Shown: positions 1 through 64,000 of the stretch, in pieces | Position numbering within the stretch: position 1 is the stretch's first letter | Layout: the number at the start of each line of letters is the position of its first letter | Source: a virus | Lineage: Duplodnaviria; Caudoviricetes | IMG/VR virus record: IMGVR_UViG_3300043812_000026 | Reading direction: 5' to 3' (one strand) | Length of the DNA: 64,000 bases | Translations under genes and position numbers: made by a program | The notes under the pieces: model-generated | What the model saw: the letters and a program-made list of their open reading frames with translations, nothing else | The model's database searches: none | What the model was told of the DNA's origin: nothing

Positions 1-277
1 ACTTTTGAACAGTTTGGTTAACAGGTACCTTAGCGAGATCCTTATAGATTGTATAATCTTCGTCTCCATAAGTAGAGATGTTAAGAGTAGGATCTAATGC
101 TTCCATACGGTAAGCGGCACCATCTGGTTGTGTTTCTGGCGTAATACCAGTACCAGCAGTAAAGGCTTTAACAACCCGGTCTGCCTTATCATTGTTTAAA
201 GACTTATTTAACTTGTCTTCTTGATCTTGTTTAAAAACAGACTTTACTACAGTCTTTTCTTTTAGTAATTCTGGCAA
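1..277 (-). CDS. Major capsid protein, 5' part (runs off window)
   Basis: Manual translation from TTG at 277 (in-frame ATG at 286): MPELLKEK...VVKAFTAGTGITPETQPDGAAYRMEALDP. Resembles the Twort-like capsid N-terminal motif; follows portal-protease-scaffold. Confidence 0.9.
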   Translation of the reverse strand, partial: MPELLKEKTVVKSVFKQDQEDKLNKSLNNDKADRVVKAFTAGTGITPETQPDGAAYRMEALDPTLNISTYGDEDYTIYKDLAKVPVNQTVQK

Positions 278-352
278 AATTTTCATCCTTTCCATTTTAC
301 CATTCGTTGTCTATATCTAATATAGACATAAGTATGGTTTTTTAATTAAAAA

Positions 353-1426
353 CTAAATTTCGTTATATCTTTCAATAAAACTATCGGGAACTGTAGTACC
401 TTTAAGTCCTCGAGTATCAGCTAAAAGACTCTTTAAGGCTTGCTTACGTTCCAAGTTAATACCACTTTGTACACCGTCAAAGCCAAGTAAAGACTTAGCA
501 ATTACATTTTCAAGGGCTTCCTTAGTAACACCGTCTTCTTGAGGTGCTTCTACAGACTTAGCAACTGTATCGTCCTTAGCTTCTTCTGCACCCGTAGCAA
601 CTGCCTTACCAGTAGGGATTGACTTTTCAGCCTTATCTTCTTCTGCTGGTTCCTCTACTGACTTTTCAGCTTCATCAGCATTATCAGCAGGTTCTTCTAC
701 AGACTTCTTAGCCTTGTCTTCCTTATCATCTTTAGCTTCATCATCTGTATCTGGTTCTTGGTCATCATCAGCAGACTTAGCTGTCTTATCCTTTTTATCA
801 GCAGATTCTTCAACATCAGCACCGTCTCCACACTTTTCAGTTTGAGACTTTTCTACTGACTTTTCAGCTTGATCTTCAATAGGTGCTTGCTTAGCCAAGA
901 ATGACTTAGCAATTTCCATAGAAGCTTCTGCCAATTCCTTGTAAGACTTTTGCATTTCAGCCATAGTATCAACAGACTTAGTTAAAGCGTCAATAACAGC
1001 TTTAGTATCAAATGACTTAGAAGCTTCTTCATGACCCTTAGGATCATCAACATTAGTTAATTCTTTATGTTGCTTAGCCTTAGCTTCTTCAGTCTTAGCG
1101 TCTGTATTCTTTTCTACAGCAGGTTCGTCTTCTGATTTTTCAGCTTCATCAACAGACTTAGTTGCCTTATCCTTTTTATCAGCAGATTCTTCTACATCAT
1201 CGTCATCGTCAACGTCCTTAGTTACTTTTTCATTATCATCTGAAATAGTAGCTTGGTTAACGTTCTTTTCAGCTTCCTCAGTAGACTTAGTTGCTTCTTC
1301 CTGTGCTTTTACATCTGGATCAGTCTTTTCAACTTCAGCAGACTTTTCTACTGTGTCTTCTGTAGACGCTAATGACTTACGAGCTTTATCAATAGCGTCC
1401 ATAGCATTCTTTAATTTATCAGGCAA
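353..1426 (-). CDS. Acidic scaffold-like head protein
   Basis: Low-complexity D/E/K/A protein between protease and capsid, with many (E/A/T)KS motifs. Confidence 0.65.
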   Translation of the reverse strand: MPDKLKNAMDAIDKARKSLASTEDTVEKSAEVEKTDPDVKAQEEATKSTEEAEKNVNQATISDDNEKVTKDVDDDDDVEESADKKDKATKSVDEAEKSEDEPAVEKNTDAKTEEAKAKQHKELTNVDDPKGHEEASKSFDTKAVIDALTKSVDTMAEMQKSYKELAEASMEIAKSFLAKQAPIEDQAEKSVEKSQTEKCGDGADVEESADKKDKTAKSADDDQEPDTDDEAKDDKEDKAKKSVEEPADNADEAEKSVEEPAEEDKAEKSIPTGKAVATGAEEAKDDTVAKSVEAPQEDGVTKEALENVIAKSLLGFDGVQSGINLERKQALKSLLADTRGLKGTTVPDSFIERYNEI

Positions 1427-1438
1427 AATTAATCCTCC

Positions 1439-2350
1439 TTAATCATCAGTGATACCATCTGCACCACTTAAAATTCTTTCCAATCGACTAGTAGTTAGGT
1501 TATTAGTATTAATTGCATGAACCACAGCTTGTGAATCATTATAAGAAAGACCTTCGAACAATTGTAAGAATAAAATCATTACATCGTCCCCAGAATCCTT
1601 ATGAGCTAAAATATCAGCTACTGAATTAGCAACTGGTCTTAACCCAATCTTACGAGCCTGCTTCATGTTTTCAGCTAAACTAACCAATTGACCAGAAAGA
1701 GCTTCTGTTCTAAAGGCTCCACCATCATTCTGGGTACTAGGAGTAATTCCATGACCGGCGGTTAGAGCTTTATTTGTCTTATCTAATTTTACAGTCATAC
1801 TTAACATTGGCTTAGAATCTGTAGTATCTGCCTCTTCAACAGGCTTATCTTCGCCTAAACCAAAAATAGACTTTGAAACCAATTCCCAAGTAGCATGAGT
1901 ATTAGCTGGATTCTTAGTTACAGCTACACCAGTGATTTGAACCTGTCTAATAATAGAATCATCACTAGCGTCCCGTTCTAAAACATTACCCTCAATCGAA
2001 AAGCCAAGTTGTCGATCAATATGGTTATCTTTAATATTATGGTAAAGCTTAATAATATCTTGTACCTGTGGCATATTCTTGAAAAGTTTAGCTTCAAGGA
2101 ACAAACCTTTAGAGTCTACGTATGTATTTTCTGTTGGTACACCAATTACTTGATCACGATCGTGTTCATAATCGATCCAGCCGTCACTTAGTAGATAACT
2201 TGCGTCTATTCCTTGGGGATCTATCTGCTCCTGCTGTAGGTCTCTATCTGATGTGGAAGCCATCCCAGAAATTGTATAAGTAGCTTCGTCACCTTCACCA
2301 GACTTTTCTACTTTATCAATTGGTAAGAATACATCAAAATTCTTTTTCAA
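1439..2350 (-). CDS. Prohead protease
   Basis: Motifs ISGMAST..RDLQ, YEH, LGFSIEG, VAVTKNPAN; located after portal. Confidence 0.9.
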   Translation of the reverse strand: MKKNFDVFLPIDKVEKSGEGDEATYTISGMASTSDRDLQQEQIDPQGIDASYLLSDGWIDYEHDRDQVIGVPTENTYVDSKGLFLEAKLFKNMPQVQDIIKLYHNIKDNHIDRQLGFSIEGNVLERDASDDSIIRQVQITGVAVTKNPANTHATWELVSKSIFGLGEDKPVEEADTTDSKPMLSMTVKLDKTNKALTAGHGITPSTQNDGGAFRTEALSGQLVSLAENMKQARKIGLRPVANSVADILAHKDSGDDVMILFLQLFEGLSYNDSQAVVHAINTNNLTTSRLERILSGADGITDD

Positions 2351-2417
2351 CTTTAGATCTCACCACCCGTCTACTTAGAATACATAAACTTTTCTGTTTA
2401 ATAATATAGGAAACTAG

Positions 2418-4007
2418 CTAATCTGTATTACCTACATTAGTCTCCTCTGGACTCTTAAGATCTTGTTTATTAGGATCTTCCTTAGCGTCTGGTTTCTTAT
2501 CTAATGACTGCTCATGTCCCGGCTTATAATCATTTTGATGTTGTTGTTCTGCATTAGCTTCTGGATTCATCTTATCTTGAATAGCTAACCATTGAATAAG
2601 GTTATCAGAGTTACCCGGAATATCTGGTATATCAAGCTTAGGTAAATGCATCAATGCTCTCGACTCATTTATGGTTAATCCATTCTTAAGTTTTAATGCT
2701 AACTCATCTTGTAGTTGTTTCTCTTTACCTTGATCGCTTGGACTAAAGACAAACATATAATCGGATTCAACATAGCGTAAGATCTTATCAGTCATTAGAC
2801 GTTCAATGTACTTCATAACAGGTTCTAACCCATTATTACGTGAAGCGTCCATTTTGGTTCTAGTAGTATTACCCTCATTTAAGGTACTACCACCAGTCTT
2901 ACCATTAGCTCCCCCACGATTAGGAAAGTTAATCTCGTCTGGTTGGATATTAAAATCAGCACAAATAATATTATTAAGATAATTAAGAAAATTAACAAAT
3001 TCCATATCCTTAGAGGATTGTGTCATATTGACATACTTTGCATCATGTGCTTGAATAATTGGAATTTTCCACGAACCATTGATTCCTTGTGCTGGAGTTA
3101 AATTACGTCTTAATGCGTCTAAGTTAGACTGAGAAGTACCAGAACCGTCACCCGGATCTAAAAGCAACAGACCACGAGTCATACCACCTTGACTAAAGAA
3201 ACGAGCATTAAATTGCTCAACATTAATATGGTACTGAATATGTTCCATACCTGCTTCAACAGGTGAAAAACCATACCCACCAGAATAAGGCTTATCTTGA
3301 CTCCAATAAGTAGAAAATACTAGCTCCTTACTATTAAAATAAATTCTATCTTTATCACTAGCATTACTGTTAACTACCTGCACAAAGGATTTAGGTTTAT
3401 CAATACTAGTAGGGTATTTATCAATTAAAACCGTAGAAGCGTCTACATGGTTAAAATGATTTAATTTATTAGATCTTTTACTTTCATAAACCCGTTCAAT
3501 ATTAACTTGGTCAAACACATAAAAATCATAAATAATCTTAGCTAAGAAAGTTGGGAAATCATCACGCCAGTCTAATTGGTCCTTACCAGTATAAAAGATA
3601 AAGTCCTCTAGCTTTTTAGCAACATTTTTTTCATGTGTTGTCATATCACTAAGTTGCTTGCCTTTTTTAACAACTCTAAACCCATTACCGTCATTAGATA
3701 AACGGGCAGGAGTAGCAAAGTTTAAGATCTGATTAGTTCTAGTTCTAATAATTGCTTGAACTAATAGATCATCTGCATAAGCTCTTAGTTGGTCTTTCTT
3801 TCTTAAATAATAATCTTGGTTAATCTTTTCTCGCTGGGGGTTTTGGCGATTGTGACTATCTGCACCAATTTGAATATAAGCATTATCAACCCGCTGGTCT
3901 GATCTACCAGCTCTAAAGCTTTTAGCAATTTCTTGCTTATTCAACTGTTCAAGATCAATGTAATCATCAGCATTCTCAGAGCCAAACCAGCGATCTAAAA
4001 AACTCAT
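2418..4007 (-). CDS. Portal protein
   Basis: YGFSPVE, FNARFFSQGGMTRGLL, DMEF and TINESR motifs; 529 aa; directly after terminase. Confidence 0.92.
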   Translation of the reverse strand: MSFLDRWFGSENADDYIDLEQLNKQEIAKSFRAGRSDQRVDNAYIQIGADSHNRQNPQREKINQDYYLRKKDQLRAYADDLLVQAIIRTRTNQILNFATPARLSNDGNGFRVVKKGKQLSDMTTHEKNVAKKLEDFIFYTGKDQLDWRDDFPTFLAKIIYDFYVFDQVNIERVYESKRSNKLNHFNHVDASTVLIDKYPTSIDKPKSFVQVVNSNASDKDRIYFNSKELVFSTYWSQDKPYSGGYGFSPVEAGMEHIQYHINVEQFNARFFSQGGMTRGLLLLDPGDGSGTSQSNLDALRRNLTPAQGINGSWKIPIIQAHDAKYVNMTQSSKDMEFVNFLNYLNNIICADFNIQPDEINFPNRGGANGKTGGSTLNEGNTTRTKMDASRNNGLEPVMKYIERLMTDKILRYVESDYMFVFSPSDQGKEKQLQDELALKLKNGLTINESRALMHLPKLDIPDIPGNSDNLIQWLAIQDKMNPEANAEQQHQNDYKPGHEQSLDKKPDAKEDPNKQDLKSPEETNVGNTD

Positions 4008-4121
4008 ATAATCTTCACCCCTTTATTTAAAATATACATTAAAGCACCTACAATTCTCTTTATAATATAGCTGAAAAAGACCCCTACTAGCTTTTTACAC
4101 TAGTAGAGGTCTTCTACTTAA

Positions 4122-4630
4122 TTAGAACTCCGTTTCGTTCTTAATCTCATATTCACGTTGTATATCAGTCTGTTCTGGGGTAAAGATGTCATTATCAAGA
4201 TAATCAATCTGTGTAGACTTTCTACGCTTCATAGCGTCCTCTTTCATTAACTTATCAAGCCCCACCATTGCATAAACACTTGCTTGTGCTGAATGATCAC
4301 CATCTTTACGAGTAATAATTTGAACTTGTTGTATAGTGTGGGTTTGCTTATCTTCTCTATCATCAGTACGGATAATAATATTCTTCCAATGAGTAATAAA
4401 TAACTTAATCATTGGGTCATTTTGAGATCCTTGGTAGAAATGAATATCACCCCGTCTCAAATTACCCATCATAATTTCATTTTGTGCTAACTTATCAATT
4501 AAAACAGAATTATCAGAGTCATTAAAATGAGCTACAAAATCCCCCTTAGAAAGAGCAGAATTTACTCGTACCCCATAAACACGTTGAATTCCATAATAAG
4601 CCATTAATTTTTGATTATAGGAACCAGAAT
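4122..4630 (-). CDS. terL: Terminase large subunit, exon 2
   Basis: Joining after the omega-G at 4631 restores PDSG-YSGSYNQKLMAYYG; contains the DGDH nuclease motif; spliced protein is 609 aa. Confidence 0.85.
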
Positions 4631-5891
4631 CAACTTAGAAATACATTTCTGTACACAACCTAAGCTAGATTATATCTTAATGATACAAAATAGTATCATC
4701 ACTACTATTGTTAATTATCTTAACTATATATGTCTTAATATCCTTATAAGTATTAATTCTATAAGGTATTCTAATAAGTTTTATACCTGCTTTCTCACAA
4801 AAAGAGTCCTTAATTTTATCATGTATTATACCAGTTTTACTATAAAATAAACTTTTATTTTTATAGTGTTGAACACCATCATACTCAATACATAAATTGT
4901 AATCAGGTAAATAAAAGTCAAAAGGTAGCATCCGTTTATCTATACAGCCACTAAAAGTTTTTTGATAATCATACTTAATTCCTAAGGATTCTAATATCTC
5001 TAATATTAGAACTTCACCTCTTGAACTGTTATGACAAAAGTAACAACCTATATGCTTATCAACTATCTGTCTAAGAGATAAATATATAATATGATTACAC
5101 TTTTTATGCTTTATTCTCATTTTAGTATGATCATCTTTATAATTATCTATTCTTATATACGTATTTCCAAGAATATCAAGTATTAGTTGATCTACCTTTT
5201 TATTATCATATGTTTTATGTATCTTTCTTAGATACCTAGCACACTTAGGACATCTTCTACCTTGTATAAATTTTGTAATATTTACTCTATAAGTAAATTT
5301 TCCTCCATCTATACAATGATTATGAGTAATTACAATTTTATGCTTAGTGTCTATTTGTTCAGAATCTATTGTATATTCATCACCAACTAACTTTTGAACC
5401 TTCTGTCTATAGTATTGAGAACCCTTCATACGTCCCTGCCCCTGTCTTCTATGACCACATCTGGGACAACCACAGGAAGAGTTTAATAACTGGTTAGGAG
5501 TAACCTCCCACTCCCCTTTAGAACCATAGTTACAAACTAAACACTGATGTTTTATTTTTACTAAGATACCTTTATAGCTCTCCAGAGGAATAATACTAGG
5601 TTTCTTTTGTTTTAATTCTGAAATATATTGCTTATTAGTACGTTTTGCCAAAGTTTACTTTCACCTCACTTATAGTATAGCAAAGTATAAGTATTCTGAG
5701 GCAAATATAATAGTAAATAATTAAAGCTTAATCGTTAGTCATTTAATTTAGAACGGTTGGTCAACTCTATCCCTAATTACTAGGATTTAGTCTTTCTTAC
5801 TAGCTTATTCTTTATTGTAATTATTATTTAGCTTTACCCGTTTAAGTAGTTTATTTTTCTAAATATTACTATTTAGTGGAGCTATCTGTTA
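4631..5891 (-). mobile_element. Group I intron in terL carrying a homing endonuclease
   Basis: P1 GGGGU/GCUCC with U.G at the 5' splice site; P7 GAUUA/UAAUC (cuaacGAUUA ... aagauaUAAUCu); terminal G; reading frame restored on splicing. Confidence 0.88.
4677..5651 (-). CDS. Intron-encoded homing endonuclease (zinc-ribbon repeats plus PD-(D/E)XK/Vsr-like domain)
   Basis: Repeated CPxC motifs; SRGE, FDFYLP and IEYDGVQHY; lies inside the intron between the P7 strands. Confidence 0.85.
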   Translation of the reverse strand: MAKRTNKQYISELKQKKPSIIPLESYKGILVKIKHQCLVCNYGSKGEWEVTPNQLLNSSCGCPRCGHRRQGQGRMKGSQYYRQKVQKLVGDEYTIDSEQIDTKHKIVITHNHCIDGGKFTYRVNITKFIQGRRCPKCARYLRKIHKTYDNKKVDQLILDILGNTYIRIDNYKDDHTKMRIKHKKCNHIIYLSLRQIVDKHIGCYFCHNSSRGEVLILEILESLGIKYDYQKTFSGCIDKRMLPFDFYLPDYNLCIEYDGVQHYKNKSLFYSKTGIIHDKIKDSFCEKAGIKLIRIPYRINTYKDIKTYIVKIINNSSDDTILYH

Positions 5892-7212
5892 ACCCCGAGT
5901 CTGGAAGAATTAAGTCTGGTTGATAAAGATTTAAGTGTCTAACAACTAAATTAAGATCTTCTTCAATATGTTCAACACCTGTAGACTTAGGTACACGGTA
6001 TATATCCATTAAATCAATCCTACCATTAGGACGCATACCTAAAGTAACAATATGATGATAATGTTGTCCCCAGTCAATACCAGAAACCACATACTTATAA
6101 TTATCACGATTATCTGGATGTTTATAATTATTATCTATATGGTAAAGTACATCTTCTTCTCTAAAAGTTGTACCAGAGTCTTGATAAGGCATTCCAAGAT
6201 TGTAATTATAAAAATACTGTTTCGAAGGGCTTCGTAGTTCCTCTTGCTTTAAATGGTCTGCCGTAATCCACGTAGCATTCATTTGTGAAATACTAAAGCC
6301 AGTACGTCTTCCCTTACCCGGCTTCATAGCTACCCATCTACCATTATACCATCTATCAATTGGACGTTTGCATTTTTGGCATACGAACTGAAAAGTACCC
6401 GGTTGAACAACTTTACCTATAGTATCAATACCATCTTTATGGACCTGCTTAATATTTTTATTATAATCCATAACTTGTTCGTAACCACAATGTTGACACT
6501 TATGTACCCAATACCGTTGATCAGACTCCATAAACAATTTGTGAATCCCATACCCTTCAGTTGTTGGGGTAGACCAACGTCTTAAGAGTTTATACTTTGA
6601 AGACTCCATAGACTGAATAGCTGATTGTTCTGCTAAAGGTGATATGCGATCGTACTCATCAAGAGCCGTCACATCAATGTGTAGACCCTCTAGGGAAGCC
6701 CCATTAGAAGCAGTTCTGAATGTTAATTCACTATCCCTAATTTTCATACCCTTCATAGTCATCGTTTTAGGGTCTTTTATTAAAGATCTATAATAACCAT
6801 TTTCAAATTCTGGTCTAATACGTTGTTTATAAAACGTGTCCAACTGACGATACGTAGGAAAGGCATATAAACCAGAAGCACGATCATATGAATGTGTGTC
6901 TAGCCAATAAATCATCATCTCTATACCGACTTCGCTTAGTCCCAGTTGTCGACTTTTTATCACACAAATATCTTGATCATTAGCACTGTTGACTATACCT
7001 ACCTGCCAAGGACGATGACCTAAAGCGTGGGTTGTATCGTAATCTGGTACATTAAAAGTTAATGGCTTACCATTTATCGTATGGTGTTGAAGTAAATAGT
7101 TACTAGGCTTACTCATACCCAACACATAATTTAATTGGTCAACTGTAATAGAATCTTTAGGACCTAAGTTAAACATCGACCTAGCTAATTTTGTTAATTG
7201 TTTACCATCCAT
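5892..7212 (-). CDS. terL: Terminase large subunit, exon 1
   Basis: KSRQLGLSE Walker A-like motif, LDEYD Walker B, STPT, CxxC pairs, GIDWG nuclease motif. Confidence 0.92.
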
Positions 7213-7225
7213 ACTTTATTCTCCT

Positions 7226-8185
7226 CTATTTAATATCCCACTCTTTTAGAAAATTAACAATTTGTTCATAACTACGGCACAAATAAGGTACACAAACAAG
7301 AGTATAATTGTTATCTACTGCATAATTATATTTCAACATATCATGATATTTTTGCCTCTTAAATCTTTTTTCACCGCCCAGCCAACGAACAGGAAAATAA
7401 TGTTGACCCCCTTGATATTCAATTAAATATTTTAGACTTGGAATATAAAAATCATAGGATAAGGATTGTTTATCTAATAAATCAGAAAAAGTTTTTTGAC
7501 GCTCATAGCCAATACCAATTTTATCTAAATACAAACGAATAAAAGACTCTCCCTTAGGCTCAATATTGCAAAAAGGACATCCGTTATTATAACGAATAAC
7601 ATCATCAAAACGAGCATACCATTTATTACCACAAGTTTTACACTGAACTAAAATCTTCTTATGTGTCCCTTTAAAATCACCTAATATCCTAAGATAGGGA
7701 TTTCTTGAATTTTTAATTCTCTTCTCAGCTTCGTCTTTAGTTAAAACATTACTTTTATGATTCTTATACCAATTTTTGCTTAATACTTTTGACTTACAAT
7801 TAGGACAACGCCTACCTTTTAAAAAATTATTAGGTGTAATCTCCCATACATGACCACACTTATTATGCTTCATCTTTACCTTAACTGAAGCTTTAACATA
7901 TTCACCGATAACTGAATATTCGTCTCCCACCAAAGACTTAACTTGATCCTTAAACCATTTAGTAGTTTTCAGCTTAGTATTAGCTCCACGTTGATGAGAA
8001 CATTTAGGACATCTATGCCCATGATAAAAATTAGCAGGTCTTATTAACCATACATTTCCACATAAATTATGTTGACATTTAATCTTAGTATCAACTCCTT
8101 GGTAAGGATCTAAAAATGTATATTCATTACCTACTAAATTATAAATACGTCGCTTAAATTCATCATTTGTTAATTTTCTACTCAA
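7226..8185 (-). CDS. Free-standing homing endonuclease paralogous to the intron enzyme
   Basis: CPKC/CPNC/CPFC repeats, PKGE, YDFYIP, IEYQGGQHY; own promoter TTGATA-17-TATACT upstream; no intron core seen. Confidence 0.8.
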   Translation of the reverse strand: MSRKLTNDEFKRRIYNLVGNEYTFLDPYQGVDTKIKCQHNLCGNVWLIRPANFYHGHRCPKCSHQRGANTKLKTTKWFKDQVKSLVGDEYSVIGEYVKASVKVKMKHNKCGHVWEITPNNFLKGRRCPNCKSKVLSKNWYKNHKSNVLTKDEAEKRIKNSRNPYLRILGDFKGTHKKILVQCKTCGNKWYARFDDVIRYNNGCPFCNIEPKGESFIRLYLDKIGIGYERQKTFSDLLDKQSLSYDFYIPSLKYLIEYQGGQHYFPVRWLGGEKRFKRQKYHDMLKYNYAVDNNYTLVCVPYLCRSYEQIVNFLKEWDIK

Positions 8186-8254
8186 TTCAATACACTCCTT
8201 ATATAAGACTATCTTATATAGAGTATATCAAATAAAAGAAAAAGTATCAATAAG

Positions 8255-8440
8255 TTATTTTTCTTCCTCTCTAATTTCTTGTGCTAATCTACTAATCTTT
8301 ACGTCAATAGCAATACTAAGCTGTTCTAAGATCTTCATTTGTTGCTCTTTAGTCAAACCTAAATGCTTATATTTGAGCAAAATCCGATCAATATCGGGCA
8401 AAAACGTCTCAGCACTAGCATTATCAACTACCTTTTGCAA
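8255..8440 (-). CDS. Hypothetical protein
   Basis: ORF track; start uncertain, abuts the IS right end. Confidence 0.5.
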   Translation of the reverse strand: MQKVVDNASAETFLPDIDRILLKYKHLGLTKEQQMKILEQLSIAIDVKISRLAQEIREEEK

Positions 8441-8480
8441 TGACTTTTTATAAATTGTTTTTAAACTAATCAGCTATCAC

Positions 8481-9940
8481 CTGCTATATAAAATGTGAAC
8501 AAACATAATCCTATATGCTAAGTAATTATGTTTGAGAAAGAAATATAGCTTTTCCTTTCTTTATTTTATTTACTGTCGTCAACGCTGGTATTCTCATATC
8601 CTAACTAGAGGGTAATGGCATTGACCAACTATTACAGCTTAAGGGCTTAGCCAGCCCCAATTATATTTTTTTCTTCTTTACGCTAAAGCCAAAAGATTTA
8701 AGACTGCATTTTGGTCTCGATCCATTACCACACCGCATTCATAACAAATATATTCATTGTGTTTAGTACCATGTTTTTGATTACCATCGAGACCAATTTT
8801 ATCTTTGCCTTGCTTGATGTGACCACATGCAGAACAGCGTTGTGTTGATGGATAGAATTGATCAGCTAAGATTAATTCTTTACCATACCATTCACACTTA
8901 TAGGTTAATATTTGTCTAAAATAACCAAACAGTGATCTCTGCATACCTTTAGAAGCTACATGAGTCATCTGCATCTGTTTGACTGCTAAATCTTCAATGA
9001 CAGTCTGGTCATAACTATCAACCAGCTTAGTCGTAAACTTCTGCAAAAGATCATGTTGGATATTAACTACTTTACGATAATCACGTTGCAACTTGGCTCT
9101 CGTTTTAACGTAATTATTACTTTGTGTAGCTAACTTACCATTAACCTTTCTCTTACGAGCTAGCATTTTTTGATAATGCCTGATCCGCTTATAAAGCTTT
9201 TGCAATTTAGCAGGTAAGACGTTAAGCTTCCCATCAGTATAGTTAAAGTGACCTACATTTAGATCTACTGCCGTCTTATTACCAGTTTTAGGTTTCTTAG
9301 CTATTTCAACTTCAAAAGGTAGGCTAGCCCAGTATTTACCATTTTCACGATAAATTGAAACAACTTTTAAATCACCATCTAAAGCCTTAGCACCTTTAAA
9401 ACTAATATCATACCAAGTTTTAACTCTGTGTGGTTTATCAAGTCTTAACTTACCATTAACAATCTTAGCTCTATCAGTTTTAAATCCTTGTCTAGGAGCT
9501 TTCTTAGATTTAAATCTAGGCTTTCCCCAATCAGGTAATGCTTTATTAAAGAACTTCTTCCAAGCATTACCTAAATCAGAAATTGCTAAGTATAAACACC
9601 GTGACGATAAACTATATTGCCAGTCAGCTTTATTAGAGGATAACTCCTTACGGACTCTGCTTTCATTAGGGATAGGATTGTCTTTCTTGTTCAAGTTATG
9701 AGCTTCATACATATCATTCCACAGCTCTAACCCTTGATTCCAACAATATCTACGATAATCGCATAGATCATCAAGAACTTTCTTCATTGTTTGGTTGGGA
9801 TAGAGTCTTACCTTTTGAACTCGAATCATTATTTTCACCACCTTGCATTGACATAATATCTACCTCACATTTTATCTTTCTGTAGATATTATATCATAGG
9901 TGATCGTATTTTAATATCCTTTAATTAACAGTTAATCACC
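8481..9940 (-). mobile_element. Non-autonomous IS607-like tnpB element
   Basis: tnpB followed by a roughly 200-nt structured 3' region ending TATAGCAG|G; no tnpA; left end approximate. Confidence 0.6.
8678..9841 (-). CDS. tnpB: TnpB RNA-guided nuclease
   Basis: RLYPN N-terminus; RuvC D (AVDLN), E (IEDL), D (DRDQNA); CxxC zinc ribbon. Confidence 0.93.
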   Translation of the reverse strand: MVKIMIRVQKVRLYPNQTMKKVLDDLCDYRRYCWNQGLELWNDMYEAHNLNKKDNPIPNESRVRKELSSNKADWQYSLSSRCLYLAISDLGNAWKKFFNKALPDWGKPRFKSKKAPRQGFKTDRAKIVNGKLRLDKPHRVKTWYDISFKGAKALDGDLKVVSIYRENGKYWASLPFEVEIAKKPKTGNKTAVDLNVGHFNYTDGKLNVLPAKLQKLYKRIRHYQKMLARKRKVNGKLATQSNNYVKTRAKLQRDYRKVVNIQHDLLQKFTTKLVDSYDQTVIEDLAVKQMQMTHVASKGMQRSLFGYFRQILTYKCEWYGKELILADQFYPSTQRCSACGHIKQGKDKIGLDGNQKHGTKHNEYICYECGVVMDRDQNAVLNLLALA

Positions 9941-10039
9941 ACCTTTGCACATTCATTATTATAACATAATAAAAAAGCCTAAGAACTTAATCCTAGACTT
10001 TTTCTAACTATTAATCTTCTACCTAACTTAATACGTCAA

Positions 10040-10318
10040 TTACAACTCCCTACCACAAAAAGGACAAAACTTAATCTCAATCTGCTCTACAATATCAGCA
10101 AACACTTCTTCGTCAAAATTACCTGTATGCTCTACAGATAGATAAGGCTGAATTATACCAGAATCGTCACACTCAATAGATACTCCCATTCCACTATCGG
10201 GTAAATAATTTACCTTATGGGGATAATGACAATAAGGACAGCCAGTAGAAACAGCTACCTTAGCTAATTCTTCTTTTTTAGGACTTTCTTTTGTTTGCAT
10301 TAGCCAAACTCTTTTCAC
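10040..10318 (-). CDS. Small Zn-ribbon protein
   Basis: CPYCH and FCPFCGREL motifs. Confidence 0.7.
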   Translation of the reverse strand: MKRVWLMQTKESPKKEELAKVAVSTGCPYCHYPHKVNYLPDSGMGVSIECDDSGIIQPYLSVEHTGNFDEEVFADIVEQIEIKFCPFCGREL

Positions 10319-10351
10319 AATAATTTAATACAATTATAATCTAAAAAAGGC

Positions 10352-10460
10352 AAAAAGAAAAGCCCACAGTCCATTGGAGATGGAAATACTGTAAGCTTTC
10401 TAATCTATGAGATTCTAAAAAAAAAATAAAGGAGACTTCAATGTTGAAATCTATACTTAT
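10352..10460 (-). ncRNA. Putative antisense sRNA with anti-SD/anti-AUG segments
   Basis: Minus strand reads CAACAUUGAAGUCUCCUUU, AAUCUCAUAG and a terminator hairpin whose loop contains CCAUCUCC; no ORF. Confidence 0.4.
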
Positions 10461-10486
10461 TATATTAATATGTTTAATGGTTAATG

Positions 10487-11195
10487 TCAATAGTTTTTAA
10501 TTAAAATTTCATCACTTTTACCAGACTTAGTATGATAGGTTGAATTAGAATAGTCCATATTAAAATGAATAACTTTGAGATCGGGGTTAGCTTTAATAAA
10601 CTCCGCTAAAACTTTATTCTCTTTTCCACGATGTGATAATACATTAGACATCGCAGTCTTAACCCCTGCTTGTGTTAAATCATTAAAGTAATTTACTAAC
10701 TTAACATCATCTTCCTCAGTCCAATTAAGACCCCGCTTACCATCATTAACAGTCTTAATACTCTTAAATTTTCCATAATTTTTTGTCTTATAACCTGTCA
10801 TGCTAGTATAAGGTTTATACCCTATTTCTTTTTGTGGATTATAGAGAGGAAGCTTAGGATAGAAAATCGAAATTGTTTCAACTCTCTTCAAAGGCATCCG
10901 ATTAGCATTTAAAAATCCTGTTGCGTTATTCTTAGTCCAATACCAATCATAACGATACCATTTAGGATTAGATAATCTTAACTTAGACGAAAAAGGTTCG
11001 TCACCAAGCAAAGCAACTACCCCACCAACTTTTAATAACCGTTTATACTGTTCCCAAAGCTGATCCATTGGGATAATATGATCCCACTGATTTTTAGTCG
11101 TCCCAAAAGGTAAGGTCAGATAAAACCATATCTACACTGTGATCCGATAAAGTCGGTAAAATTTTTAAACAATCATTATTATACAACTTAATCAA
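10487..11195 (-). pseudogene. Chimeric, truncated DNA methyltransferase
   Basis: N-terminus DCLKIL..SVDMVLSDLPFGTT (needs removal of one base near 11114) is beta-class-like; C-terminus WTEEDD..MSNV..EILIKNY is Dam-like; no SAM-binding motif visible. Confidence 0.65.
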
Positions 11196-11425
11196 CTAAA
11201 ATAACCACCTAATCTAAGATTTATTCCTAGTTTAAGTGGTTTTTCTGATTAATTAAAAATTTTATAGAGGAGTAGCTAAATCTCCTAATTCTAATTTTAA
11301 TCCTTTATATACTGCTTATATAGCAAAAGATAGCTATTGCAGTAGCTACCTCAAAACAAAAAACACCATACATAAGTTTGACCGACTTGTAATTATAATA
11401 ACATAATTATTTAATAAGTCAATAA

Positions 11426-11848
11426 TTAAGCTTCATTAGCTTTATAGTTTAAATCATTTTGTCCCTTAAACTGGTCTGAAACCATCTTATCAATATCCTT
11501 AGATGATAAATTAATTAAATCGTCTTGATCTACCCGTTTCTTATTCTCGTCCTGTGGATCTTTATAAACAGGGATAGAGTCATTAAAAATATCACTCATA
11601 CCAGCAGGAGCTTGTGGGGCACCTGTTTGAGTATCATCGCCAGCAGAGGTCTGCTGTAATAAAGTATAAACAGAAGCTAAGTCCTTTAAGTCTTTAACGT
11701 CAAGTTCAGAAGTTCCACTCATTGCCTGATCTAAAAGCTTCTTAGAAACTAATTCAATTGTTTGTTTAATATTATCTGTTGCTTGTTCCTTATCAGCAGT
11801 TTCTCCCGCTGAAATCATTTGACGAATTGAATCTGTTAAACCAGACAA
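11426..11848 (-). CDS. Possible terminase small subunit
   Basis: 140-aa helical protein after a 91-aa gene, similar to the gene pair preceding terL in Twort-like phages; synteny inference only. Confidence 0.45.
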   Translation of the reverse strand: MSGLTDSIRQMISAGETADKEQATDNIKQTIELVSKKLLDQAMSGTSELDVKDLKDLASVYTLLQQTSAGDDTQTGAPQAPAGMSDIFNDSIPVYKDPQDENKKRVDQDDLINLSSKDIDKMVSDQFKGQNDLNYKANEA

Positions 11849-11849
11849 G

Positions 11850-12125
11850 TTATTTCACTTCCTTTCTTAAATGAGAATAACAACTGTGTGGGCTATAGCA
11901 AACAGAACCAGAAAGAAAAGTTCCATTTACATAATAATGAATATGCTTAACCGAGGTAACAAACTCCCCCGTCTTAAATACATAGGACGTAAGAGGACGA
12001 CCACAAACAGCACAATAACGAGTTTCTGTATTATGTGATTTACGTTTAAACACTCTCTTACGATCCATATGCTTAAATAACTTCTTACGTTTAATAAGAA
12101 CATCATCATAAGTCATTCTTATCAC
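11850..12125 (-). CDS. Basic Cys/His hypothetical late protein
   Basis: ORF with CAVC motif; late-type TATATTA motif upstream. Confidence 0.65.
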   Translation of the reverse strand: MIRMTYDDVLIKRKKLFKHMDRKRVFKRKSHNTETRYCAVCGRPLTSYVFKTGEFVTSVKHIHYYVNGTFLSGSVCYSPHSCYSHLRKEVK

Positions 12126-12325
12126 CTGTTATGTAATATAGGGAATTAAGCCTATATGAAGAAAATAATACAAAAGAGTATAAGAAAAGCCCTAGTAGCA
12201 ATTTCATTTCTGCAACTACCACTAAGGCTAATTTTATTTCTTAAATTGTGCGTCTAGTATTTTACTTCTTTAAGTTCATGCTATCGCATCCAAACTTGGA
12301 AGCAATAGTAGAAAAAGGACGCTAT

Positions 12326-12841
12326 CTATTTTCCTATTGGATTTACTACGATTTTAAAGTTGGTAATCTTTACAGTAGCAGTTGAATTAATCTGATCATA
12401 GGCAGCGCAATATGGAATTAACTTAATTGCTTTCTCTGAAAGATATTGAGTAGTGAATAAGTGGGTACTTCCAGCTTCACTTTGTGGATAATACCAAGGA
12501 CCATTCCAATGGTTACCATTATCGATGTCTGTTGTTTGAAGTTCAAAGCCGATTCGGTTTCCAATATTTTCACCTTTAACATATCCAGACCATTCAATGT
12601 CACAACTAAACGTTACCGTCTTTCCACAAAGGTGTTGATTCCAAATGTCGACTGTTAGCCCTTGAAGATTCTTAGTATTCTCTCCTTTTGTGGTATCAAG
12701 GGATTGGCCTTCATCAAAGAAATTGTGGATCTGTAATCTGGATAAAGCAGTCTTCATATCAGCAAGACTATACTTATCAGTTGTGCCATATAAGCTACGG
12801 AAACCATCTGCTAATTCAGTCATTTTTTCATTCAAACTCAT
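12326..12841 (-). CDS. Fibre-associated beta-rich protein
   Basis: Coupled to the collagen gene; aromatic beta-sandwich-like C-terminus. Confidence 0.6.
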   Translation of the reverse strand: MSLNEKMTELADGFRSLYGTTDKYSLADMKTALSRLQIHNFFDEGQSLDTTKGENTKNLQGLTVDIWNQHLCGKTVTFSCDIEWSGYVKGENIGNRIGFELQTTDIDNGNHWNGPWYYPQSEAGSTHLFTTQYLSEKAIKLIPYCAAYDQINSTATVKITNFKIVVNPIGK

Positions 12842-12845
12842 CTAC

Positions 12846-15056
12846 TCACCACTTTCCATTTAAAATTGCGTCATCTACATAGGACTTAATTTCATTTTTA
12901 TCTGCGTCAGTCCAATAATCAGTACCACGAACAGGGGTATGACCTTGCATATTACCAATAACAGCACCGATGTCAAAGGTACCACCACCAGCAGAAGCAT
13001 CTCCATTAGCATTAACAGCAGTTACTTGGGTAATCATACCATTAGTTTGAATAACTAAGTCGCCAACCTGTGGGCCAAAACCAACTTTAGTATTGTAAAG
13101 ATCAGACCACCACTTGCCTTGCAGGTTACCCCCATAAGCCTTCTTATTAAACCAAACACTACTGCCCCTCAGTTGTTGTCTAATCTGTGACATCGGTAAT
13201 GCCCAGAAAGCATGATCATCATCTAGCCCTAGTACCTTTGGATCTGGAGCATCATTAAGTACAGTTATTATAGCACTATTTTGTACAAATGTATCTGTAT
13301 GAGGAATCCAAGTTAACCCAGAAACATCAGAAGCTATGTTGATCCTTAATCCGCCACGAGCGTAGAAAGCATAGTTCAAATTATTATCGCTAGGAATGGC
13401 AAAGGTTAATAAGCGCTTACCATCTGTTGTAAAATTTGATGGTTGATCGTCAAGCACAATCAGCTTACGATCATAAGCACCCCAATTACCTTGACCGTAT
13501 AAAACAGCTTGTCGGGCACAAGCATCTTTACTAGTATCACTAGAATGACCACCATAAGGAACATCTATTCCAATATACAAAGGAGCTTCTAAGCTAAAAT
13601 AACTAAGCCCCCACAAAGAACCTTTACTAGTAGTATTAGCATCTACATAGTACCACTTATTACGATCATACTTAGCATCTGTTAAGTCTACAGTATAATG
13701 GTAAAACCCGGGATCACCTTTTGGTCCTTGAGATCCAGTATCTCCTTTTACACCTTGTGGACCTTGTGGTCCGGTTTCACCCTTATCCCCCTTGGGGCCT
13801 TGACTACCAGTAGCCCCGGTATCTCCTTTATCCCCTTTTGGTCCTTGTGGTCCAGTTAAACCTTGCTTACCTTGAATACCTTGAATACCTTGTGGTCCTT
13901 GTGGTCCTTGAATACCTTGCGCACCAGATAGGTCAGAGATATAAACAAACTTACTACCATCCCAAACATAGAGCTTTGAATTATCTGGATCACTAACATT
14001 ACTTGCAATCATTGTAAAGTCACCGTCAGTAAATCCAGCGCCTTTACTTGCATTCATTGCAGATACAGAGTCAAAAGTTTTTTTAATATTAAAGTTCTTA
14101 CCAGCAGGACCTATAGGACCTTGTGGACCAGTGGCCCCAGTATTACCCTGAATACCTTGAGGACCTTGTAAACCAGTAGCACCACGATCACCTTTTGGAC
14201 CAGCTACACCAGCTAAGTTAGCTAAGTAAGGGCCATAATTAAATGTACCCCCACCGGCTTCGGGAACTCCACCATAGCTAACACCAGTTACTTGCACTAA
14301 GTGACCACTGCTCAAAACAACTAAATCACTAACCTGTGGTCCTCGATCTGGAGCAGAACCTTTTAGATCAGTCCAATATGAGCCACGATAGTTTTCTCCA
14401 TAATCGTGAATATCAAACCAGATGTTATAACCACGATCACCCTTAGGACCAGTAGGACCAACTAGAGTCTTTTCATAGTCCTTAAAGCTACCGGTAAAAC
14501 CAGCATCTCGTGCTAATTCATATAAGGACTTACCAGTCTCACCCTTAGGAATATCAAAATGTAAAACATCATACTGATCTAGGTAAACATTAGCGTTTTT
14601 ATTAGAATCAATTGTCGATACTTTAATATCTTTAATATCAATATCATGAACGTGCAAAACTTGGCGTTCAACAATCTTACTCGTATCGGGAGGAGTAATA
14701 TTAGTAGCTTCGGGAGTAAAGATACTCTTAAAGACTAATCTGTTGTTATTATAAGCCAAAGTAATATACTTCGCTGTATTGCTAGGATAATACTCCATAT
14801 GGTCTGAATAACGCATACTAAGATAAAAAGCATATGTTCCTAGTCCTAATGAAGATAACTGGCTTAGTTTAAAGTAAACACCATCGTCATTAGCATTTAC
14901 TGGAATAGTTAAACGACTATTACCACTAAGATCATAAAAGTGCATATTTAATTCCACGTTAAAGAACTGTAAGCTCTTTTGCGAATTAGTAGGAACTAAA
15001 TAAATTGTTGTATCATTATCACTAGGAATGCTTGAAATAAAACTTAATTTATTCAT
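12846..15056 (-). CDS. Collagen-like fibre protein
   Basis: GXY repeats; duplicated YxGxxWxDL..GPQVxDLV..AGGGTF module; [11 protein letters not shown]-terminus. Confidence 0.85.
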
Positions 15057-15211
15057 TAGACCCTTGCATTCCCCTTTCTTATCACATGGTTTCGCTAATT
15101 GTAATATAGGGGATTAAACATAAGCAAAATAAAAAACCTTTCCTGCATTATAACAAGAAAGGATGTAAACAAAATTATAAGTATAGTAACAATTAACTAA
15201 AATATCAATAA

Positions 15212-17110
15212 CTATTTTTTAGGAATACCTAAAATAAATCCATAATATCTTAGCGAAGAAATATTAACTACTCCGTCTGCCCCTACATTTAACTTTTGGG
15301 GTCCTAAATTACTTAGATCAAAATAGTACCAGTCATGATTAGTTACGCCTAACTTAAGCGTTACTTTAATATTTTGTGCTGGAGAAATACTACAATTAGC
15401 GTTTGTATCCCGCCAATCAGTATTATCAGTCTTAAGATTAATTAAACTTAAACCTAAATAATCATTCTTATTTCCTCGGCTAATTCCACAAACTTTACCA
15501 CTTTGTAAATAATCTACACTACCACCATCAATAGTAGCCAAACCGTCAACTTGATAGCCTAGGCCAATAATTTCTTTAAAAGCAACAAAAAAGTCATACA
15601 TCTTAGGTAAATAATTATCTTTAAGCGTTGAGGGGAGATTAAGATTACTATTAGGGAAATACTCATTACAGAGCATATGCTCACCCATTTCCAAATGAGT
15701 ACCACCACTAGCCATAATCACTAAGTCAGCTAGAATTATTCCGTCCGTATTAAAATACTTACCAGCATTATTTTTAGCGTAGTTATAGTCCATATAAGCG
15801 GCTATAATTACACCTTTCTTTTGCTTGTTACTATCCCGTGATTCAGTAAGAAATTTAACCAGATTAAACAAGTCATTATAAGTCTTACGATTATCCCATA
15901 CTTCGGTATAAAGATATTTAGGAACTGTTGAATTTCTAATATCATCAAGTCCGTATTCACCAACAGAATTAACACCAGTATCCCAACCTAATTTACCAAC
16001 TTTATTTAGGAAATAATGGATACCATTAGCAAGAGTAGCGCTACTAATTAGATTACCATTGGCCTCATACTTATTACCGGGGTCACCAAACATATCAATA
16101 TGCCAACCATCAAAAGGCATATTATCCTTAACTATCTTCATTTGATTAACAATATAGTCTTGCCAAGGACCATTCATCCAATTCATATTATAAAGATTAT
16201 ACTTACCCCAGCCATTATTCTTATCTAGTGTCTTATAAACATGATCTAAATTCCTAGAATTATCGTCAAACAAAAACATTTCCGCAGAAAGACCGTGTAC
16301 TAATTGGTTAGTATCTGAACCATTCATTGCCATATAGGCTAAAGGCTTCATACCATAGTCTTTAGCTAAATTACAATATTCATCAATAACTTTCTTTCTA
16401 GTCAAACGATTACCAATATCAGTCCAAGTATTTGAAACTTGTAAGCTATCACCAACAGAAGCAACAGGTAGTGGTAATGAATGTAAGTCAAACCAGTCAT
16501 AAAACTGTATTAGATTAATATGCAGACGCTTTAAATAGTCTAAATTATTTTTCCTTTCTACTGAAGAGTCATTATCATACTTAGAAAGAAACCCCATAAT
16601 AGGAAAATTATAAATATCATTACTTACATTAATTGCAATTGTCTCTGTTGATACATTATTACCAACGTGATTTTCAATTACTACAGTATAACCAATATTA
16701 TCATCAGCAGGCAAAAACCAAGACCAACTAAGCTCAGAAGTTCCATAATAAATTTCTTTAGTGGCAACTAAATTATTCAAATGATAATACTTAACTACTA
16801 AATGACCATGACCAGAAACACTAGTAGCATGAAATACTACTTTTTCAGACGGATAATAAACAGCCTTATCTGTATTAAGATCTAACAAAGTAGCTGAGTC
16901 GTCTTGGTCCCTCATACCTACTGAATACTGAGTAGTAATACTACCTATCTTCCAATGACCATTGTCGTCAATCTGTGGGGTAAACCCATCATTACCTTTA
17001 GGTCCAGTGTCACCCCTATCCCCCTTAGGGCCTTGAGGTCCAGTAGCACCAGTCTTTCCTACAGTTCCTTGAGGTAAAGCTCCCAAGTCTATATCAGTCT
17101 GTAAACTCAC
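15212..17110 (-). CDS. Collagen-anchored glycoside hydrolase family 66 (dextranase-like)
   Basis: Short GXY N-terminus, then INLIQFYDW, FDGWHIDMFG, YTEVW, IIAAYM, ASGGTHLEMGE and EYFP, typical of GH66. Confidence 0.85.
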   Translation of the reverse strand: MSLQTDIDLGALPQGTVGKTGATGPQGPKGDRGDTGPKGNDGFTPQIDDNGHWKIGSITTQYSVGMRDQDDSATLLDLNTDKAVYYPSEKVVFHATSVSGHGHLVVKYYHLNNLVATKEIYYGTSELSWSWFLPADDNIGYTVVIENHVGNNVSTETIAINVSNDIYNFPIMGFLSKYDNDSSVERKNNLDYLKRLHINLIQFYDWFDLHSLPLPVASVGDSLQVSNTWTDIGNRLTRKKVIDEYCNLAKDYGMKPLAYMAMNGSDTNQLVHGLSAEMFLFDDNSRNLDHVYKTLDKNNGWGKYNLYNMNWMNGPWQDYIVNQMKIVKDNMPFDGWHIDMFGDPGNKYEANGNLISSATLANGIHYFLNKVGKLGWDTGVNSVGEYGLDDIRNSTVPKYLYTEVWDNRKTYNDLFNLVKFLTESRDSNKQKKGVIIAAYMDYNYAKNNAGKYFNTDGIILADLVIMASGGTHLEMGEHMLCNEYFPNSNLNLPSTLKDNYLPKMYDFFVAFKEIIGLGYQVDGLATIDGGSVDYLQSGKVCGISRGNKNDYLGLSLINLKTDNTDWRDTNANCSISPAQNIKVTLKLGVTNHDWYYFDLSNLGPQKLNVGADGVVNISSLRYYGFILGIPKK

Positions 17111-17127
17111 CTATAAACATCTCCCCA

Positions 17128-18411
17128 CTAATTTTGATAGTCTGTAACTAATTTCATATGTAAATGACCATCACTAGAAACGTAAGGAACATACACAGGC
17201 CCAGCAGAACCTCTATCTCCTTTAGGACCTTGACTACCTACGTCTCCTTTATCTCCCTTGGGTCCTTGTATTCCTTGCGGCCCTCTATCTCCTGTATTAC
17301 CTTTAGCACCAGTATCACCAGTATCACCTTTAGGACCAGCAGGTCCCATTGGTCCAGTAGGTCCTTCAATTCCCTGCGGGCCACGTTCACCTTGAGGACC
17401 TTGAATACCGGGTTGGCCTTTCATAGCAATAACAAAATCAAGCTCAGAACCTTTATTACCATTGTCTAACCAAGATTGATAAGCTGATTTACCTGCTGAA
17501 CCTTGTTCACCTTTATCTCCTTTAGGTCCTTGTGGACCAACTGGACCTTGACTACCCGTAGCACCGGTTTTACCAGCGGGTCCTTGAGGTCCTGTATCTC
17601 CTTTAGGTCCCTGAACACCTTTAAAACTTTCTACAAACTGAGCCTCTGTTCCTTTATTCCCCACATTTAGCCAAGATTGATAAACTGAATATCCATTATC
17701 ACCCTTATCTCCTTTGGGTCCTTGATCTCCCTTAGGGCCTTGCAAACCACGTGGACCCATAGGACCAGTACTACCAGTATCACCCTTAGGACCAGCAGGT
17801 CCTTGGGGACCTATCTTACCTTGAGGACCCATTGGACCAGCAGGACCTTGACTACCTTTATCTCCTTTAGCTCCTTTTAAAAAGTTGATGAAGTCATTTT
17901 CAGAACCGCTGTGACCATCCTCTAACCATATCTGGTAAGCTGACTTACCTGTATCACCTTTAGGACCAGTTGGACCTTGTAAACCAGTTTTACCCATTGG
18001 TCCTTGAATACCTTGTGGTCCTTGACTACCTGGATCACCTTTATCCCCCTTTGGTCCAATTGGACCTTGTGGACCAGCCGGACCAGTTTCACCACGAGGA
18101 CCTTGTATACCATGGAAAGTTTTTACGAAATCTGCTTCGGTACCTTTGTTACCAGCATTTAACCAAGATTGATAAGCAGAATATCCGGCATCACCCTTAT
18201 CCCCTTTATCTCCTTTAGGACCAATAGGACCTTGTGGACCTGTATTACCCGTGTCTCCTTTAGGTCCTTGTGGGCCAACATTACCTGTAGCTCCTGTATC
18301 ACCTTTATCTCCTTTAGGGCCAACTGGTCCTTGTGGACCACGTTCACCTTGAGGACCCATTGGACCTACAGGTCCTTGAGCTTTAACTTTTAAATTAATA
18401 TCCTTTTCCAT
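17128..18411 (-). CDS. Collagen-like fibre protein
   Basis: Long GXY runs interrupted by four SAYQxWLxxGNxGxExxF modules. Confidence 0.9.
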   Translation of the reverse strand: MEKDINLKVKAQGPVGPMGPQGERGPQGPVGPKGDKGDTGATGNVGPQGPKGDTGNTGPQGPIGPKGDKGDKGDAGYSAYQSWLNAGNKGTEADFVKTFHGIQGPRGETGPAGPQGPIGPKGDKGDPGSQGPQGIQGPMGKTGLQGPTGPKGDTGKSAYQIWLEDGHSGSENDFINFLKGAKGDKGSQGPAGPMGPQGKIGPQGPAGPKGDTGSTGPMGPRGLQGPKGDQGPKGDKGDNGYSVYQSWLNVGNKGTEAQFVESFKGVQGPKGDTGPQGPAGKTGATGSQGPVGPQGPKGDKGEQGSAGKSAYQSWLDNGNKGSELDFVIAMKGQPGIQGPQGERGPQGIEGPTGPMGPAGPKGDTGDTGAKGNTGDRGPQGIQGPKGDKGDVGSQGPKGDRGSAGPVYVPYVSSDGHLHMKLVTDYQN

Positions 18412-19049
18412 TAACTCAACTCACCTTGATCCATTTCTTTAACGTGCCAATTACCATCTGAACCAATGTAAGGAATATAACTAATCCCATTTCTACCATT
18501 AATACCATCTAAACCTCTAGCACCTATAGGCCCTTGTTCACCTTTATCTCCTTTAGGGCCAACCGGACCTGTCTTACCTTTAGGAATACCTATAATCAAA
18601 GTATTATTAATAATTCTTGAATAGGCTTGCTTGTCTTCGTCCAAAGTAATCACTTGTACAGAATTAAATAGCATCTTATTATTACCATTATCTAAATTCT
18701 TAAAGTAATCAGCCGGAATATCTTTTAAGATAGACAATTTTGCGTCTGTAGTCAAAATCAAATAAAGCACTTCTTGTCCCGGAAAATAATTACGTTCTGT
18801 ACGTGTTCTAATCTCTAAATAAAGCCCGTAAACTTTACCTGCGGATAAACCAACCAAATTAATAGGATCAAAGTAGATTCCGTTACTATCATAATTACCT
18901 GTAATAGTAGTGACTTTATTTCCCTCTAAATCAGTAAGATGAAACGTTAAAAAGGCATTTTCATAGCTTACTATACCCGTAGAGTCTACTGGTAAAAAAT
19001 ACACCTTAGAACGATCACTAATAGAATCCAAAATATTTAAGTAGTTCAA
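18411..19049 (-). CDS. Fibre anchor protein with short collagen segment
   Basis: N-terminal domain paralogous to 12846..15056; PYIGSDGNW motif. Confidence 0.75.
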
Positions 19050-19109
19050 TTACACTCATCTCTTTTAATTATAATATAAAAAGCCTAGTCAATAGGCTAG
19101 ACTTCTTTT

Positions 19110-20387
19110 TTAGTAACTCAATACCTGTCCGGGGTAAATTAGGTTAGCATTTCTTAAACCATTAGTAGCTACTAAATGATTTACAGAAGTACCTAAATGA
19201 TAAGCAATTGTTGAAAGGTTATCGCCATAACGAACAGTATATGACTTACGTTGTTGTACTTGGGCGTTTCCACTAATCTTTAATACTTGACCGGGGTAAA
19301 TAGTATTGTAAATACTCTTACCATTAATTTGTGCAAGAGTATACATACTCATACCATGATCATTAGCAATCTTCCACCAGCTATCCCCGTAACGAACAGT
19401 GTAGGTTGAAGTTTGTTGAGTATTAGTACTTGGTACTGGTTTTTGCACCTTATTAGAAACAGAATTACCTGCGCCTTTATCAGCTACCCGAAGAACTTGT
19501 CCGGGGTAGATAACAGAATTAATAGTACTTCCATTAAGCTTAGCTAAGGCGTACATATCCATTCCGTGATCATTAGCAATCTTCCACCAGCTATCACCGG
19601 ACTTAACCACATAATTATGGGTATCTTGATGAAGTTGCTTACCTTGTTCCGTTGCTGGAGTTTCTGTCTTAGGCTTCTGAGCATTACCATTAGTATAACC
19701 ATTATCAGTAATACCAGTGAGATCAATATTCCGATCAAGCCCTCCAGCAATTGCTGTTGAAGTATATTGGAACATACCAATATTCTCAAAGCTAGGGAAG
19801 AAGTTATAATTAGGTTCTCTAGTTACGGCGTAGTTTGGATACTCGGCCAACCAGAGTTGGTACTTACTTGCTAAATAATGCAAATCAGTATTGTTTACAA
19901 GGTAATTCTTATAACCATAAACCATTGGAGTATAACCTGCATCTTTAATTCGTTGACAAGCATGGTCAATAGCTTGAGTACTCTGGTAACCTGATTCTAC
20001 GTCTAAAGCAATAATTGAACCTTTAGGTGTTTGTACCTTAGGCAAAAAGTAATTTAATACTTGATCCGCCTGTTGAGTAGTCGTAACATTTTGCCACCAG
20101 ATATAATTATGCGCCCGCTTGCCTTGAGCAATAGCACTTCTTACCTGTGATCCATAAGTCCACTGGTCATAAAGATTCCAACCAGTCGTAGTACCACCCA
20201 TTTGAATAACAGCGAACTTATCATCTGGATAACCAAAGATACCATTAGATCCTTGATACTTGGACCAATCGACACCATGATCCCCCTTGGCCGCCATTAC
20301 AGTTCCAGAGGAAAGAGACATCGTTGCTCCAAGAGTTGCTAAGGCTACTGTTGCAACAGCTAATTTCTTAAAATAATGTTTTCCCAT
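19110..20387 (-). CDS. Endolysin: signal peptide, GH25 muramidase and 3 LysM domains
   Basis: GVDWSKYQG, ALDVE, LWLAEY; three LysM repeats; Sec-type leader starting MGKHYFKK (ATG at 20387). Confidence 0.93.
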   Translation of the reverse strand: MGKHYFKKLAVATVALATLGATMSLSSGTVMAAKGDHGVDWSKYQGSNGIFGYPDDKFAVIQMGGTTTGWNLYDQWTYGSQVRSAIAQGKRAHNYIWWQNVTTTQQADQVLNYFLPKVQTPKGSIIALDVESGYQSTQAIDHACQRIKDAGYTPMVYGYKNYLVNNTDLHYLASKYQLWLAEYPNYAVTREPNYNFFPSFENIGMFQYTSTAIAGGLDRNIDLTGITDNGYTNGNAQKPKTETPATEQGKQLHQDTHNYVVKSGDSWWKIANDHGMDMYALAKLNGSTINSVIYPGQVLRVADKGAGNSVSNKVQKPVPSTNTQQTSTYTVRYGDSWWKIANDHGMSMYTLAQINGKSIYNTIYPGQVLKISGNAQVQQRKSYTVRYGDNLSTIAYHLGTSVNHLVATNGLRNANLIYPGQVLSY

Positions 20388-20519
20388 TGCTAGAGTTAGC
20401 ACTAGGAGAAACTAGGTTACGGCTAGACTATCCTAGTCTAACATTCCAACCTCCTTATATTGAATTAAATACAAGAAATAAGATTGTACAATCTTGTATC
20501 AATATTAATATAAGGAAAT

Positions 20520-20649
20520 AAAAGAAAAACACCCTGCGCTGGAGATACCACAGGATGTTTAACAGAAAATAAGAAAAAGAAGTATAATAATGACTAAACA
20601 CCATTATACAAGGCTAAGAAGAATAAAATGAGAAAGACTTCTTAGCCAA
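20520..20649 (-). ncRNA. Hairpin array antisense to translation initiation regions, ending in a terminator
   Basis: Stems at 20612-20647, 20582-20609 and about 20527-20560; loops contain UUCUCAUUUUAU, UUUAGUCAU and AUCUCC. Confidence 0.65.
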
Positions 20650-20830
20650 TAGCAATTGCAGGAGTCGAACCTACCTAGATAGAAAACAAATAAAATAAAG
20701 GAATTGAAAGGACTTAAGCCGTTTTATGAATATAACTTAGTCTTCTATGTATTACAGCAAAATTATTTTGAAATCCAATTTTAATTGGAAGGAGGTGTTT
20801 ATTAAATTCTACCTATACCATTAAATTGCT
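20650..20830 (-). ncRNA. tRNA-like shell with about 130-nt insert replacing the anticodon loop
   Basis: Acceptor AGCAAUU/AAUUGCU+A; T-arm GUAGG-UUCGACU-CCUGC; stemless D-loop with GG; stem UAGGUAGAA/UUCUAUCUA; insert contains CACCUCCUU. Confidence 0.7.
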
Positions 20831-20834
20831 ACAA

Positions 20835-20908
20835 TGTCCCGAGAGAGACTTGAACTCCCATCAACCGGATTAGAAGTCCGGTGCCTTATCCAATTAGGCT
20901 ATCGAGAC
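20835..20908 (-). tRNA. tRNA-Arg(UCU)
   Basis: Full cloverleaf, acceptor GTCTCGA/TCGGGAC, anticodon loop CT-TCT-AA, TTCAAGT T-loop; CCA not encoded. Confidence 0.93.
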
Positions 20909-21044
20909 AAGTGTGCTAATTGCACACAGCTAAACTTACACGTCCGAACAAAAATTACAAACCAAAAGAAGCTACCATTCAACAAATGTCTAACTCTAAG
21001 AAGGCAGGACCTAGCTATCATCACCCAAAGGTAGCTAAGTCCAA

Positions 21045-21117
21045 TTGCGGAGACAGGACTTGAACCTGTGACCTCCAGATAATGAGTCTGGCGAGCTACC
21101 AACTGCTCCACTCCACG
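21045..21117 (-). tRNA. tRNA-Met(CAU), initiator-like
   Basis: Cloverleaf with C1:A72 mismatch and anticodon CAT. Confidence 0.88.
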
Positions 21118-21175
21118 ATAAGAAAGGATTGGTCATTTGACTGACATTTAATTAATGTATTTAACCAACAATTAT

Positions 21176-21204
21176 ATAATACACCTGTCTTATTAAAAAA
21201 GCAA
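21176..21204 (-). promoter_or_regulatory. sigmaA-type promoter of the tRNA/sRNA operon
   Basis: TTGCTT-17 nt-TATTAT. Confidence 0.6.
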
Positions 21205-21217
21205 GAGGAATTGTGAA

Positions 21218-21649
21218 TTAATTTCCAAAATTCATCTGATCTAACTCGCCCATATCAAAACCCTGTCCGAAATCAAGGTCTTCTTTACCTTTAGTGACTT
21301 TTTGTTCCTTTTTAAGCCGACCAATTAAGCGACCAGCGTCTTTCTTCGTTAGATTATCTAAGTCTAAGCTTGCTGGATCCTTATCAGCTTTATTAGCTAA
21401 TTGTCGAATGTAATTAAGTTGGCGAGTAGTAGCAGGTTCTCCTGCACGGTTACGAGGTTTCATTTCTCCTAATTGTTTAGGCTGATAACCCTGATTAGTG
21501 GCTGGCGCTTTAGTTAAGCAAAGAAGCATATTGTCTTCGTTAAATGGAACAATGTTAGCTACTCGGTATTCATTACCAGCAGTAATCTCTTTAACTTTTT
21601 CTTCTACCTTATCTTTTTCAACAGTATAAGCTAGATCAATATAATTCAT
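21218..21649 (-). CDS. Hypothetical protein
   Basis: ORF with RBS; ATTRQLNYI..LTKKDAGRLI small helical motif. Confidence 0.75.
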   Translation of the reverse strand: MNYIDLAYTVEKDKVEEKVKEITAGNEYRVANIVPFNEDNMLLCLTKAPATNQGYQPKQLGEMKPRNRAGEPATTRQLNYIRQLANKADKDPASLDLDNLTKKDAGRLIGRLKKEQKVTKGKEDLDFGQGFDMGELDQMNFGN

Positions 21650-21650
21650 G

Positions 21651-21995
21651 TTAATCGTCCTCCTCTTCCCTAGCTCCTGCTAATTGTGTTTCTAAATCAG
21701 CTAATCTATCTTCGTATTGAGCACGAATGTCATCAACATAGTTATCCCATTCATCATCTTTTTGGTCTAATTCGTCATCAAGATTAGTGATTTGTGTAGT
21801 AGCTTCTCCAAGAAGCTCAATTAAGCTAAAAGCTAAATCGCTGAAACGATCCTGTTGACTATCATAATATTTTGGATCTATATCTCGAATGGTAGCATTA
21901 ACATAATCAAGCCAACGGGTATGACTATTAACACTAGCGTCTACATCAATGTTTTCTTCTGCATGAGCAATAAGCTCTTTAGTAGTAATTGCCAC
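21651..21995 (-). CDS. Acidic coiled-coil hypothetical protein
   Basis: ORF with RBS. Confidence 0.75.
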   Translation of the reverse strand: MAITTKELIAHAEENIDVDASVNSHTRWLDYVNATIRDIDPKYYDSQQDRFSDLAFSLIELLGEATTQITNLDDELDQKDDEWDNYVDDIRAQYEDRLADLETQLAGAREEEDD

Positions 21996-22109
21996 AATAC
22001 GTAATCCTCACATTCAACCAAAATTGGACTAATTAAGATAAAATAAAAAGCCCTATGTATACCTTAAGTATAACATAAGACTAATTGATGTCAACTGTTT
22101 ATTACTGTT

Positions 22110-22784
22110 TTACCAACCACCAGTTTTTGGCGTATTTTGCCAGCCACCATAGCGACTATTAGCATAATAGTTGGCGAATGCGTCTTGGGTAGCAGGATCC
22201 ATTGACCACTTCATACCAGTTGCACTTTCAATTCCAGCGATAGTTTGTGGTGCAAATTGGTATGCGCCAATGTAACCGTTACCAGTATTAGTATTGTAGT
22301 TACCACCAGATTCGATAGAACGCCGAAGGGCGGCCATTGAATTACCAGCAAGTGAGCTGTTAGTAGTATCCTTAGCTGGTTGACTTTGAACTGGGGTAGT
22401 TGATTGTTGTACAGGTGCTTGTGATTGCACTGGTTGGTTCTGTACAGGTTGAGTATTAACAGTAGCTTGACTAGCTGGTTGAGCTTGGCTAACTACTGGA
22501 GCCTGTACATTGTTAGTAGTTGATTGTTGTGCTTCTGGAGTAAGCACTAAAATATCACCAACGAAGATCTTGTTAGCATCGCTAAGGTTACTAGCGGATG
22601 CAATTGTTGATACGTCAGTACCGTACTTGTTAGCAATACTAGAAACAGTGTCTCCAGCTTCTACCCGTACATGAGTATCATCAATCTTAGTGTCAGCATT
22701 AGCTGTAGTAGCACCAAGTAAAGCACCTGCCATCACAGCACCAGCTAAAGCGAATTTAACATTTTTGTTCTTAGATAATAAAAT
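22110..22784 (-). CDS. Secreted LysM plus lysozyme-like (Apf/transglycosylase-type) protein
   Basis: Signal peptide ..ATTANA-D, LysM, Q/P/T linker, IESGGNY..NGYIGAYQF; start ambiguous (frame open upstream of 22736). Confidence 0.85.
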   Translation of the reverse strand: MLLSKNKNVKFALAGAVMAGALLGATTANADTKIDDTHVRVEAGDTVSSIANKYGTDVSTIASASNLSDANKIFVGDILVLTPEAQQSTTNNVQAPVVSQAQPASQATVNTQPVQNQPVQSQAPVQQSTTPVQSQPAKDTTNSSLAGNSMAALRRSIESGGNYNTNTGNGYIGAYQFAPQTIAGIESATGMKWSMDPATQDAFANYYANSRYGGWQNTPKTGGW

Positions 22785-22960
22785 AAACCATCTATCCTTT
22801 CATTTACATACGAATTCTTTGTTTGTTCATATAAAATTCATATTTGATTACACTCTTACTATAGCACGCACCAGTTACAGAACAACTACAGAAATATTAC
22901 AACAATATTACAAAATTAAGACAAAATAAAAAGACCTGTCAATTAGACAAGTCCTAATTA

Positions 22961-23293
22961 TTAATTATTATCTTTTTTACTAAGCAAATGTTTGAGAAAT
23001 TCAAGGCTATCGTCTTCGTCTAAGGTGATAACTTCCATATGGTCTTCGTCCTCATCAGTTACTTCACTTTCCGTACTATCGTCATCGGTAAGCGTGATGC
23101 TGATAATATCATTGGCTAATTCTTGTGGGAAATCAGTAGTTGTACAAAGATCGTCAACCGCTACACCAATTGAGAAGATAATGTCTTCAAGTTCAGCTCC
23201 GTCCCAAGTATCACCCATTTTTTCAATTAGTTCTTGTGCCATATCCATAGAGCGTTCGTATTTTGCTTGGTCTTCATTACTAAGTTTAGTCAT
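22961..23293 (-). CDS. Acidic hypothetical protein
   Basis: Early-type leader AAGGAAAGGAAG; very acidic. Confidence 0.8.
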   Translation of the reverse strand: MTKLSNEDQAKYERSMDMAQELIEKMGDTWDGAELEDIIFSIGVAVDDLCTTTDFPQELANDIISITLTDDDSTESEVTDEDEDHMEVITLDEDDSLEFLKHLLSKKDNN

Positions 23294-23354
23294 TATTGTA
23301 ACTTCCTTTCCTTTAATATGTTTTAATTCTAACTTCGATGTTTTTAGAAGTCAA

Positions 23355-23789
23355 TCAGTTTTCAACCTTTTCTTCAATAAAAGAAATATTGCTAAATCCC
23401 TCTAATTTTCTTGCAATTACCTTTAGTAAGTCAACATTTTTAAGTTTATTGCCTTCATTATCAACAAACCCGTTACGTCCTCGCTTAGCTAATAACTTCT
23501 TAGTAGTGAAAGTTTTAATTAAATACTGATTATCAGTTCTAATTAGTATCGACTTATTTTTAGAATGATCATAAGCTTTGAGAACCTGAAAGAAGGATTT
23601 TAGGGATAAACGATCTAAGTCAGAATTATCATCTGCCTTACTAAAATGATCCACAGTCTTACCATGCTTACAAGTATAAGAATAAACACCTCGGTTATTC
23701 TTATTAAAGATTGAAACATCGTATTTTGATGTAGGAACATTACCTGTAAGTAGGGGTAATGTTGAGAATGTGAACTTTTGTCTTGGCAT
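23355..23789 (-). CDS. Degenerate RNase H-fold protein
   Basis: ILIRTDNQYLIK and LKNVDLL match RNase HI motifs; the first catalytic DG motif is not evident. Confidence 0.6.
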   Translation of the reverse strand: MPRQKFTFSTLPLLTGNVPTSKYDVSIFNKNNRGVYSYTCKHGKTVDHFSKADDNSDLDRLSLKSFFQVLKAYDHSKNKSILIRTDNQYLIKTFTTKKLLAKRGRNGFVDNEGNKLKNVDLLKVIARKLEGFSNISFIEEKVEN

Positions 23790-24886
23790 TATAAATTAAT
23801 TCCTTTCTTTTCTTGGTATTCGTCCATAGCTTGATTAACAAGACTATCAACAAAATTATTCCCTTTATTATCTTGATGACTTTCGACTTTATATAAGAAA
23901 ACGTTACTAAATTTCTTTAAATGCTTTAACATACTCAGCCAAAGATCAGCATTCTTAATTTTTTCACCGTTAGGTTTCTTCAAATCATTCTTCGCCCAAG
24001 TGTATAACCAGCTATCGTTAGTCAGAGCTTTAATTACATACTGAGAATCAGTAACAATAATAATTGGTTTATCGTGTAAGTAATGAGCATCTCTTAAAGC
24101 TTGCAAAACCGCTTTTAACTCCATTCGCTGGTTAGTAGTGTTTTGAACCGCCTTATTAAAATTGATAGCGGGACGGTCTGGAATTTGAATCGAATAAGCA
24201 TAAGCGCCAATCTTAGTCTTATTTCTTTTACCACCATCAGTGTAAATTTTAATAGCTTTCTTAGGCAAAAAATCAAGCTGTGATAAAGGAGTAAATCCAT
24301 AGTCAATATGTTTCTTACCTTTTTGGATAATGATAGGATTACCAGATTTACGTTCAACCTTATTTCTAGTAAATTTCTTTCTTAATCTTGCACTAATATG
24401 AGGTCTAATTGTTTTAAGAATTTTCATTAATTCTTGATACACCCTAGGACTAGGATCAACTTCTTTAATAAGAAATCCTTTCTTAAATTGAGAAAGTAAT
24501 TCCCCAACCCTAATTAACATCTTTCTTTCCTTAGGAGTTAATCTAATATCATCTGGGTTAACCTTACCAGTAATCAAGTCTCTTAATTTAGGGTCTTGGA
24601 TTTCAATACAAATAACCTGTCTTTTCTTCATCGTTTGAAGAGCAATAATCAAAGCTCTCATATTAAGGATAAACTGATTAAGATTTTTAACAGCTTTATA
24701 ACCTCGATCAGTCTTACTATTTCCCATAATAAGATAGCCATAGGACACTAATTGAATTGGACCCAAGTCACAGTTTTGATTGTGATAGCTTGTGACTACA
24801 ATTTTATAACTGAAATCACCTTGCTTTAACAACTTAAGATTATTAAGTGATTTAACTGTATTAGATTTTGTTCTCATTTTATTCAT
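23789..24886 (-). CDS. rnhA: Ribonuclease HI with N-terminal extension
   Basis: IYTDGG, TTNQRMEL, VTDSQYV, KNADLW, SH..N..VD. Confidence 0.9.
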   Translation of the reverse strand: MNKMRTKSNTVKSLNNLKLLKQGDFSYKIVVTSYHNQNCDLGPIQLVSYGYLIMGNSKTDRGYKAVKNLNQFILNMRALIIALQTMKKRQVICIEIQDPKLRDLITGKVNPDDIRLTPKERKMLIRVGELLSQFKKGFLIKEVDPSPRVYQELMKILKTIRPHISARLRKKFTRNKVERKSGNPIIIQKGKKHIDYGFTPLSQLDFLPKKAIKIYTDGGKRNKTKIGAYAYSIQIPDRPAINFNKAVQNTTNQRMELKAVLQALRDAHYLHDKPIIIVTDSQYVIKALTNDSWLYTWAKNDLKKPNGEKIKNADLWLSMLKHLKKFSNVFLYKVESHQDNKGNNFVDSLVNQAMDEYQEKKGINL

Positions 24887-25369
24887 CTCTTCATAGTTTT
24901 ATTCATATGTATTAGCTAACTTGTATTAAGTAACGCTATGTATGAATTATAACTTCATCTTGCTTAGAAGTAAATCCTTATTTCAAACTTTCTTACTACC
25001 CTATCTTTTTCTTCTCTTCTTTATCCTTACTCTATATCTAGTCTTTATCTCTATCTTATGTCTTACTTATTATTACTCTATCTTATTACCTTATACCTTA
25101 CTTACTTACTTCCTAAGTTTAAATACTAGATAATAAGATAAGATTAATAAGAACTAACTTTAACTCAGACTATCTAACCCTAGCTTATTACACTTAAAAG
25201 AAACAACAAAACAAAACAGCACCCCCTAATATGCAGTCAATTCTCTAGTAATAAATCTACTCTAGTTATTGATATTACAGTATTAGAGAGGTATGTCATA
25301 TGATTTGTTAAGTTTTAATTCTAATATAATTAGATCAAGTAAGGCTATCACTAATTAGCGAGAATAAAG

Positions 25370-25826
25370 ACAGAGTAATAATTACTCCGCAAGACATCAG
25401 TACTTATTTACGTTTTACGGCTTATTCGTACTGTTCCATTTTTAACCTCAGCGCACCCTTGGTCCTACTTATCACATCCTAGTTTTAGCATCCGGGAATC
25501 AGAGCTTTTTATTGTTTACCCTCAGGGACCTCCCTGAGCATAGTTGATAAGTTAGGATTGGAACCCCAATACGCGGTCCAAGCAACAATTAGCAGAACTA
25601 ATTGTTACCACCCTGTTACGTTTCGTCTTCCCTACAAAGGGAGGGAATTAATGACAGGCACGTACAAGAGCCTTTAACGTTACCTACTGGTAGCGAGTCT
25701 ACTGAGTCATACCACGACTATTGGGAGACTAAACCCTACCGACTACCAAGGCTTAGGCAGTTATATACATACCAAGGTCGCTGTCGGTTTACACTATTCA
25801 ATTAGGTAACGTTAATTACCCGAATA
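25370..25826 (-). ncRNA. Large structured non-coding RNA of unknown family
   Basis: GC-enriched, no credible ORF; extended -10 TGATATACT at about 25829-25837; 12-bp long-range helix UAACGUUACCUA/UAGGUAACGUUA and several hairpins. Confidence 0.65.
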
Positions 25827-25968
25827 CTAGTATATCACACTTTCTCCCATTAAAACCATTTTATAGTGAAAAAAAATAAAAATTTTCTTGCTATAAGATC
25901 ATCACTTAGGATTGGATTAAGGAGTATAATTAAACTATTAAATCTGAACAACGAAAAGAGAATATTGA

Positions 25969-26229
25969 ATGTACCATGCAATTATCTTTCATACACCTAA
26001 TTGTATGAAGTGTAAGTTAACAGAAAAGCAATTGTCCCAGTTGATGTCAACAAAGATGGTTTTGATTGATCGGCTGGCTGAGACTCGAATGGATATTATC
26101 AATTACATGGAAAGTCACGGAATGGCTTCCTCACCTTTGGTTAGAATTTATCAAGGAGACAAGTTAGTGGACGAATGGAATGACTTTCAAGTATCAAAAA
26201 TTAAACAGTGGAAAGGTAGAGTTGGTTAA
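25969..26229 (+). CDS. nrdH: NrdH-like glutaredoxin
   Basis: TPNCMKC..T, SSP and WNDFQ motifs. Confidence 0.8.
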   Translation: MYHAIIFHTPNCMKCKLTEKQLSQLMSTKMVLIDRLAETRMDIINYMESHGMASSPLVRIYQGDKLVDEWNDFQVSKIKQWKGRVG

Positions 26230-26258
26230 TCAAAACTTATTATGTAAAACTGTATTAC

Positions 26259-26579
26259 TTGTTCAAATACATCGGCTATTCTAATTATGAAATGGTCAAT
26301 ATGATTGAAAATTTGATTAGTAATCCTTATTCAGATGTTTATAAGCTACGAGATCAGTTAGACGAGTTTGAATTAGTTAAATTTAGACAACTTTCTGAGG
26401 GTCCAGTTGCTTATACCGTCTGTAAAGCTCCAGAATGCGCTGTGAGCCGTTTTAAGGAAGTTCTAGTACCATTAGCCGAAACAGGGGTAAAACACAACGT
26501 AGATACCTCTCTGTTAAAATTACAGCTTGATACAAATGTTCATGTAGCTGAGGATCGAATGTTGTTGCTTTTGAAGTAA
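26259..26579 (+). CDS. Hypothetical protein
   Basis: ORF in operon; start uncertain. Confidence 0.65.
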   Translation: MFKYIGYSNYEMVNMIENLISNPYSDVYKLRDQLDEFELVKFRQLSEGPVAYTVCKAPECAVSRFKEVLVPLAETGVKHNVDTSLLKLQLDTNVHVAEDRMLLLLK

Positions 26580-26588
26580 GGTGGTAAG

Positions 26589-26924
26589 ATGGAATTTGAA
26601 ATTATTTCTCCACACCCGTTAGTTGATAATCTAAAGGGTGAATTGTTAAGAATGGAGAAACAAGTAAAGGAAATTATTAAAGACCCGAATTTTGATGGTC
26701 TGTATTTCACAGATGGTTACCAAGGTGAAATTTTAGTTAATGCGATGCACAAAAAAGTAATTGGTAAGAAGTTAACAGGTTATTTTCCTATGAAATCAGA
26801 CCTATCCAATATGGATCAAGTTATCAATAACGTTGTTAGTGCTTGGAAACAGCAGGCAACCGAACGTGGCATTAGAGACTTCAATAATTTCCTAAAATCA
26901 ATGTATGTAGAAGGTGTAAAATAA
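26589..26924 (+). CDS. Hypothetical protein
   Basis: ORF with RBS. Confidence 0.75.
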   Translation: MEFEIISPHPLVDNLKGELLRMEKQVKEIIKDPNFDGLYFTDGYQGEILVNAMHKKVIGKKLTGYFPMKSDLSNMDQVINNVVSAWKQQATERGIRDFNNFLKSMYVEGVK

Positions 26925-26941
26925 TCGAAAAGACGCTTTAT

Positions 26942-28403
26942 CAAGGATAATTGGCGAGAATACCCCCACTTTGATAAGTGGGAGATGAATCGCCTTTTTG
27001 TTATAATAAAGAGTTTGCAAATCTTGCCTTGACTTCTTCTAAGTTTTGAAGTTATACTTCGCTTATAGAAGAAAAGAGGTGAAATGAATGTTAAAGGGAG
27101 TAAAATTACGCTTATATCCTAATGCTAAGCAACGGGATCAGTTAACTCAAATGTTTGGTAATGCTAGATTCATCTGGAACATTATGCTAGACATGGCTAA
27201 AGCTAGATATAAGAATAATCCTAGTAGTCAATTTGTAAATGAATATGGAATGAATTACTTGGTAAAGCAATTAAAACAAGAATATCCATTCTTGAAAGAA
27301 AGTGAGGCTAGAAGTTTACAAATATCTAATCATTACTTAAACCAATCCTTTAAGATGTTATTTAAACACCAAGGTGGCTATCCTAGGTTTAAAAGTCGTA
27401 AAGCTACTAAACAATCTTATACTGGTGATGGTAGTCGTGGTGGTTGTCATATTATAGCTAAACGTTATATAAGACTACCTAAACTAGGTTCTATCAAGAC
27501 TAGTAAGACTAGCCAATTAGAAGGACTAAAGATTAAAAGATATACAGTTACCTTAGATCCCACTGGTAGATATTATTTATCTTTAATGGTTGATGATCCT
27601 AATATCCAACCTTTAGAACCTACTGGAGCTGTTGTAGGGATAGATATGGGAGTAGCTGATCTAGCTATTACCAGTGATGGTTATAAATACCCTAAGTTCA
27701 ATACTCCTTACTTAGATCATAAGGTAGTAGAAGCTCAATCTAAGTTTAGTAAACGTAAACAAAGAGCTTTAGTTAGAGTAAGACAATGGAATCATAATCA
27801 TAAAGATACTAAGATGGAGTTAGAAGATTATTCTAATTGGCAGAAAGCACAAAAACAGAAAGCCAGATACCAAGCTAAAATAGCTAATAAGCGTAAAGAC
27901 TACTTACATAAGATAACAACTGAATTAGTAAAAAGTTATGATGTGATTGTAATAGAGGATTTGAAAACCAAAAATCTTTTAAAGAATCATCATTTAGCTA
28001 AATCAATTACTAATAACAGTTGGTACTTATTTAGAGAAATGTTGGAGTATAAGTGCAAATGGTATGGTAAACAATTAGTAGTTGTTAAGCCCAATTACAC
28101 TTCACAGATATGCTCTAATTGTGGTTACCACTCTGGTAAGAAACCACTAGATGTTAGAGAGTGGACTTGTCCTAATTGTGGTACTCACCATGATCGAGAT
28201 ATTAATGCTTCAATTAACATTCTAAATAGGGGATTAAAAGAGTTAAAGAAAATTAAGGCTAGGGACTAGCCATGGTAAAAGAGCTTAGTTCTGTAAGTTA
28301 GGTTTAGTGAATACACTTGTAAGATCCTAAATACTACTAAGTGTTCCCAGAATCCCCACTTCAAGTATTAAACTAAAAGTTTAGCTAAGTGGGAGAAGTT
28401 CAA
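26942..28403 (+). mobile_element. IS200/IS605-family tnpB-only element
   Basis: TTTAT immediately 5'; subterminal hairpins CCCACTT..AAGTGGG at both ends; right end GTTCAA; excision rejoins an ACGCT/GGCGT hairpin. Confidence 0.85.
27088..28269 (+). CDS. tnpB: TnpB RNA-guided nuclease
   Basis: HTH_OrfB N-terminus; GIDMG, IEDL, DRDINA; zinc ribbon. Confidence 0.95.
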   Translation: MLKGVKLRLYPNAKQRDQLTQMFGNARFIWNIMLDMAKARYKNNPSSQFVNEYGMNYLVKQLKQEYPFLKESEARSLQISNHYLNQSFKMLFKHQGGYPRFKSRKATKQSYTGDGSRGGCHIIAKRYIRLPKLGSIKTSKTSQLEGLKIKRYTVTLDPTGRYYLSLMVDDPNIQPLEPTGAVVGIDMGVADLAITSDGYKYPKFNTPYLDHKVVEAQSKFSKRKQRALVRVRQWNHNHKDTKMELEDYSNWQKAQKQKARYQAKIANKRKDYLHKITTELVKSYDVIVIEDLKTKNLLKNHHLAKSITNNSWYLFREMLEYKCKWYGKQLVVVKPNYTSQICSNCGYHSGKKPLDVREWTCPNCGTHHDRDINASINILNRGLKELKKIKARD

Positions 28404-28420
28404 GGGCGTGTATCAAGAAT
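28257..28420 (+). ncRNA. omegaRNA (scaffold plus guide) of the 27088 TnpB
   Basis: Overlaps the tnpB 3' end through the right end; homologous to 42454-42578. Confidence 0.75.
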
Positions 28421-28438
28421 TTGAAGGGAGAAATTAAT

Positions 28439-28579
28439 ATGGCTGGAATGAAAGCACAAGTTAAGCATCAATTGCGTTCTAAGGGTATTAGAACGATTAC
28501 AACTGATACGGGTAAGGTTCTTAAGCTTCAACAAGCTAAGACCTCTGAATTGATCAAAGTAGCAAGTAAATTAGCTTAG
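28439..28579 (+). CDS. Small basic protein (46 aa, not in ORF track)
   Basis: GGGAG RBS; MAGMKAQVKHQLRSKGIR... Confidence 0.7.
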   Translation: MAGMKAQVKHQLRSKGIRTITTDTGKVLKLQQAKTSELIKVASKLA

Positions 28580-28588
28580 GGGGATTTT

Positions 28589-29131
28589 ATGAAAAGTTTA
28601 GTTAGTCCATATTTTGCCGAATACCAAGATAAAGAAGTCAAGTTTTCTACTAAGAAATTAGTTCAATTAATGGCTCAATGTTTTTATTTTAATGTTTTAC
28701 ACAGTGATAAGGAGAATGTTAAGCCTACATTTGAACGTTTTATTGATAAAGATACTAAGACTGGTTATGTTCGTTTAACATTTTCTAGTTGTAGAGTAGA
28801 TAGTGATTATGCAGTTAACGGTTATGTTGACTACACTATTAAGGAAACGATGTTAGGTCTATTAGGTGATTTTAACTTAGAAAATAGTGTCCTTGACCTT
28901 ACTCCAGAGGATTTCCAAAAGTGGTTCTTAGAAGAACTTAAATCCCTTGTTGACCAAGAAGAAGGGGTTACCTTAGTTGCAGAAGAATCTGTGGTTCAAA
29001 GTCCTTATGATAATAGCGATGACGAAAACTATACAATTCAATTAACCTTGGACGTAGATTTACCTAACTTGGAAGTAGAAAAGGAACCAGAAGGAGAAGA
29101 AGAACAAGATGGTGAAGAGACGGTTGAATAA
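28589..29131 (+). CDS. Acidic hypothetical protein
   Basis: ORF with RBS. Confidence 0.75.
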   Translation: MKSLVSPYFAEYQDKEVKFSTKKLVQLMAQCFYFNVLHSDKENVKPTFERFIDKDTKTGYVRLTFSSCRVDSDYAVNGYVDYTIKETMLGLLGDFNLENSVLDLTPEDFQKWFLEELKSLVDQEEGVTLVAEESVVQSPYDNSDDENYTIQLTLDVDLPNLEVEKEPEGEEEQDGEETVE

Positions 29132-29630
29132 CAATCGTCAACGTGTTTATCAAGTTCTCTATGATATTGGAGTTAAGTATCCCGGTATGTTAGTAATTAA
29201 CTGCCGGGATATTTCTGATAAGCAGTTGGAACGGTTGGAAAAACAAAATAAGATCTATCGTAATGACAGACGAACTGAGCTTGACTTTGGTTTTACTGAG
29301 CATACTTATCGCTTTGCTGGAATTACCGATCAATACTTAATGATTGATGACTTAGTTAGTCAAATGATTGTGATGTCCTTAGAAACAGTACAAAAAGGGA
29401 TTAGTGTTAAAGACTATCAAGCTCATCCAGACTTACTTAAAGCAGTAGACCAGACTAAGTGTTATTTACCAGAAGGTTTTATTCCTACTACAGAAATCAA
29501 TAAAATGTTTGCTACTGGTGGTAAGATATGTTATTATAATAAAGAACTGACAAATATTGGTCGTTTAGGCAATATCTTGAAAGCAGGGGACTTCACATTA
29601 ACTTCTGATTTAAATGATTTAGAACTTTAA
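29109..29630 (+). CDS. Hypothetical protein
   Basis: Overlapping operon ORF. Confidence 0.75.
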   Translation: MVKRRLNNNRQRVYQVLYDIGVKYPGMLVINCRDISDKQLERLEKQNKIYRNDRRTELDFGFTEHTYRFAGITDQYLMIDDLVSQMIVMSLETVQKGISVKDYQAHPDLLKAVDQTKCYLPEGFIPTTEINKMFATGGKICYYNKELTNIGRLGNILKAGDFTLTSDLNDLEL

Positions 29631-29679
29631 AATTTGGCTTATCAAGATGTTTCTGAAAAGGATCGAAAGGATTAGAATA

Positions 29680-30237
29680 ATGGCAACTATTAAAAAAGCA
29701 ACGGTCAAGCCGTATAAAGTAGTGTTGGCTGGTAAGGAATACTATGATTTGCATCGTATTAATCATTCAGGGGTTTCTGCTTATATTCAGTGCTCATGGT
29801 TTAGTGATAATCAAATGCGCTTTATGGAGAAAGGGTTAGAAGCCCTAGCAGGAAATTTAACCTTTAATCTTGCTAACAGTCATCATCCACTAAGCCACCA
29901 GTACAATGATATTAATGTTAATGACCATCCAGAGGTCATGGACGACTTTGAATGGCAAGAATGTACAGTTAATATGGACTTAGAGGCAATGAAATCTAAT
30001 CCGATTGGCGTTGCTCTTTATATGCCTAGTGAACCAGATGAAGGTATTGCTTGGGAATCTGGTTGGCTATATGCTTCTCATAAACCTAATTTAGTAGTTA
30101 TTCCAGATGATGAAATAACTACTCCGCTTAACCTAATGATGATTAAAAACACTCGAATTATTAAATTAAGTGAATTACAATCGTTCGATTTCAATCATGA
30201 TTTAATCTACAAACCTTATCGTGGTAAAGTATTCTAA
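29680..30237 (+). CDS. Nucleoside 2-deoxyribosyltransferase-like protein
   Basis: Y...WFSDNQ, D.EAM, DEGIAWESG, PLNLMM and Y.GKVF resemble lactobacillus NDT; RBS favours ATG 29680. Confidence 0.8.
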   Translation: MATIKKATVKPYKVVLAGKEYYDLHRINHSGVSAYIQCSWFSDNQMRFMEKGLEALAGNLTFNLANSHHPLSHQYNDINVNDHPEVMDDFEWQECTVNMDLEAMKSNPIGVALYMPSEPDEGIAWESGWLYASHKPNLVVIPDDEITTPLNLMMIKNTRIIKLSELQSFDFNHDLIYKPYRGKVF

Positions 30238-30376
30238 TAGATAGCAAAAATAAAAGGCTACATAAAAGAGTCAAGAGTCTATATTTTATTCATAATCGGT
30301 ATAAAGTACGTGACTAAAGTAATATATTTTAATTAAAGTATGTTATAATTTAAATAACAACTAAAAATAATAGTTG

Positions 30377-30433
30377 CTAAATACTACTAAGGTAGTTTAT
30401 AGAATCTAAGCTATTCATGACTGAGTAGTTCAC
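30377..30433 (+). mobile_element. Degenerate IS605-type right end / omegaRNA remnant
   Basis: CTAAATACTAC...AGAA..ATTCATGACTGAGTAGTTCAC matches 42524-42578. Confidence 0.65.
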
Positions 30434-30440
30434 CTTAGTT

Positions 30441-30518
30441 GCAGGAATTAGTTCAATCGGTAGAACCTCGGAGCGTTTTCTCGTTCCACCAACATCAGTT
30501 CAATTCTGATATTCCTGC
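30441..30518 (+). ncRNA. Pseudo-tRNA with aberrant anticodon arm
   Basis: Intact acceptor, D-arm and T-arm; GGAGCG-TTTTCT-CGTTCC arm has no canonical 7-nt loop. Confidence 0.7.
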
Positions 30519-30643
30519 TTATAGCCCACATACCATTTACAAAATTACCTAAACGTATGTTCAATGTGGGCTAGAAGTGCTGGAAGTTTAGTGACACTTT
30601 TCGTGGGGCACTATAATATTACTGGCTGGAAATAAGTGTTAAT

Positions 30644-30729
30644 TGGGTAATACTTCAGTGGCAGAATGATTGGGATAGCTATGTTAAATAATTAAGCCCA
30701 AGACGAAGGTTCGATTCCTTTCTTACCCA
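30644..30729 (+). ncRNA. Pseudo-tRNA with expanded anticodon loop
   Basis: TGGGTAA/TTACCCA acceptor, GAAGG-TTCGATT-CCTTT T-arm, TTGGG/CCCAA stem enclosing 22 nt. Confidence 0.7.
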
Positions 30730-30749
30730 CTAGCTTGATAAGGTAGCTC

Positions 30750-31290
30750 CTTGTTAATCTAAATCAGTAACTAGTTGCTGATATTAATGGCGTAGAGTAA
30801 GCAGTTGATGACTGTAGGCTCATGCGAACAGTACAGTAAACACGCCGGGAACATGAATTAGTTGAGGCTAAGTGTGGGATCGGCGAAAAGGTAGCCCAGT
30901 TAATCGAGGGTAAAAGTGTGCGACTTTGCATAGTGTCTGGCACGAATACCTCATCCAGACGTTAAAAAGACAGTAAGAGTAGGCTTGGCAACCTATTACC
31001 TAGTGAGCAATGCGGAAATGCTAAGTACGATGCAAAACCTAGGGGAAGTTAAGGTCTCGAACGATGGTCTCCCGTGAGATTGAGAGTTCGAGTCTCTCTA
31101 GGACCGTACCCCGTGTTCATTAGGGCGCTTTATTTTCGTCTTCGGACTCCTTCTAGTTACAGGTCTAGTAGGTAAAAGATATACACAATAGGAAGTCAAC
31201 CTGTATGAGTGTTATATCTGTAAGTAAAGTATTAGGGTGCAAGTCCCTACGGGGTGGTAGGAGTGTATCTTCCGTCCTACCATTATGGTA
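30750..31290 (+). ncRNA. Large ornate ncRNA, candidate ROOL/GOLLD-type
   Basis: About 540-nt GC-enriched, ORF-free stretch between tRNA shells; long-range ACCCCGT/ACGGGGT; T-loop-like GGGTGCAAGTCCC; embedded tRNA-like 31053-31105. Family not verified. Confidence 0.6.
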
Positions 31291-31465
31291 TATGTAAACA
31301 AGAACCGTGTTTAGGCTTTTATTACGAGAATTAAAAGCCCTTTTCTTCTCAGTTCTTGAAGTAAGAACGAGATAGGGGTTAGTTAACTGTTACTCACCCT
31401 ATCTAAAATAATAACGAGTATAAATGCAATTGCTGGGATATACTGTGAATGTTCTAAGCAGTATA

Positions 31466-31524
31466 AGGGTAGTAGTTCAATGGTAGATCATGCAAGGACG
31501 GGGGTTCGATTCCTTCCTACCCTA
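31466..31524 (+). ncRNA. tRNA shell lacking the anticodon arm
   Basis: AGGGTAG/CTACCCT acceptor, D-arm, GGGGG-TTCGATT-CCTTC T-arm; only about 10 nt between D and T arms. Confidence 0.7.
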
Positions 31525-31598
31525 TTTTCTTTATTACGTATTTAGTTCTCCCCTAACTATGGTATAATTAATACATATCAAAGTTAGGGGAGTTTTAA

Positions 31599-32063
31599 TT
31601 GATCAAAGTTTTTGCAATTATTTTACTGCTAGTTTGGCTGATTAGTTTTGGTTTATATGATTTAAAGTCGCTTTTTAAAAGAATTGCTTATCCATTTAAA
31701 CAGCTTGATGAAGAAGATCATGATAATTTCGGTATCTTAGATGATACTTACAATTTATCGACTTTCAAGGGTCGAGTATACTTGTTATTAACTAGCTGGG
31801 TACTTGAAATTATAGTGTTCTTTCTCTTATGGGGTTTAGCTCATGTAGCAGGAATCGGACAAGAATTAAAAGGTACTTTGTTATTATTCTTAACAGTTGG
31901 ATGCCTTTCAGATCTGAATACTAATTATTATCGAGTTAATTACTATTTAAATGGTACTAAAGATTATATAGGTTGTTATCTAGGAATTATAATCGGCTTA
32001 TTCTTATGCTACTTATATGGGGTACTGATTCAACAAGTAGTTACATTGGCAATATTAAATTAA
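31599..32063 (+). CDS. Membrane protein
   Basis: Four hydrophobic segments; GGGGAG RBS. Confidence 0.8.
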   Translation: MIKVFAIILLLVWLISFGLYDLKSLFKRIAYPFKQLDEEDHDNFGILDDTYNLSTFKGRVYLLLTSWVLEIIVFFLLWGLAHVAGIGQELKGTLLLFLTVGCLSDLNTNYYRVNYYLNGTKDYIGCYLGIIIGLFLCYLYGVLIQQVVTLAILN

Positions 32064-32183
32064 ATATTAGCTATGGAGGTCTATTAATTAGGTTTCTTTT
32101 TTGGTATAATTAAAAAGATGTCGAAAGACGGACAAGGCTTACTCTACTATCCACTAGGGTAAGACCTATTAACTATAAAGGAA

Positions 32184-32969
32184 GTGTATAGGGTGGATAA
32201 TACTAAAAAGGTAGATCCTTTAGTAAAAGACAATAAGTTTATTGGTACTTATTGGCAATGGTTAAAGCGAGAATTAAGTGGGTGGGATAGAGTTCCTTGG
32301 TTAATTTTTGGCTTAGGGATTGGATTACAATTAGGTATTTTAATTTTTAATCCTATTAATTGGGTTACTATCGTATCCTTCATTGGTATCTTCTTTGGCT
32401 TTTGGTGTACGGTAGCTATGGCGGCTGGTGGTTATAACTATGCTGGCGAACGGGTTGCTACACATAGTATCAATGGGTTATTAGGCGCTATCTCAGTAGT
32501 AGCTTATATTATTGTTAATGCTCAAGCCGGTCACTGGTGGAGTTGTTTAGACCAATTAGTTTTCTTCTTTATGATTGACCTTGGGCTAATGATTAATTGG
32601 CGTACTTGGGGACAAGGTAAGAATAATGTAATTAAAACCTTAACTAAACGTGGTTGGTTATATGTTATTTTAGCAATTATTATTGCGTGGATTGTATTAT
32701 ACTTCGTTGGGGTTGAATTACATGATACTAACCCCGTATGGGACGCACTAACCCTCGCTATTGGTGGTACGGCTAGTTGGTTATGCTTTAGAAGATATAG
32801 TCAAACTTTCACCTTATGGATTTGTTCAGATGTAGTCAACGTAATATTATGGTTTACTACGATTAGTCAGGGAATTAGTTCTGCTTCGATTGCAATGTTT
32901 GCCATGACAATTATGTACTTTGTTACCGCTATTATGGGAAAGTTTAATTGGAAGCCAACAACTAAATAA
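32184..32969 (+). CDS. pnuC: PnuC-family nucleoside/nicotinamide riboside transporter
   Basis: Multi-TM protein; DQLVFF..W..W, DTNPVWDALT, LWICSDVVNVILW. Confidence 0.85.
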   Translation: MYRVDNTKKVDPLVKDNKFIGTYWQWLKRELSGWDRVPWLIFGLGIGLQLGILIFNPINWVTIVSFIGIFFGFWCTVAMAAGGYNYAGERVATHSINGLLGAISVVAYIIVNAQAGHWWSCLDQLVFFFMIDLGLMINWRTWGQGKNNVIKTLTKRGWLYVILAIIIAWIVLYFVGVELHDTNPVWDALTLAIGGTASWLCFRRYSQTFTLWICSDVVNVILWFTTISQGISSASIAMFAMTIMYFVTAIMGKFNWKPTTK

Positions 32970-33058
32970 TTAAAATAAAAGGATAAGTATAAAAAACTTA
33001 TCCTTTTACTATTGACTAAAAGTAATCGTTGTGATAACATTAATATTGTTGAAGGAGG

Positions 33059-33274
33059 GTGTTAATTATTAAAAAGATAGATCTGAAAAAAATTAAAACT
33101 GCAAGAACTAAACAACACCTTACACTGCAAGATTTAGCGGATAGCTTAAATCTAAGCCATCGAAGTGTATATGCTTTAAAGGAGCAGGGTAAACGTTCTT
33201 TTAAGGTTGACGAGTTGCCTACTTTATGCAGGGTGTTACATTTGACGTTAGACGAAATTTATACGAAAGAATAA
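33059..33274 (+). CDS. XRE-family HTH regulator
   Basis: IKTAR..LTLQDLA..Y..KEQGKR..EL. Confidence 0.88.
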   Translation: MLIIKKIDLKKIKTARTKQHLTLQDLADSLNLSHRSVYALKEQGKRSFKVDELPTLCRVLHLTLDEIYTKE

Positions 33275-33286
33275 GGATGGAAGTTT

Positions 33287-34225
33287 ATGTTTGAATTTAA
33301 TTATCACGATACATACGTATATGTAGTTAACTATAATGGTAAATATTGGGTAGATTGGAAACTACTAGCTTCTCCAGTATTTGACGAGGTTAACTATCAA
33401 AAATCAATGAGTAATAATTTTGCGTTGGATTGTCGATTAGTATTAAAGACATCTATTCATAAAGACGATTTACCAAGCTTATATAAAATATATTTAGGTA
33501 AGTCATGTTACTTAGTAGAATTAAATGCTTTAACTGAATATTGTATTAATTCTGGTCCAATGGAATTTATTGACTTTATCTTTGATGTGGTTATTCCGAA
33601 AATTAACAAGACGGATCATGTACATATTGATTGTAAAACAGATAAACTTGTTAAGCGTAACCCTAAAAAAGAACAACCTGAAAAAGTTAATGTTGATCTA
33701 ACTAAAGTTTTAGCAAGTATTGAAGAATTAAAAGAACGTCAACAAATTATTGAAGAGAAGCTAGATAAGTCTTTGGCTAATACTCCTCATCTATCTGCTA
33801 ATGATCAAGAGTTAATTCGACTTTACCAAGAAAACCAAGCTTTATCGTCTATTAATAATTATGCTCCTGTTTCTACTCAACCTACAAAGCGAGTCACGGT
33901 TGACCTCAGTAAAGAAACAGATAAAACTCTAAAAGACGATAAATCAATGACTATTGGAGACTTCTTACAGTCTTTTAATGCTATTTATAATCTACTCTAT
34001 ACAGAAGAAGACGCTATTAAGATCTTAAAGGATAGCAAGCAATTGAGTAATAGAAGGACTACTTATAACCAGCCTATTAATAATGCAAAGTATCGTCATT
34101 ACTTTGTTGATGGTAGTGCGCCTAAGGGTAGAGTACCTAAGCTTTCTCGGGCTGGTCAATTATGGTTAGAAAAGAAGTTGTTAAGATTTACCAAGTTTAA
34201 TAGTATGAAGGAGTTGCCAGACTAA
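33287..34225 (+). CDS. Antirepressor-like (Bro-N/KilAC-like) DNA-binding protein
   Basis: N-terminal MFEFNY..YWV..FIFDVVIPKI; C-terminal MTIGDF..PKLSRAGQLWL. Confidence 0.6.
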   Translation: MFEFNYHDTYVYVVNYNGKYWVDWKLLASPVFDEVNYQKSMSNNFALDCRLVLKTSIHKDDLPSLYKIYLGKSCYLVELNALTEYCINSGPMEFIDFIFDVVIPKINKTDHVHIDCKTDKLVKRNPKKEQPEKVNVDLTKVLASIEELKERQQIIEEKLDKSLANTPHLSANDQELIRLYQENQALSSINNYAPVSTQPTKRVTVDLSKETDKTLKDDKSMTIGDFLQSFNAIYNLLYTEEDAIKILKDSKQLSNRRTTYNQPINNAKYRHYFVDGSAPKGRVPKLSRAGQLWLEKKLLRFTKFNSMKELPD

Positions 34226-35361
34226 TGAAAGCTCTAGTATGTGGAGATGTTCATTTAACTAATTATGGAATGTTTAATGAGCCGACAGATGATCCAGCAG
34301 TAGGGTCTCGTCTATCCTATATCTTAAAAGCATTAGATGATTTCTTTGCTTATGGTAAGGAAAATAACATTAATACATATATCATTAATGGAGATTTGTT
34401 TGACTCACGACAGAGCGATAATCCAACTACATTAGCTCATATCCGTAAACACTTTATTACTAGTTTCAGAAATTTAACTAATGTTAATAAGGTTACGCTA
34501 TACTTAAACTCGGGTAATCACGATCAACTTACTCGTAGTGTTACCCCAAATAGTTTAGAAGACTTTGAATTGTATTCTACTGATACTCATAAGATTAAAG
34601 TGATTAATGCAGTTACTCCTATTCAGGTAGATAACAATACTGAATTATTTTTTATTCCCTATGACGAGGATATTAAAGGAACTAAAGAAGCGGTTAAGGA
34701 TTATTTATACAAACATCCTTTTAATGGAGCTGTTAATGTGTTTGCTCATTTAGGTGTAACAGGGGCTACCCAAGGACGCTGGAACCATCGTTTAGGTGGA
34801 GCGTTTAATCTCGATGATCTAGGTTGGAACGCACCTAATGTAAAGTCAATTTCTCTTTCGCATTATCATACCCGCCAGAGCCTTAAAAAAGAGGGTACTA
34901 AAGACGCTTATTATATTGGTGACTTAACTGCTCTTAACTTTAATGATATTGGTAGTGATGGTTTAGGTGTACCTCGTGGATTTGATGAGATTGACTTAGA
35001 TACGGGAGAGCATAAGTTTATTGATTTAACACAAAGTCCCTATAATATTCCTACTTTTAATCAAATTAATTTAGATACAGACGATAATTTTGATTTAGCT
35101 ACACAAGTAGACGATCATTCTTATTATAAGATTAGTTGTAAGTCAAAAGATACTTATGAAAAGTTAGCTAAAGAATTAGAAAATAATTCTATTGCTTCTC
35201 GTGTGCAATTAATCCTTTTGCCTCAAGAGCAACGTGTTACAATTGATGTAGACGCTAATGCTACTGATACTGAATTAGTATCTAAATATTGTGATTTGAA
35301 TTATCCCGAAGTTAAAGATAAAGCATTAGACTACTTAAGAAAGGCAAAAGAAGCAGAGTGA
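34225..35361 (+). CDS. SbcD/Mre11-like recombination nuclease
   Basis: GDVH, NGDLFD, GNHD and SHYH metallophosphoesterase motifs. Confidence 0.9.
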   Translation: MKALVCGDVHLTNYGMFNEPTDDPAVGSRLSYILKALDDFFAYGKENNINTYIINGDLFDSRQSDNPTTLAHIRKHFITSFRNLTNVNKVTLYLNSGNHDQLTRSVTPNSLEDFELYSTDTHKIKVINAVTPIQVDNNTELFFIPYDEDIKGTKEAVKDYLYKHPFNGAVNVFAHLGVTGATQGRWNHRLGGAFNLDDLGWNAPNVKSISLSHYHTRQSLKKEGTKDAYYIGDLTALNFNDIGSDGLGVPRGFDEIDLDTGEHKFIDLTQSPYNIPTFNQINLDTDDNFDLATQVDDHSYYKISCKSKDTYEKLAKELENNSIASRVQLILLPQEQRVTIDVDANATDTELVSKYCDLNYPEVKDKALDYLRKAKEAE

Positions 35362-37175
35362 TAACTTTAGAATTAGGAAACGTTTTCATTAAGATAGTTT
35401 TTGAAAATGTGAATGATAAAACAATTGAATGGGTTTGGAGTCAAATTCATACTACTTTTGATCCGTTAGACCCCGAAAGGTTTAGGAAACGTCCTTATAA
35501 CCTTAGAAAAAGTAACGGAGATCGTGTGTGGGATGGCAGGGTAAACCTATGCGAGGAGAAAGATCATTTAGTACCATTAGGGTTTTATGACAGACTAATA
35601 GTGCTTATGAGAAGTATTGAACAATCCTCTGGGATTGTAGTTAAGGTAGTAGATAAACGAGGACCTGCTTTACACTTTAATATTCCAGACGAAATTACTA
35701 TTGATGGTCACGGTAAGGAAAAGACTATTACGTTACGTGACTACCAATATCAATCAGTTGTACAAGCAGAAAAAGAACAATCTGGTATAATCTTAAACGC
35801 TGTGAACTCAGGTAAATCAATTACTGCAATTACAATCTTTAAGTATTTGTTACCAAAATTAAAAGATGGGCAACATTTGCTTTTTATTGCTCCTAACTCT
35901 AGTATTATGAACCAGTTATATGATAAGTTTAGCCATTATCTAGGTGAAGGCATTACTGGTGTTTGGGGCGATGGTAAAAAAGATATTAATAAGCCTATAG
36001 TATGTGCTACCATTCAGAGTTTAGCCTCTGCAATTAAAGAACCAAAGACTAAACCTACTAAAAAGAAAGATAAGCTCTTAGGTCGTTTTGCTGAACGCTA
36101 CGCACCCGCTATTTTAGAATCTGGTGATCCTCGATCTAATCTTGAATTATTAGCTAGAAATTTCCACCCTAACTATAAGTATGAACAAGATGATATTGAA
36201 GAATTACGTAGTCTTTGTATGAATTTACAAACGTCTGATGACGTAGAGGACTATTTTAAGGGTGTACAAAAGCGCTATAAGAAGTTGCTTTATAGTCTAA
36301 ATGAAAGTGCTTATGAGAAGTATTATGACGCTATAGATTTATTAAAGTCTACTAGAGCTGTTATTTGTGACGAGGTTCATCGTGCTGGTGCTATTTCTTA
36401 CTGGAATGTTTTCCACTATCTTGATAACGCTAGAATGAAGCTAGGGTTAACTGGTACTTTAGATAAGACTAAGAAAATTAGTATGGCACATATTCGTGGG
36501 TTGTTTGGAAAAGATTTAGTAAGCGTTACTAATGACCAGATGATTAGTCGTGGTGTATCTGCTAGACCGCATATTAGGCTAGTACCTATTGATGAGCCTA
36601 CAGACCTCGAACCTCGTATTCAAGCTACAATGATGGCTAAGGGATATTCTCAGCTACCTACTGCTGATCTGTTGTCCTATCAGATTGCATATGATTTAGG
36701 AGTAGTCCATAATGAATACCGTAATCGTGTTGTTGCTGAATTAGCTTATAAAGCTTCTTCTAAGCTGGATAAGCAAGCAGTACTAATTATGGTTACGTCT
36801 ATTGAGCATGGAGAATTGATCGGAGAACAGCTTGATAAATTAGGTGCAGAGTACCAATTCTTGCAGGGTAAAGATGATAGTGCTACCCGAGAAAAAGCGA
36901 TTGATGATATTGTTAGTGGTAAGCTTAAAATTGTAATTGCTACTAAGATTTTTGAAGCTGGGATTGATATTCCTAACTTAAAGGTATTAATTCTTTGTGA
37001 TGCTTTAAAGTCTTACATTTCTGTTATTCAGAAGATCGGGCGTGTGTTACGGATAATGCCAGATAAGCGAGATGTGTTTATATTCGATCTTGTTGACAGG
37101 ACACAAAATTCGTTATTTAAACACGCTCAAGATCGAGTAAGGTATTATAAAGACGAAGGTTTTGAAGTTAAATAA
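35358..37175 (+). CDS. Superfamily 2 DNA helicase
   Basis: LRDYQ, SGKS, DEVH, LTGT, GIDIP, QKIGRVLR. Confidence 0.93.
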   Translation: MITLELGNVFIKIVFENVNDKTIEWVWSQIHTTFDPLDPERFRKRPYNLRKSNGDRVWDGRVNLCEEKDHLVPLGFYDRLIVLMRSIEQSSGIVVKVVDKRGPALHFNIPDEITIDGHGKEKTITLRDYQYQSVVQAEKEQSGIILNAVNSGKSITAITIFKYLLPKLKDGQHLLFIAPNSSIMNQLYDKFSHYLGEGITGVWGDGKKDINKPIVCATIQSLASAIKEPKTKPTKKKDKLLGRFAERYAPAILESGDPRSNLELLARNFHPNYKYEQDDIEELRSLCMNLQTSDDVEDYFKGVQKRYKKLLYSLNESAYEKYYDAIDLLKSTRAVICDEVHRAGAISYWNVFHYLDNARMKLGLTGTLDKTKKISMAHIRGLFGKDLVSVTNDQMISRGVSARPHIRLVPIDEPTDLEPRIQATMMAKGYSQLPTADLLSYQIAYDLGVVHNEYRNRVVAELAYKASSKLDKQAVLIMVTSIEHGELIGEQLDKLGAEYQFLQGKDDSATREKAIDDIVSGKLKIVIATKIFEAGIDIPNLKVLILCDALKSYISVIQKIGRVLRIMPDKRDVFIFDLVDRTQNSLFKHAQDRVRYYKDEGFEVK

Positions 37176-37199
37176 TATTGAAAGGTTCTAGGTTGGTTA

Positions 37200-37724
37200 A
37201 TGGCAGTAAAAAATTATGAGCAATATACAGTTACTGAACACGCTAAGAAAAGGATTTTAACCCGTTTTAATATCACTAATAAAGAGTTTGATGAGTGGTT
37301 AGCCCGTTTGTTATCTCAGTGTACTTATTTAGAGACACAAGACAATAAGCGAATGCGTTATCGTTTAAATGATATTATTGTAGTAATTGATCCAAAACAG
37401 CATACAGTGGTAACTGTTTATTCACAGAACGAAAATGAGATCGATATTTCATCTGCGCCAACGAACCCAGAAATACAAACTGTAATTAAAGAAGCACTAA
37501 ACGATTATATGAATAAGAAAAAGGTATCATTAGCTGTTAAGCTTCAAGAGTCAATACAGCAGGCTTATGACGCTAACCAACGAATGATTAACCCCTATTC
37601 TAATTATCGTTATACAAATAAATCTTGGGATGAGTTTTGTAAGGCTTATGAAACTATTACTTCTATTGTTGAGAGTGGTAAGTCTTTATTGAAAGAAGCG
37701 GAGTCCAAGATCAAGGAAGGATAA
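37200..37724 (+). CDS. Hypothetical protein with RelE/DUF4258-like N-terminus
   Basis: TEHAKKRI..R..IIVVID...VVTVY pattern. Confidence 0.6.
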   Translation: MAVKNYEQYTVTEHAKKRILTRFNITNKEFDEWLARLLSQCTYLETQDNKRMRYRLNDIIVVIDPKQHTVVTVYSQNENEIDISSAPTNPEIQTVIKEALNDYMNKKKVSLAVKLQESIQQAYDANQRMINPYSNYRYTNKSWDEFCKAYETITSIVESGKSLLKEAESKIKEG

Positions 37725-37730
37725 AGCTAT

Positions 37731-40700
37731 ATGAAAAGAATGTTAGTAGTATTGGATCATTATGACGCTGATATGTTTAAAGTGGTTAATAAGAAAGCCG
37801 AAGGAAACTTTTTACATAGTGTCGTAGGTTCAATTCTTTCTAATAAAATTATTGGTCACCCAAAAACAGGTTTAGATACGAAAGATACAACAGTAGACTT
37901 GAAGTTTCTTTATACTGATAAAGTACCCCCTCGTAATAAATACACTAATGCAGTTGTTAAGCCATCTGCTAGTATCTTGCATAAGAAACGTGATGAGATG
38001 GTGCAGTATATCTTAGATACTAAACCCGATATTGTTGTTTCTTATGGAAGTTGGTTTAAGAATGAATTAACTTCTTTATATAAACTTCCTAAAGATATGT
38101 TTGAATTAATTCCGTTTAAGCTACCCCAAAGTGACTTTACTACTTACTTAGTATTTAACCCGTCACTTAAACAACAATTCTTCTTGGGTAGCTATGAACG
38201 AGATAAGATGATTATTAGTAATCGAATGGTTAATCGGTTTTTAAAAGGTGGGATTGAGAATACTAAGCCTCAGTTTGGTAAGTATCGTTTAGTTACTAAT
38301 TATCATGAGGTAGAACGTATTTTTAATGAAGTTTTACCTAAGTACCCAATCATCGCACTGGACTTTGAAACTAATACCCTTGAAACTTATCGTAAAGGGT
38401 GCTAAGGCTATTATGGTAAGTATGAGTTGGGAAGAACATCAAGGTGTTTCGATTCCGCTTAATCATCGTCTTAGTCCTAATTTGTGGACTAAAGAACAGT
38501 TCGATAGTATCATTAATATGATTAAAGAATTAATGATGAAAGAGCAACGTAAGGTATTACATAACTGTATCTATGATATTCATATGATGATGGATATTTA
38601 CGGGCTAGAGTATGCTACTAATTGTGTTGATACTATGCTTATGTATTATGAAACAGTGGATGAGAACCAAGGCGCTCAACGTGGGCTAAAGCACTTAGCT
38701 TATAAGTATACTGATATGGGTGGTTATGAAGACGAACGTGATCAAGCTATTGAACAATACTTAAAGAATGATTATGACCGTTGGTATTCTACTGAAATGG
38801 AAAAGTATGAAAAAGGCGAACGTAGTCGTAAGCCAAGTAAGACACAGTATACAGCTCCTACTAACCAAGTAGACGGTGGTAAGGTAGATTTCGAGTGGTT
38901 GCCTATGGAAACTATTTATAAGTACGCTTCTGCTGATACTGATGTTACCCTCCAACTTTATCACATTTTTGATAAAAAGGTTAAGTCTCGTCCTAAGTGG
39001 GTTAAGTTCTGCTATGAATTCTTCCCACAACTATGCGATACTTTAGCTTATATGCAACATACTGGTTTTCAAATGGATATGGATAAAATGGAGAAATACA
39101 GAGAACACTTCACTACTGATATTGAAGAAGTTACTAAAAAGATGTATGAGGTTTCTCCCGAAATCCAAGAATACGAAAATCATAACCTAGCTCTTTTGCA
39201 AGAACGGGAACAGATTAAAGCTATCAAGCCTGCTGATCGGACACCAGAGCAGAAAGAGAAATTTAAGGAATATGGTAAGCTACGTGGTGAAGATACTAAT
39301 GGTATTCCTAAATACAAGTTTAACCCTGGATCTAGTGAAAAGATTGGCTATGTTTTATACCATATGTTAGGCTACAAGCTACCTGCTGATAAAGAGTATT
39401 TAAAACCAAAAGCTGTCCAGTCTCGTAAGTTAAGCCATCCAGAAAAACTTACGTGGAAAGATTATAAGACTGATCGTAATTCAGCCCTACCCTATATTAA
39501 AAAGACTTATCATGCTCCATTAGTTGATTTATTGTTGGCTTATTCCAACGATAAGAAAATGATTAGCTCTACTGTTGAGGGATATAGTAAGCTGGCTGAT
39601 GCTACGGGAAAATCACATCCTACTTTCCACCCATCTGGTTGCTTAGACGGGGACACTTTAATCCCTACCAGTTTAGGTATTAAGAAATTAAAAGATCTTT
39701 CAGACAATAGAGAAGAAGATACTTTTAAGGATTTGAAAATTGATATTATTAATAAAGATAATAATAAAGAATTAACAGACGCTTTTTATTATTCTGGTAT
39801 TCGAGACTCCTATCAGATCAATTTAGAGAATGGTAGTAGTATTATTACTACTCCTAACCATCCTCTGATTGTTAATAATTTTTTAAAAACTAATAATAAA
39901 ATTCCAATGTACAAATATAAAGGAAAACCTTACTTGACTAACTATTTAAGTAAGTTTAATGATGAGGAATGGCTACCTACTAAAGATATTAAGGCAGGTT
40001 ATTGGATTAAAGGTACTATTGGGGGAAATATTTATGGTAATAAGACAACTATTGAATTTAACGACAGTGAATTTCCTAGCAATACTAGAAGTAAAAAGAA
40101 AAAAGTTACCCTCCCACATGAGTTGACTCCAGAGCTAGCAGAATTCTTAGGAATGTATACTGCTGATGGTAGTTATAGTAGTAGCAAAAAGGGTAGCCAG
40201 ATTCTTATTACTAATGATGATCAAGTTGTTCAGGAGAGGTTGGATTATTTAATTAAACACTTATTCAATGTAGATCCTTATTATCGAGTAGATACAAGAC
40301 ACGGTAGGGAAATTACTGTTAATATAGGCTCTACACAAGTTTTTAGGTATCTTAAAAAAATGTTTAATATTAGTTCCCGAGGGTACGAAAAAACCGTCCC
40401 ACAGTTAATATTAGACTCCACAAAAGAAGTTCAATTAGCTTATTTAAAAGGACTTACGCTTGACTCTAGTATTTATAAGAAAGGGTATCCTTCCATTTAT
40501 TTAAGTACAACCTCGGAGGAGCAGGCAAAGGCAGTCTATTCGATGCTATTAAATATTGGTATCTATGCTAGATTTGCTAAACGTAAGATTTACCCTAGAC
40601 TAGGGTATAAACATGAACATCCCTTATATGATATAATGATTAGTCACGAAGACGTAAAAGTTTTTGTAGAGTGTATAGGATTTGTTGAAATAGAAGAAAA

Positions 40701-42430
40701 GCTTAAACCTTTGATTGCTAAAATAAATAATTATTCTTATACGAAAAAACCTAAACATTATGGTGTTATAAGATATAATAATTTTATATGGTTAAAAATA
40801 AAGTCTATTGATTATTTAGGAAAAAGACCTATGTATGACTTAAAGACTTGTGACACTCATAGTTTTTTAGGTAACAATATTATTAGTCATAATACGTCTA
40901 CTTCTAGGCTCTCTAGTAGTAATTTTAATGCCCAGAATATTAAAAAGCCTACAAGTGACGTTTATGATCCTAATTATAATTATTCAGCTAAAGGACTATT
41001 TAAGTCAAGATTTAAGGGTGGATATATTTTTAATATTGATTATAAGTCACTAGAAATCTTTATTTCTTCTTTAATTGCTAAAGATATTGGTATGATGCAG
41101 GCTTTAATGGATGGTGCTGATATACATAAACGTAACGCTAGTTTAGCTTTTAACATTCCTGTTGATGAGGTAGATTCCGAACATAGATACCTTGCGAAAG
41201 CCGTAGACAAACTTGCGGCCATATTATAGTAATATAATTTGAAAAACATCCCCTAAACGGGCTTACCGTAATAAGGTGGTAAGAGAAGCTAAACCTTATA
41301 ATTTAAGTAGGGCAGGCTAATCCCGTACCAAGTTAAAACAGGTCTAACGACTATATAGGGAATATCCTAATAGGATAAAGATATAGTCTTAACTATAACG
41401 AAAGTTATTAGACAAAAATGAAGTTTTGGTTAATTACTAAAAGTAAGCCACTTTTAACAGTAATGTTAATTGAAAAATATCCCCTAAACGGGCTTACCGT
41501 AATAAGGTGGTAAGAGAAGCTAAACCTTATAATTTAAGTAGGGCAGGCTAATCCCGTACCAAGTTAAAACAGGTCTAACGACTATATAGGGAATATCCTA
41601 ATAGGATAAAGATATAGTCTAATCTACTTAGAAATAAGTAGTTAATATAATTGTTACTTTACGGAGAGTCTCCACAAGGACTTTCAGAGTCACGTGGATT
41701 AACTTTAGAAGAAGCTCAACAGGTTTATGATAAAGTGCTAAGTGCTATGCCACAAATGCAAAAGGCGATTGAGGTTACCGAAGACTTTGTAGAGCAACGG
41801 GGATATGTAGAGACGATTGCAGGACACGTAAGACGATTACCAGAAGCTACTCAGAGTTTAGATTATGGTAAGAAATCTCGTGCTATACGTCAGTCTTTTA
41901 ACGCAGTTGTTCAAGGTAGCGGAGCATATTGTACTAATACTGCTCTAATTATCATTCGCAATACGTTACGTAAATATGGGTTAAAGTCTCGTATTGCTAT
42001 TACGGTGCATGACTCGATCGTATTAGACGTACACCCAGATGAAATTAATATTGTCCCAGCAATGGCAAAGAAGATTATGGAACATTTACCTATTCAAGAT
42101 TTTATTCTTAACATAAATGATTTCCCTACTTTAAAAATTGCTGATAAGTATAAGATTAATGATACTCAATTCCGTTTCCCACTTTTCGGTGAAATTGCTT
42201 TTGGCAAGACTTATGGTGATGATCTTGACTTCGACTTTGATGATTACAAAGCTCTGGGGATTGATAGGTATTATCAATTTAGTATGGAATGTAAGTACAT
42301 TGAGGATAAGGCTAATACTGATTTAAGTAAGGAAGATGATAATGATAAGAAAGCTGAGATTGTTAAACAACGAGATCGGCAATTAGAGGAAATTAGAAAT
42401 AAATATTTTAAAAAGGTTGACAATAAATAA
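37731..42430 (+). CDS. polA: Family A DNA polymerase (join 37731-41204, 41421-41430, 41654-42430; one extra base near 38397; intein)
   Basis: Exo motifs DFET, HN..YD, YASAD; RLSS; motif A DYKSLE; reconstructed motif B KAVSFGLLYG; motif C VHDS; mature length about 1001 aa. Confidence 0.92.
39640..40893 (+). mobile_element. Intein with LAGLIDADG endonuclease (418 aa)
   Basis: G|CLDGDT ... TPNHP ... LGMYTADG ... YLKGLTLD ... YDL..ISHN|T. Confidence 0.93.
41205..41420 (+). mobile_element. ORF-less group I intron 1 in polA
   Basis: P1 GCCGU/GCGGC, P10 AAACUU/AAGUUU, P7 GACUA/UAGUC, terminal G. Confidence 0.9.
41431..41653 (+). mobile_element. ORF-less group I intron 2 in polA
   Basis: P1 UGGU/GCCA, P10 AAAGUAA/UUACUUU; core nearly identical to intron 1; terminal G. 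Confidence 0.9.
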
Positions 42431-42445
42431 TGTATGTTATATACT
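42417..42445 (+). promoter_or_regulatory. Near-consensus sigmaA promoter
   Basis: TTGACA-17 nt-TATACT. Confidence 0.8.
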
Positions 42446-42453
42446 ATACTTAT

Positions 42454-42594
42454 GGTTAGGGACTAGCCGTGGTAAGATAGCAAAGTTCTGTAAGTTAGGT
42501 ATTCAGAATACTGATGTAAGATCCTAAATACTACCTTGTGTTCCCAGAAACTTAGTCATTCATGACCGAGTAGTTCACTATAATAACTGTTGAC
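42454..42594 (+). ncRNA. Orphan TnpB omegaRNA (scaffold 42454-42578 plus guide)
   Basis: Shares TAGGGACTAGCC, AGTTCTGTAAGTTAGGT, TGTAAGATCCTAAATACTAC and GTGTTCCCAGAA with 28257-28403; ends GTTCAC; no tnpB or left end adjacent. Confidence 0.8.
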
Positions 42595-42852
42595 AGATAT
42601 GTTAACGAATCTGATTTTAACAAGTTGTACCTAGCATAAAGGCGTTCCTATTTTATTACAAGTTTAATATGGGATTATCTTACGTCCAGCTAGAAATTAC
42701 AGCTAATCGCATAAAACAGTTCCTATTTAAAATTGACTCGAAATCAACCTACAGTTTACTGTTAGCGATTAATGAAAGTTCCTTATAGCGGGTACATAGC
42801 GTGCACAGCCCGTTGTAGGGAACTTTTTACATACAAGAAAGGAAGTATAATA

Positions 42853-44946
42853 ATGAAAAACTTTTCATATGCTATGTTAAATTCAATTAATGACGTAACT
42901 ATTCGCTTATTTAAGGGAGTAGATATGGATATTCAGGGGGATAAGGTTTCCCGTTCTGCTACAGAAGTTCAAAAAATGGCTAGAAACGCTATGAGTTACG
43001 GGCTTATGTTTGATACTGAAATCCTAAAGTCTGTTTCCGTAATGGCATTAAAAGATATTTTCAATACAGCAAAAAAATATTACGGAATTAGTAATAGTAT
43101 GGTTAATTCAACCTTCTTCCAGACTTTAGATCAGAATATTAATACTCCTACTTATATGCGAATGTATATGCAGGCTCTTAACTACTTGCAAACATATGGT
43201 GGAGTTAATGTAACTAGTCACGAAACTGTTCAGTTTGGCTCTAATCGGCAATTAGACGATAGTATTAAATTAGATTTACAACAAAACTTTACAGTCATTT
43301 CTGCTTTTACAACCGAAGAATTAAATCAAAAGGTTCAGTCTTTACTTTACAGTGGTATGGCTTTAGAATCTAAAGCTGTTGAGGATTTAATTTACTTAAT
43401 TAGTAAACTGAATCTAAAAATTGAAATTAGTAAAGTTAAGAACCGTGAAGCTATGATTAAGCTTAGCAAGGAGTTAGAGCTTTATCCAGCAAATCCAGAT
43501 ATGTTTATGAATTACATTTACAGTTTAGTTACTGGTGATACAATGCTGGTAAAGAACGATCAAGCTTACCTTAAATTTAATGATATGCTCCTTGATTCTA
43601 ATTCTACTAATGACTTTGTTTATTCATTAATGCACGAATATGACAGTAACCATTCAACGCCTTCACTAAGATCATTAGTTAATCGTTACCACAAGATGTT
43701 CTTAATCCTACGTAAGAATGCTCCTTCAAGAGAAGAAAGACGTTTCTACAATCGTATCATGCGTCAAGGTAAGAATACTAAGAAAAATTACCGTCAAAAA
43801 GGTATTTTAGATCAGTTGCCAGAATACATTAAAGGTGAAGTATCTTTTACTGAAAAGCAGATTTTAGGTGCTTTATCTAATGCTAGTACCTATAAATTAG
43901 CTCGTATTTATACTTATCTAGTTAACCTAAATAAGAAAGATAAGAATGGATCGCTATATCGAATCCGTAACGGTAAGTCTTATTATGTATCTGGTAAGGA
44001 AGACCTCGATGATATTTTTAACTCATTTATCTCCTTTAAGAATGTTGCTGATAATAAAGTGATTAAGGATTTAGTTTCTAAGATTGTAGATGAGCTTCTC
44101 CAGCGGGGACAAAATGCTTTTGCTGATAACGATAATAAAACTGTTTACTATATTCCGGGTGGGCTATATTATAGCATTCCTACCTCTGGTAAGCAGTTTA
44201 CTGGTAATATTCCAGATTACACTAGCTTTGACTTCCAATTGACTGGTGACGAACGACTTGGTGTAGGTATCCACTGGGACAAGCAAGCAGATCTCGACTT
44301 ACACGCTGTTACCTTAGATGGTGATACCTTTGGTTGGAATACTGATTGGTTGGACGATGATAGTAAGGTTGTCTATTCTGGTGATATGACACGTTTAGAT
44401 GATAGTGGAAATGCTAGTGAAATTATGTCCCTTTCTAAGGACTTAGATAAACCAGTCTTATTATCTGTATCTCCATACTATGTTGACGGGGGCTACAAAG
44501 ATTTCAACTTTGACTTATTTGTAACTCGTTTTAATCAAGGAAAACTTAGTTCAGATTTAAACTCAACGCCTGAGGTTTATGTTAAAAGTATCTCCAAAGA
44601 TGCTTTTAACATTAATAAGTTATCCTTTAAGAATCAAAGTACCATGACTCTAGGGGTGATTATTCCTCGTGGGGACGGAAAATTTAGCTTTGTAATTACT
44701 AATTTTAATTTCGGTGCAGTACACGTCCCAAACCAAGATCAGAATAAGCAATTATTAAGCTACCTCAATGATTATACTGAAAATGTTCCGCTCTTAAATA
44801 ATATTCTCGGTGGTAAGTTAGTTGATGATAAAGACTTATTACCACACTACACAGAACAAGGTTACAAGGTAGTGGACTTATCGCCAGCCAATGTAACTGT
44901 TGATACTTTCACTGATTTAATTGATGAGTTAGATGAAAACAAATAG
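42853..44946 (+). CDS. Large conserved phage protein with TerD-like C-terminal motif
   Basis: GIHW..DLDLHA..GWN..YSGDMT; RBS AAAGGAAG supports ATG 42853 rather than 42772. Confidence 0.7.
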   Translation: MKNFSYAMLNSINDVTIRLFKGVDMDIQGDKVSRSATEVQKMARNAMSYGLMFDTEILKSVSVMALKDIFNTAKKYYGISNSMVNSTFFQTLDQNINTPTYMRMYMQALNYLQTYGGVNVTSHETVQFGSNRQLDDSIKLDLQQNFTVISAFTTEELNQKVQSLLYSGMALESKAVEDLIYLISKLNLKIEISKVKNREAMIKLSKELELYPANPDMFMNYIYSLVTGDTMLVKNDQAYLKFNDMLLDSNSTNDFVYSLMHEYDSNHSTPSLRSLVNRYHKMFLILRKNAPSREERRFYNRIMRQGKNTKKNYRQKGILDQLPEYIKGEVSFTEKQILGALSNASTYKLARIYTYLVNLNKKDKNGSLYRIRNGKSYYVSGKEDLDDIFNSFISFKNVADNKVIKDLVSKIVDELLQRGQNAFADNDNKTVYYIPGGLYYSIPTSGKQFTGNIPDYTSFDFQLTGDERLGVGIHWDKQADLDLHAVTLDGDTFGWNTDWLDDDSKVVYSGDMTRLDDSGNASEIMSLSKDLDKPVLLSVSPYYVDGGYKDFNFDLFVTRFNQGKLSSDLNSTPEVYVKSISKDAFNINKLSFKNQSTMTLGVIIPRGDGKFSFVITNFNFGAVHVPNQDQNKQLLSYLNDYTENVPLLNNILGGKLVDDKDLLPHYTEQGYKVVDLSPANVTVDTFTDLIDELDENK

Positions 44947-44956
44947 TTAATTAATA

Positions 44957-44980
44957 AGAGACTTTTAGGTCTCTTTTTAT
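44957..44980 (+). terminator. Intrinsic terminator
   Basis: AAGAGAC-TTTTAG-GTCTCTT followed by a T run. Confidence 0.75.
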
Positions 44981-45001
44981 TTTTAATTTTTTGTACAAAA
45001 G

Positions 45002-45060
45002 TAGTTGAAAATTCAACTAAAAGTGTTATACTTATAATTGAAATAAGGAAAGGAAGGGAT
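45002..45060 (+). promoter_or_regulatory. Promoter with palindromic operator (duplicated at 49659-49713)
   Basis: TAGTTGAA-AA-TTCAACTA over the -35; TGTTATACT extended -10; AAGGAAAGGAAG leader. Confidence 0.7.
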
Positions 45061-45063
45061 AAG

Positions 45064-45612
45064 ATGAGTTTATATGGTAATTATGTTCCAGAAAACATCG
45101 AAATGACTTATAGTAAATTCCAAGAACTAGAAGGTAAGCAAAAAGCTCTACAAGAAGAATACGAAGATAAAGCTAAGTTTATGATGAGTGACTATAATTT
45201 ATATGATCCTAATATCAAAACTCTGGTAACTGGTTATTCTTTAGGTGAAGTTATTTTTAGTACTTGGGAACATGATTTATATGATGATGTTACTAGTATC
45301 TTTTATGACCTAGTTGCAAGTGTTGAAAAAGCAATTTATATGAAAAAAGGTAAAAAAGTTGCTAATGATACTGATCTTGTCGGTAACTTTGTAAAATGTT
45401 TTAGTAAGTCTTACGATAATGACTTGGCTAAATCTGATGCTGAAGAATTTTGCTTCGGTCTTGATGATTGGGTTGAAGAATTAAAGATTGAACATGATAG
45501 TCAATATTTCTATGTTCCAGACCCCCTGCTTCTCTTACAGAATACAGACAATAATGACATAAAAGGGCTTGCCGAAATTATTTATGAAGGCGGGGTTAAG
45601 AAAGTATGCTGA
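45064..45612 (+). CDS. Hypothetical protein
   Basis: ORF with strong RBS. Confidence 0.8.
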   Translation: MSLYGNYVPENIEMTYSKFQELEGKQKALQEEYEDKAKFMMSDYNLYDPNIKTLVTGYSLGEVIFSTWEHDLYDDVTSIFYDLVASVEKAIYMKKGKKVANDTDLVGNFVKCFSKSYDNDLAKSDAEEFCFGLDDWVEELKIEHDSQYFYVPDPLLLLQNTDNNDIKGLAEIIYEGGVKKVC

Positions 45613-45860
45613 GTTTACAGACGGTTAAATTAGTTAAGGTATTAAAGGAACGTCCTTTACCAGAAAAGATTGCTAAAGAACTTGAAAGTTTAAAACTAAA
45701 CCCTAACAATTATGTGTTTGTTGACTATGATGTTACTTGTCCTATTGGTCATCGTCATTATACAGATCGTATCTGTCTTAAAGACGAATGGGAAGTTCTT
45801 AAATCAACTGGTTATGAATTAGAGTATGTAGATTACGACAAGATTATCCCTAATGGCTAA
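45606..45860 (+). CDS. Hypothetical protein
   Basis: Coupled ORF. Confidence 0.7.
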   Translation: MLSLQTVKLVKVLKERPLPEKIAKELESLKLNPNNYVFVDYDVTCPIGHRHYTDRICLKDEWEVLKSTGYELEYVDYDKIIPNG

Positions 45861-45933
45861 AAATTGTGCTAGCGTTTTTGTGATTTGTTGGTAAATTTTG
45901 TTTAATGAATTTAGAAGTTAAAGGACTGTTATA

Positions 45934-46530
45934 ATGTTTAAAGTATATTTTAATTATGGTTGTATGAAATCTGGTAAAACCGCTGATTTATTAATTACAG
46001 CACATAATAATAGAGAGAAAGGCGTACCTGTTTATATCCTTTCTCCTAAAATTGATAATCGTAATGGTGAGGGTGTAGTTTCTACTCGAATTGGTATCTC
46101 AGCTAAGGCTGATTTTATCTTGGATAAGTATGATAAAGAATTACATGACTTTCTTATCAAAGTTTATAATGAAGACGGAATGATTATTATTGACGAATGC
46201 CAATTTGTTGATCCACTTACGGTTCATTCAATGTGTAAGTATTGTCGGGATTTAGATTTTAGTAATACAAGCCAAAAGACTAATTTTAGTATTATTGCTT
46301 ATGGTCTTCTAACTGATTATCGTTCTAGCTTATTTGACGGAACTATTGCTTGGCTAGACGAAGCAGATTCAATTAATAAGATTAAATTTAGCTGTGCTTA
46401 TTGTTCCAGACAGGCTACTCGTAATCTGCTAACTAATAAAGTAGATCAAGATGGTAATGTTTTAATCGGTGATAGTGAATATAAGCCTGTCTGTTCTTAT
46501 CACTATTGGAAGTATAATAATAATTTTTAG
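45934..46530 (+). CDS. tdk: Thymidine kinase
   Basis: GCMKSGKT, IDECQF, YGLLTDY, C..C and Y.PVC..H. Confidence 0.93.
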   Translation: MFKVYFNYGCMKSGKTADLLITAHNNREKGVPVYILSPKIDNRNGEGVVSTRIGISAKADFILDKYDKELHDFLIKVYNEDGMIIIDECQFVDPLTVHSMCKYCRDLDFSNTSQKTNFSIIAYGLLTDYRSSLFDGTIAWLDEADSINKIKFSCAYCSRQATRNLLTNKVDQDGNVLIGDSEYKPVCSYHYWKYNNNF

Positions 46531-46550
46531 CTAATATGGAGTGGGAGTAA

Positions 46551-46703
46551 ATGAATAAGTATATTGGAATAGGTTTGTTGATTGCGTTTTTAGTAGTTCT
46601 AAAACTATTTTCAGTAGCGATTGCTAGTGCAATTACAATTACATTAATTTTAGGAGTTGCACTAGTTTGTGATTTGTTAGAAAGGAATAATTTAGATGAA
46701 TGA
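46551..46703 (+). CDS. Small membrane protein (not in ORF track)
   Basis: GGAG RBS; 50 aa, hydrophobic. Confidence 0.6.
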   Translation: MNKYIGIGLLIAFLVVLKLFSVAIASAITITLILGVALVCDLLERNNLDE

Positions 46704-46884
46704 TTTAGAAAAAGCTTATTGGTTAGTATTTGATAGTGGACTTACGCCTTATGAATTGTCAAAGAAGTTAGGTGTATCTACTACTTTAGTTTATCGTTGG
46801 CAAAAGGATAGTGATACCCTACGCCGTATTCAGCGAAAAACCTTAGATAAGTTGGTAAGTGTTTATGACTCGATTAAAAAATAA
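46696..46884 (+). CDS. Small HTH protein
   Basis: LTPYELSKKLGVSTTLVYRW. Confidence 0.8.
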   Translation: MNDLEKAYWLVFDSGLTPYELSKKLGVSTTLVYRWQKDSDTLRRIQRKTLDKLVSVYDSIKK

Positions 46885-47015
46885 AAAGTTTAGTTTTAAT
46901 AAAGTGGTAGCAGGATTAACCTTGGTTGAAGTCTTGCTGTTTTTAACCTACTTCGATTGGTTCTTGTATTTGTTTCCTATATGGATAATTTTAGGCAGTT
47001 GGTGGGTGATGAAAA

Positions 47016-47537
47016 ATGTCTGATAGTACAAAAGAAGTTTTAGATACCTTGGATCGAGCGTACGTTAATGAGTTTATAAAACATCACATTCTATATAAGA
47101 AGATAGATGATTATAATTACCTGCTAATGCACCAAGGAAAGTTCTGCTATTTGTTCTGTACAGGTATTGCTCGTCCATTTTTAGCTTATTATCCCTTGTT
47201 AAAAAAATTTAATTCTGATATTTTCAATAATGTTTTAAAACAGATTATTACTAAAGTTTCTAATTCAAATACTAAAGAATACGGTTTTAGTACTATACTT
47301 AGTAGTTCTAAGTATCCAAACTACGGAGACGTAATTGGAGATCTTAATTTCTATCAAGGTAGGTGTAAAAATTATGAAAATACGATTCATAAGAATAAAT
47401 GTGCCTATCACTGTAGAATTAAAAATGGGTATCTTGATGAGTCTAATCGTATTTTGTTAGATAGAATTAGACTGTCATTGTTAGGTTATAAGAATTTTAA
47501 GAAAATGCGACAAAAGGTCTATGGTGATTTATTATGA
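47016..47537 (+). CDS. Hypothetical protein
   Basis: ORF with RBS. Confidence 0.7.
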   Translation: MSDSTKEVLDTLDRAYVNEFIKHHILYKKIDDYNYLLMHQGKFCYLFCTGIARPFLAYYPLLKKFNSDIFNNVLKQIITKVSNSNTKEYGFSTILSSSKYPNYGDVIGDLNFYQGRCKNYENTIHKNKCAYHCRIKNGYLDESNRILLDRIRLSLLGYKNFKKMRQKVYGDLL

Positions 47538-47710
47538 AAAGGTTTTTAAGTGCTTGTGGTGTTATCTTAGGTGTTGTAGCAATTGGTGTTTGCTATACTC
47601 TGTATCTCTATTTAATTTTCTCTGTTTTAACTGGTTTGATTAGCGTGGTTGTAGCTCTTATTCCAGCTATCCTAGTTTTAATATTCTTGGCGGTGCATTC
47701 CATTGACTAA
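47534..47710 (+). CDS. Small membrane protein (not in ORF track)
   Basis: ATGA overlap; 58 aa, hydrophobic. Confidence 0.6.
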   Translation: MKRFLSACGVILGVVAIGVCYTLYLYLIFSVLTGLISVVVALIPAILVLIFLAVHSID

Positions 47711-47960
47711 AAGTAAAATTGTATATACCTTAGAGGATAATTATAAGTTAATCTTAATCCGTGATACCATTGAAGACGACGCTGTATTTTATATTACAGG
47801 TATAAGTAGTACTATTCATTTGCGTCAATTACCTAAAACTGACTTGCATACATTAATAAAATCAATTACTGATGACTTGCCTGCTTGGATTCATGCGGTT
47901 TATATTGATAGAATGTTAATGTGGTGGAAGTATGATCAGATAAAACCAATAACAATATAA
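47703..47960 (+). CDS. Hypothetical protein
   Basis: Coupled ORF. Confidence 0.65.
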   Translation: MTKSKIVYTLEDNYKLILIRDTIEDDAVFYITGISSTIHLRQLPKTDLHTLIKSITDDLPAWIHAVYIDRMLMWWKYDQIKPITI

Positions 47961-47973
47961 AGGAGGCTTTTTA

Positions 47974-48546
47974 TTGGTTTACTTTATCTCACCTTATATT
48001 ACTGCTGTTAGAGCGAAAAAATATAAGCGTAATGTGTTGCAACAAATTAATCACACCTATACTGCAACCCGTTATTTAATTTATATTCCGGTTTTTATTG
48101 CTGGTTTAATTCCTAATGACTTAAATAATCCTAAACAGTACTTTTACTATGTAGGGGCAATGGTTCTTGTTTGCTTGTTAGCTTACTTATGTATTCGTTT
48201 GATTGCTTACTATTTTAAGTATTCGGTTAATAGAACTTCAATTGGCTTGCTTGATTATGTGATCTTGTATGAGACCAAAGAAGACCTGCCTTTAGACACA
48301 GTTAATCCATTGATTCCAACTTTTGAATATAATCGTACTCACCCTAAGAATAAGGTCTATTTTGGTGGCTATACCTTAGAGGAATTCCGAAAGGCTATGC
48401 AGGAGGTTTATGAAGCTAAAAACGATCGGCGATATGGAGAAGATACTCACCGTTATTTAGCTTTACTATTCCATGATATGGAAGATTATTATATCCATAC
48501 TTTGTCTGACCCCGCAGTAGAGCAAGAGGTGATTAAACATGACTAA
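47974..48546 (+). CDS. Membrane protein
   Basis: AAGGAGG RBS; two hydrophobic segments. Confidence 0.75.
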   Translation: MVYFISPYITAVRAKKYKRNVLQQINHTYTATRYLIYIPVFIAGLIPNDLNNPKQYFYYVGAMVLVCLLAYLCIRLIAYYFKYSVNRTSIGLLDYVILYETKEDLPLDTVNPLIPTFEYNRTHPKNKVYFGGYTLEEFRKAMQEVYEAKNDRRYGEDTHRYLALLFHDMEDYYIHTLSDPAVEQEVIKHD

Positions 48547-49024
48547 TGATAATGATAAATTAGATAAGGTAGAAAAAGCTTTAGACAAAATACGTGACTC
48601 CTTTCTGTTTCCTCGCCCAGAACTGAACAGCACTTTGGAAAAGAATACTAGAAATCTACTTGATGTTAGCTATTCACTTCTCTATTCGGCAAAGGAACAG
48701 CAATCTGAAATTGAAAAATTAAAAGAAGACTTAGCACGAAATAGTATATCAGACGAAGATCAAGTAGTTATCTGGGTTGATAATAAATATTATCTAATTA
48801 TGAAATTGTTATACAATAATGTATCATTTGCATTGTCAAAGCCTCATTGTAATTGTGTTGGTTGTTATTCCTATGGGGATGCTAAGTTTGTTTTAGATGG
48901 TAGTGATTATCATTCTTTACACCTTTTAGAGGATCATAATGTTGAGCTTATCCCGATAAAAGATTTTAACAAAAAACTAGAAACTAGTTATAGTTTCGTG
49001 GGGTTAGATTTTCATGAAGAATAA
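48539..49024 (+). CDS. Hypothetical protein
   Basis: GAGGTG RBS. Confidence 0.75.
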   Translation: MTNDNDKLDKVEKALDKIRDSFLFPRPELNSTLEKNTRNLLDVSYSLLYSAKEQQSEIEKLKEDLARNSISDEDQVVIWVDNKYYLIMKLLYNNVSFALSKPHCNCVGCYSYGDAKFVLDGSDYHSLHLLEDHNVELIPIKDFNKKLETSYSFVGLDFHEE

Positions 49025-49610
49025 ATGGATTGTAATTTATTTTATTTTAGGCATTTTAGGGTTAGCTCTATTATTATTATTGGTTATCCCAGTTAATATT
49101 AAAACTGTTCGTACGCAGACTATTAATGTTTCAGACTCTCCACAAGTTAAAGTGGATCATATTAATGCAACGGTTGATTATTATGGAATGCCTAGCGATT
49201 GGGCTGATCCAGATTCTAGCGTTGACTGGGATTCTCTGTATAGTTTTGAAGCTGATCTAATGGATAGTTCTGACAATTATTTAACAGAAGGTGATAGGGT
49301 AGTGGATGAGTCTGTAATTAGAACTCTTAATGCAGTACCAGCTTATAACTATTATTCCCATACTAAGCACAGTTATCAAAAGGTTACACATCGTGTTACT
49401 AATATTTATGGTTTGCATTGGAATTACAGTTCTGATAATGATCATGATACATCTAAAATTGTACAGTCTAATGATAAATCTTATATCCCTATCTATTTAG
49501 ATATTGATTGTCACTATAAACAAGGTAAGTATTCCCGTTCTAGGGATCTGCACTATAAGCTTGTGCCTAATGGGGATAAGTATGCAATGGTTAGTGGTGC
49601 TGATGATTAA
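49014..49610 (+). CDS. Membrane-anchored exported protein
   Basis: N-terminal TM segment. Confidence 0.75.
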   Translation: MKNKWIVIYFILGILGLALLLLLVIPVNIKTVRTQTINVSDSPQVKVDHINATVDYYGMPSDWADPDSSVDWDSLYSFEADLMDSSDNYLTEGDRVVDESVIRTLNAVPAYNYYSHTKHSYQKVTHRVTNIYGLHWNYSSDNDHDTSKIVQSNDKSYIPIYLDIDCHYKQGKYSRSRDLHYKLVPNGDKYAMVSGADD

Positions 49611-49721
49611 ACTAAAGTCCTTTATAGGGCTTTTTATTTTTATCTTTTTACACAAAAATAGTTGAATATTTAACTAAAAGTGTTATACTTATAATTGAAA
49701 TAAGGAAAGGAAGTTGTAAGG

Positions 49722-49877
49722 ATGGTTTTATACTTAGTTTACATTGCTCTTTGTTTTGCCTTTCTATGGGGCATTACTCAAGCATTCCCATATTTTAAGC
49801 TTTTCATCTACTTAGGTGGGTGGATATTCTGTACTGTTGTCTATTTATTTTTGGTACTATATAATCCGGGGTGTTAA
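49722..49877 (+). CDS. Small membrane protein (not in ORF track)
   Basis: Follows the duplicated promoter and AAGGAAAGGAAG leader; hydrophobic. Confidence 0.6.
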   Translation: MVLYLVYIALCFAFLWGITQAFPYFKLFIYLGGWIFCTVVYLFLVLYNPGC

Positions 49878-50151
49878 TAATGGTAATTCTATTAATTTTG
49901 CTTTTAATGACTACGTTTGATTTAATAACTTTGTTGGTTGTCAATAACATTAAGCATGGAGTGAGGTAACTGTTAATAAAAATGCAGAGCTATAAGAATG
50001 ATATAGAAACATATGCTATAGGTAAATCGTAGAAAGAATAAATGTAGGCGATTTATCAAGGATAATTGAATGAAACTAACTGAAAAATAGAAGAATTGTA
50101 AGTATTGTCATTATCCCTGGAAGAAAATCATTGTAGAGAGGTGGTAGAATA

Positions 50152-50346
50152 ATGTTAACAACACAAGCACGTTTGGCAAAGAAGAATAAACAGCCGGTTA
50201 GGTTAGTTGGTGACCTGTATCGCATAATTGACATTAAGCACGTTAATGGAACAAGAAAGATGGTTGCCACAATTAAGAAAATAGGCTTGGATCAGTATCG
50301 ATATAAGCCAATTGATGTTGACGTTGATTATTTAGAACAAGCATAA
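50152..50346 (+). CDS. Small hypothetical protein
   Basis: GAGGTGG RBS; terminator follows. Confidence 0.7.
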   Translation: MLTTQARLAKKNKQPVRLVGDLYRIIDIKHVNGTRKMVATIKKIGLDQYRYKPIDVDVDYLEQA

Positions 50347-50719
50347 CTATAGTGAATAACATATTAGAGACCAAAAATTTTATTATTAGATTTTGGTCTT
50401 TTTTGTTTTGCTTCCTTTTCTAAATTCCAGTTAGGTAAAAAGACGGGGGTGTACTAGAGGCAAGATAAAGATATAGATAGGGGTAAAACAAGGACATTAA
50501 TAGAGATAAAGATAGCTGTTCATGAATCGGGTGAACAGCAGAATTTCTAGTATAAAAATTTTTTGGGCTGGGGAATAGAGAACCTAGCCTTTTGTGAACC
50601 TAGCCTTCAAGATTAACGGGGGTGTGGTCTCAACCGTATTAACTAGACCCGAAGACTAGAAAACCTATTTAGCAAAATAAAAAAGCCCCTTCGGTAAAAA
50701 GTACCAAAGAAGCTAATAG

Positions 50720-50932
50720 TTAGATTAGGTTAAATTTTAATTTTAGGAATAAGACAATCAACAATAAACCAGCACCAGCAAAGCTTACTAGTATAGTGCA
50801 GACACCAGTGCAAGCCGTTGAGTATTCAATTCCGAGTAGTTTAGAAGTAGCCTTACAAGTTAGCTCCAGCAAGCTAATTAAAGCATTAGCAAGCAAATAG
50901 AATAAGTTATAAACACTAATTAATAAAGTCAT
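50720..50932 (-). CDS. Early small membrane protein
   Basis: RBS supports the MTLLIS start. Confidence 0.65.
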   Translation of the reverse strand: MTLLISVYNLFYLLANALISLLELTCKATSKLLGIEYSTACTGVCTILVSFAGAGLLLIVLFLKLKFNLI

Positions 50933-51278
50933 GATAAAACTTCCTTTTTCTTTATTTCTTATTACATTATTATAATACAATAAGCATTTTATATTGTCAA
51001 TACATAATCATAAAATAAAAGGTTAATTATCATATAGCCTTAATTGCTTGTATAAGGCTTTCTAAGACGTTTTATGATAGTTAGGTGTAATTAATCATTA
51101 AAGCAATAAGACAAGCACAGACAAGCAAACAGACTAAAATAATAATAAACTGAGTTAAATAGATAAGAATAAAGGGGATGATTTATAATAATGTTGCAAA
51201 TGCAACAATCCATCCCCTGCATAGATAAGACTGATAATAAAGCAAAAATAAAAAGGACTTATGAAAAGCCCTTGAATA

Positions 51279-51707
51279 TTATTTAAATCCTAATTGGTCG
51301 TTAATGTAGTTCACAATGCTATCTGCTTGCGGGTCGGTTAAGTCTTCTTCAATATCAATATCAAACTCATCACTTAAATCATTTAACACGCATTCTATGT
51401 TAATATATGCAACCATATTAGCAACCTTTTTAGGGTCGCTTAAATCTGTATTAACTAATCCAAATTGTTCAGTTTCATAACTCTTGACGTACTCAATAGC
51501 ACCAAAGACACCGTTTAAATTAGTGCTTGCATAAAGCTGATCTTCCTCACTAAACTCTTCTAATGCTTGTGAAGCCTTATATGTTCCAATAATCCATAAA
51601 TTGTTGCTAGTAGTATTCATTTGAATATCTTCAAGTGAATTGCTTCCGTTTTCTAATGCATCCGCAATAGTTGATAACATAGTGTTGTAGTTAAATTCTT
51701 CAGTCAT
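51279..51707 (-). CDS. Early acidic protein
   Basis: Own promoter/RBS cassette. Confidence 0.85.
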   Translation of the reverse strand: MTEEFNYNTMLSTIADALENGSNSLEDIQMNTTSNNLWIIGTYKASQALEEFSEEDQLYASTNLNGVFGAIEYVKSYETEQFGLVNTDLSDPKKVANMVAYINIECVLNDLSDEFDIDIEEDLTDPQADSIVNYINDQLGFK

Positions 51708-51794
51708 AATAATTACTTCCTTTTCTTTATTTATCTTACATTATAATAATAACATTGTTAGTTATTATTGTCAATAAAAAATTTAACTTTTTAT

Positions 51795-52124
51795 TTATAC
51801 AATAGCTGGAAAGTCTTTACCAGTTACGTAGTTTTCTAGCTTGTCGCCTTGATAGTTGGCTGAAAATTGCTTTGCAAATTCCTTTTCGTGACGGCTAGTA
51901 GTAGCGCTATAAATACCATTAGATAAAAACTTTCCATCTGGTAAAATGCAAGCTACGACCACATTATAAGATAATAGCAACTTTACACCATTTACCAGGC
52001 TTTTGACCTTGGCTTTACCATAGAATGATTTTCGGCTATCATAACGGGGGTTCAAATCTTCCCAATTAGTAGCGCTTTGAGCATTGAGCAATTCATTTAA
52101 GTTATAAGCAAATTTCTTCATCAT
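51795..52124 (-). CDS. Early hypothetical protein
   Basis: Cassette; SFYGKA..LLSY..YSATTSRH motif. Confidence 0.85.
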   Translation of the reverse strand: MMKKFAYNLNELLNAQSATNWEDLNPRYDSRKSFYGKAKVKSLVNGVKLLLSYNVVVACILPDGKFLSNGIYSATTSRHEKEFAKQFSANYQGDKLENYVTGKDFPAIV

Positions 52125-52195
52125 TTTAATAACTTCCCTTCATTTGATTACATTATAATAATAACATTGTTGGTTATTATTGTCAATAGTTTTAT

Positions 52196-52504
52196 TTAAT
52201 TTTGTTGTAATTCTTCCCACGTAGACTCATCATCGTAATAATCAACAGTCCCCTCAATGTAATTATCGATTTCCTTATCTTCGCCCCCGTTTTCCCAATA
52301 ATGATCAAATTGTTCTTGAGTCCAATTTAAGTCATACATATAATAATCAATAGCGGATTCATACACTACTTCTGACAATCCAGTGTTAGCGATGACAAGT
52401 TCTTTTTCTTCTTTACCCCGTTTCATTGTTAAAATAGCTTCACCGTAAGTTGTTTCAATAAGACTAACTAATTCAGTTTTTACCTTGTCTGTTAATTTTT
52501 CCAT
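52196..52504 (-). CDS. Early acidic protein
   Basis: Cassette. Confidence 0.85.
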   Translation of the reverse strand: MEKLTDKVKTELVSLIETTYGEAILTMKRGKEEKELVIANTGLSEVVYESAIDYYMYDLNWTQEQFDHYWENGGEDKEIDNYIEGTVDYYDDESTWEELQQN

Positions 52505-52593
52505 TTTTATTACTTCCTTTTCTTATTACATTATAATAATAACATTGTTAGTTATTATTGTCAATAGTTTATTTAAATTTTTATCTGGTCTGA

Positions 52594-52848
52594 TTATTTT
52601 AGTTTGTTAAATTCTTCAATTCTATCAATTCTATTAATTAGTTTGATAACTAAATTATTAGTGATTCCATTGGCTTGTAACTGTTCCTGCTCCTTTGGTG
52701 TAAGCAATTGCCAACTATCGTTAACAATTAGATTTTGTGGAAAAATGTTAGCATTATCATGTACAGTCTGTAAACTGATACTAGCATTAGTTGCTTCCCT
52801 TACCTTGTTAGCTAAATCATTCAGAACATTTTTAATATCATTAGTCAT
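52594..52848 (-). CDS. Early protein, paralog of 56031
   Basis: VNDSWQLLTPKEQEQ vs VNNSWQLMTPREQEE. Confidence 0.85.
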   Translation of the reverse strand: MTNDIKNVLNDLANKVREATNASISLQTVHDNANIFPQNLIVNDSWQLLTPKEQEQLQANGITNNLVIKLINRIDRIEEFNKLK

Positions 52849-53991
52849 TTTTATAACTCCCTTTCTTTATTACATTATAATAATAACATTGTTGGTTTAG
52901 ATTGTCAATAGTTTTTCTAAATAATTAAGAGTTTAAGCTTAACTCTCAAAATAAATCCTTGTTTCTTATTACACTTTTATAATAGCATACTTTTAACATA
53001 ATGCAAGCCCTAATTTTAATTTTTATTGATTGATTTTAGCAATTATAGCACCTACTAGATAAACAATAACTAGAATAGCCCTAATTTTCCATGTAAGCTA
53101 TTCTGAGGCGTTTTATCATTGTTTAGGTATAATCTATCATTAAAGAATAAAAATGAATTATACGGGGTTATATAAAGAAATAGGGCTATAGGATAATCAA
53201 GTTTCTTTTTTCTAAATAAGTATTGACAATGAAGCCTAATAATGTTATTATAATAATGAAAGGTAAATAGAACAAGCCCAGATAGCTGGTAAGGGAAACC
53301 GTTTTGGTTGTTGTTAGCTAGATATGTTTAGAGTAATCCGTACTTTTTTAAAAATCAATTGTCTACTTCCCTAATCATATACATCCACCGTATAGCCCTA
53401 ATTAATCCAAGGCTATATTCTGTTCTCAATGTTACAGTCCATATTATTCAGTTGTTTAATTAGTTTGTTTTTATCCTTATCACTTCCCTTCCTTAACTTT
53501 CAATTATATTATATCATTATGTAATCGTATTGTCAACACATTTATAGAATTAATTGGATCGATCCACTTATTAATAATGCTATTATATCAGTCTTCACGG
53601 GGCTTTTTTAACTCTAAAATTTATCAGTTGTTAAAATATTTTTATTAATTTATTTATACATTTTTGGTTCCATTCTGTTTTGATTAGTCTTTAATTAGTT
53701 TACTTTGCCTTTAATTAGTCCTTTATTGTTTGAATATTGTTATGTATTAGTCCTATATAGCTAATATTATGCTTGTTTTAGGCTTTATTAGTCTAATTAA
53801 GGCTTTTTATCCTCTTTTATTGGCTTTTATAAGGCTTTTTTATTGTTTTTAATTAGTGAAAATCATCACTAATTACTCTTGTTATGCTTATCTTTTATAT
53901 ATAAAATTAAAAGGGTGAAAACTCGTTAAACGTTGATATTACAACATTCTCAGTTTTTACCCTTGCTTGTGAATTGTTTAATTTATTCCCT

Positions 53992-54312
53992 TTACCGGAA
54001 AAGCTTATACTCTTCAACTAGTTTTTGCTTTAATTCAAAGATAACACTAGCTAGTCTATCGCTTAAATCCTTATATTCTGCATTATCATAGCTTAACAGA
54101 ATTGAGTCAAGGCGGTGTAATTCCTTATAGTATATACTATCAATATAATGAAGTGTATTATCCTTTACTAGTGCAATATCGCCCACGCCTAAACTCTTGT
54201 AATTCTGATTCATGTAATAGTTATTACTATCTTTAAAATAGCTTACTTTTATTTTGTCTTTATTACCATTAATACTAACAGTAACTTCTTTTTGTTCTAG
54301 TCCTTTTTTCAT
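53992..54312 (-). CDS. Early hypothetical protein
   Basis: AAGGAAGGAAG RBS. Confidence 0.8.
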   Translation of the reverse strand: MKKGLEQKEVTVSINGNKDKIKVSYFKDSNNYYMNQNYKSLGVGDIALVKDNTLHYIDSIYYKELHRLDSILLSYDNAEYKDLSDRLASVIFELKQKLVEEYKLFR

Positions 54313-54534
54313 TGTGATACTTCCTTCCTTATCTTTTAATTATATTATATCATATTGTATTTACTTTGTAAAGATACAATTTTAAGATTATTTTATACCA
54401 CAACAACCGCAAGAAGTCAAGGCTTTTACTGGGTAAAGTTATAAAGTTAGGTTTGTCTAAATTATGTTGTATTTGCAACAATTTTTTAATCTATTATTTG
54501 ACTTTTACAACAAAAGAAGGTAGGGCTGAATATA

Positions 54535-54582
54535 TTGTTTTATTCTGCTTACTTGTTTTATTCTGCTTACTTGTTTTATTCT
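54535..54582. repeat. Short tandem repeat
   Basis: TTGTTTTATTCTGCTTAC, about 2.7 copies. Confidence 0.8.
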
Positions 54583-54606
54583 TTGATATAAAAAAAAGAA
54601 GGTAAA

Positions 54607-54789
54607 CTAATCACCTTCTTTAATTACTTTATATACAATTGAATTTTTTTCTAGCTCATCCAATCCTACTAGATACTTATAGTTAGGGTTAATATTAATT
54701 ACTTGATAATTTTTATCAAAATAGCAATTATCACCTTGTGAATTTTGAAAATCAATCATATCTTTACCCGTCATTACAATAGGCTCCAT
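54607..54789 (-). CDS. Early hypothetical protein
   Basis: AAGGAG RBS. Confidence 0.75.
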   Translation of the reverse strand: MEPIVMTGKDMIDFQNSQGDNCYFDKNYQVININPNYKYLVGLDELEKNSIVYKVIKEGD

Positions 54790-54804
54790 TTTAATTGCTC
54801 CTTA

Positions 54805-55122
54805 TTAATAATCATATTCTGAACGGCGTAAACCTAAATAATAACACTTACCATCTTCAGCTTTACCAAATGATTTGTAAAGATAACTTTCTGGGTCGTC
54901 ATCATCCGTTGTATAAGCTTCACCCATGCAAAATGTTTGAATGAACTTGATACCTAACTGATTTTCTAAAATTTTTTTCGTTGCTTTTTCTAATGGATAA
55001 GGTGGCAAAACTTCATACATTTCAGAATAGATTTCATAGTCAACTTCTTGAAATAACTTTGGATTTAATTCACCAGTTGCTTCATTATTCCAATCTTCCA
55101 TAGTATATACATTATTAGTCAT
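54805..55122 (-). CDS. Early hypothetical protein
   Basis: Cassette; VLPP..FCMGEAY motif. Confidence 0.85.
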   Translation of the reverse strand: MTNNVYTMEDWNNEATGELNPKLFQEVDYEIYSEMYEVLPPYPLEKATKKILENQLGIKFIQTFCMGEAYTTDDDDPESYLYKSFGKAEDGKCYYLGLRRSEYDY

Positions 55123-55199
55123 AATTATAACTCCCTTTCTTTATTACATTATTATAATAACATTGTTTTGTTATATTGTCAATAGATTAAATTAAAAAA

Positions 55200-55511
55200 T
55201 TAAATATGTTCGATAATATTATCATAGTCAAATTCTTGTAATAAATAACGGTTTAAATCTTTCATAAAATAAGTAACTTTCATTTTACCCTCTTTTTCTA
55301 GTTGGTTGTTTTCTAGGTCAAAAAATCCAAAATCACCAGTTATAAGATTAACAACTTGAATATCACCATAATAGTTAACAATCATTCCAAAGTAGACTTG
55401 ATTTTTATTATTAACAAATAGTCGAGAATTACTATCAAAATTATCAAAATCCAAATCTTCAGCAATTCCACACGCTTGATTAAGGTTGTTCATATATGTT
55501 TCAATAATCAT
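55200..55511 (-). CDS. Early hypothetical protein
   Basis: Cassette. Confidence 0.85.
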   Translation of the reverse strand: MIIETYMNNLNQACGIAEDLDFDNFDSNSRLFVNNKNQVYFGMIVNYYGDIQVVNLITGDFGFFDLENNQLEKEGKMKVTYFMKDLNRYLLQEFDYDNIIEHI

Positions 55512-55647
55512 TTTTATTACTTCCTTTTCTTATTCTTATTAATAAAGTCTAAACACGTAAAAGTTTAAGCTCAACTCTTGAAATAATCCTTGTTCCTTAT
55601 TACATTATTATAATAACATTATTGTGTTATATTGTCAATAGATAATA

Positions 55648-56001
55648 TTAAAAAATTGAATAAGGTTTGAAATAAATACCTGCAGGCGTTTGTTTATAAC
55701 TTTTTAATTCTTGTTGAATAGGTAAAGGGTAATCGTTGAACAAGTCTTTAATAGCATTCTCACCATTAACCAATAAATACTCTTCTTGTAGCGTATCTTC
55801 TGGATAATAGCCTAATTCTAGCTTATTAGCTAATTCATTAAGGTTAGTACTTGACCCTTCAACGTTGCCTTCCCAATCAGTTAAAACGTGTTCATAAGTA
55901 ACTGAATAAAGTTCTGCATTTTTGTAGTCATTAGCCTTTGAATAAACAAAATGCTTGTAAAAACGGGAATCACCATACTCTGGTAGTTTGTAGATTTTCA
56001 T
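55648..56001 (-). CDS. Early hypothetical protein
   Basis: Conserved leader. Confidence 0.85.
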   Translation of the reverse strand: MKIYKLPEYGDSRFYKHFVYSKANDYKNAELYSVTYEHVLTDWEGNVEGSSTNLNELANKLELGYYPEDTLQEEYLLVNGENAIKDLFNDYPLPIQQELKSYKQTPAGIYFKPYSIF

Positions 56002-56030
56002 TTTTATAACTTCCTTTTCTTATTTTAATA

Positions 56031-56303
56031 TTATGCTTCTAATCGATTAATCCGATCAGCTAATTTTTTAGCTAACTCCCAGCTTGAACCGCAAAGCAGA
56101 ACTTCTTCTTGTTCCCGTGGGGTCATTAATTGCCACGAGTTATTGACTACGAGAACGTGTTCAACAATGTTAACAGGGTCATCAATTGCTTTATAGTCAA
56201 TCATCGCCCGTACCTTAAGATAGCGGGAAACCATACCAGCCAATTCATGGAATTTGTCGCAAGCGTAAATATTGACTTCTTGTTGTTCAGTTAAACGTTT
56301 CAT
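56031..56303 (-). CDS. Early protein, paralog of 52594
   Basis: RBS supports the MKRLTE start at 56303. Confidence 0.85.
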   Translation of the reverse strand: MKRLTEQQEVNIYACDKFHELAGMVSRYLKVRAMIDYKAIDDPVNIVEHVLVVNNSWQLMTPREQEEVLLCGSSWELAKKLADRINRLEA

Positions 56304-56475
56304 TTTGATAACTTCCTTTTCCTTATTACAATTATATAATAACATTGTTAGTTATTATTGTCAACCCTTTTTCTAAATAATTAAGAGTTTAAGCTCAACT
56401 CTTGAAATAATCCTTGTTCCTTATTACACTTTTATAATAACATTATTGTGTTATATTGTCAATACTAATTACATA

Positions 56476-56934
56476 TTATTTTTTGGGAATTTTAAAATCC
56501 TTGTCTTTTAAGAATTTCAAAGAATTATACATATTATACGAGTGTCCGTATTCTCTTTGATTTGTTAGTAAATCAATAAATATGTTATTAATAAAAATGT
56601 AGTTATCAAAAACAGTTAACATCCTTTTATAGCGGGGTTGCCAAACTAATAAGCAACTTGAAAAGTTAGGGGCGTAAATTCTAATGGTATCAATTTTAAT
56701 TACTTGCTTTAATTCATAATCTAACGCCTTGAATGTAATTAGATTAGTTTCTGAATCTGGTTTTGTGTAGTCATCCATGTTAATCATATATGAACGGTAA
56801 AAACTATACATAGATTTAGGCTTGTTTTGCGGTTTGATTTTGAAAAAATCTTTTAAGGTTAACACAATCCAGTCAACCCCCTTTATCTTCTTACCCACAA
56901 TGGTGTCATAATTGTTACAAAAATAATTATCCAC
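56476..56934 (-). CDS. Early hypothetical protein
   Basis: ORF; start uncertain. Confidence 0.65.
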   Translation of the reverse strand: MDNYFCNNYDTIVGKKIKGVDWIVLTLKDFFKIKPQNKPKSMYSFYRSYMINMDDYTKPDSETNLITFKALDYELKQVIKIDTIRIYAPNFSSCLLVWQPRYKRMLTVFDNYIFINNIFIDLLTNQREYGHSYNMYNSLKFLKDKDFKIPKK

Positions 56935-57080
56935 CAGTTAGCAGGGTCAAGCATAGATAACACGATAATAGGAGTAACAAGCACCAGTAAACAGATAATA
57001 ATTATTTTTTTGATCTTTTTATAAGATTCTGGAATCTGTTTATCACGTACATAATTACGGCGGTTGTCCCTTTCATTCAT
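56883..57080 (-). CDS. Early small membrane protein
   Basis: G-run RBS before MNERD; two hydrophobic segments. Confidence 0.7.
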   Translation of the reverse strand: MNERDNRRNYVRDKQIPESYKKIKKIIIICLLVLVTPIIVLSMLDPANWWIIIFVTIMTPLWVRR

Positions 57081-57096
57081 AATTGCCCCCCCCCTT

Positions 57097-57387
57097 TTAT
57101 CTACTCTCAATTAATGCTTCAACCGTGTTAAGGCTATCAGTAATTACTTGACTAACTTTTTCTAATTCCTTATTAGTAGGATTGTTACGGTTAATCAATA
57201 GCTTGTGTGTACCACTGTTATTAGTCGTGTAGATTAATACATCGTTTTTGTCGGTGCTATCATAGTCAAAAAGCCAATTGCCTTCATAATAAACGTTCAA
57301 TAAATCAAGGTCGATTGTAATATCATCGCCTTCAAGCACAAAGTCTACAAGTTCCATGATTTTATTAGTTAATTCCACATTAGTCAT
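57097..57387 (-). CDS. Early hypothetical protein
   Basis: Cassette. Confidence 0.85.
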   Translation of the reverse strand: MTNVELTNKIMELVDFVLEGDDITIDLDLLNVYYEGNWLFDYDSTDKNDVLIYTTNNSGTHKLLINRNNPTNKELEKVSQVITDSLNTVEALIESR

Positions 57388-57454
57388 TTTGATTACTTCC
57401 TTTTCTTTATCTTACATCATTATAATAACATTGTTGGTTAGTATTGTCAATAGA

Positions 57455-57862
57455 TTATTTAAAATATATCGATAAATAATTTATTAAATCGTATTGTAAT
57501 TTTTTGCTAGTCTTAGCAATAGTAATAACTTTTTTAGTATTGTCTAATTCTACTACTTTCCACCATTTTTCATTGACTAAATTGTTAACGTCAACTTCAT
57601 GGATACCGAGTACATTGTACTGTATTTTATTATAATTATTGAGTTCAAATTTTTGGATGTATTGACTTAAAACATCAATCGCAATTTTTGACCCCGCTTT
57701 CCCACTTGTAAGAACATCCAAAGCCTTATCAAATTTACTTTCAGAAACAAGGTCAAAGGCTTTTTCTAAGTATTCAAGTTGTTTCAATGTTTTTGCATCC
57801 TTCTTGCATAAGTCTTTTTTGAGTTCTAAATTGTGATTAAATGTTTTTGTAATGTTATCCAT
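57455..57862 (-). CDS. Early hypothetical protein
   Basis: Cassette. Confidence 0.85.
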   Translation of the reverse strand: MDNITKTFNHNLELKKDLCKKDAKTLKQLEYLEKAFDLVSESKFDKALDVLTSGKAGSKIAIDVLSQYIQKFELNNYNKIQYNVLGIHEVDVNNLVNEKWWKVVELDNTKKVITIAKTSKKLQYDLINYLSIYFK

Positions 57863-57997
57863 TTTAATATACTTCCTTTTCTTATTAAATTTACAGTCTA
57901 AACACTTAAGAGTTTAAGCTCAACTCTTGAAATAAATCCTTGTTCCTTATTACATTATTATAATAACATTGCTAGTTATTATTGTCAATAGATAATG

Positions 57998-58403
57998 TTA
58001 AAAAATTAGCTTAAAAATATTAGTAATATAATTATCTTTTAAGTCTAGTATATTATTACGATAATATAGATTGACACCATCAACACCAAGGTAATCATGT
58101 AAGATTGTAGAATTAACATTTTCTAAAAAAATATACTTCTCACTTGCATCCATCCAGTTAAACAACCATAAAGCAATAGGCGTTTCATCATTATCATGGT
58201 TATCGTACCAGTCATCGAGTTCAGTCCAGCACTCACGAAGTCCAGTTTCATCTTCTTCCATGAAAGCCATCGAAGTCACCATCGTATAAATCGTTAACTG
58301 TATCATTAACACGATTTTCAAGGTCAATAGCGCTTAAGGCTTGAACTTGCGCACTCTTTAATTCCATTTGATTAATAACATTCATGATTTCTTCATTAGT
58401 CAT
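57998..58403 (-). CDS. Early acidic protein with an apparent single-base frameshift near 58264
   Basis: Cassette start MTNEEIMNVINQ..DGDFDGF joins MEEDETG if one T is removed. Confidence 0.7.
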
Positions 58404-58754
58404 TTTTATTACTTCCTTTCCTTATTACATTATTATAATAACATTGTTAGTTATTATTGTCAACCCTTTTTTCTAAATAATTAAGAGTTTAAGCTCAACT
58501 CTTGAAATAAATCCTTGTTCCTTATTACACTTATTATAATAGCATACTTTTAACGAAATGCAAGCCCTAATTTTAATTTTTATCTGGTTTGGTAACTATA
58601 ACCCCTACTCACTCAACAGATACACAATTTTTTAGATTATTTTCTTCATATAATAGCAAATAGGACAAATTTAACACGCTTATAAATACCACACTAATCA
58701 ATAGAAGTCAAGGCAAAACAACACATTTTTTAATCTGTCTTTTTTCTTAAAAAA

Positions 58755-58837
58755 CCTCTGGTACTCGAAAATTAATATAATATAAAAGGAACCCATTTTA
58801 CTGGATTCCCTCTGGTACTCGAAAATTAATATAATAT
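58755..58837. repeat. 29-bp direct repeat (third partial copy 61314-61338)
   Basis: CCTCTGGTACTCGAAAATTAATATAATAT at 58755 and 58809. Confidence 0.85.
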
Positions 58838-59643
58838 TAGTCTAGTTTATTGGTAGCAGTTAACATACTAACCACCATTATCAATAAGTTTCCTTCTGTA
58901 CCTCGTAGTGTAATTTCTGTTTCTAGTGCGCTTTCGCCTTTGATAAATTTATTTAAGGACTCCTCGGAATTAGTTCCGTCTAATTTTCTCCAAGCACTAG
59001 AGTCACAATTAACTAATGTTAAAGGTTTAGTATCTAATAACATATGGTAATTATTTCTAATATCAATACCATAAGCATTAAAATAGGTAGTTCTTACTAC
59101 GCTAGAGTCTAAGTCTTTAATCTCGCTAAAAAATATCGGCGTACTGTTAAACATTAATTTAGTTACTCGTCCTAATAAACCTAAATTAATTAACTCAGAC
59201 AAATTATAAAGACTAATATCTTTATCATCCCAACTAGGCTTAATTAGTGGGGTAATTAGATACTCCCTTTCCCCCATTAATAGGTTAAACACGTATTGGT
59301 CATAGTAAAGCTTAACAATCGTATAGTCATGATTATCAACTTTAAATTCTCGATACTCATAATAACGGGGTACCTTATTTAGAAAAGTCCATTCATGAGG
59401 TTCACTTTCCTCAAACAGACCGGAGGGGTCATTCTTCAAATTCCATTCTAGCATTTCTTGACTTGAAAAAGTGCTGAATTGTAATAGTTCTAAGTCTTTA
59501 CTAAAACGGGGTTGAGCAACTAGATAAGTAAAACCTCTTTGACCTACATCTTTAGCTTGGCTAATACTCATGCTAATTAAGTGGTAGTTTTCTATGTGGT
59601 TAGCCATTGCCCGAGATGTTTTTAACTTCTTATACGTAATCAT
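58837..59643 (-). CDS. Hypothetical protein
   Basis: Operon ORF. Confidence 0.75.
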   Translation of the reverse strand: MITYKKLKTSRAMANHIENYHLISMSISQAKDVGQRGFTYLVAQPRFSKDLELLQFSTFSSQEMLEWNLKNDPSGLFEESEPHEWTFLNKVPRYYEYREFKVDNHDYTIVKLYYDQYVFNLLMGEREYLITPLIKPSWDDKDISLYNLSELINLGLLGRVTKLMFNSTPIFFSEIKDLDSSVVRTTYFNAYGIDIRNNYHMLLDTKPLTLVNCDSSAWRKLDGTNSEESLNKFIKGESALETEITLRGTEGNLLIMVVSMLTATNKLD

Positions 59644-59644
59644 A

Positions 59645-59938
59645 CTACTTCATTCTTTCACTGTATTTTTTGAGCATAGCTTTCGGATCCATAATGTCGT
59701 CTAAAATCCCACTTTCATCTAGTTGTTTCATTAAGTCCAATAGAGCAGGAATGGCATATGCTTTAATGTTATTATTAACTACTTTCGGTGTTAAATCAAG
59801 GATGTAATTAATAATATGTTGGTCTGGTGTTAAATCCCCAGCATTAAAAATAAAGTCGATTAACTGTACTAAATGTTTCTTGGTTAAAACATGATCTGAG
59901 ATTGATTTCAATTCATTTTCTAAGACACCTAAGATCAC
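59645..59938 (-). CDS. Hypothetical protein
   Basis: Operon ORF. Confidence 0.7.
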   Translation of the reverse strand: MILGVLENELKSISDHVLTKKHLVQLIDFIFNAGDLTPDQHIINYILDLTPKVVNNNIKAYAIPALLDLMKQLDESGILDDIMDPKAMLKKYSERMK

Positions 59939-59939
59939 A

Positions 59940-60233
59940 TTAAGCGTAGAGTCTTCTACAGTCTACCTCTTCAATCTTACTGATTAGTAAGTCCCGATCA
60001 TATCCATATTTAGAAACACCTGCACCAGCAATCGTCTTCTCTAACGTTTCATGTAGTTGAGTACTACCCATCTCTCTTAGTGCTTTATAATTTTCAAGTC
60101 CGAATGGAATAAAGTAAGTATCTTTATCCACTTTAATTACACTAAAGTTTTCAATTGGAACAATTTGTACGGCAACATCACCCATACTAGTCATATAGTA
60201 GCTAGTGTTATGTCTCATTGCATTAAATTTCAT
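59940..60233 (-). CDS. Hypothetical protein
   Basis: GGGGAG RBS. Confidence 0.75.
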   Translation of the reverse strand: MKFNAMRHNTSYYMTSMGDVAVQIVPIENFSVIKVDKDTYFIPFGLENYKALREMGSTQLHETLEKTIAGAGVSKYGYDRDLLISKIEEVDCRRLYA

Positions 60234-60247
60234 TATTAATCTCCCCT

Positions 60248-60883
60248 TTAGTTTAAGCTTAACCCAGCATTGTTTAATTGTCTAATTAATTCTTTACCAT
60301 CTTTAGTTGCACCAATCTGATTAACAATCTGGTTTACTCGCTTATCAATTTCATTTAAGGCTTCTTCTTGTTTATCTTTAGGAATGTATCGAACAAAAAT
60401 TTCCTTTAGTGCAGTCATTTCAGACTCTTTAATTAATTGGTACTGCATAAGAGCTTCCGCAGTCAAACCTCTTGTTCTGCTACCGAAGTATTTAGCATGA
60501 AGACTTAGGGCACTCATTAATGTTTTAGGGTCAATAAATTCAGACTCCTCAATAGTTTTTATACCCTTGTCAATAATCATTTCCAAGGCTTGATCCTCAG
60601 AATATAACTTTCTTACTGGACCAGTTGCAGAGTTGCTTACTACTGGTTGTTGACTTTGACTTTTAAGTTCATTAGTTTTACCAGTAAAGCCAACAATCTT
60701 ATTACTGTCTACATCATCAATAGAATTCTTTTCTCGCTTATCCATTAACTGTTCTAATGGAATATTTTGTTCTTGTGATTCTTTAATTCTTTTCTTAAGT
60801 TTAGTAAGGTTTCCCTTAGCCATTTTATAGCCTTTGGAATTTAAATAGCGAATGATATAATCATAGCTCATTTGTTGTTCCAT
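60248..60883 (-). CDS. Helical hypothetical protein
   Basis: ORF; frame may extend upstream. Confidence 0.75.
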   Translation of the reverse strand: MEQQMSYDYIIRYLNSKGYKMAKGNLTKLKKRIKESQEQNIPLEQLMDKREKNSIDDVDSNKIVGFTGKTNELKSQSQQPVVSNSATGPVRKLYSEDQALEMIIDKGIKTIEESEFIDPKTLMSALSLHAKYFGSRTRGLTAEALMQYQLIKESEMTALKEIFVRYIPKDKQEEALNEIDKRVNQIVNQIGATKDGKELIRQLNNAGLSLN

Positions 60884-61544
60884 TAGTCCCGATAACCTTA
60901 CTAAAAATAGCCTTATTGTTATAAAGCTCTTTTAAGCTTAGTGATTTTAAGTCTGTAGCCACTCTAAGCCCTCCTAATTGATTTTAGTATAATTTATCAT
61001 GAACAAATTAAAATCGCTAAAACAGGCTCTTATAGCCTAATTTGAGCATATATAAATTGAGTTTTAACCTAGATAGGAATGTTTTAAAAATCGGTTCTTG
61101 CTTACTGTCTGTAAGTATCTTCTAATCGTAGTCCTAACTAGGCTCTGTTTATAGTTTAACTCAATAAATTTAAATATATGCTGAATTATAGCCATTTTAA
61201 GGAGTTTTAGCTGATTTTAACCCACTTAAAATAAGTACACTAAATTGTGTGTTATTCTTGGTTTTCAAAAATTAATATAGTGAACAAAAGCTAATGAAAA
61301 TGTGAATACTTTTTCTGGTACTCAAAAATTAATATAATTCTACATACAAAACTGTAGACAAAAAGGACTTTGAATAGCCTTAAAACCACTCAAAATCCCT
61401 ATGTTTAGCGTCTATGATAATTAATTAGGATTGGTAAAGAAGCACCAGTTACAAACCCTAATGCAGTAGTTAACTCTAGCATTTGCACATGAGGCAAACC
61501 TAAAACATAGCCAATCAAATAACCAGCAAATACAATACCTTGCC

Positions 61545-63035
61545 GTCAACTACCTAGCACTAAAGTACTAGGCTTGTAACTCACAATTAGTTATCTAGCT
61601 AATTAGAAGTACAAACATTATTAGTATCTAATAACTCCTTCGTAACGTGGTTACATTGGGCTGGTTGACAACAACCTCTACTATTAACATATCAGTCAAT
61701 AGCGTTAATTATTTCAAATTTAGGATTAGGATTACCAGTAATATACTGTTTCCCAAGATCATATAAGTTTATAGCACCAATCCGATCATCATTAGTCTTA
61801 AAACCGCAATGGTCACAGATATATAGGTGTAATTTATGATTACGGTTATCCTTTCTAATTTGTCCACATCTAGGACAGCGTTGGCTTGTATATTGTGCTG
61901 GCACCTCTAGTACAGTTGATCCTACTAAGTTAGCCTTATATTTTAACTTTGTTTCTAAATCATAGAATGCCCACGAATGTAAATCTCTAATATTATCCTT
62001 AGACTGCATTCTTTGTTCAAAGGAAACATCAGTTAAGTCTTCTAAGACAAATAGTGTATTTTTACCACAGTGGTCAATAAGTGTCTTCGACAAACAATGA
62101 TTAACATCATTCATCCAGCGGTTCTCTTTTTGACCTAGTTTCTTTAATTTGTGCTTAGCAGACTTAGTACCACATTTTTGCAATTGTTGTCGTAAGTATT
62201 GATACTTCTTACGTCTATAAGCAATTGTCTTACCATTAAAGAACTTAGTATTACCTTGTTCATCATAGAGAGTCATGATCTGTCGTAACCCACGATCTAT
62301 ACCAACAATATGTTGGTTATTATCCTTAGTCCAATCTAGGCACTCCCGTTCATAGGAAATATGTAAATACCATTTACCTTGATTATGAACTAACTTAGCT
62401 CCACCCAGTTTAACTTGGTCATTAATAAGAATATTAATGTAAGTTTGGTCGTAATCAACCTTAATTCTTTTGCCAATAACATTCATGGAAATTTGTGTTG
62501 CATTCTTGACAAATGAGTAATTAGATTGACGAACATAATCAGCCTGTGGTCGCTTAAAATTAATTGGTTTTTGCAACCAACCTAAGTTTCGATATTGCTT
62601 ATACCACTTACCAGTATTCTTATCTTGATAATGATAGGGATGCTGTTTTATCTGTGTTTCTACGGTTTTATATCTAGCTACCACAGTCCTAAAAGTAGAT
62701 TGAACCATCAATGAATTTAATTCACTATTAGATCGTAACGGATAGTACATTTCTTTTTGAAATTCTTTCCTATTAGGCTTGAAATAGCTATCAAAATACC
62801 ATTGACTTACAATGTTACAAACTCGTTGATATTCCTTAGATACTGCTTTAAGCATACCAGCCTGTTCTTGGGTAGGATATAGTCTAACTTTAGCAGTTAA
62901 ATTTTGTATCATATTATCACCTCTTTTCTTTAATCACTAATTATATTATACAGTTTGATTAAAGCATTGTCAAATATAAAAAAGAGATAATTCATCTCGT
63001 CACTAAAGTAACGAGTTTTCTCATCTCCTTAATTC
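61545..63035 (-). mobile_element. IS200/IS605-family (IS1341-like) tnpB-only element
   Basis: Inserted 3' of TTTAT with no duplication; end hairpins CTCGTTAC-TTTA-GTGACGAG and CCTAGTAC-TTTA-GTGCTAGG; right end GTTGAC. Confidence 0.9.
61692..62912 (-). CDS. tnpB: TnpB RNA-guided nuclease
   Basis: GIDRG, LEDL, NDDRIGA; zinc ribbon. Confidence 0.93.
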   Translation of the reverse strand: MIQNLTAKVRLYPTQEQAGMLKAVSKEYQRVCNIVSQWYFDSYFKPNRKEFQKEMYYPLRSNSELNSLMVQSTFRTVVARYKTVETQIKQHPYHYQDKNTGKWYKQYRNLGWLQKPINFKRPQADYVRQSNYSFVKNATQISMNVIGKRIKVDYDQTYINILINDQVKLGGAKLVHNQGKWYLHISYERECLDWTKDNNQHIVGIDRGLRQIMTLYDEQGNTKFFNGKTIAYRRKKYQYLRQQLQKCGTKSAKHKLKKLGQKENRWMNDVNHCLSKTLIDHCGKNTLFVLEDLTDVSFEQRMQSKDNIRDLHSWAFYDLETKLKYKANLVGSTVLEVPAQYTSQRCPRCGQIRKDNRNHKLHLYICDHCGFKTNDDRIGAINLYDLGKQYITGNPNPKFEIINAID

Positions 63036-63113
63036 ATAAAAAGCTATAAACAACCGTCATTATAAGGGTCATTAACAACCAATTATTAATTAGCTTTTTC
63101 ATCTGCGATTACC

Positions 63114-63449
63114 TTATTTCTTAGCTGTAGTAGTTGTCTTTTTAGCTGATGTTCTAGTAACTTTCTTAGTTGCTGTCTTCTTAGGCTTAGGTTCTTCTTT
63201 CTTTAAGGGCAAGAATCCCCACTCAGTATCATAAATCCCATGTTCTACGACTTTAACATTCTTAAAATCTGCTGTTAATTGTACAGTATAGGACTTGATA
63301 ACACCAGTATTAGGTTCTTTAACTCTGAAAGTAGGCAAACCATTAAGGCGATTGTATTCTTGGTCCTTAGCTCTAACTTCATACTGCTTAAAAGCCAAGC
63401 TGTCAATCAATTCATATGTTTTCTTTTCAACAATCCGTTTATTAATCAT
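63114..63449 (-). CDS. Hypothetical protein with basic K/T tail
   Basis: AGGAG RBS. Confidence 0.75.
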   Translation of the reverse strand: MINKRIVEKKTYELIDSLAFKQYEVRAKDQEYNRLNGLPTFRVKEPNTGVIKSYTVQLTADFKNVKVVEHGIYDTEWGFLPLKKEEPKPKKTATKKVTRTSAKKTTTTAKK

Positions 63450-63451
63450 TT

Positions 63452-63985
63452 TTATCTCTCCTTGTATTTACGTCTAATATTTTCTTGCTTATTCTCGTGT
63501 AATTGTACCTTACGGGACACCTTTTTCTTACCTATTTTGCGTCCTTTACCGTAACCGGGGTTTTTATGAGTAACTCTGCTATCCAGAGAGTCATGAATAT
63601 TAAAAAAGTCACGTGAAGTGGTACGATAGCGATAATTATACATAATTGTAATATAGTTTTCAGATAAGACCTGTGCAGTAATGTAAAGTTTACCATTAAT
63701 CATTGCCCCAGTCCTTACTTGGTATATTTCAGTAGTGGTTGAAATAGTACCTTTCTGATCTATCTTTTTTAGCTGTAGTAGTTTTAAGTCAATCTTTTCA
63801 TACCTAGAGACCAATTCCAGACCATACTTTTCTGCGTTGTATAGGTCCTTTTTACTGGCTTTATTAATCTTAGTAAAGAAACCCTCTAAGTAATATCCTC
63901 TTTTACTATTTAAAAACCCTGCGCCGGTTAGCGACAGACCTTTGATGCCACTTTCGTTTTTCTGCTTTGCTATGAAACTCACCAC
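63452..63985 (-). CDS. Basic hypothetical protein
   Basis: ORF with AGGTGG RBS. Confidence 0.7.
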   Translation of the reverse strand: MVSFIAKQKNESGIKGLSLTGAGFLNSKRGYYLEGFFTKINKASKKDLYNAEKYGLELVSRYEKIDLKLLQLKKIDQKGTISTTTEIYQVRTGAMINGKLYITAQVLSENYITIMYNYRYRTTSRDFFNIHDSLDSRVTHKNPGYGKGRKIGKKKVSRKVQLHENKQENIRRKYKER

Positions 63986-64000
63986 CTGTTGTAGTATCGT

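Follow-up and report, generated by a model that had tools for sequence, protein, structure and literature searches.

The DNA analysed here, referred to as the window, is a stretch of 64,000 nucleotides with a base composition of 33% GC, and it looks like part of a large, lytic-type phage of the Lactobacillus type. Its DNA polymerase is ~35% identical to those of Staphylococcus Twort-like phages of the Herelleviridae, and some stretches of the window are common to Lactobacillus phages. No close known phage relative was found: P0001, a protein encoded next to the locus described below, gave no tblastn match in the phage collection and no relative at intermediate distance in the protein database. 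The nearest database relatives of the phage are metagenomic contigs. We compared the locus with ten relatives, five of them IMG/VR contigs and five other loci found in assemblies of metagenome or SRA data; each encodes a P0001 homologue (83-97% identity). These relatives split into two clades and diverge by 3-12% at neutral (4-fold) sites. One of the metagenomic contigs is a complete genome of 152,691 bp (G002), which, with its own copy of the operon and 182 start regions, served as a replicate. Genes in the window run leftward from 1 to 25 kb, rightward from 25 to 50 kb and leftward again from 50.5 to 64 kb.

The locus is a minus-strand tRNA operon (20520-21205) that consists, in order, of a promoter, a tRNA-Met, a spacer (spacer 1), a tRNA-Arg (UCU), a tRNA-like element and a trailer ending in a terminator (Table 1). 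The promoter was read by eye and was not listed by a simple promoter scan, so we treat it as putative; its sequence is kept in the 10 relatives. The tRNA-Met carries a C1:A72 mismatch, which is typical of bacterial initiator tRNAs, and this initiator-like molecule shows 0-1 differences across the 10 relatives. Several alleles of tRNA-Arg occur in the relatives, with compensatory changes in the stems, and spacer 1 is the least conserved part of the operon, with 32-37 differences in 145 columns between the clades. An Rfam scan of the region at E-values up to 10 returned nothing besides the two tRNAs. A plus-strand ORF antisense to tRNA-Arg was considered and rejected, its frame being broken by indels among the relatives.

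Table 1. Features of the tRNA operon and of its predicted targets, with positions in the window.
Feature	Position	Strand	Details
Sigma-70-like promoter of the tRNA operon (putative)	21204-21171	-	-35 TTGCTT (21204-21199), 17-nt spacer, -10 TATTAT (21181-21176)
Alternative -10 of the operon promoter	21176-21171	-	TATAAT/TAGAAT
Operon 5' leader	21118-21165	-	Complement holds the start-site mimic AAGAAAGGA..TTGACT
tRNA-Met (CAU)	21045-21117	-	No encoded CCA; Rfam tRNA 58.9 bits, and ARAGORN
Spacer 1	20909-21044	-	~134 nt; two hairpins, GGACTTAGCTA..TAGCTAGGTCC and GTGTGC..GCACAC
tRNA-Arg (UCU)	20835-20908	-	No encoded CCA; Rfam 67.6 bits, and ARAGORN
tRNA-like element	20650-20830	-	Perfect 7-bp acceptor stem AGCAATT/AATTGCT; T arm GTAGG-TTCGACT-CCTGC; discriminator A
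Trailer hairpin 2	20612-20647	-	10-bp stem, 16-nt loop (20637-20622)
Trailer hairpin 3	20582-20609	-	11 bp; loop UUUAGU and 3' arm CAUUAUUAUAC complementary to the leader-family AUG and codons 2-3
CU-rich single-stranded linker	20562-20581	-	20 nt; antisense to the leader-family 5'UTR/SD (AAUAAGAAAAGGAAG)
Intrinsic terminator	20520-20559	-	~12-bp stem, then UUUUUCUUUU
Predicted target 1: start region of the first gene of the leftward block	24862-24895	-	362 aa, C-terminal RNase H domain ('rnhA'/RNase H fusion)
Predicted target 2: leader, SD and AUG of gene 22961-23293	23282-23325	-	Best single duplex, -31.2 kcal/mol
Predicted target 3: leader, SD and AUG of gene 42853-44946	42826-42862	+	Exact match and cofold
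Early-type small gene cassettes (main predicted targets)	50720-58440	-	In most, TTGACA-17-TATAAT promoter with the shared short leader directly after

The tRNA-like element begins about 2 nt after tRNA-Arg, and its anticodon arm is replaced by an insert of ~100-140 nt. It matched neither the ARAGORN defaults nor the Rfam tRNA model and does not qualify as a canonical tRNA; Rfam also returned no group I intron, tmRNA or Y-RNA-like match for it. Relaxed-score calls by ARAGORN in intron mode were inconsistent: the element was called as Stop(tta) for the window and as Thr(agt) for one relative (L003), and four others gave no call. All three tRNA-type elements of the operon, this one included, lack an encoded CCA and are followed directly by UU. 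The combination of a missing CCA with UU after the discriminator is the look of an RNase Z substrate in Firmicute tRNA maturation, and we infer that RNase Z would process all three. The tRNA-like element is, judging by its sequence, a probable handle for RNase Z/RNase P.

Between this element and the operon terminator lies a minus-strand trailer of ~125 nt (20649 to about 20520). This is the place of an sRNA derived from the 3'ETS of a tRNA operon, namely from the last tRNA-type element to the terminator and on the tRNA strand. The trailer may form a discrete transcript, with a predicted terminator at one end and the predicted tRNA-like processing handle upstream. Its minus-strand RNA folds into three hairpins and the single-stranded linker, at -42.2 kcal/mol (z -9.8). 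The linker is unpaired in the MFE, centroid and consensus folds, and together with hairpin 3 it constitutes an anti-leader segment (20599-20565). Hairpins combined with a single-stranded anti-SD tract ahead of a terminator make up the standard architecture of base-pairing sRNAs.

The leaders in question are shared by a family of genes. At least 17 genes in the window carry AATAAGAAAAGGAAGT, followed after 7-9 nt by ATG and often then by ACT, and the complete related genome has ~20 such genes. The shared early leader reported in the preliminary description is therefore real, and the plus strand of the trailer (20565-20599) holds a full-length copy of it. This copy runs through the start codon and codons 2-3 and departs from the family by a single SD-core change (GGAAG to AGAAG); it recurs in both relatives searched. 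Because the leader follows directly on the TTGACA-17-TATAAT promoter in the cassettes, it would represent their whole short 5'UTR. The similarity is confined to the transcribed leader and the start, and is absent from the cassette promoters and the coding sequence. The family also heads genes in the replication and structural regions; it is thus not purely early, which makes a simple early shut-off uncertain. A translational-bypass reading of the lysin leader was considered separately, but the GAC take-off codon had no matching landing codon that we could see.

Three exact matches to start codons that had been pointed out beforehand were all recovered. The segment 20579-20593 is a direct repeat of 42842-42856, in a plus-strand gene, whereas 20586-20599 and 20621-20634 are the reverse complements of 23284-23297 and 24871-24884, respectively, both in minus-strand genes. 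Given these orientations and the strands of the genes, RNA read from the minus strand over 20520-21160 is antisense to each of the three mRNAs. Exact antisense-to-start matches of at least 14 nt number 3 in these 0.64 kb versus ~4 in the other 63 kb.

A pyrimidine-rich trailer might complement purine-rich SD leaders by composition and chance alone in a genome of 33% GC. By our own estimate, 640 nt should share ~1.3 exact 14-mers with 128 kb, and a CU tract after the terminator of the plus-strand block (~50396-50420), the second-best locus in our 64-kb scan, reaches -24 kcal/mol, which indicates that composition alone can go far. We therefore compared the trailer with several controls. The duplex energy of segment 20564-20611 against 88 start regions averaged -27.5 kcal/mol for the ten best targets, versus -18.7 +/- 1.2 for dinucleotide-preserving shuffles of the segment, none of which reached the observed value (0/40), and -17.1 for coding-region controls. 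The complete related genome replicated this result against its 182 start regions (-30.8 versus -21.4 +/- 1.4 for shuffles, 0/20).

Among 7,994 sense-strand RNA windows of 48 nt taken across the 64 kb, the trailer ranked first as a partner of four representative leaders, with a score of -28.6 against a mean of -8.7 (sd 2.2), that is, ~9 sd away. The match at the second-best locus covers the SD core only; that of the trailer extends over 33-35 nt through the spacer, the AUG and codons 2-3. The guide pairs with the SD core via G.U wobble and not G-C. When the whole folded trailer was cofolded with folded targets, 16 family members showed a net gain of -12 to -20.5 kcal/mol, against a median of -5.6. 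An accessible region complementary to SD and AUG, as expected of a base-pairing sRNA, is accordingly present, with predicted duplexes of 30-35 nt at 16 or more start regions.

Homology searches gave a concordant picture. A profile built from 16 leaders recovered all gene starts, and beyond these its sole match with E<0.1 was plus-strand 20567-20597 (E 0.05), also the sole non-gene, antisense-oriented profile match in the window. In the complete relative, the trailer was the sole antisense-oriented match with E<5 (E 0.64); both nhmmer E-values are modest by themselves and would be compatible with chance. In a local-alignment test, the trailer scored above shuffles in the window (44 versus 31 +/- 4) and in the relative (43 versus 31 +/- 3). 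The complementarity between trailer and leaders exceeds chance. With a second, independent start-region homology adjoining the first, we consider an origin by chance and composition to be highly improbable.

This second homology involves the loop of hairpin 2, which matches GAATAAAATGAGAA at the start of the RNase H fusion gene, the first gene of the leftward block. The 14-nt exact match of 20621-20634 sits on the second ATG of this gene (24877), which is the likelier start because it has proper SD spacing. The match between loop and target lengthens to 16 nt in two relatives (L006 and L015), and the single target change seen in another (L013) is G.U-compatible. The loop matches this start in most relatives: GAATAAAATGAGAA heads the RNase H fusion gene in those having that region, and it is conserved despite two unrelated coding versions after 'MR' and differing upstream sequence. 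Alignment of plus-strand 20605-20642 with the L006-type start region gave 31/38 identities with two small indels, which points to homology of the hairpin-2 copy rather than convergence. By duplex energy, the loop alone was not significant (15/40 shuffles reached it), and in the complete relative the loop is unchanged and no target was found within 2 mismatches. Less surely than for the leader family, the hairpin-2 loop may thus be antisense to this gene start as well.

The trailer therefore contains two inverted copies of translation start regions, side by side and in the same orientation, each trimmed to approximately -25..+12 and built into a hairpin. The whole has the look of an antisense RNA gene pieced together from these inverted copies.

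Which strand is used bears directly on this reading, since the leader copy could instead function on the plus strand. There, it would drive a 13-codon micro-ORF (20590-20631, MTKHHYTRLRRIK) that shares an ATGA overlap with a 5-codon ORF from 20628, on a transcript antisense to the tRNA operon. The leader copy is correctly spaced to the ATG, an ATGA overlap is typical of translational coupling, and the frame stays open in all relatives; of five substitutions, three are synonymous third-position changes, which is not significant. A promoter-like TTAACA-18-TATAAT is present on the plus strand, but it would start transcription downstream of the ATG, and neither another plus-strand promoter nor another plus-strand gene was found inside the 25-kb minus-strand block. 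Near the plus-strand copy, no homologous promoter was seen, and the SD core is weakened.

The structure also argues for the minus strand. The plus-strand RNA folds at -28.8 kcal/mol, which is 13 kcal/mol worse, and the hairpin with its U tract forms a terminator for minus-strand transcription. Among seven distinct trailer sequences, stem substitutions retain pairing by G.U or by a double change: a G.U in hairpin 3 becomes A-U between the clades, and the terminator stem varies as C-G/U.G/U-A and as U.G/C-G, the exception being one closing pair of hairpin 2 that is broken in L018. The wobble pairs retained in hairpin 3 and the terminator are possible in minus-strand RNA only and become A.C mismatches on the plus strand. 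On these grounds, we consider a functional plus-strand micro-ORF very unlikely indeed.

A more serious alternative is that the trailer is transcribed while its start-like content is recombination debris, the hairpins acting only as a 3' stabiliser or terminator with no role in trans. Repeated leaders on both strands provide ample substrate for rearrangement, and several of our observations are in keeping with such an origin, including the G to A change in the SD core and the missing hairpin-2 target in the complete relative. Conservation of the trailer is only marginally stronger than neutral: relatives show 0-7 differences in 128 columns, weakly below the neutral expectation (p 0.01-0.18, 4-fold sites), a weak signal that we attribute to the very close relationship among the sequences. 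Covariation between guide and targets, which had been proposed as a check, was likewise not seen, with no compensatory change among relatives too close (3-12% neutral divergence) to be informative on this point; the clade-B change in the hairpin-3 loop (UUUAGU to UUUGGU, guide A to G) is unmirrored in the targets and is tolerated as G.U. On the other hand, debris would hardly account for two different trimmed start fragments in the same orientation, each with an acquired complementary half-stem, for an anti-SD tract kept single-stranded while stem changes preserve the structure, or for the fact that no other segment of the 64 kb is as good an antisense partner of the leaders. We regard the debris explanation as unlikely, though it deserves to be taken seriously.

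To determine how far the signal extends beyond the trailer, the remaining segments of the operon were subjected to the same analyses. The preliminary description had proposed that most non-tRNA segments are complementary to start sites and that the operon is a tRNA-punctuated, multi-guide translational shut-off array. Three of the four segments did not bear this out. Shuffles reached the observed duplex energy in 8/40 cases for the 5' leader, 6/40 for spacer 1 and 4/40 for the tRNA-like insert in the window, and in 7/20, 3/8 and 3/8 cases, respectively, in the complete relative; in the local-alignment version, all three were at shuffle level in both genomes. We consequently rejected them as guides on both measures, and as far as sequence tells, the other operon spacers do not appear to be anti-start-site guides. 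With two tRNAs and one tRNA-like element, the array would not be long, and its four unlike segments, three without excess complementarity, do not resemble a repeat-spacer guide array. What stands of the proposal is one module, the 3' trailer, by its sequence and structure.

Some guides of a whole-operon array might be directed against start sites of the host or of competitor phages that are absent from this genome. Start-site-like strings are present on the plus strand of each segment, and the insert of the tRNA-like element contains an unpaired CACCUCCUUCC, resembling the 16S 3' end, that is invariant in 11/11 sequences by fold and alignment. The complement of the insert is a perfect SD followed by ATG AAA in 8 of the 11, but in the window and in L007 this mimic no longer has its ATG. 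An exact search of the SD-plus-ATG mimic against prokaryotes, with one genome per species, yielded matches in two unrelated MAGs only, so that the suggested non-phage target did not emerge. Moreover, spacer 1 is poorly conserved, and the tRNA cluster of LP65, a Lactobacillus Herelleviridae phage, displayed no comparable signal, with no outlier when 252 spacer windows were compared with 73 start regions. We therefore judge a whole-operon multi-guide array, outside targets included, to be very unlikely.

Taken together, these findings lead us to favour, tentatively and at slightly less than even confidence, the interpretation that the trailer is a trans-acting anti-leader sRNA derived from the 3' trailer of a tRNA operon. 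From its sequence and structure we infer transcription, processing, timing and repression as follows. The operon would be transcribed from the promoter at ~21200. RNase Z would cut after the discriminator A (20650) of the CCA-less tRNA-like element, and the terminator would set the 3' end, leading to the release of an RNA of ~20649-20522 with an exposed CU-rich linker. Together with the loop and 3' arm of hairpin 3, this linker would pair over ~30-35 nt with leader-family mRNAs (at least 17 genes in the window, mostly the early-type cassettes at 50.7-58.4 kb), covering their entire short 5'UTR, the Shine-Dalgarno sequence and the AUG, thereby occluding 30S binding and forming long duplexes of the kind cut by RNase III. 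The 16-nt loop of hairpin 2 may additionally pair with the start of the RNase H fusion gene.

A broader version would make the whole operon an RNA module that reprograms translation initiation and is released by tRNA-processing enzymes. It would supply an initiator-like tRNA-Met, a tRNA-shaped carrier of a copy of the 16S anti-Shine-Dalgarno sequence, and the anti-leader trailer, which would silence an mRNA family by pairing with it from its 5' end as far as the start codon. We think this wider proposal decidedly improbable.

If the anti-leader interpretation of the trailer is correct, a lytic-type phage silences ~17-20 of its own mRNAs at their starts with a single RNA that is a by-product of tRNA processing. 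To our knowledge, few sRNAs have been characterised in Gram-positive phages, and a trans-acting, multi-target antisense regulator would be added to the biology of these phages. It would also provide a concrete function for unexplained non-tRNA RNAs in phage tRNA clusters.

Among known systems, 3'ETS-leuZ is the 3' trailer of the E. coli glyW-cysT-leuZ tRNA operon, an sRNA released through tRNA 3' processing whose other end lies at the terminator; it is bacterial and Hfq-associated, and it sponges other sRNAs. Our candidate is likewise the 3' trailer of a tRNA operon, with predicted processing and an end at the operon terminator, but it is encoded by a phage, the element ahead of it is tRNA-like and not a true tRNA, and its complementarity is to mRNA start regions. 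The c4 RNA of phages P1 and P7 is cut by RNase P from a longer precursor, and its exposed loops pair with a phage ribosome-binding region. It belongs to a temperate phage and acts within its own operon on one target (icd-ant), whereas the candidate would act in trans on ~17-20 start regions of a large lytic-type phage; the two have no sequence or structural homology. A tRNA-like fold serves as a tRNase Z handle for an adjoining RNA in the tRNA-miRNA units of murine gammaherpesvirus 68 (MHV68) and in MALAT1/mascRNA. These are eukaryotic or viral systems of animal cells that rely on Pol III or nuclear processing and on the miRNA machinery, and the analogy is one of architecture only.

In T4, the RegB endoribonuclease inactivates early mRNAs at Shine-Dalgarno/start sites (PMC3014915). 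The trailer would resemble T4 RegB/RegA in inactivating phage mRNAs at Shine-Dalgarno or initiation regions (PMC3014915); those effectors are proteins, whereas the one proposed here is an RNA. The lambda PreS/LPR1 RNA is a phage base-pairing sRNA with a single-stranded seed that is Hfq-dependent and has mainly host targets (bioRxiv 10.1101/2024.10.31.621285). Like PreS, the candidate is phage-encoded with a single-stranded seed; unlike PreS, it is tRNA-linked and its predicted targets are those of its own phage. The anti-leader trailer would thus combine two known kinds of regulator, phage antisense RNAs and tRNA-trailer-derived sRNAs, rather than represent a categorically new one.

Alignment of the relatives revealed that the tRNA-Arg gene (20835-20908) exists as several alleles among near-identical phages, with up to 16 of 77 positions differing and with compensatory changes in the T-stem. 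Because these divergent alleles sit between flanks that are almost invariant in the same relatives, the sequence suggests that tRNA-Arg has been replaced in a cassette-like manner through recombination. The tRNA content of the complete related phage genome G002 (L043-L050) is limited to counterparts of tRNA-Met and tRNA-Arg; the first 40 nt of this genome were found again at 53,672 and at the terminal overlap (152,641).

Features of the window discussed in this part
Feature	Position	Strand	Remarks
'Transposase-1 RNA'	8579-8637	-	Rfam match, 62 bits, above gathering score
Endolysin upstream region	20385-20500	-	ATG at 20387
tRNA-like element	20650-20830	-	contains unpaired, invariant CACCUCCUUCC
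tRNA-Met	21045-21117	-	C1:A72 mismatch present
Second non-coding cluster	30300-31600	+	
Terminator of rightward block, then GCTTCCTTTTCT	50360-50425	+	

Within the tRNA-like element, CACCUCCUUCC matches the core of the 16S rRNA 3' end at every position. The plus strand of this element carries a perfect SD followed by ATG AAA TTC in 8 of 11 relatives, and in five of these eight the frame reads MKFYLYH and then a stop; the window and its relative L007 have lost this opposite-strand reading. A 44-nt hairpin insertion in the element sets L003-L006, the closest relatives of the window, apart.

The endolysin ATG lacks an SD, and a strong AAGGAGG located approximately 55 nt upstream leads into a mini-ORF, ATG TTA GAC TAG (20444-20433), followed by a CTAG-rich structured spacer. 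Inside the presumed lysin promoter lies a perfect 16-nt palindrome, AAGATTGTACAATCTT (20480-20495), and all of these elements are nearly invariant across relatives. In the window, the first leftward gene (23789-24877) forms one ORF of 362 aa and carries an RNase H domain at its C-terminus, whereas the relatives compared (L013, L015 and L017) carry a gene of ~190 aa and then separate RNase H genes; the same first 17 nt are followed by either of two unrelated N-terminal versions.

Beyond the rightward-block terminator, 11 of the 12 bases of GCTTCCTTTTCT are the exact complement of AGAAAAGGAAG, the core of the leader common to at least 17 phage genes. By anti-leader score it ranks second within the window, a result that base composition alone may explain; no obvious ORF lies between 50.38 and 50.72 kb. 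In the second non-coding cluster, a 59-nt element (31466-31524) was matched by the Rfam tRNA model, and ARAGORN called no tRNA there. Just downstream, CTCCCCTAAC could pair with GTTAGGGGAG, the Shine-Dalgarno region of gene 31599.

The anticodon stem of the phage tRNA-Met is without the three G-C pairs, and position 33 is C, not U, in L003-L006. Its C1:A72 mismatch is a hallmark of initiator tRNA in bacteria.

Follow-up and report, generated by a model that had tools for sequence, protein, structure and literature searches.

A candidate family of large structured RNA beside the RNase H genes of a large phage and its relatives

The window analyzed here, a 64-kb stretch of phage DNA, contains a long gap with no conserved ORF on either strand (24887–25968), and the question raised by this locus is what such a gap encodes at a point where the genes diverge. 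An earlier note on this DNA had described a divergent strand switch at which a minus-strand promoter drives a highly paired RNA of ~450 nt, followed by a G tract, a purine-rich tract, and an RNase H gene, and had read the whole as either an R-loop-primed replication origin resembling that of ColE1 or an undescribed large non-coding RNA or leader. The elements it listed were all found, at or within a few bases of where it had placed them, and the strand switch with its promoter and paired RNA was borne out as a gap bearing an extended -10 motif and a fold of ~460 nt.

Gap layout and relatives

The DNA polymerase encoded in the window was ~35% identical to polymerase I-type enzymes of Twort-like Staphylococcus and Bacillus phages, and the endolysin shared 56–58% identity with endolysins of Limosilactobacillus fermentum phages. 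From these two identities we consider the window to be that of a large Herelleviridae-like phage, the host of which is probably a lactobacillus. The genome has a G+C content of ~30%. Read along the minus strand, the gap consisted of an extended -10 promoter and an RNA of ~460 nt, two terminator-like hairpins (T1 and T2), a purine tract, and then a second promoter leading into rnhA (Table 1). A G+C island at 25400–25800 (41–47% G+C) was bordered by flanks of 22–30%, and the cumulative G-C skew had its minimum at 25800–25900.

Table 1. Features of the gap and its surroundings, with positions in the window.
Feature	Position	Strand	Description or basis
Second, shorter RNase H-like gene	23355–23789	-	144 aa; Pfam RNase_H E 5.5e-6, PHROG 531; in tandem
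RNase HI gene (rnhA)	23789–24886	-	365 aa; Pfam RNase_H E 2.7e-29, residues 210–354
Non-coding gap	24887–25968		1082 bases; between minus-strand RNase H gene and plus-strand thioredoxin-like gene; divergent strand switch
Sigma-A-type promoter of RNase H operon	24946–24974	-	TTTACT, 17 nt, TATAAT; scan, 10/12 matches
Purine-rich tract	24975–25125	-	Almost C-free, many one-directional TAAG; most extreme tract of window
T2, predicted terminator	25196–25290	-	Long imperfect hairpin (25290–25222) and U-rich run containing UGUUUUGUUUUGU (25221–25196)
AU-rich block	25294–25338	-	TTGATCTAA.TAT.TTAGAA.TAAAACTT, then TGACA; between T1 and T2, nearly identical in A and B
T1, predicted terminator	25360–25390	-	9-bp hairpin (25390–25370, -8.5 kcal/mol) and U-rich run CUUUAUUCUC; terminator-like in scan
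Structured RNA, predicted	25360–25822	-	~460 nt; fold z, covariation, no Rfam match
Extended -10 promoter of RNA, predicted	25829–25837	-	TGATATACT; read from sequence, without good -35
Thioredoxin-like gene	25969–26229	+	Right flank of gap
DNA polymerase I-type gene	38326–41229		

The four-part layout was common to three diverged lineages, A (the window), B (L006), and C (L045), with gaps of 1.1–1.2 kb that contained a G+C island. Near-identical copies of the window locus (94–99%; L004, L005, L008–L011, L029) came from IMG/VR, ENA, and a WGS metagenome, and the nearest record was a 94.6 kb IMG/VR contig that was 97% identical over the locus. Lineage B (L006, L007, L041, L042) was reached through its RNase H protein, which was 46% identical to that of the window. 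The IMG/VR sample that gave lineage C also gave two contigs of clade A, L004 and L005; the RNase H of C was only 30% identical, whereas its thioredoxin-like gene was 93.5% identical in DNA. On the thioredoxin side of ~25840, A and C were 88–93% identical (L045 3226–3363), and the RNA was strongly diverged. With one side this similar and the RNase H at 30%, we place a mosaic boundary at the RNA promoter (~25840). The RNA core was still recognizable in C using the covariance model R2 (80.8 bits, with C itself included in the alignment of R2).

Rfam 15 at the gathering score returned no match in the region, and at E values up to 10 the only match was a chance snoRNA match outside the RNA, with GOLLD, ROOL, and other families unmatched. 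Distant-mode blastn with the A and B regions as queries gave no match among 50,697 GenBank phage records. Searches with R2 covered only a chosen set of loci and phage records, and within that set neither the 60 phage RNase H loci nor the more distant thioredoxin-gene contexts added a member, and nothing was found in four cultured Herelleviridae (the whole phage K record, LfeInf, Lb338-1, and LP65). The more distant relatives of the thioredoxin-like gene sit within gene arrays that do not have this gap. A pattern scan of JGI metagenomes yielded 11 stretches, L029 being the only true relative; the others were G+C-rich without similarity and were therefore taken as chance matches. The corresponding scans found 0 matches in GTDB genomes and only three contigs in IMG/VR, all from sample 3300043781. 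Matches to cellular RNase H were discarded as irrelevant. Since Rfam, the GenBank phages, IMG/VR, and the four cultured Herelleviridae provided no match outside the three lineages, the RNA is, by these searches, a new family that is absent from Rfam and so far narrowly distributed.

Mobile elements were observed in the same phages. A TnpB/IS605 OrfB gene (Pfam) occurred three genes from the locus at 27088–28269 on the plus strand, and an ORF of TnpB-like length (387 aa; 8678–9841, minus strand) had a Transposase-1 RNA predicted by Rfam at its 3′ side (8579–8637, 62 bits). TnpB was placed differently in related phages, after rnhA in L006 and after a LysM gene in L008, indicating that these elements move within the phage group. 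Rfam also reported a 59-nt tRNA-like element at 31466–31524 (plus strand, 43.9 bits), where ARAGORN reported none.

Promoter and fold of the RNA

Lineages B (TGTTATAAT) and C (TGATATAAT) had a TGnTATAAT-type motif at the same place as the extended -10 of the window, giving an A/B/C consensus of TGnTATAMT. A simple promoter scan missed this motif because the scan requires a -35. Host RNA polymerase would be expected to transcribe the RNA from the extended -10, starting at about 25822 (~25823–25821), and with such a promoter the folded RNA would therefore probably be made early. The transcript would end at T1, or ~165 nt further at T2. The predicted RNA was ~460 nt long in the window phage, ~450 nt in lineage B, and at least 540 nt in lineage C.

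The island folded better than its dinucleotide shuffles, with a z score of -3.8 on the minus strand (0/100 shuffles as good) and -3.3 on the plus strand. A hand alignment of A vs B contained 19 helices and 101 pairs, 98 of which were standard in both sequences, with 15 one-side changes and 29 compensatory pairs, the latter a generous count because the helices were picked to fit both sequences. Sliding the 3′ partner by 1–3 bases left 0–2 compensatory pairs, and the observed counts were reached by 0/5000 shuffles. As a check leaning less on hand choices, a covariance model with the same structure was built from clade A alone (168 positions), and it scored B at 63.8 bits and C at 16.5 bits. In the model-made alignment of A, B, and C over the 3′ domain, 97.6% of cells were paired and 17/37 pairs had both-side changes, values biased toward the structure since the alignment was fitted to the model; the controls gave 0–3 both-side changes with slid partners and 0/500 for shuffles. 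Covariation and a covariance-model search in relatives, which the earlier note had proposed as a check on the RNA, yielded compensatory changes across A, B, and C and the recovery of B and C by the model built from clade A.

Most variants within a clade also preserved pairing. Among the window, L004, and L005, P5 passes from C-G through U-G to U-A, and P4 keeps six pairs despite a register shift brought about by three substitutions (hand reading). G-U pairs occupied 26/202 cells in the A-B alignment and would be A-C on the opposite strand, which identifies the minus strand as the functional one.

The predicted fold begins with a 5′ hairpin, followed by the long-range closing helix P1 (47–57 with 383–392, counted from 25835). 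P1 encloses a multi-helix junction comprising the P2/P3 domain, P4, P5, P6, and the P7 domain, and is followed by P8 and the T1 hairpin. The P2/P3 domain varies in size between lineages, and lineage-specific hairpins are present. At the P3 apex, the minimum-energy fold of A agrees with C and our alternative agrees with B. By hand reading, P2 may compete in A and B with another long-range pairing, in which its 5′ strand is taken up by the 3′ arm of P8. In each of the three lineages, the loop of P7d is complementary to a GGA block further downstream (UCC/GGA in A, UUCC/GGAA in B, and CUCCAU/AUGGAG in C), and the P7 domain is therefore likely to carry a pseudoknot. A kissing interaction between AUUGG in the P6 loop and CCAAU in P3 was possible in A and B and was set aside as unsupported in C.

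Conservation extended to unpaired positions. The unpaired blocks GGACC.AGGG and GGUUAAA were invariant or nearly so in A, B, and C, and the unpaired blocks GUAUGUAUAUA and CGAAUAAG were identical between A and B. Many unpaired blocks of 7–12 nt were identical in phages with neighboring proteins that share only 30–46% identity. Such invariance outside the helices suggests a tertiary fold or a bound partner. At the level of predicted structure, these data show that the G+C island is the gene for a large, intricately folded non-coding RNA.

Downstream elements and the RNase H genes

Both T1 and T2 had a hairpin with a directly following U-rich run, the arrangement of an intrinsic (Rho-independent) terminator, and both are predicted terminators. 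In the scan, T1 had 9 bp with 3 G-C pairs and was followed by CTTTATTCTC. Its stem covaried in B (3 compensatory pairs) and the U-rich block after it was identical in A and B. In B, T1 was weak (-5.4 kcal/mol) and its U run was interrupted. The region after T1 in A was no more structured than shuffles (z -0.4). The first 29 bases of the AU-rich block between the two hairpins (25310–25338) fit a degenerate 29-base pattern that covers A and B, with four positions given as K or R; this pattern occurred once in the 64-kb window, with 0 chance matches expected. TTAGAA and TGACA of this block were also present in C, TGACA being read from the alignment. A sigma-A promoter at TGACA before T2 was rejected because its -10 was not conserved.

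The T2 hairpins of A (-19.6 kcal/mol) and B (-30.5 kcal/mol) were unrelated in sequence, occupied the same position, and were followed by the same U-rich block; T2 in C appeared similar by eye. In every lineage the last arm of the hairpin was G-rich. The GGGGG that the earlier note had marked at ~25220 as a G tract is present at 25222–25226, but it is not free-standing. It forms the 3′ arm of the 70-nt T2 hairpin, pairs with CUCUC, and is immediately followed by the U-rich run, and this arm covaries: the counterparts GGGAAGGAG in B and CUAGGAG in C are each paired inside their own hairpin. A 35-nt AT-rich stretch at 25129–25163 had a second copy, 83% identical, ~2 kb away in related contigs.

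The almost C-free purine tract, previously placed at 24985–25115 with a length of ~150 nt, coincided with the skew extreme of the window, as 24971–25120 was the most purine/pyrimidine-skewed 150 nt in the 64 kb (115/150 pyrimidines and 3 G on the plus strand). TAAG reached 12 per 200 nt in the tract and ≤7 in any other 200-nt window outside it. Lineage A had 14 TAAG in 314 nt and lineage B had 13 in 317 nt, relative to an estimated ~3.5 expected from base composition, and the tract was also TAAG-rich in lineage C. A hydrophobic antisense ORF across the tract (63 aa) was truncated in L004 and absent in B and C, and is therefore not considered a gene. Within clade A, the 3′ arm of T1 (25366–25382) was complementary at 15/16 positions to the purine tract (25069–25084). 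This pairing of the RNA 3′ end with the tract was strong in A and no better than shuffles in B, and without conservation in B it is probably not functional.

The RNase H operon promoter sits 60 nt before the start codon of rnhA. RNase HI had intact DEDD residues (D217, E256, D280, and D347) and an N-terminal extension of ~200 aa without an assigned fold; an Atlas search weakly suggested that this N-terminal part, too, is RNase H-like. In lineage C (L045 4424–6456), the tblastn match to RNase H residues 115–360 was split over two ORFs of 231 and 253 aa, and a separate ORF of 201 aa was located just upstream of these two (L045 4424–5029). The DEDD-intact RNase HI and the polymerase I-type gene agree with the earlier observation that this phage encodes both RNase H and a family A polymerase.

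Possible functions and known systems

The undescribed large non-coding RNA that the earlier note had offered as its second option is well supported by the conserved promoter, the terminator-like ends, covariation across three lineages, and the absence of an Rfam match. Our best reading, to which we give roughly even credence, is that of a discrete, folded early RNA. Host RNA polymerase would transcribe it from the extended -10 to T1 or T2, and it would be released from the template instead of being kept there as an R-loop primer. It would then act as a discrete folded particle, either alone or with a protein partner, and could be likened to other large ornate RNAs of Lactobacillales phages and to the long non-coding RNAs that phage K makes early and in abundance. 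The conserved block, the T2 hairpin, and the TAAG purine tract would be separate DNA-level or leader elements before the RNase H operon. Retention of these three downstream elements in three lineages is what a purely trans-acting RNA does not explain and what an origin would explain together, and the position between two same-direction promoters is, by analogy, that of a transcript-dependent origin of the c2 type.

We regard as possible, though rather doubtful, that the locus is a replication origin with an essential structured transcript. Here the folded RNA from the early promoter would be a pre-primer or an activator. Its transcription would continue into the AT-rich region of hairpin and repeats and so open or prime the origin, and RNase H and the phage polymerase would process and extend the RNA, as in ColE1 or, closer in layout, at the origin of lactococcal phage c2 with its transcript PE1-T. 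The purine tract with its TAAG repeats would serve as the hybrid-forming zone or as initiator binding sites. Purine-rich RNA on a pyrimidine template is the most stable kind of hybrid, and the tract would yield exactly such an RNA. Preservation of the entire four-part non-coding layout of 1.1–1.2 kb at a divergent switch in three lineages argues for an origin, as do the intact RNase HI and its paralogue directly downstream and the two same-direction promoters flanking a region without a conserved ORF, as described for the c2-type origin (PMC7150918). The putative origin of phage K likewise adjoins its long non-coding RNA unit (PMC9241854). The cumulative G-C skew minimum at 25800–25900 also fits an origin, but it is inseparable from the coincident change in gene direction. 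Against an origin, the two terminator-like signals lie between the RNA and the tract, and the complementarity of the RNA 3′ end to the tract in A was absent in B. The G run is a covarying hairpin arm with no conserved G tract, and a simple consensus scan found no promoter-like site for an antisense control RNA. No origin of a GenBank phage was similar in sequence, and the invariant unpaired blocks, which are many, suit a tertiary fold or a bound partner more than a primer.

The RNA could also be a cis-acting leader of the RNase H operon that senses a signal or binds a factor and sets read-through of T1 and T2 into rnhA, which would agree with the shared direction of the RNA and the operon, the two terminator-like hairpins after the RNA, and a possible switch in which the P8 3′ arm pairs with the P2 5′ strand instead in A and B. 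We find this improbable, as a strong promoter of consensus type already serves the operon 60 nt ahead of the start codon, ~470 nt separate T1 from rnhA, and inspection by eye revealed no antiterminator pairing covarying with the arms of the terminators. Least probable, and to us very unlikely, is that the conserved pairing works in DNA, where a single strand would fold into an initiation signal of lagging-strand or single-strand type. G-T pairs are tolerated in DNA too, so the same strand preference would be expected, and the site may be an origin region; however, the paired region is immediately preceded by a conserved promoter and immediately followed by terminator-like hairpins, and the size and pseudoknot-like pairing are typical of RNA. 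We rank the discrete RNA above the origin transcript, the leader, and the single-stranded DNA signal, in that order, given the hairpin nature of the G run, the two terminator-like signals, the lack of conserved pairing between the RNA end and the tract, and the invariant unpaired blocks.

To our knowledge, bacteria and phages rarely have structured non-coding RNAs of >400 nt, and hardly any of these has been assigned a function. Novel RNA biochemistry may therefore be sought in every further family whose covariation is solid, be it a ribozyme, an assembly built of RNA alone, or a machine of RNA and protein. The present family is carried by virulent phages, probably those of lactobacilli from food and gut, and sits at a defined transcription unit that would be early, tied to conserved DNA elements and an RNase H gene. 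No mapped Herelleviridae origin is known to us, only a putative one in phage K that comes from transcription data. If the origin reading were true, it would locate and explain replication initiation in a family that is used for therapy and troublesome in fermentations, and would give a large phage of Herelleviridae type an RNA-dependent origin like that of ColE1 or c2, with an adjacent RNase HI that processes the RNA.

Compared with known systems, the locus resembles ColE1 in having a folded RNA of ~500 nt from a constitutive host promoter, with RNase H and a family A polymerase available. A promoter and a folded pre-primer of several hundred nt have their counterparts in the extended -10 found in three lineages and in the covarying RNA of ~460 nt. 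The ColE1-like R-loop origin of the earlier note is matched to this extent, with promoter, folded RNA, and enzymes present in a c2-like layout; the G run and the antisense promoter have no such match, and the terminator-like hairpins argue against it. The conserved G run of ColE1 pairs with a C run in the template, whereas the GGGGG of the window pairs with CUCUC in a hairpin. ColE1 has a promoter for the antisense RNA I, and the simple consensus scan of 24700–26100 detected no plus-strand promoter-like site here. ColE1 needs uninterrupted transcription to the origin and then cleavage by RNase H and extension by polymerase I; here the terminator-like T1 and T2 hairpins lie in the path, and the enzymes are encoded by the phage. 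There is no homology between ColE1 and the window RNA.

The c2-type origin is a non-coding stretch between divergent gene blocks with an early promoter at either end, both pointing the same way, and neither an ORF nor a ribosome-binding site follows the first. The non-coding early transcript made from that first promoter is believed to start replication, with its length and structure being important (PMC7150918). An origin of this type supports replication and needs its transcript in cis. The window shares with c2 (Ceduovirus, PE1-T) the layout of divergent blocks and two same-direction promoters (25837–25829 and 24974–24946) without a conserved ORF, and both of these promoters would be early judging from their host-type consensus. 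Unlike c2, whose origin works with host proteins alone, the window phage is a large myovirus-type phage with its own replisome. Using blastn, the A and B regions had no relatedness to the c2, bIL67, and 923 origin types, and conservation of the window-phage RNA between distant lineages far exceeded that of the c2 origin types from group to group.

In phage K (Kayvirus, Herelleviridae), RNA-seq showed a long non-coding RNA that is very abundant and has an early promoter to itself, on the minus strand upstream of tRNA and lysis genes and near a strand switch, and the putative origin of phage K was placed in the adjacent untranscribed AT-rich gap (PMC9241854). Phage K and the window have in common the virus family, a non-coding RNA on a minus-strand arm that measures at least several hundred nt, and an early host-type promoter for this RNA. 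The phage K RNA differs in being ~1.15 kb without a reported covariation model, and has no sequence or model similarity to the window RNA.

GOLLD and ROOL (RF01998, RF03087) occur in phages and prophages of lactic acid bacteria and have no assigned function; self-assembly has been seen for both. They are like the window RNA in being large structured RNAs of Lactobacillales phages and prophages with conserved unpaired nucleotides and multi-helix junctions. The window RNA differs from both in being smaller (~460 nt), unmatched by Rfam, and situated by RNase H at a divergent switch, whereas GOLLD and ROOL lie beside tRNA genes.

Follow-up and report, generated by a model that had tools for sequence, protein, structure and literature searches.

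Results

Organization of the polA locus

The window analysed here, a 64,000-nt stretch of DNA from a Herelleviridae-like phage of Lactobacillus type, carries a family A DNA polymerase gene (polA) that spans positions 37731-42430 on the plus strand and is interrupted in motif B (O-helix) by two near-identical, ORF-less group I introns with 10 bases between them, both of which are predicted from their sequence to be self-splicing. Intron 1 occupies 41205-41420 (216 nt) and intron 2 occupies 41431-41653 (223 nt), while the micro-exon that separates them (AAGTTTTGGT, 41421-41430) consists of the third base of a valine codon followed by the Ser-Phe-Gly codons of motif B. Upstream, exon 1 (38398..41204) encodes the 3'-5' exonuclease, with a match to Pfam DNA_pol_A_exo1, and the N-terminal part of the polymerase, and it ends in phase 2 with ...AAA GCC GT. 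Downstream, exon 3 (41654..42430) resumes with LLYGES... and encodes the remainder of motif B, motif C and the C-terminus. The product of this last exon is 59% identical to that of Lactobacillus phage LfeInf (Hopescreekvirus) and more distant from those of Staphylococcus, Bacillus, Enterococcus and Listeria myoviruses.

The gene harbours a third selfish insertion, a LAGLIDADG intein of 418 aa (39640-40893) located in exon 1 between HPSG and TSTSRLSS. It matches Pfam Intein_splicing and LAGLIDADG_3, is intact and is absent from the relatives described below; its boundaries were set by comparison with one of them (L004). The true start of polA at 37731 lies upstream of a +1 frameshift near 38397, within the exonuclease part, which is seen against four relatives and consists of a single extra G in a run of G.

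The introns contain a direct repeat (41228-41395 and 41459-41626; 168 nt, 96% identity) with a period of 231 nt. Their 151-nt cores (41239-41389 and 41470-41620), which a preliminary description of this sequence had put at about one base apart, are indeed identical at 150 of 151 positions, with C41247 versus T41478 as the sole difference, and the longest stretch without a mismatch measures 142 nt (41248-41389, equal to 41479-41620). Over their whole length the introns share 86% identity. Exactly two copies of a 23-mer taken from the core are present in the window, with zero expected by chance. No ORF of at least 40 aa was found wholly within intron 1 or intron 2, and hence no intron-encoded homing endonuclease ORF. 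In-frame stop codons are present in both, as a UAG at 41227-41229, eight codons into intron 1, and as the UAA that forms the first codon of intron 2. These stops would keep ribosomes off the ribozyme cores: translation of an unspliced transcript would halt at the UAG and, once intron 1 had been removed, intron 2 would present its UAA.

Splice sites, guides and the restored reading frame

The 5' splice sites lie after U41204 in intron 1 and U41430 in intron 2, each in a U.G wobble, and the introns terminate in the omegaG residues G41420 and G41653, respectively. In intron 1, P1 joins exon bases GCCGU (41200-41204, with U41204 in the wobble) to the IGS GCGGC (41215-41219) by five pairs, and the P10 guide AAACUU (41209-41214) forms six pairs with AAGUUU, the first six bases after G41420. 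In intron 2, P1 comprises just four exon pairs, between UGGU (41427-41430) and the IGS GCCA (41447-41450), and the P10 guide AAAGUAA (41440-41446) forms seven pairs with UUACUUU after G41653. When each guide was matched against each set of exons, the cognate combinations gave 5+6 pairs for intron 1 and 4+7 for intron 2, while non-cognate combinations gave at most 5+0 or 4+4. This confirms the earlier proposal of two group I introns whose P1 and P10 are individually fitted to their own exons.

Removal of both introns yields the frame RYLAKAVSFGLLYGESPQGLS, identical to that of the intronless relatives L006 and L007, and the micro-exon thus rebuilds KAVSFGLLYG as had been suggested. No alternative set of boundaries keeps the 5' U, the 3' G and the reading frame together. 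The Pfam DNA_pol_A profile is matched by exon 1 at positions 112-212 and by exon 3 at 217-359, and the gap at 213-216 corresponds to the four positions contributed by the micro-exon. A single 449-nt intron or a twintron was also considered and rejected, as either would take out the micro-exon along with the introns and put the downstream sequence out of frame. Alignment to the Klenow motif RRSAKAINFGLIYG places the insertion sites at approximately codon 760 and between codons 763 and 764. The corresponding 60-aa stretch of motif B is read through uninterrupted in 789 of 798 phage records.

The micro-exon serves both as the P10 partner of intron 1 and as the P1 partner of intron 2, as the preliminary description had stated. 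The two roles do not fall on the same bases, however, but on adjacent halves: intron 1 takes up bases 1-6 in its P10, intron 2 takes up bases 7-10 in its P1, and the two helices abut without overlap. Because the two helices do not overlap, pairing alone sets no order of splicing, and the ordered splicing that had been read into the arrangement is not borne out; either order is compatible with the pairings. Simultaneous docking of both ribozymes on the adjoining helices looks unlikely on steric grounds. Splicing would then proceed by two independent guanosine-initiated rounds which, in either order, would restore ...AKAVSFGLLYG....

Group I identity and core structure

Both introns match Rfam RF00028 over the full length of the model (intron 1, 45.8 bits, E 8.7e-10; intron 2, 42.4 bits, E 9.1e-9), with scores just below the curated gathering score of 50, and they are the only group I matches at E <= 0.01 within the window. 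Our own model, R1, scores them at 231.5 and 248.1 bits, respectively. The conserved core of RF00028, i.e. P3-P8 with the P3/P7 pseudoknot, the P4-P6 domain and the R and S elements, is found in both introns, and the R element (…CUAACGACUAUAU…) and S element (…AAGAUAUAGUC…) can be recognised.

The secondary structure was derived comparatively from six aligned sequences, namely the twins and four members of the same family in the terminase genes of related contigs, with helices P2 to P8 modelled, including an additional stem within P4 and the pseudoknot of P7 with P3. Of the cells in this alignment, 99.1% are paired, and compensatory substitution has changed both sides of 11 pairs; none of 500 shuffles reached the observed values, and sliding the partner strands left 25-38% paired. 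Plain minimum free energy folds had favoured a CUUACC/GGUAAG pairing that is not conserved in the terminase intron terA, and the comparative model was adopted for this reason. Likewise, a first register for P3 (AUCCCCUA/UAGGGAAU) was dropped for the one in common with terA of L009.

In intron 1, the helices are P2 (41223-41228/41233-41238, closed by a GUAA loop), P3 (41249-41255/41356-41361), P4 (41257-41261/41322-41326), P5 (41265-41267/41275-41277), P6 (41327-41329/41341-41343), P7 (41349-41355/41382-41388), P8 (41364-41368/41372-41376) and P9 (41393-41399/41404-41411, closed by a GAAA loop). In intron 2, the P3-P8 core is found at the same coordinates plus 231, with P2 at 41454-41459/41464-41469 and P9 at 41624-41630/41635-41641. 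The peripheral helices differ between the introns by compensatory changes, P2 being AUUAUA/UAUAAU in intron 1 and UUAACA/UGUUAA in intron 2, and P9 being CUAUAAC/GUUAUUAG and CUACUUA/UAAGUAG, respectively; the GUAA and GAAA tetraloops are kept in both.

P7.1/P7.2, the hallmark of subgroup IA2, is absent from both twins, in which the P3' strand follows directly after the 5' strand of P7 (41355/41356). An insert between P7 and P3', at the position where IA2 introns have P7.1/P7.2, is present in the tail-tube introns tt1 and tt2 of contig G004 and in the terL intron of the window. We did not file the twins under IA2 and give them no subgroup; judged by sequence, they look like reduced derivatives of IA2-like phage introns.

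Such reduction could also be taken as a sign of decay. If the frameshift near 38397 is real, polA may be decaying, and one or both mini-introns, which have neither P7.1/P7.2 nor an endonuclease and of which the second has a short P1, might be inactive within a polA pseudogene of a defective phage genome. In both copies, however, all helices of the core are intact, the polA exons are 94-97% identical to those of the relatives with mostly silent changes, the intein is intact and the frameshift amounts to one extra G in a G run, so that we find a decaying locus hardly credible. The sequence anatomy, the covariation and the exact restoration of the frame are observed, and the catalytic activity of the introns is predicted; the absence of P7.1/P7.2, which their nearest larger relatives have, makes unaided catalysis less certain.

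Related alleles and database searches

Motif B of polA was compared with that of five related contigs (L004, which is the same as G001, L005, L006, L007 and L013). It is intronless in L006 (OOAW01000045.1, a complete 152.7-kb genome) and L007, while L004, L005 and L013 (OBLI01000024.1) carry a single intron of 1203 nt at site 1, site 2 being unoccupied. This 1203-nt intron has the P1, P10 guide, P2, P7-P8, P9 and 3' tail of intron 1. Its P4-P6 domain differs from that of intron 1, and the loop of P6 holds a 232-aa ORF with a weak match to NUMOD1. Both P4 and P6 show covariation when the two forms of the intron are compared, with ACGGG/CCCGU against ACAGG/CCUGU in P4 and ACC/GGU against GCC/GGC in P6. 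The Ser-Phe codons are AGT TTT in intron-bearing alleles, fitting the P10 guide, and TCA or TCG followed by TTC in empty ones. In exon 3, the first ~280 nt are ~10% diverged from all relatives, as against ~1-3% beyond.

Searches for further examples of the locus were made in several collections. Megablast and blastn searches with the locus and with intron 1 gave no match among 50,697 phage records, and an exact search of metagenome contigs for the micro-exon junction gave 0 matches. A core pattern had 0 matches in the genome contigs and, in the metagenome and viral sets, recovered the known relatives plus L013 only. No second copy of the twin junction was found in the viral, metagenome and genome collections, and the arrangement is known from this one assembly.

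That no independent contig carries the junction, together with the nearby homopolymer-type frameshift, which hints at sequencing errors, might suggest that mis-assembly or repeat polishing created the second copy or made the copies identical. A chimera, however, could not account for a guide that fits the polA exons (4+7 pairs), for a spacer of exactly 10 nt by which the frame is restored, or for exon codons changed to agree with P10, and polishing could at most erase a few differences between the copies. Chimeric assembly was rejected on account of the fit of the guide to the polA exons, and to an assembly artefact of any kind we assign next to no probability.

Modules shared with terminase and tail-tube introns

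Introns of the same family occur several times in the terminase gene of L003 and of L009, the latter being part of the L006 genome. The terB intron, which follows ...DEYDR, is almost the same as intron 2 in its core, P9 and 3' tail; in L009, P9 and the 3' tail of terB are identical to those of intron 2, and a 399-aa ORF lies in the P1 loop. P2 of terA is identical to that of intron 2, while the tail-tube intron tt2 of G004 has the P2 of intron 2 and nearly its P9 and tail. The P4-P6 domain, identical in the twins, is two or three bases from that of terB in L003 and L009. The terminase of the window itself has no intron at the sites of terA and terB and carries the terL intron. The guide of intron 2 is unique to polA site 2.

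Intron 2 thus consists of modules that circulate within the clade, joined to a guide of its own, which argues against its being a diverged copy of intron 1. The preliminary description had favoured recent duplication, and a tandem duplication of intron 1 within polA, followed by mutation of the guide to fit the neighbouring site, would account for the near-complete identity of the cores and their regular 231-nt period, as well as for the location of the two sites only 10 nt apart. It would, however, require that 11 guide pairs re-evolved while the core stayed identical, and it does not explain why intron 2 agrees with terminase and tail-tube introns, rather than with intron 1, in P2, P9 and the 3' tail, or why P1, P2 and P9 of intron 1 are orthologous to those of the endonuclease-bearing site-1 intron of L004, L005 and L013. 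We therefore consider tandem duplication very unlikely. Gene conversion between the cores, which had been proposed alongside it, fits the shared P4-P6 domain and the 142-nt identity.

Discussion

We consider it probable that the twins are two separate, predicted self-splicing introns, each with its own guides, whose mosaic history was shaped by recombination or gene conversion. The simplest reading of the sequences is that the introns were acquired separately and subsequently became alike by conversion. The mosaic relationships are observed; the order of events and the direction of conversion are what we infer from them. An endonuclease-carrying intron may have been first at site 1, as it is in three of the relatives. 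Recombination could then have introduced another intron of this family, one that already matched site 2, together with the ~280 nt of diverged downstream exon. This tract looks like co-conversion from an unsampled donor allele that already had intron 2; both the tract and the direction of conversion are read from the five relatives, i.e. from few genomes. Finally, conversion, with either the neighbouring intron or a third copy as its source, would have replaced the larger P4-P6 domain of intron 1 by that of intron 2 and removed the endonuclease gene of intron 1, leaving the cores identical over 142 nt.

The twin introns are an unusually tight and extreme case of a known arrangement. They are set apart by the 10-nt exon, the essential target gene, the identity of the cores and a mosaic history that can still be read. 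The preliminary description had already mentioned closely spaced introns in phage Twort, and the closest precedent is orf142 of this Staphylococcus phage, where according to the accounts in PMC10136302 and PMC11878797 two highly similar introns (I2 and I3) flank a 23-nt exon that is skipped or included (Landthaler and Shub, 1999). Both cases concern similar ORF-less group I introns around a very short exon in a single gene of a Herelleviridae phage, with exon skipping as a risk, and for Twort a single large ribozyme assembled from both copies has been proposed. By the same accounts, the Twort exon is 23 nt long, in contrast to 10 nt here, whereas the host gene in the present case is an essential DNA polymerase in which skipping shifts the frame. 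The spacing of 10 nt between related introns falls within the few tens of nucleotides that characterize the Twort-type tandem. Set against the published outline of orf142, the polA introns further differ in that their cores are without the P7.1/P7.2 of IA2, share 142 identical nt and are demonstrably of mosaic ancestry, and in that their splicing is predicted.

In an engineered tandem of Tetrahymena introns, differentiation of the splice-site recognition elements was found to favour inclusion of the exon (Ueda et al., 2023; PMC10136302). The polA twins resemble this construct in having identical cores around a short exon, and they naturally possess the different P1 and P10 elements that were introduced there by design. 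Unlike that tandem, with its 24-nt exon, they are natural, belong to another group I type and have a 10-nt exon on which P10 and P1 abut. Very short exons isolated by a second, adjoining intron, and requiring retention, are known elsewhere, including the 1-nt exon between two group IB introns in placozoan cox1 (PMC5436844), a small exon between two introns of the phiNIT1 RNR gene (PMC11878797) and, as cited in PMC10136302, the 34-nt exon between two introns in Coxiella 23S rRNA. In those cases the flanking introns are dissimilar or unrelated, whereas in polA they are near-identical, and every base of the exon pairs either in P10 of intron 1 or in P1 of intron 2.

Group I introns in phage polA genes have been described for SPO1, SP82, Bastille, Pf-WMP3, phiL7 and phiI/W31 (PMC3428280, PMC11878797), and more generally multiple introns occur in the polymerase, terminase and RNR genes of Herelleviridae, for which exon skipping has been documented (PMC11878797). 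The twins share with the known phage polA introns a location at conserved, critical codons, an in-frame stop at the start of the intron and, in the relatives of intron 1, a homing endonuclease gene. Their sites in motif B, at ~760 and 763/764, are distinct from the published polA sites at 674, 676 and 881 in E. coli numbering (PMC3428280).

The preliminary description had further pointed out that exon skipping, or recombination between the cores, would frameshift polA. Our computation agrees: whether the micro-exon is skipped or 231 bp are deleted between the repeats, the frame changes and a stop is reached after 16 codons. As the polymerase would be truncated in both events, the arrangement carries a cost. 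One could imagine that this cost is exploited and that the locus is a regulatory device, in which a domain-swapped large ribozyme skips the micro-exon in some transcripts and the output is set by GTP, Mg or translation state. Skipping has been documented for two identical Tetrahymena introns around a 24-nt exon in E. coli (PMC10136302), for the SIOphi terminase (PMC11878797) and, in the account of PMC10136302, for the similar introns of Twort orf142 around their 23-nt exon; here it would have the consequence just described. The guides of the twins are, however, fully differentiated, a condition under which stepwise skipping was nearly abolished in the engineered system (PMC10136302), and no pairing is formed between exon 3 and the P10 guide of intron 1. 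All five relatives moreover lack the arrangement, two of them being intronless at this position, which argues against a conserved function. A regulatory device is in our view quite unlikely. With their identical cores, the twins may still take the single-large-ribozyme route that has been put forward for Twort. That the locus throttles replication, as had been suggested for it, is speculation; a throttle on replication is a hypothesis already published for the introns of Bastillevirinae (PMC11878797).

Beyond separate acquisition followed by conversion, a broader scenario may be envisaged in which the pair records how group I ribozymes come to occupy new sites: one core recombines among at least six sites in three essential genes of this phage clade, those for terminase, tail tube and polymerase, while guide, P2 and P9 are swapped or re-evolved, and in which the twins may co-fold such that condition-dependent skipping lowers polymerase production. 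We regard this combined proposal as unlikely.

As a natural test bed of ~570 nt, the locus can be used to ask how two ribozymes with the same core escape cross-folding and exon skipping or turn them to use, a question so far addressed chiefly in engineered Tetrahymena tandems and in Twort orf142. It also bears on the minimal length of an exon that is divided between P10 of the intron before it and P1 of the intron after it. Furthermore, with the same core found behind at least four guides, it bears on how group I introns reach new sites, a topic on which the review literature reports no direct evidence for ectopic transposition (PMC3984707). In this intron family, both recombination breakpoints and the loss of an endonuclease gene are visible. 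A practical point is that, with its intein, two introns and frameshift, polA will be mis-annotated by gene callers as a set of fragments.

Insertions and sequence divergence in polA

The polA gene of the window carries three selfish insertions, namely the twin group I introns and an intein (39640-40893, + strand) of 418 aa, which contains a LAGLIDADG endonuclease domain, is inserted at HPSG|TSTSRLSS and is not present in the relatives compared (L004-L007). Directly 3' of polA intron 2, the tract at 41654-41930 (+) shows a divergence of approximately 10% from all five relatives, as against approximately 1-3% deeper in exon 3, and may represent a co-conversion tract whose donor is unsampled. Comparison with four relatives indicated that polA is also divided by a +1 frameshift (38390-38400, +) into two ORFs, 37731-38405 and 38326-41229, the window having AAAGGGTGC at this site vs AAAGGTGC or AAGGGTGC in the relatives; the shift is a genuine lesion or else a homopolymer sequencing error.

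Related introns in terminase and tail-tube genes

The terminase large-subunit gene of the window (- strand), with exons from 7212 to ~5881 and from ~4602 onwards, is interrupted by an intron of the same family (~4603-5880), in which P7 is GAUUA/UAAUC and which contains a 324-aa ORF (4677-5651). This intron was undetected by Rfam and scored 30.5 bits with R1, our intron-family model. A terminase intron of relatives, 'terA' (L003 4348-4559; L009 2131-2345, -), appears to have A, not G, as its last nucleotide (...UUUGUAA|ACUUAC), a boundary backed by the intronless FP|TYRQL of the window and by P10 covariation (AAGU/ACUU vs GGGU/ACCU). If omega is indeed non-G, this would be an uncommon state.

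Two ORF-less introns of this family lie at locus L015 (G004:C1:23214-23450 and 23570-23845, -), probably within the tail-tube gene. The pair is spaced by approximately 120 nt, with a mutual identity of just 71%, and has a P7.1/P7.2-like insert; one of the two, tt2, shares P2 and P9 with polA intron 2 of the window.

Other candidate RNA and mobile elements

Rfam matched 59 nt at 31466-31524 (+) to tRNA (43.9 bits), although ARAGORN made no tRNA call there, and the match may be a truncated or atypical tRNA. Immediately upstream of the terminase gene, a Transposase-1 RNA (RF03014; 8579-8637, -; Rfam, 62 bits) adjoins a TnpB-like ORF of 387 aa (8678-9841, -), a layout also found in L003 (2409-3671).

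Follow-up and report, generated by a model that had tools for sequence, protein, structure and literature searches.

TnpB is the ancestor of Cas12, and the step from one transposon-encoded guide to separately encoded guides is still open in the history of TnpB and Cas12. For TnpB elements of the IS200/IS605 family, among them ISDra2 and ISGst, the omegaRNA (or reRNA) was reportedly described by Karvelis and by Altae-Tran and colleagues in 2021. Transposon homing is driven by cleavage at the vacant donor joint (Meers 2023, PMC10055086), and the omegaRNAs encoded by PATEs have been proposed to use TnpB in trans (Meers et al., PMC10055086). Transposon homing against co-infecting phages is named in a 2026 review (PMC13565253), and TldR proteins with their gRNAs act as RNA-guided repressors (Wiegand 2023/2024, PMC10705468). 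T-even phages have homing endonuclease systems, some free-standing and some defunct: MobE reportedly lets I-TevIII home in trans (PMC2790892), and SegB (PMC2330249) and SegF (cited in PMC13565253) reportedly bring about marker exclusion. Our literature searches found no description of solo omegaRNA genes in phages.

The window analyzed here is a 64,000-nt stretch of DNA from a Lactobacillaceae phage of the pig gut, a large phage that we take to be virulent. Positions 42454-42578 hold the omegaRNA module from the right end of a tnpB element (IS200/IS605 family, IS1341 type), of a kind widespread in Limosilactobacillus and Lentilactobacillus. The module is an orphan, namely the guide-RNA gene remaining from an IS605-type transposon after deletion of the nuclease gene, with the promoter fused directly to it. 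As in the omegaRNAs of IS200/IS605 elements, the scaffold is of the right-end type, the flank supplies the guide, the target would be an empty site with a TAM, and the candidate partner is a TnpB with the D-E-D triad. Unlike those omegaRNAs, the orphan is detached from tnpB, lacks a left end, has its own promoter at the first base of the scaffold, and would find its vacant site in a co-infecting sibling phage and not on a sister chromosome. It adds a promoter-fused solo variant from a phage to known PATE/omegaRNA biology. The features are collected in Table 1.

Table 1. Features of the orphan omegaRNA locus and related sites in the window.
Feature	Position	Strand	Basis
tnpB element left end	26942..27087	+	Sequence comparison
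tnpB, 393 aa	27088..28269	+	Pfam OrfB_IS605, Cas12f1-like TNB, HTH
omegaRNA scaffold of tnpB itself, end GTTCAA; guide from 28404, GGGCGTGTATCAAG...	28257..28403	+	Covariance model
Degenerate fragment of the orphan scaffold type (3' part, terminal hairpin, GTTCAC)	30359..30433	+	Homology, covariance model
sigma-70-type promoter TTGACA-17-TATACT	42417..42445	+	Consensus match; alignments with G001, L059 and tnpB promoter
omegaRNA scaffold without tnpB and left end (orphan), end GTTCAC	42454..42578	+	Homology, covariance model, fold
Guide, equal to insertion flank, TATAATAACTGTTGACAG...	42579..42598	+	Comparison with G001
Downstream gene	42772-44946		Pfam and PHROGs: no family
Example of a partial guide match: CATTAT, then TATAATAAC (9-nt prefix, 10/16 positions)	55148..55167	+	Guide comparison

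A first-pass annotation of the window had reported a full omegaRNA scaffold homologous to that of the TnpB encoded at 27088, and our analysis bears this out. The orphan aligns with 28257-28352 at 83-84% identity, and a covariance model (R1) made from 58 distinct family members matches it over the full length (1-125) with 140.6 bits (E = 7e-33), versus 123.8 bits for the scaffold of tnpB 27088-28269. Single-sequence folding z-scores were weak (-0.27 for the orphan), and covariation was therefore used as the evidence for structure. In the 58-member alignment, 8 of the 27 consensus pairs show double compensatory changes; column pairs 29/87, 30/86, 31/85, 51/63, 52/62 and 53/60 are examples with 13-34 compensatory sequences each. 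The orphan keeps all helices except for one A.C in the central stem (columns 32/84), found in the orphan alone (1/58), the pair being otherwise an invariant A-U. A second A.C, in the terminal hairpin, is also present in two tnpB-linked copies. The caveat that the end motif differs was correct as well (GTTCAC versus GTTCAA in the tnpB-linked copy). Megablast against public phages gave no match, and distant blastn returned polymerase genes and the 3' end of the LP65 transposase, nothing else. Rfam has no family for this type of scaffold; its sole transposon RNA match, Transposase-1 at 8579-8637, belongs to a second, unrelated tnpB.

Also in agreement with the earlier description, neither tnpB nor a left-end hairpin was found beside the orphan. 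Our scan identified 56 family copies that directly follow a tnpB; the orphan instead lies between the DNA polymerase gene, which it follows, and an uncharacterized gene, 14 kb from the closest tnpB. No left-end hairpin is present in 42380-42453, where the polymerase stop codon leads straight into the promoter. The promoter previously placed right before the scaffold is indeed near-consensus: TTGACA (42417-42422) and TATACT (42440-42445), 17 nt apart, match 11 of 12 consensus positions, the site scores highest within 41500-43500, and the predicted transcription start lies 1-2 nt upstream of the scaffold. Its -35 and the next 10 nt are also found in the promoter that resides at the empty allele in a sibling phage (G001, see below), which is the same up to TTGACAATAA. 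The -10 and the ensuing ATACTTAT are similar to the promoter/leader that tnpB has in the parent IS when aligned with the promoter of another orphan (L059) and with 27029-27058, where the tnpB promoter TTGACT-18-TATACT is located. These alignments suggest that deletion of the tnpB ORF from the parent IS joined the tnpB promoter to the scaffold. A common origin of the window and L059 promoters from the tnpB promoter is more likely than convergence, as both read TATACT-N3-(C/T)TTAT-GG with identical spacing.

No terminator was found 3' of the guide at the orphan. Two contigs from pig-gut RNA libraries of two studies start at 42460 and 42479, extend through the guide and run on to about 42915; the polymerase gene is uncovered in the same two RNA runs. 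Contigs that start inside the scaffold weakly favor promoter-driven transcription, but these are Logan contigs, which carry neither true 5' ends nor expression levels and cannot prove a transcription start. Repeated GUUCCUAUUU units occupy 42631-42771, between the orphan and the downstream gene. The scaffold is co-transcribed with a long structured leader, and scaffold and repeats together might serve the downstream mRNA (its stability, processing or translation) independently of TnpB. We consider such a cis-regulatory leader very improbable, since the G001 empty allele and other read alleles express the same gene without the scaffold, and the conservation fits an omegaRNA model and not a leader-specific one.

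A stronger competitor is a passive remnant. An IS may have inserted into the downstream gene's promoter, after which deletions of tnpB and of the left end restored a working promoter from the resident -35 and the -10 of the IS, leaving the scaffold inert in the 5' mRNA leader of 42772-44946. The -35 region shared with the empty allele, the missing terminator and the reach of the RNA contigs all fit this account, as do the A.C in an otherwise invariant pair and the loss of the left end, without which TnpA cannot move the orphan. Clear decay of a related copy is seen in the fragment at 30359-30433 (85% identity over 33 nt; 17.4 bits, E = 0.09). However, the scaffold of the orphan scores as high as tnpB-linked copies, it is identical across two diverged backgrounds, and two independent phage orphans with the same promoter-scaffold spacing have their own terminators, which makes them stand-alone units and not leaders. 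We regard the remnant as a real possibility, if one that we would not bet on.

The origin of the guide became apparent from G001, a co-occurring, near-isogenic phage with the empty site TTGACA-N17-TATTATAAT. In G001, GTTTAT is followed by TATAATAACTGTTGACAG, 18 nt of which match the orphan guide. The orphan is placed directly after TTTAT, inside the -10 of the resident promoter that follows the DNA polymerase gene. Because the empty allele carries the guide sequence, allele comparison identifies the guide as untouched flank, consisting of the ancestral promoter's -10 and start region. The filled/empty pair is precise: two relatives with the orphan (L013 and L015) show 0-1 differences from G001 over 41050-42426 and 42600-42798, with the exception of the orphan itself and a change at 42595-42599. 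The copy of the guide sequence in the carrier itself follows GTTCAC, with no TAM, and the window has only one other guide match of at least 10 nt, a 12-nt match at 13272 on the minus strand that is also without TAM. When viral contigs were scanned with the 18-mer guide, the related matches were filled alleles and G001 only, most contigs of relatives being fragments; the same scan of metagenome contigs gave 21 matches, all in unrelated chance contexts. As the guide is the DNA adjoining the insertion, its target is most likely in sibling phages without the insertion.

The window and L013 are identical over 42344-42731, but about 5-6% of positions differ on the left flank and about 7% further out. 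With such diverging flanks, sequence comparison places one orphan in two backgrounds with a short common tract. A DNA contig (X1) has 4 differences in 847 nt on the right versus 24 in 527 nt on the left, and carries 67 other nt in place of 42427-42453; a further contig (X15) has 58 other nt in place of 42427-42618, both alleles being only partly readable.

The orphan has counterparts. L059, on a phage contig, has TTGACA-17-TATACT, 8 nt, the scaffold and a terminator, and L054, also on a phage contig, has TTGACA-18-TATACT and a terminator 24 nt past the scaffold. Judged by their sequences, both are independent copies that share the promoter-scaffold build of the window orphan. A scan for the empty allele of the L059 orphan returned L059 itself only. 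A further copy in a relative (L010) comprises left-end hairpin, promoter and scaffold, is cleanly inserted at TTTAT relative to G001, and is a true PATE example. The window orphan resembles PATEs as a tnpB-less element that keeps its omegaRNA and for which use of TnpB in trans can be proposed. It differs in having no left-end hairpin; it is not transposable but fixed, and would spread by recombination only.

Having no tnpB of its own, the orphan could act only in trans, and tnpB 27088 is the only plausible protein partner inside the window. It lies within its own IS, both ends of which are present; the left end comprises TTTAT (26937-26941) and a hairpin, CCCCACTT..AAGTGGGAG, at about 26963-26985. 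The protein is related to ISDra2 TnpB (E = 3e-56), and alignment with the catalytic positions of TnpB-family nucleases shows a complete RuvC D-E-D triad (motifs GIDMGV, IEDL and HDRD). It is 74-89% identical to TnpBs whose native scaffold is of the orphan's type, and the closest of these (L036, 89%) natively has the orphan's type of terminal hairpin. Bacterial left-end flanks left the TAM boundary ambiguous (TTTTT, TTTAT or TTTGA readings), and the TAM was therefore taken from filled/empty pairs. L010 (TTTAT) and L036 (ATTAT) form clean pairs with G001, with the right-end flank as guide and TAM plus target in the empty allele. ATTAT is thus a natural TAM of the family by comparison of the L036 element with its empty site, which lifts the earlier reservation that ATTAT was imperfect relative to TTTAT. 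G001 and L032 have CCTAT followed by a 20-nt match to the guide of the tnpB element. Altogether, G001 contains TAM-flanked matches of 14-20 nt to the guides of five elements from its relatives (TTTAT, TTTAT, ATTAT, CCTAT and GCTAT), and no tnpB of the window family and no scaffold were found in the 94.6 kb of G001 sequence analyzed.

The first-pass annotation had proposed that a domesticated guide shuts down early promoters in a CRISPRi-like manner. In the terms of our analysis, TnpB and orphan RNA would repress without cutting through an 8-9-nt seed on the -10 of TTGACA-N17-TATTATAAT promoters. Part of the underlying observation stands. The seed TATAATAAC, preceded by CATTAT, is present at 55153, 55609, 57959 and 58434, with a further minus-strand occurrence at 53252; in five early promoters, one strand has CATTAT before the 9-nt prefix and the opposite strand has TGTTAT before an 8-nt prefix. 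The cited promoters run on the minus strand, the plus-strand match being the other half of the palindrome GTTATTATAATAAC, and beyond position 9 the match is poor (10/16, compared to 18 nt and TTTAT in G001). The 9-mer occurs 15 times in the window versus 3.1 expected only because it falls inside the repeated promoter TTGACA-N17-TATTATAAT (7 observed versus 0 expected). A 14-mer of the guide with up to 3 mismatches gave 26 matches versus 24 expected, none at the four cited sites. The G001 empty site belongs to the same early-promoter family, and the 9-nt match is therefore best ascribed to an origin shared with the insertion site and not to retargeting. On this comparison, the early-promoter sites are related to that site and give no evidence of being targets.

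In protein and gene context, the parallel with TldR was not borne out. Both systems would involve a TnpB-family RNP with an omegaRNA-derived guide, and TldRs bind TAM-flanked targets that overlap promoters through short seeds; in some, the guide measures 9-11 nt and the seed about 6 nt (PMC10705468). In addition, a TnpB that is competent as a nuclease binds but does not cut when its guide is 10 nt long (PMC13507860). Yet TldRs have a degraded RuvC domain and fixed gene associations, with the gRNA next to tldR in a conserved non-transposon neighborhood, whereas TnpB 27088 is intact, sits 14 kb off in its own IS and shows no tldR-like gene association, and the orphan's full-length match is the empty allele and not a regulated promoter. 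G001 has the same early promoters but, in the 94.6 kb analyzed, neither a tnpB of this family nor the scaffold, and an AT-rich 9-nt duplex would be weak. We therefore hold repression of early promoters to be improbable, although weak seed binding could occur there as a by-product, ATTAT being a natural TAM. The broader suggestion of a trans-acting guide is plausible in view of the independent copies of the same build, the intact tnpB in the same genome and the weak RNA evidence, but we saw no sign of domestication of the guide for shutting down early promoters.

The best reading of the orphan, which we hold with evenly balanced confidence, is that of a trans-acting guide for homing or competition; most likely it directs the phage's own TnpB against sibling phages without the insertion rather than silencing early promoters. 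The tnpB promoter/leader abuts the first scaffold base, and transcription would thus give the RNA its native 5' end directly, at the front of the downstream-gene transcript. TnpB 27088-28269 would bind it in trans, and the complex would read TTTAT followed by TATAATAACTGTTGACAG, which is expected only in insertion-free genomes such as G001. The carrier would be spared, since its guide sequence follows GTTCAC. During co-infection, a cut empty allele might be repaired from the filled allele, so that the orphan spreads by homing, or it might be lost, which would amount to competition. As with homing endonucleases of T-even phages, a nuclease made elsewhere in the phage would cut the allele of a relative, and the element would be co-converted with a short flank; unlike there, specificity would reside in an RNA guide and not in protein-DNA recognition.

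Several sequence features argue for this proposed function of RNA binding and empty-allele cleavage: the intact, high-scoring scaffold, the exact filled/empty pair, the same orphan in two backgrounds that share a short tract, the independent L059 and L054 builds, the intact D-E-D TnpB together with native use of the same hairpin type by L036, and a sibling that lacks this tnpB and scaffold in the 94.6 kb analyzed but has five TAM-flanked guide matches. The unique A.C counts against a functional orphan. The promoter may have been kept only for the needs of the downstream gene, and the short identity tract could reflect ordinary recombination. Every IS insertion matches its own empty site, and the G001 target alone is therefore no proof of function.

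More speculatively, and with some doubt on our part, these pig-gut Lactobacillaceae phages may carry a dispersed multi-guide TnpB system, in which one nuclease and several solo, promoter-fused omegaRNA genes (window, L059 and L054 types) would form an RNA-guided weapon and gene drive against insertion-free siblings. As the guide was captured from a promoter, the RNP might also dampen TATTATAAT early promoters via TAM-flanked 8-9-nt seeds. Such a system, if true, would stand naturally midway between transposon nucleases with a single guide and systems based on arrays. Phages repeatedly carry guide genes that lack tnpB and have the promoter at the first scaffold base; here an intact nuclease is encoded in trans, and a co-occurring naive sibling has TAM-flanked matches to five guides of its relatives. 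OmegaRNA use in trans and RNA-guided homing or exclusion between co-infecting phages thereby become directly testable in a tractable and harmless phage-host system. The natural TAM set (TTTAT, ATTAT, CCTAT and GCTAT) and a minimal 125-nt scaffold are now available for a TnpB with several relatives at 74-89% identity. As a minor observation, TTATAAT and a hairpin are located upstream of the degenerate fragment at 30359-30433.

The orphan region was found as the first-pass annotation had described it, with a promoter leading into an omegaRNA scaffold and neither tnpB nor a left-end hairpin adjoining that scaffold. The promoter is the top-scoring site within the surrounding 2 kb, and the scaffold ends in GTTCAC, followed by TATAATAACTGTTGACAG. 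The ORF located 5' of the orphan encodes the C-terminal part of a family-A DNA polymerase whose gene is split and also carries an intein. The polymerase locus is dense with mobile elements.

Positions of the features discussed in the text (window coordinates unless a contig is named)
Feature	Position	Strand	Remarks
Sigma-70-type promoter TTGACA-17-TATACT	42417-42445		11/12 consensus positions
omegaRNA scaffold, 125 nt	42454-42578		8 bases past promoter; 83-84% identity to the end of tnpB 27088-28269 and sequence 3' of it
Guide patch, 4-5 nt	42597-42600		guide positions 19-23; differs among all alleles seen
Leader 3' of orphan	42631-42771		repeated GTTCCTATTT-type units
DNA polymerase gene	38326-42430		broken by intein with LAGLIDADG domain; second split between 41229 and 41651
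IS tnpB promoter/leader	27029-27068		TTGACT-18-TATACT-tcgCTTATag
Decayed scaffold fragment	30359-30433		ends GTTCAC, then CTTAGTTGCAGGAATTAG and tRNA-like stretch; with same flank in contig 3300043781_000037 (L032:2962-3088)
Second tnpB	8579-9841	minus	387 aa, only 30% identical to tnpB 27088-28269; guide RNA of another family (Rfam Transposase-1, 62 bits)
TATAATAAC copies	55153, 55609, 57959, 58434	plus	
L010 and L011B sites	15198-15210, 22777-22860	minus	
Intergenic repeats, ~85 nt	44974-45056, 49631-49713		shared with contig 3300043781_000014 (L059:5246-5330)
Tandem second scaffold	L011:6150-6230	minus	behind tnpB; contig 3300043781_000026, also L161; guide TATCTAAGAAGAACAA
Slot of window tnpB element (26942-28403) in G001	L159:17641-18849		304-aa free-standing endonuclease-like gene (zinc-ribbon repeats, IEFDGKQH-type motif) and 79-aa ORF

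The orphan belongs to omegaRNA/TnpB biology. A scan with a conserved 17-mer of the scaffold identified copies in phage contigs as well as in Limosilactobacillus and Lentilactobacillus, where each genome has many; 56 copies were directly 3' of a tnpB, 16 lay at contig edges, and 9, at six distinct sites, were tnpB-less. Alignment of 58 distinct copies, which also formed the base of a covariance model, gave a consensus structure of 27 pairs, with double compensatory changes at eight. The orphan scored 140.6 bits with this model, versus 123.8 bits for the window's tnpB-linked copy. It has the common bacterial type of terminal hairpin, ACTTAGTCATTCATGACCGAGT and then AGTTCAC, which is also native to the TnpB proteins of LP65 (74% identical to the window TnpB) and of the related contig L036 (89% identical).

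The 37 nt from the -35 box to the orphan scaffold (TTGACA-17-TATACT-ataCTTATgg) are similar to the tnpB promoter/leader of the window's own IS. Loss of the tnpB ORF by deletion would have placed the scaffold directly behind the 5' end of the tnpB mRNA. For the left end, recombination between two -35 boxes, one in the IS promoter and one in a resident promoter, is the probable cause of loss, since the window and G001, a near-isogenic co-occurring phage with an empty site, share sequence up to TTGACAATAA. A different contig of the same metagenome (L059) carries an independent orphan with this same arrangement, TTGACA-17-TATACT-atgtttat-GGTTAGGG. Homology between it and the window begins 10 nt upstream of the -35 box, and its terminal hairpin, guide and neighbours differ. 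Intermediate forms are a true mini-IS in the relative L010 (left-end hairpin, promoter, small hairpin, scaffold), the tandem second scaffold in L011, and the decayed fragment in the window.

G001 (IMG/VR 3300043781_000024), the nearest relative among those compared, lacks the element and reads TTGACAATAACCAGTAATTAGTTTAT|TATAATAACTGTTGACAGG at the site, a flawless match to the promoter form TTGACA-N17-TATTATAAT. It follows that the element lies behind TTTAT within the -10 box of a member of an early-promoter family, and that its "guide" is the unchanged right flank. The window contains seven promoters of this form where none would be expected; six are minus-strand promoters within a block of small early genes. 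The plus-strand copies of TATAATAAC are explained by a palindrome, GTTATTATAATAAC, in these early promoters. At these sites the match to the guide breaks down beyond position 9 (10/16 positions), and hits to the entire guide at 3 mismatches or fewer were not enriched in the window. The only long TAM-flanked guide match was that in G001 (18 nt after GTTTAT); scans of viral and metagenome collections gave no further related target. TnpB enzymes usually cut next to guide positions 19-23. The patch there exists in three versions, ATAT (window and L013), GAAGT (G001) and another (read sets X1 and X17), with 130-200 nt around it identical between alleles; possible explanations are a repair scar, an escape change and a co-conversion marker.

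TAMs were read from filled/empty allele pairs. TTTAT was obtained for the orphan (versus G001) and the L010 mini-element (versus G001, 20 nt), CCTAT for the window tnpB guide (versus G001 and L032, 20 nt), and GCTAT for scaffold A of L011 (versus G001, 14 nt). The L036 element (versus G001, 18 nt) gives ATTAT, which removes an earlier reservation that ATTAT is a poor TAM. Judged from these five pairs, the family TAM would thus be roughly YTAT; bacterial left-end flanks were too ambiguous for a finer definition. With ATTAT accepted, repression of early promoters by seed binding of the orphan RNP without cutting is mechanistically not absurd: when its guide is 10 nt long, a TnpB capable of cleavage binds but does not cut (PMC13507860), and guides of 9-11 nt, with a seed of ~6 nt, serve some TldRs (PMC10705468). 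However, the window TnpB is not nuclease-dead, there is no sign of selection for repression, the guide is ancestral flank, and these early promoters recur in G001, where neither scaffold nor tnpB of the orphan's family is present in the 94.6 kb examined. We consider such repression, as a possible by-product, very improbable. From the earlier interpretation we retain a real, promoter-driven and plausibly trans-acting orphan, and find no support for domestication as an early-promoter repressor.

The best explanation, which we hold with middling confidence, is a trans-acting homing or competition guide. The following observations argue for an active trans guide. In L059 and L054 the orphan stands alone, with a consensus promoter and a terminator (in L054 starting 24 nt past the scaffold), and the window TnpB, a near relative of ISDra2 TnpB, is intact with its D-E-D triad. 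L013 and L015 amount to G001 with the orphan added: over ~1.7 kb they show 0-1 differences, not counting the insertion itself and a change at 42595-42599. The window orphan is identical to that of L013 across 42344-42731, and the window background around it differs by ~5-6% on the left and ~7% further right, an asymmetry also seen in one pig-metagenome DNA contig. Filled and empty alleles occur in one sample, and G001 carries TAM-flanked matches to five guides of relatives. RNA-library contigs from two runs of different studies start at 42460 and 42479 and extend through the guide into the leader, while the same runs gave nothing on the polymerase gene; being assembled contigs, they hint weakly at an active trans guide. 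The main rival, an inert remnant in an mRNA leader, is a doubtful but real possibility. Several points count against an active trans guide: the orphan alone (1/58 copies) has A.C at an otherwise invariant A-U pair, the window copy lacks a terminator, a match to the empty site is inherent in any IS insertion, and the downstream gene may be the only reason why the promoter persists.

Protein-less PATE elements encode omegaRNAs and are presumed to borrow TnpB in trans (Meers et al., PMC10055086). Lacking a left end, the orphan does not qualify as a PATE; nor does it form a TldR system, given the intact RuvC site of TnpB and the lack of a gene association. Transposon homing into co-infecting phages is a category in a 2026 review (PMC13565253). 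Our literature search found no description of left-end-less, promoter-fused solo omegaRNA genes that recur in large phages and have a naive sibling phage as evident target pool.

The slot of the window tnpB element thus holds two different mobile nucleases, TnpB in the window and the endonuclease-like gene in G001. The window holds unoccupied sites, in altered form, for elements carried by relatives. The empty L010 site in the window has the TAM TTTAG and only 6 nt of target match, and the L011B target keeps TTTAT with only 10 nt matching; these altered sites could be resistant alleles. In contig 3300043781_000026, the start codon of tnpB is ATA, not ATG, and a 16-nt copy of guide TATCTAAGAAGAACAA, preceded by TTTAT, lies 45 nt downstream as an apparent self-target.
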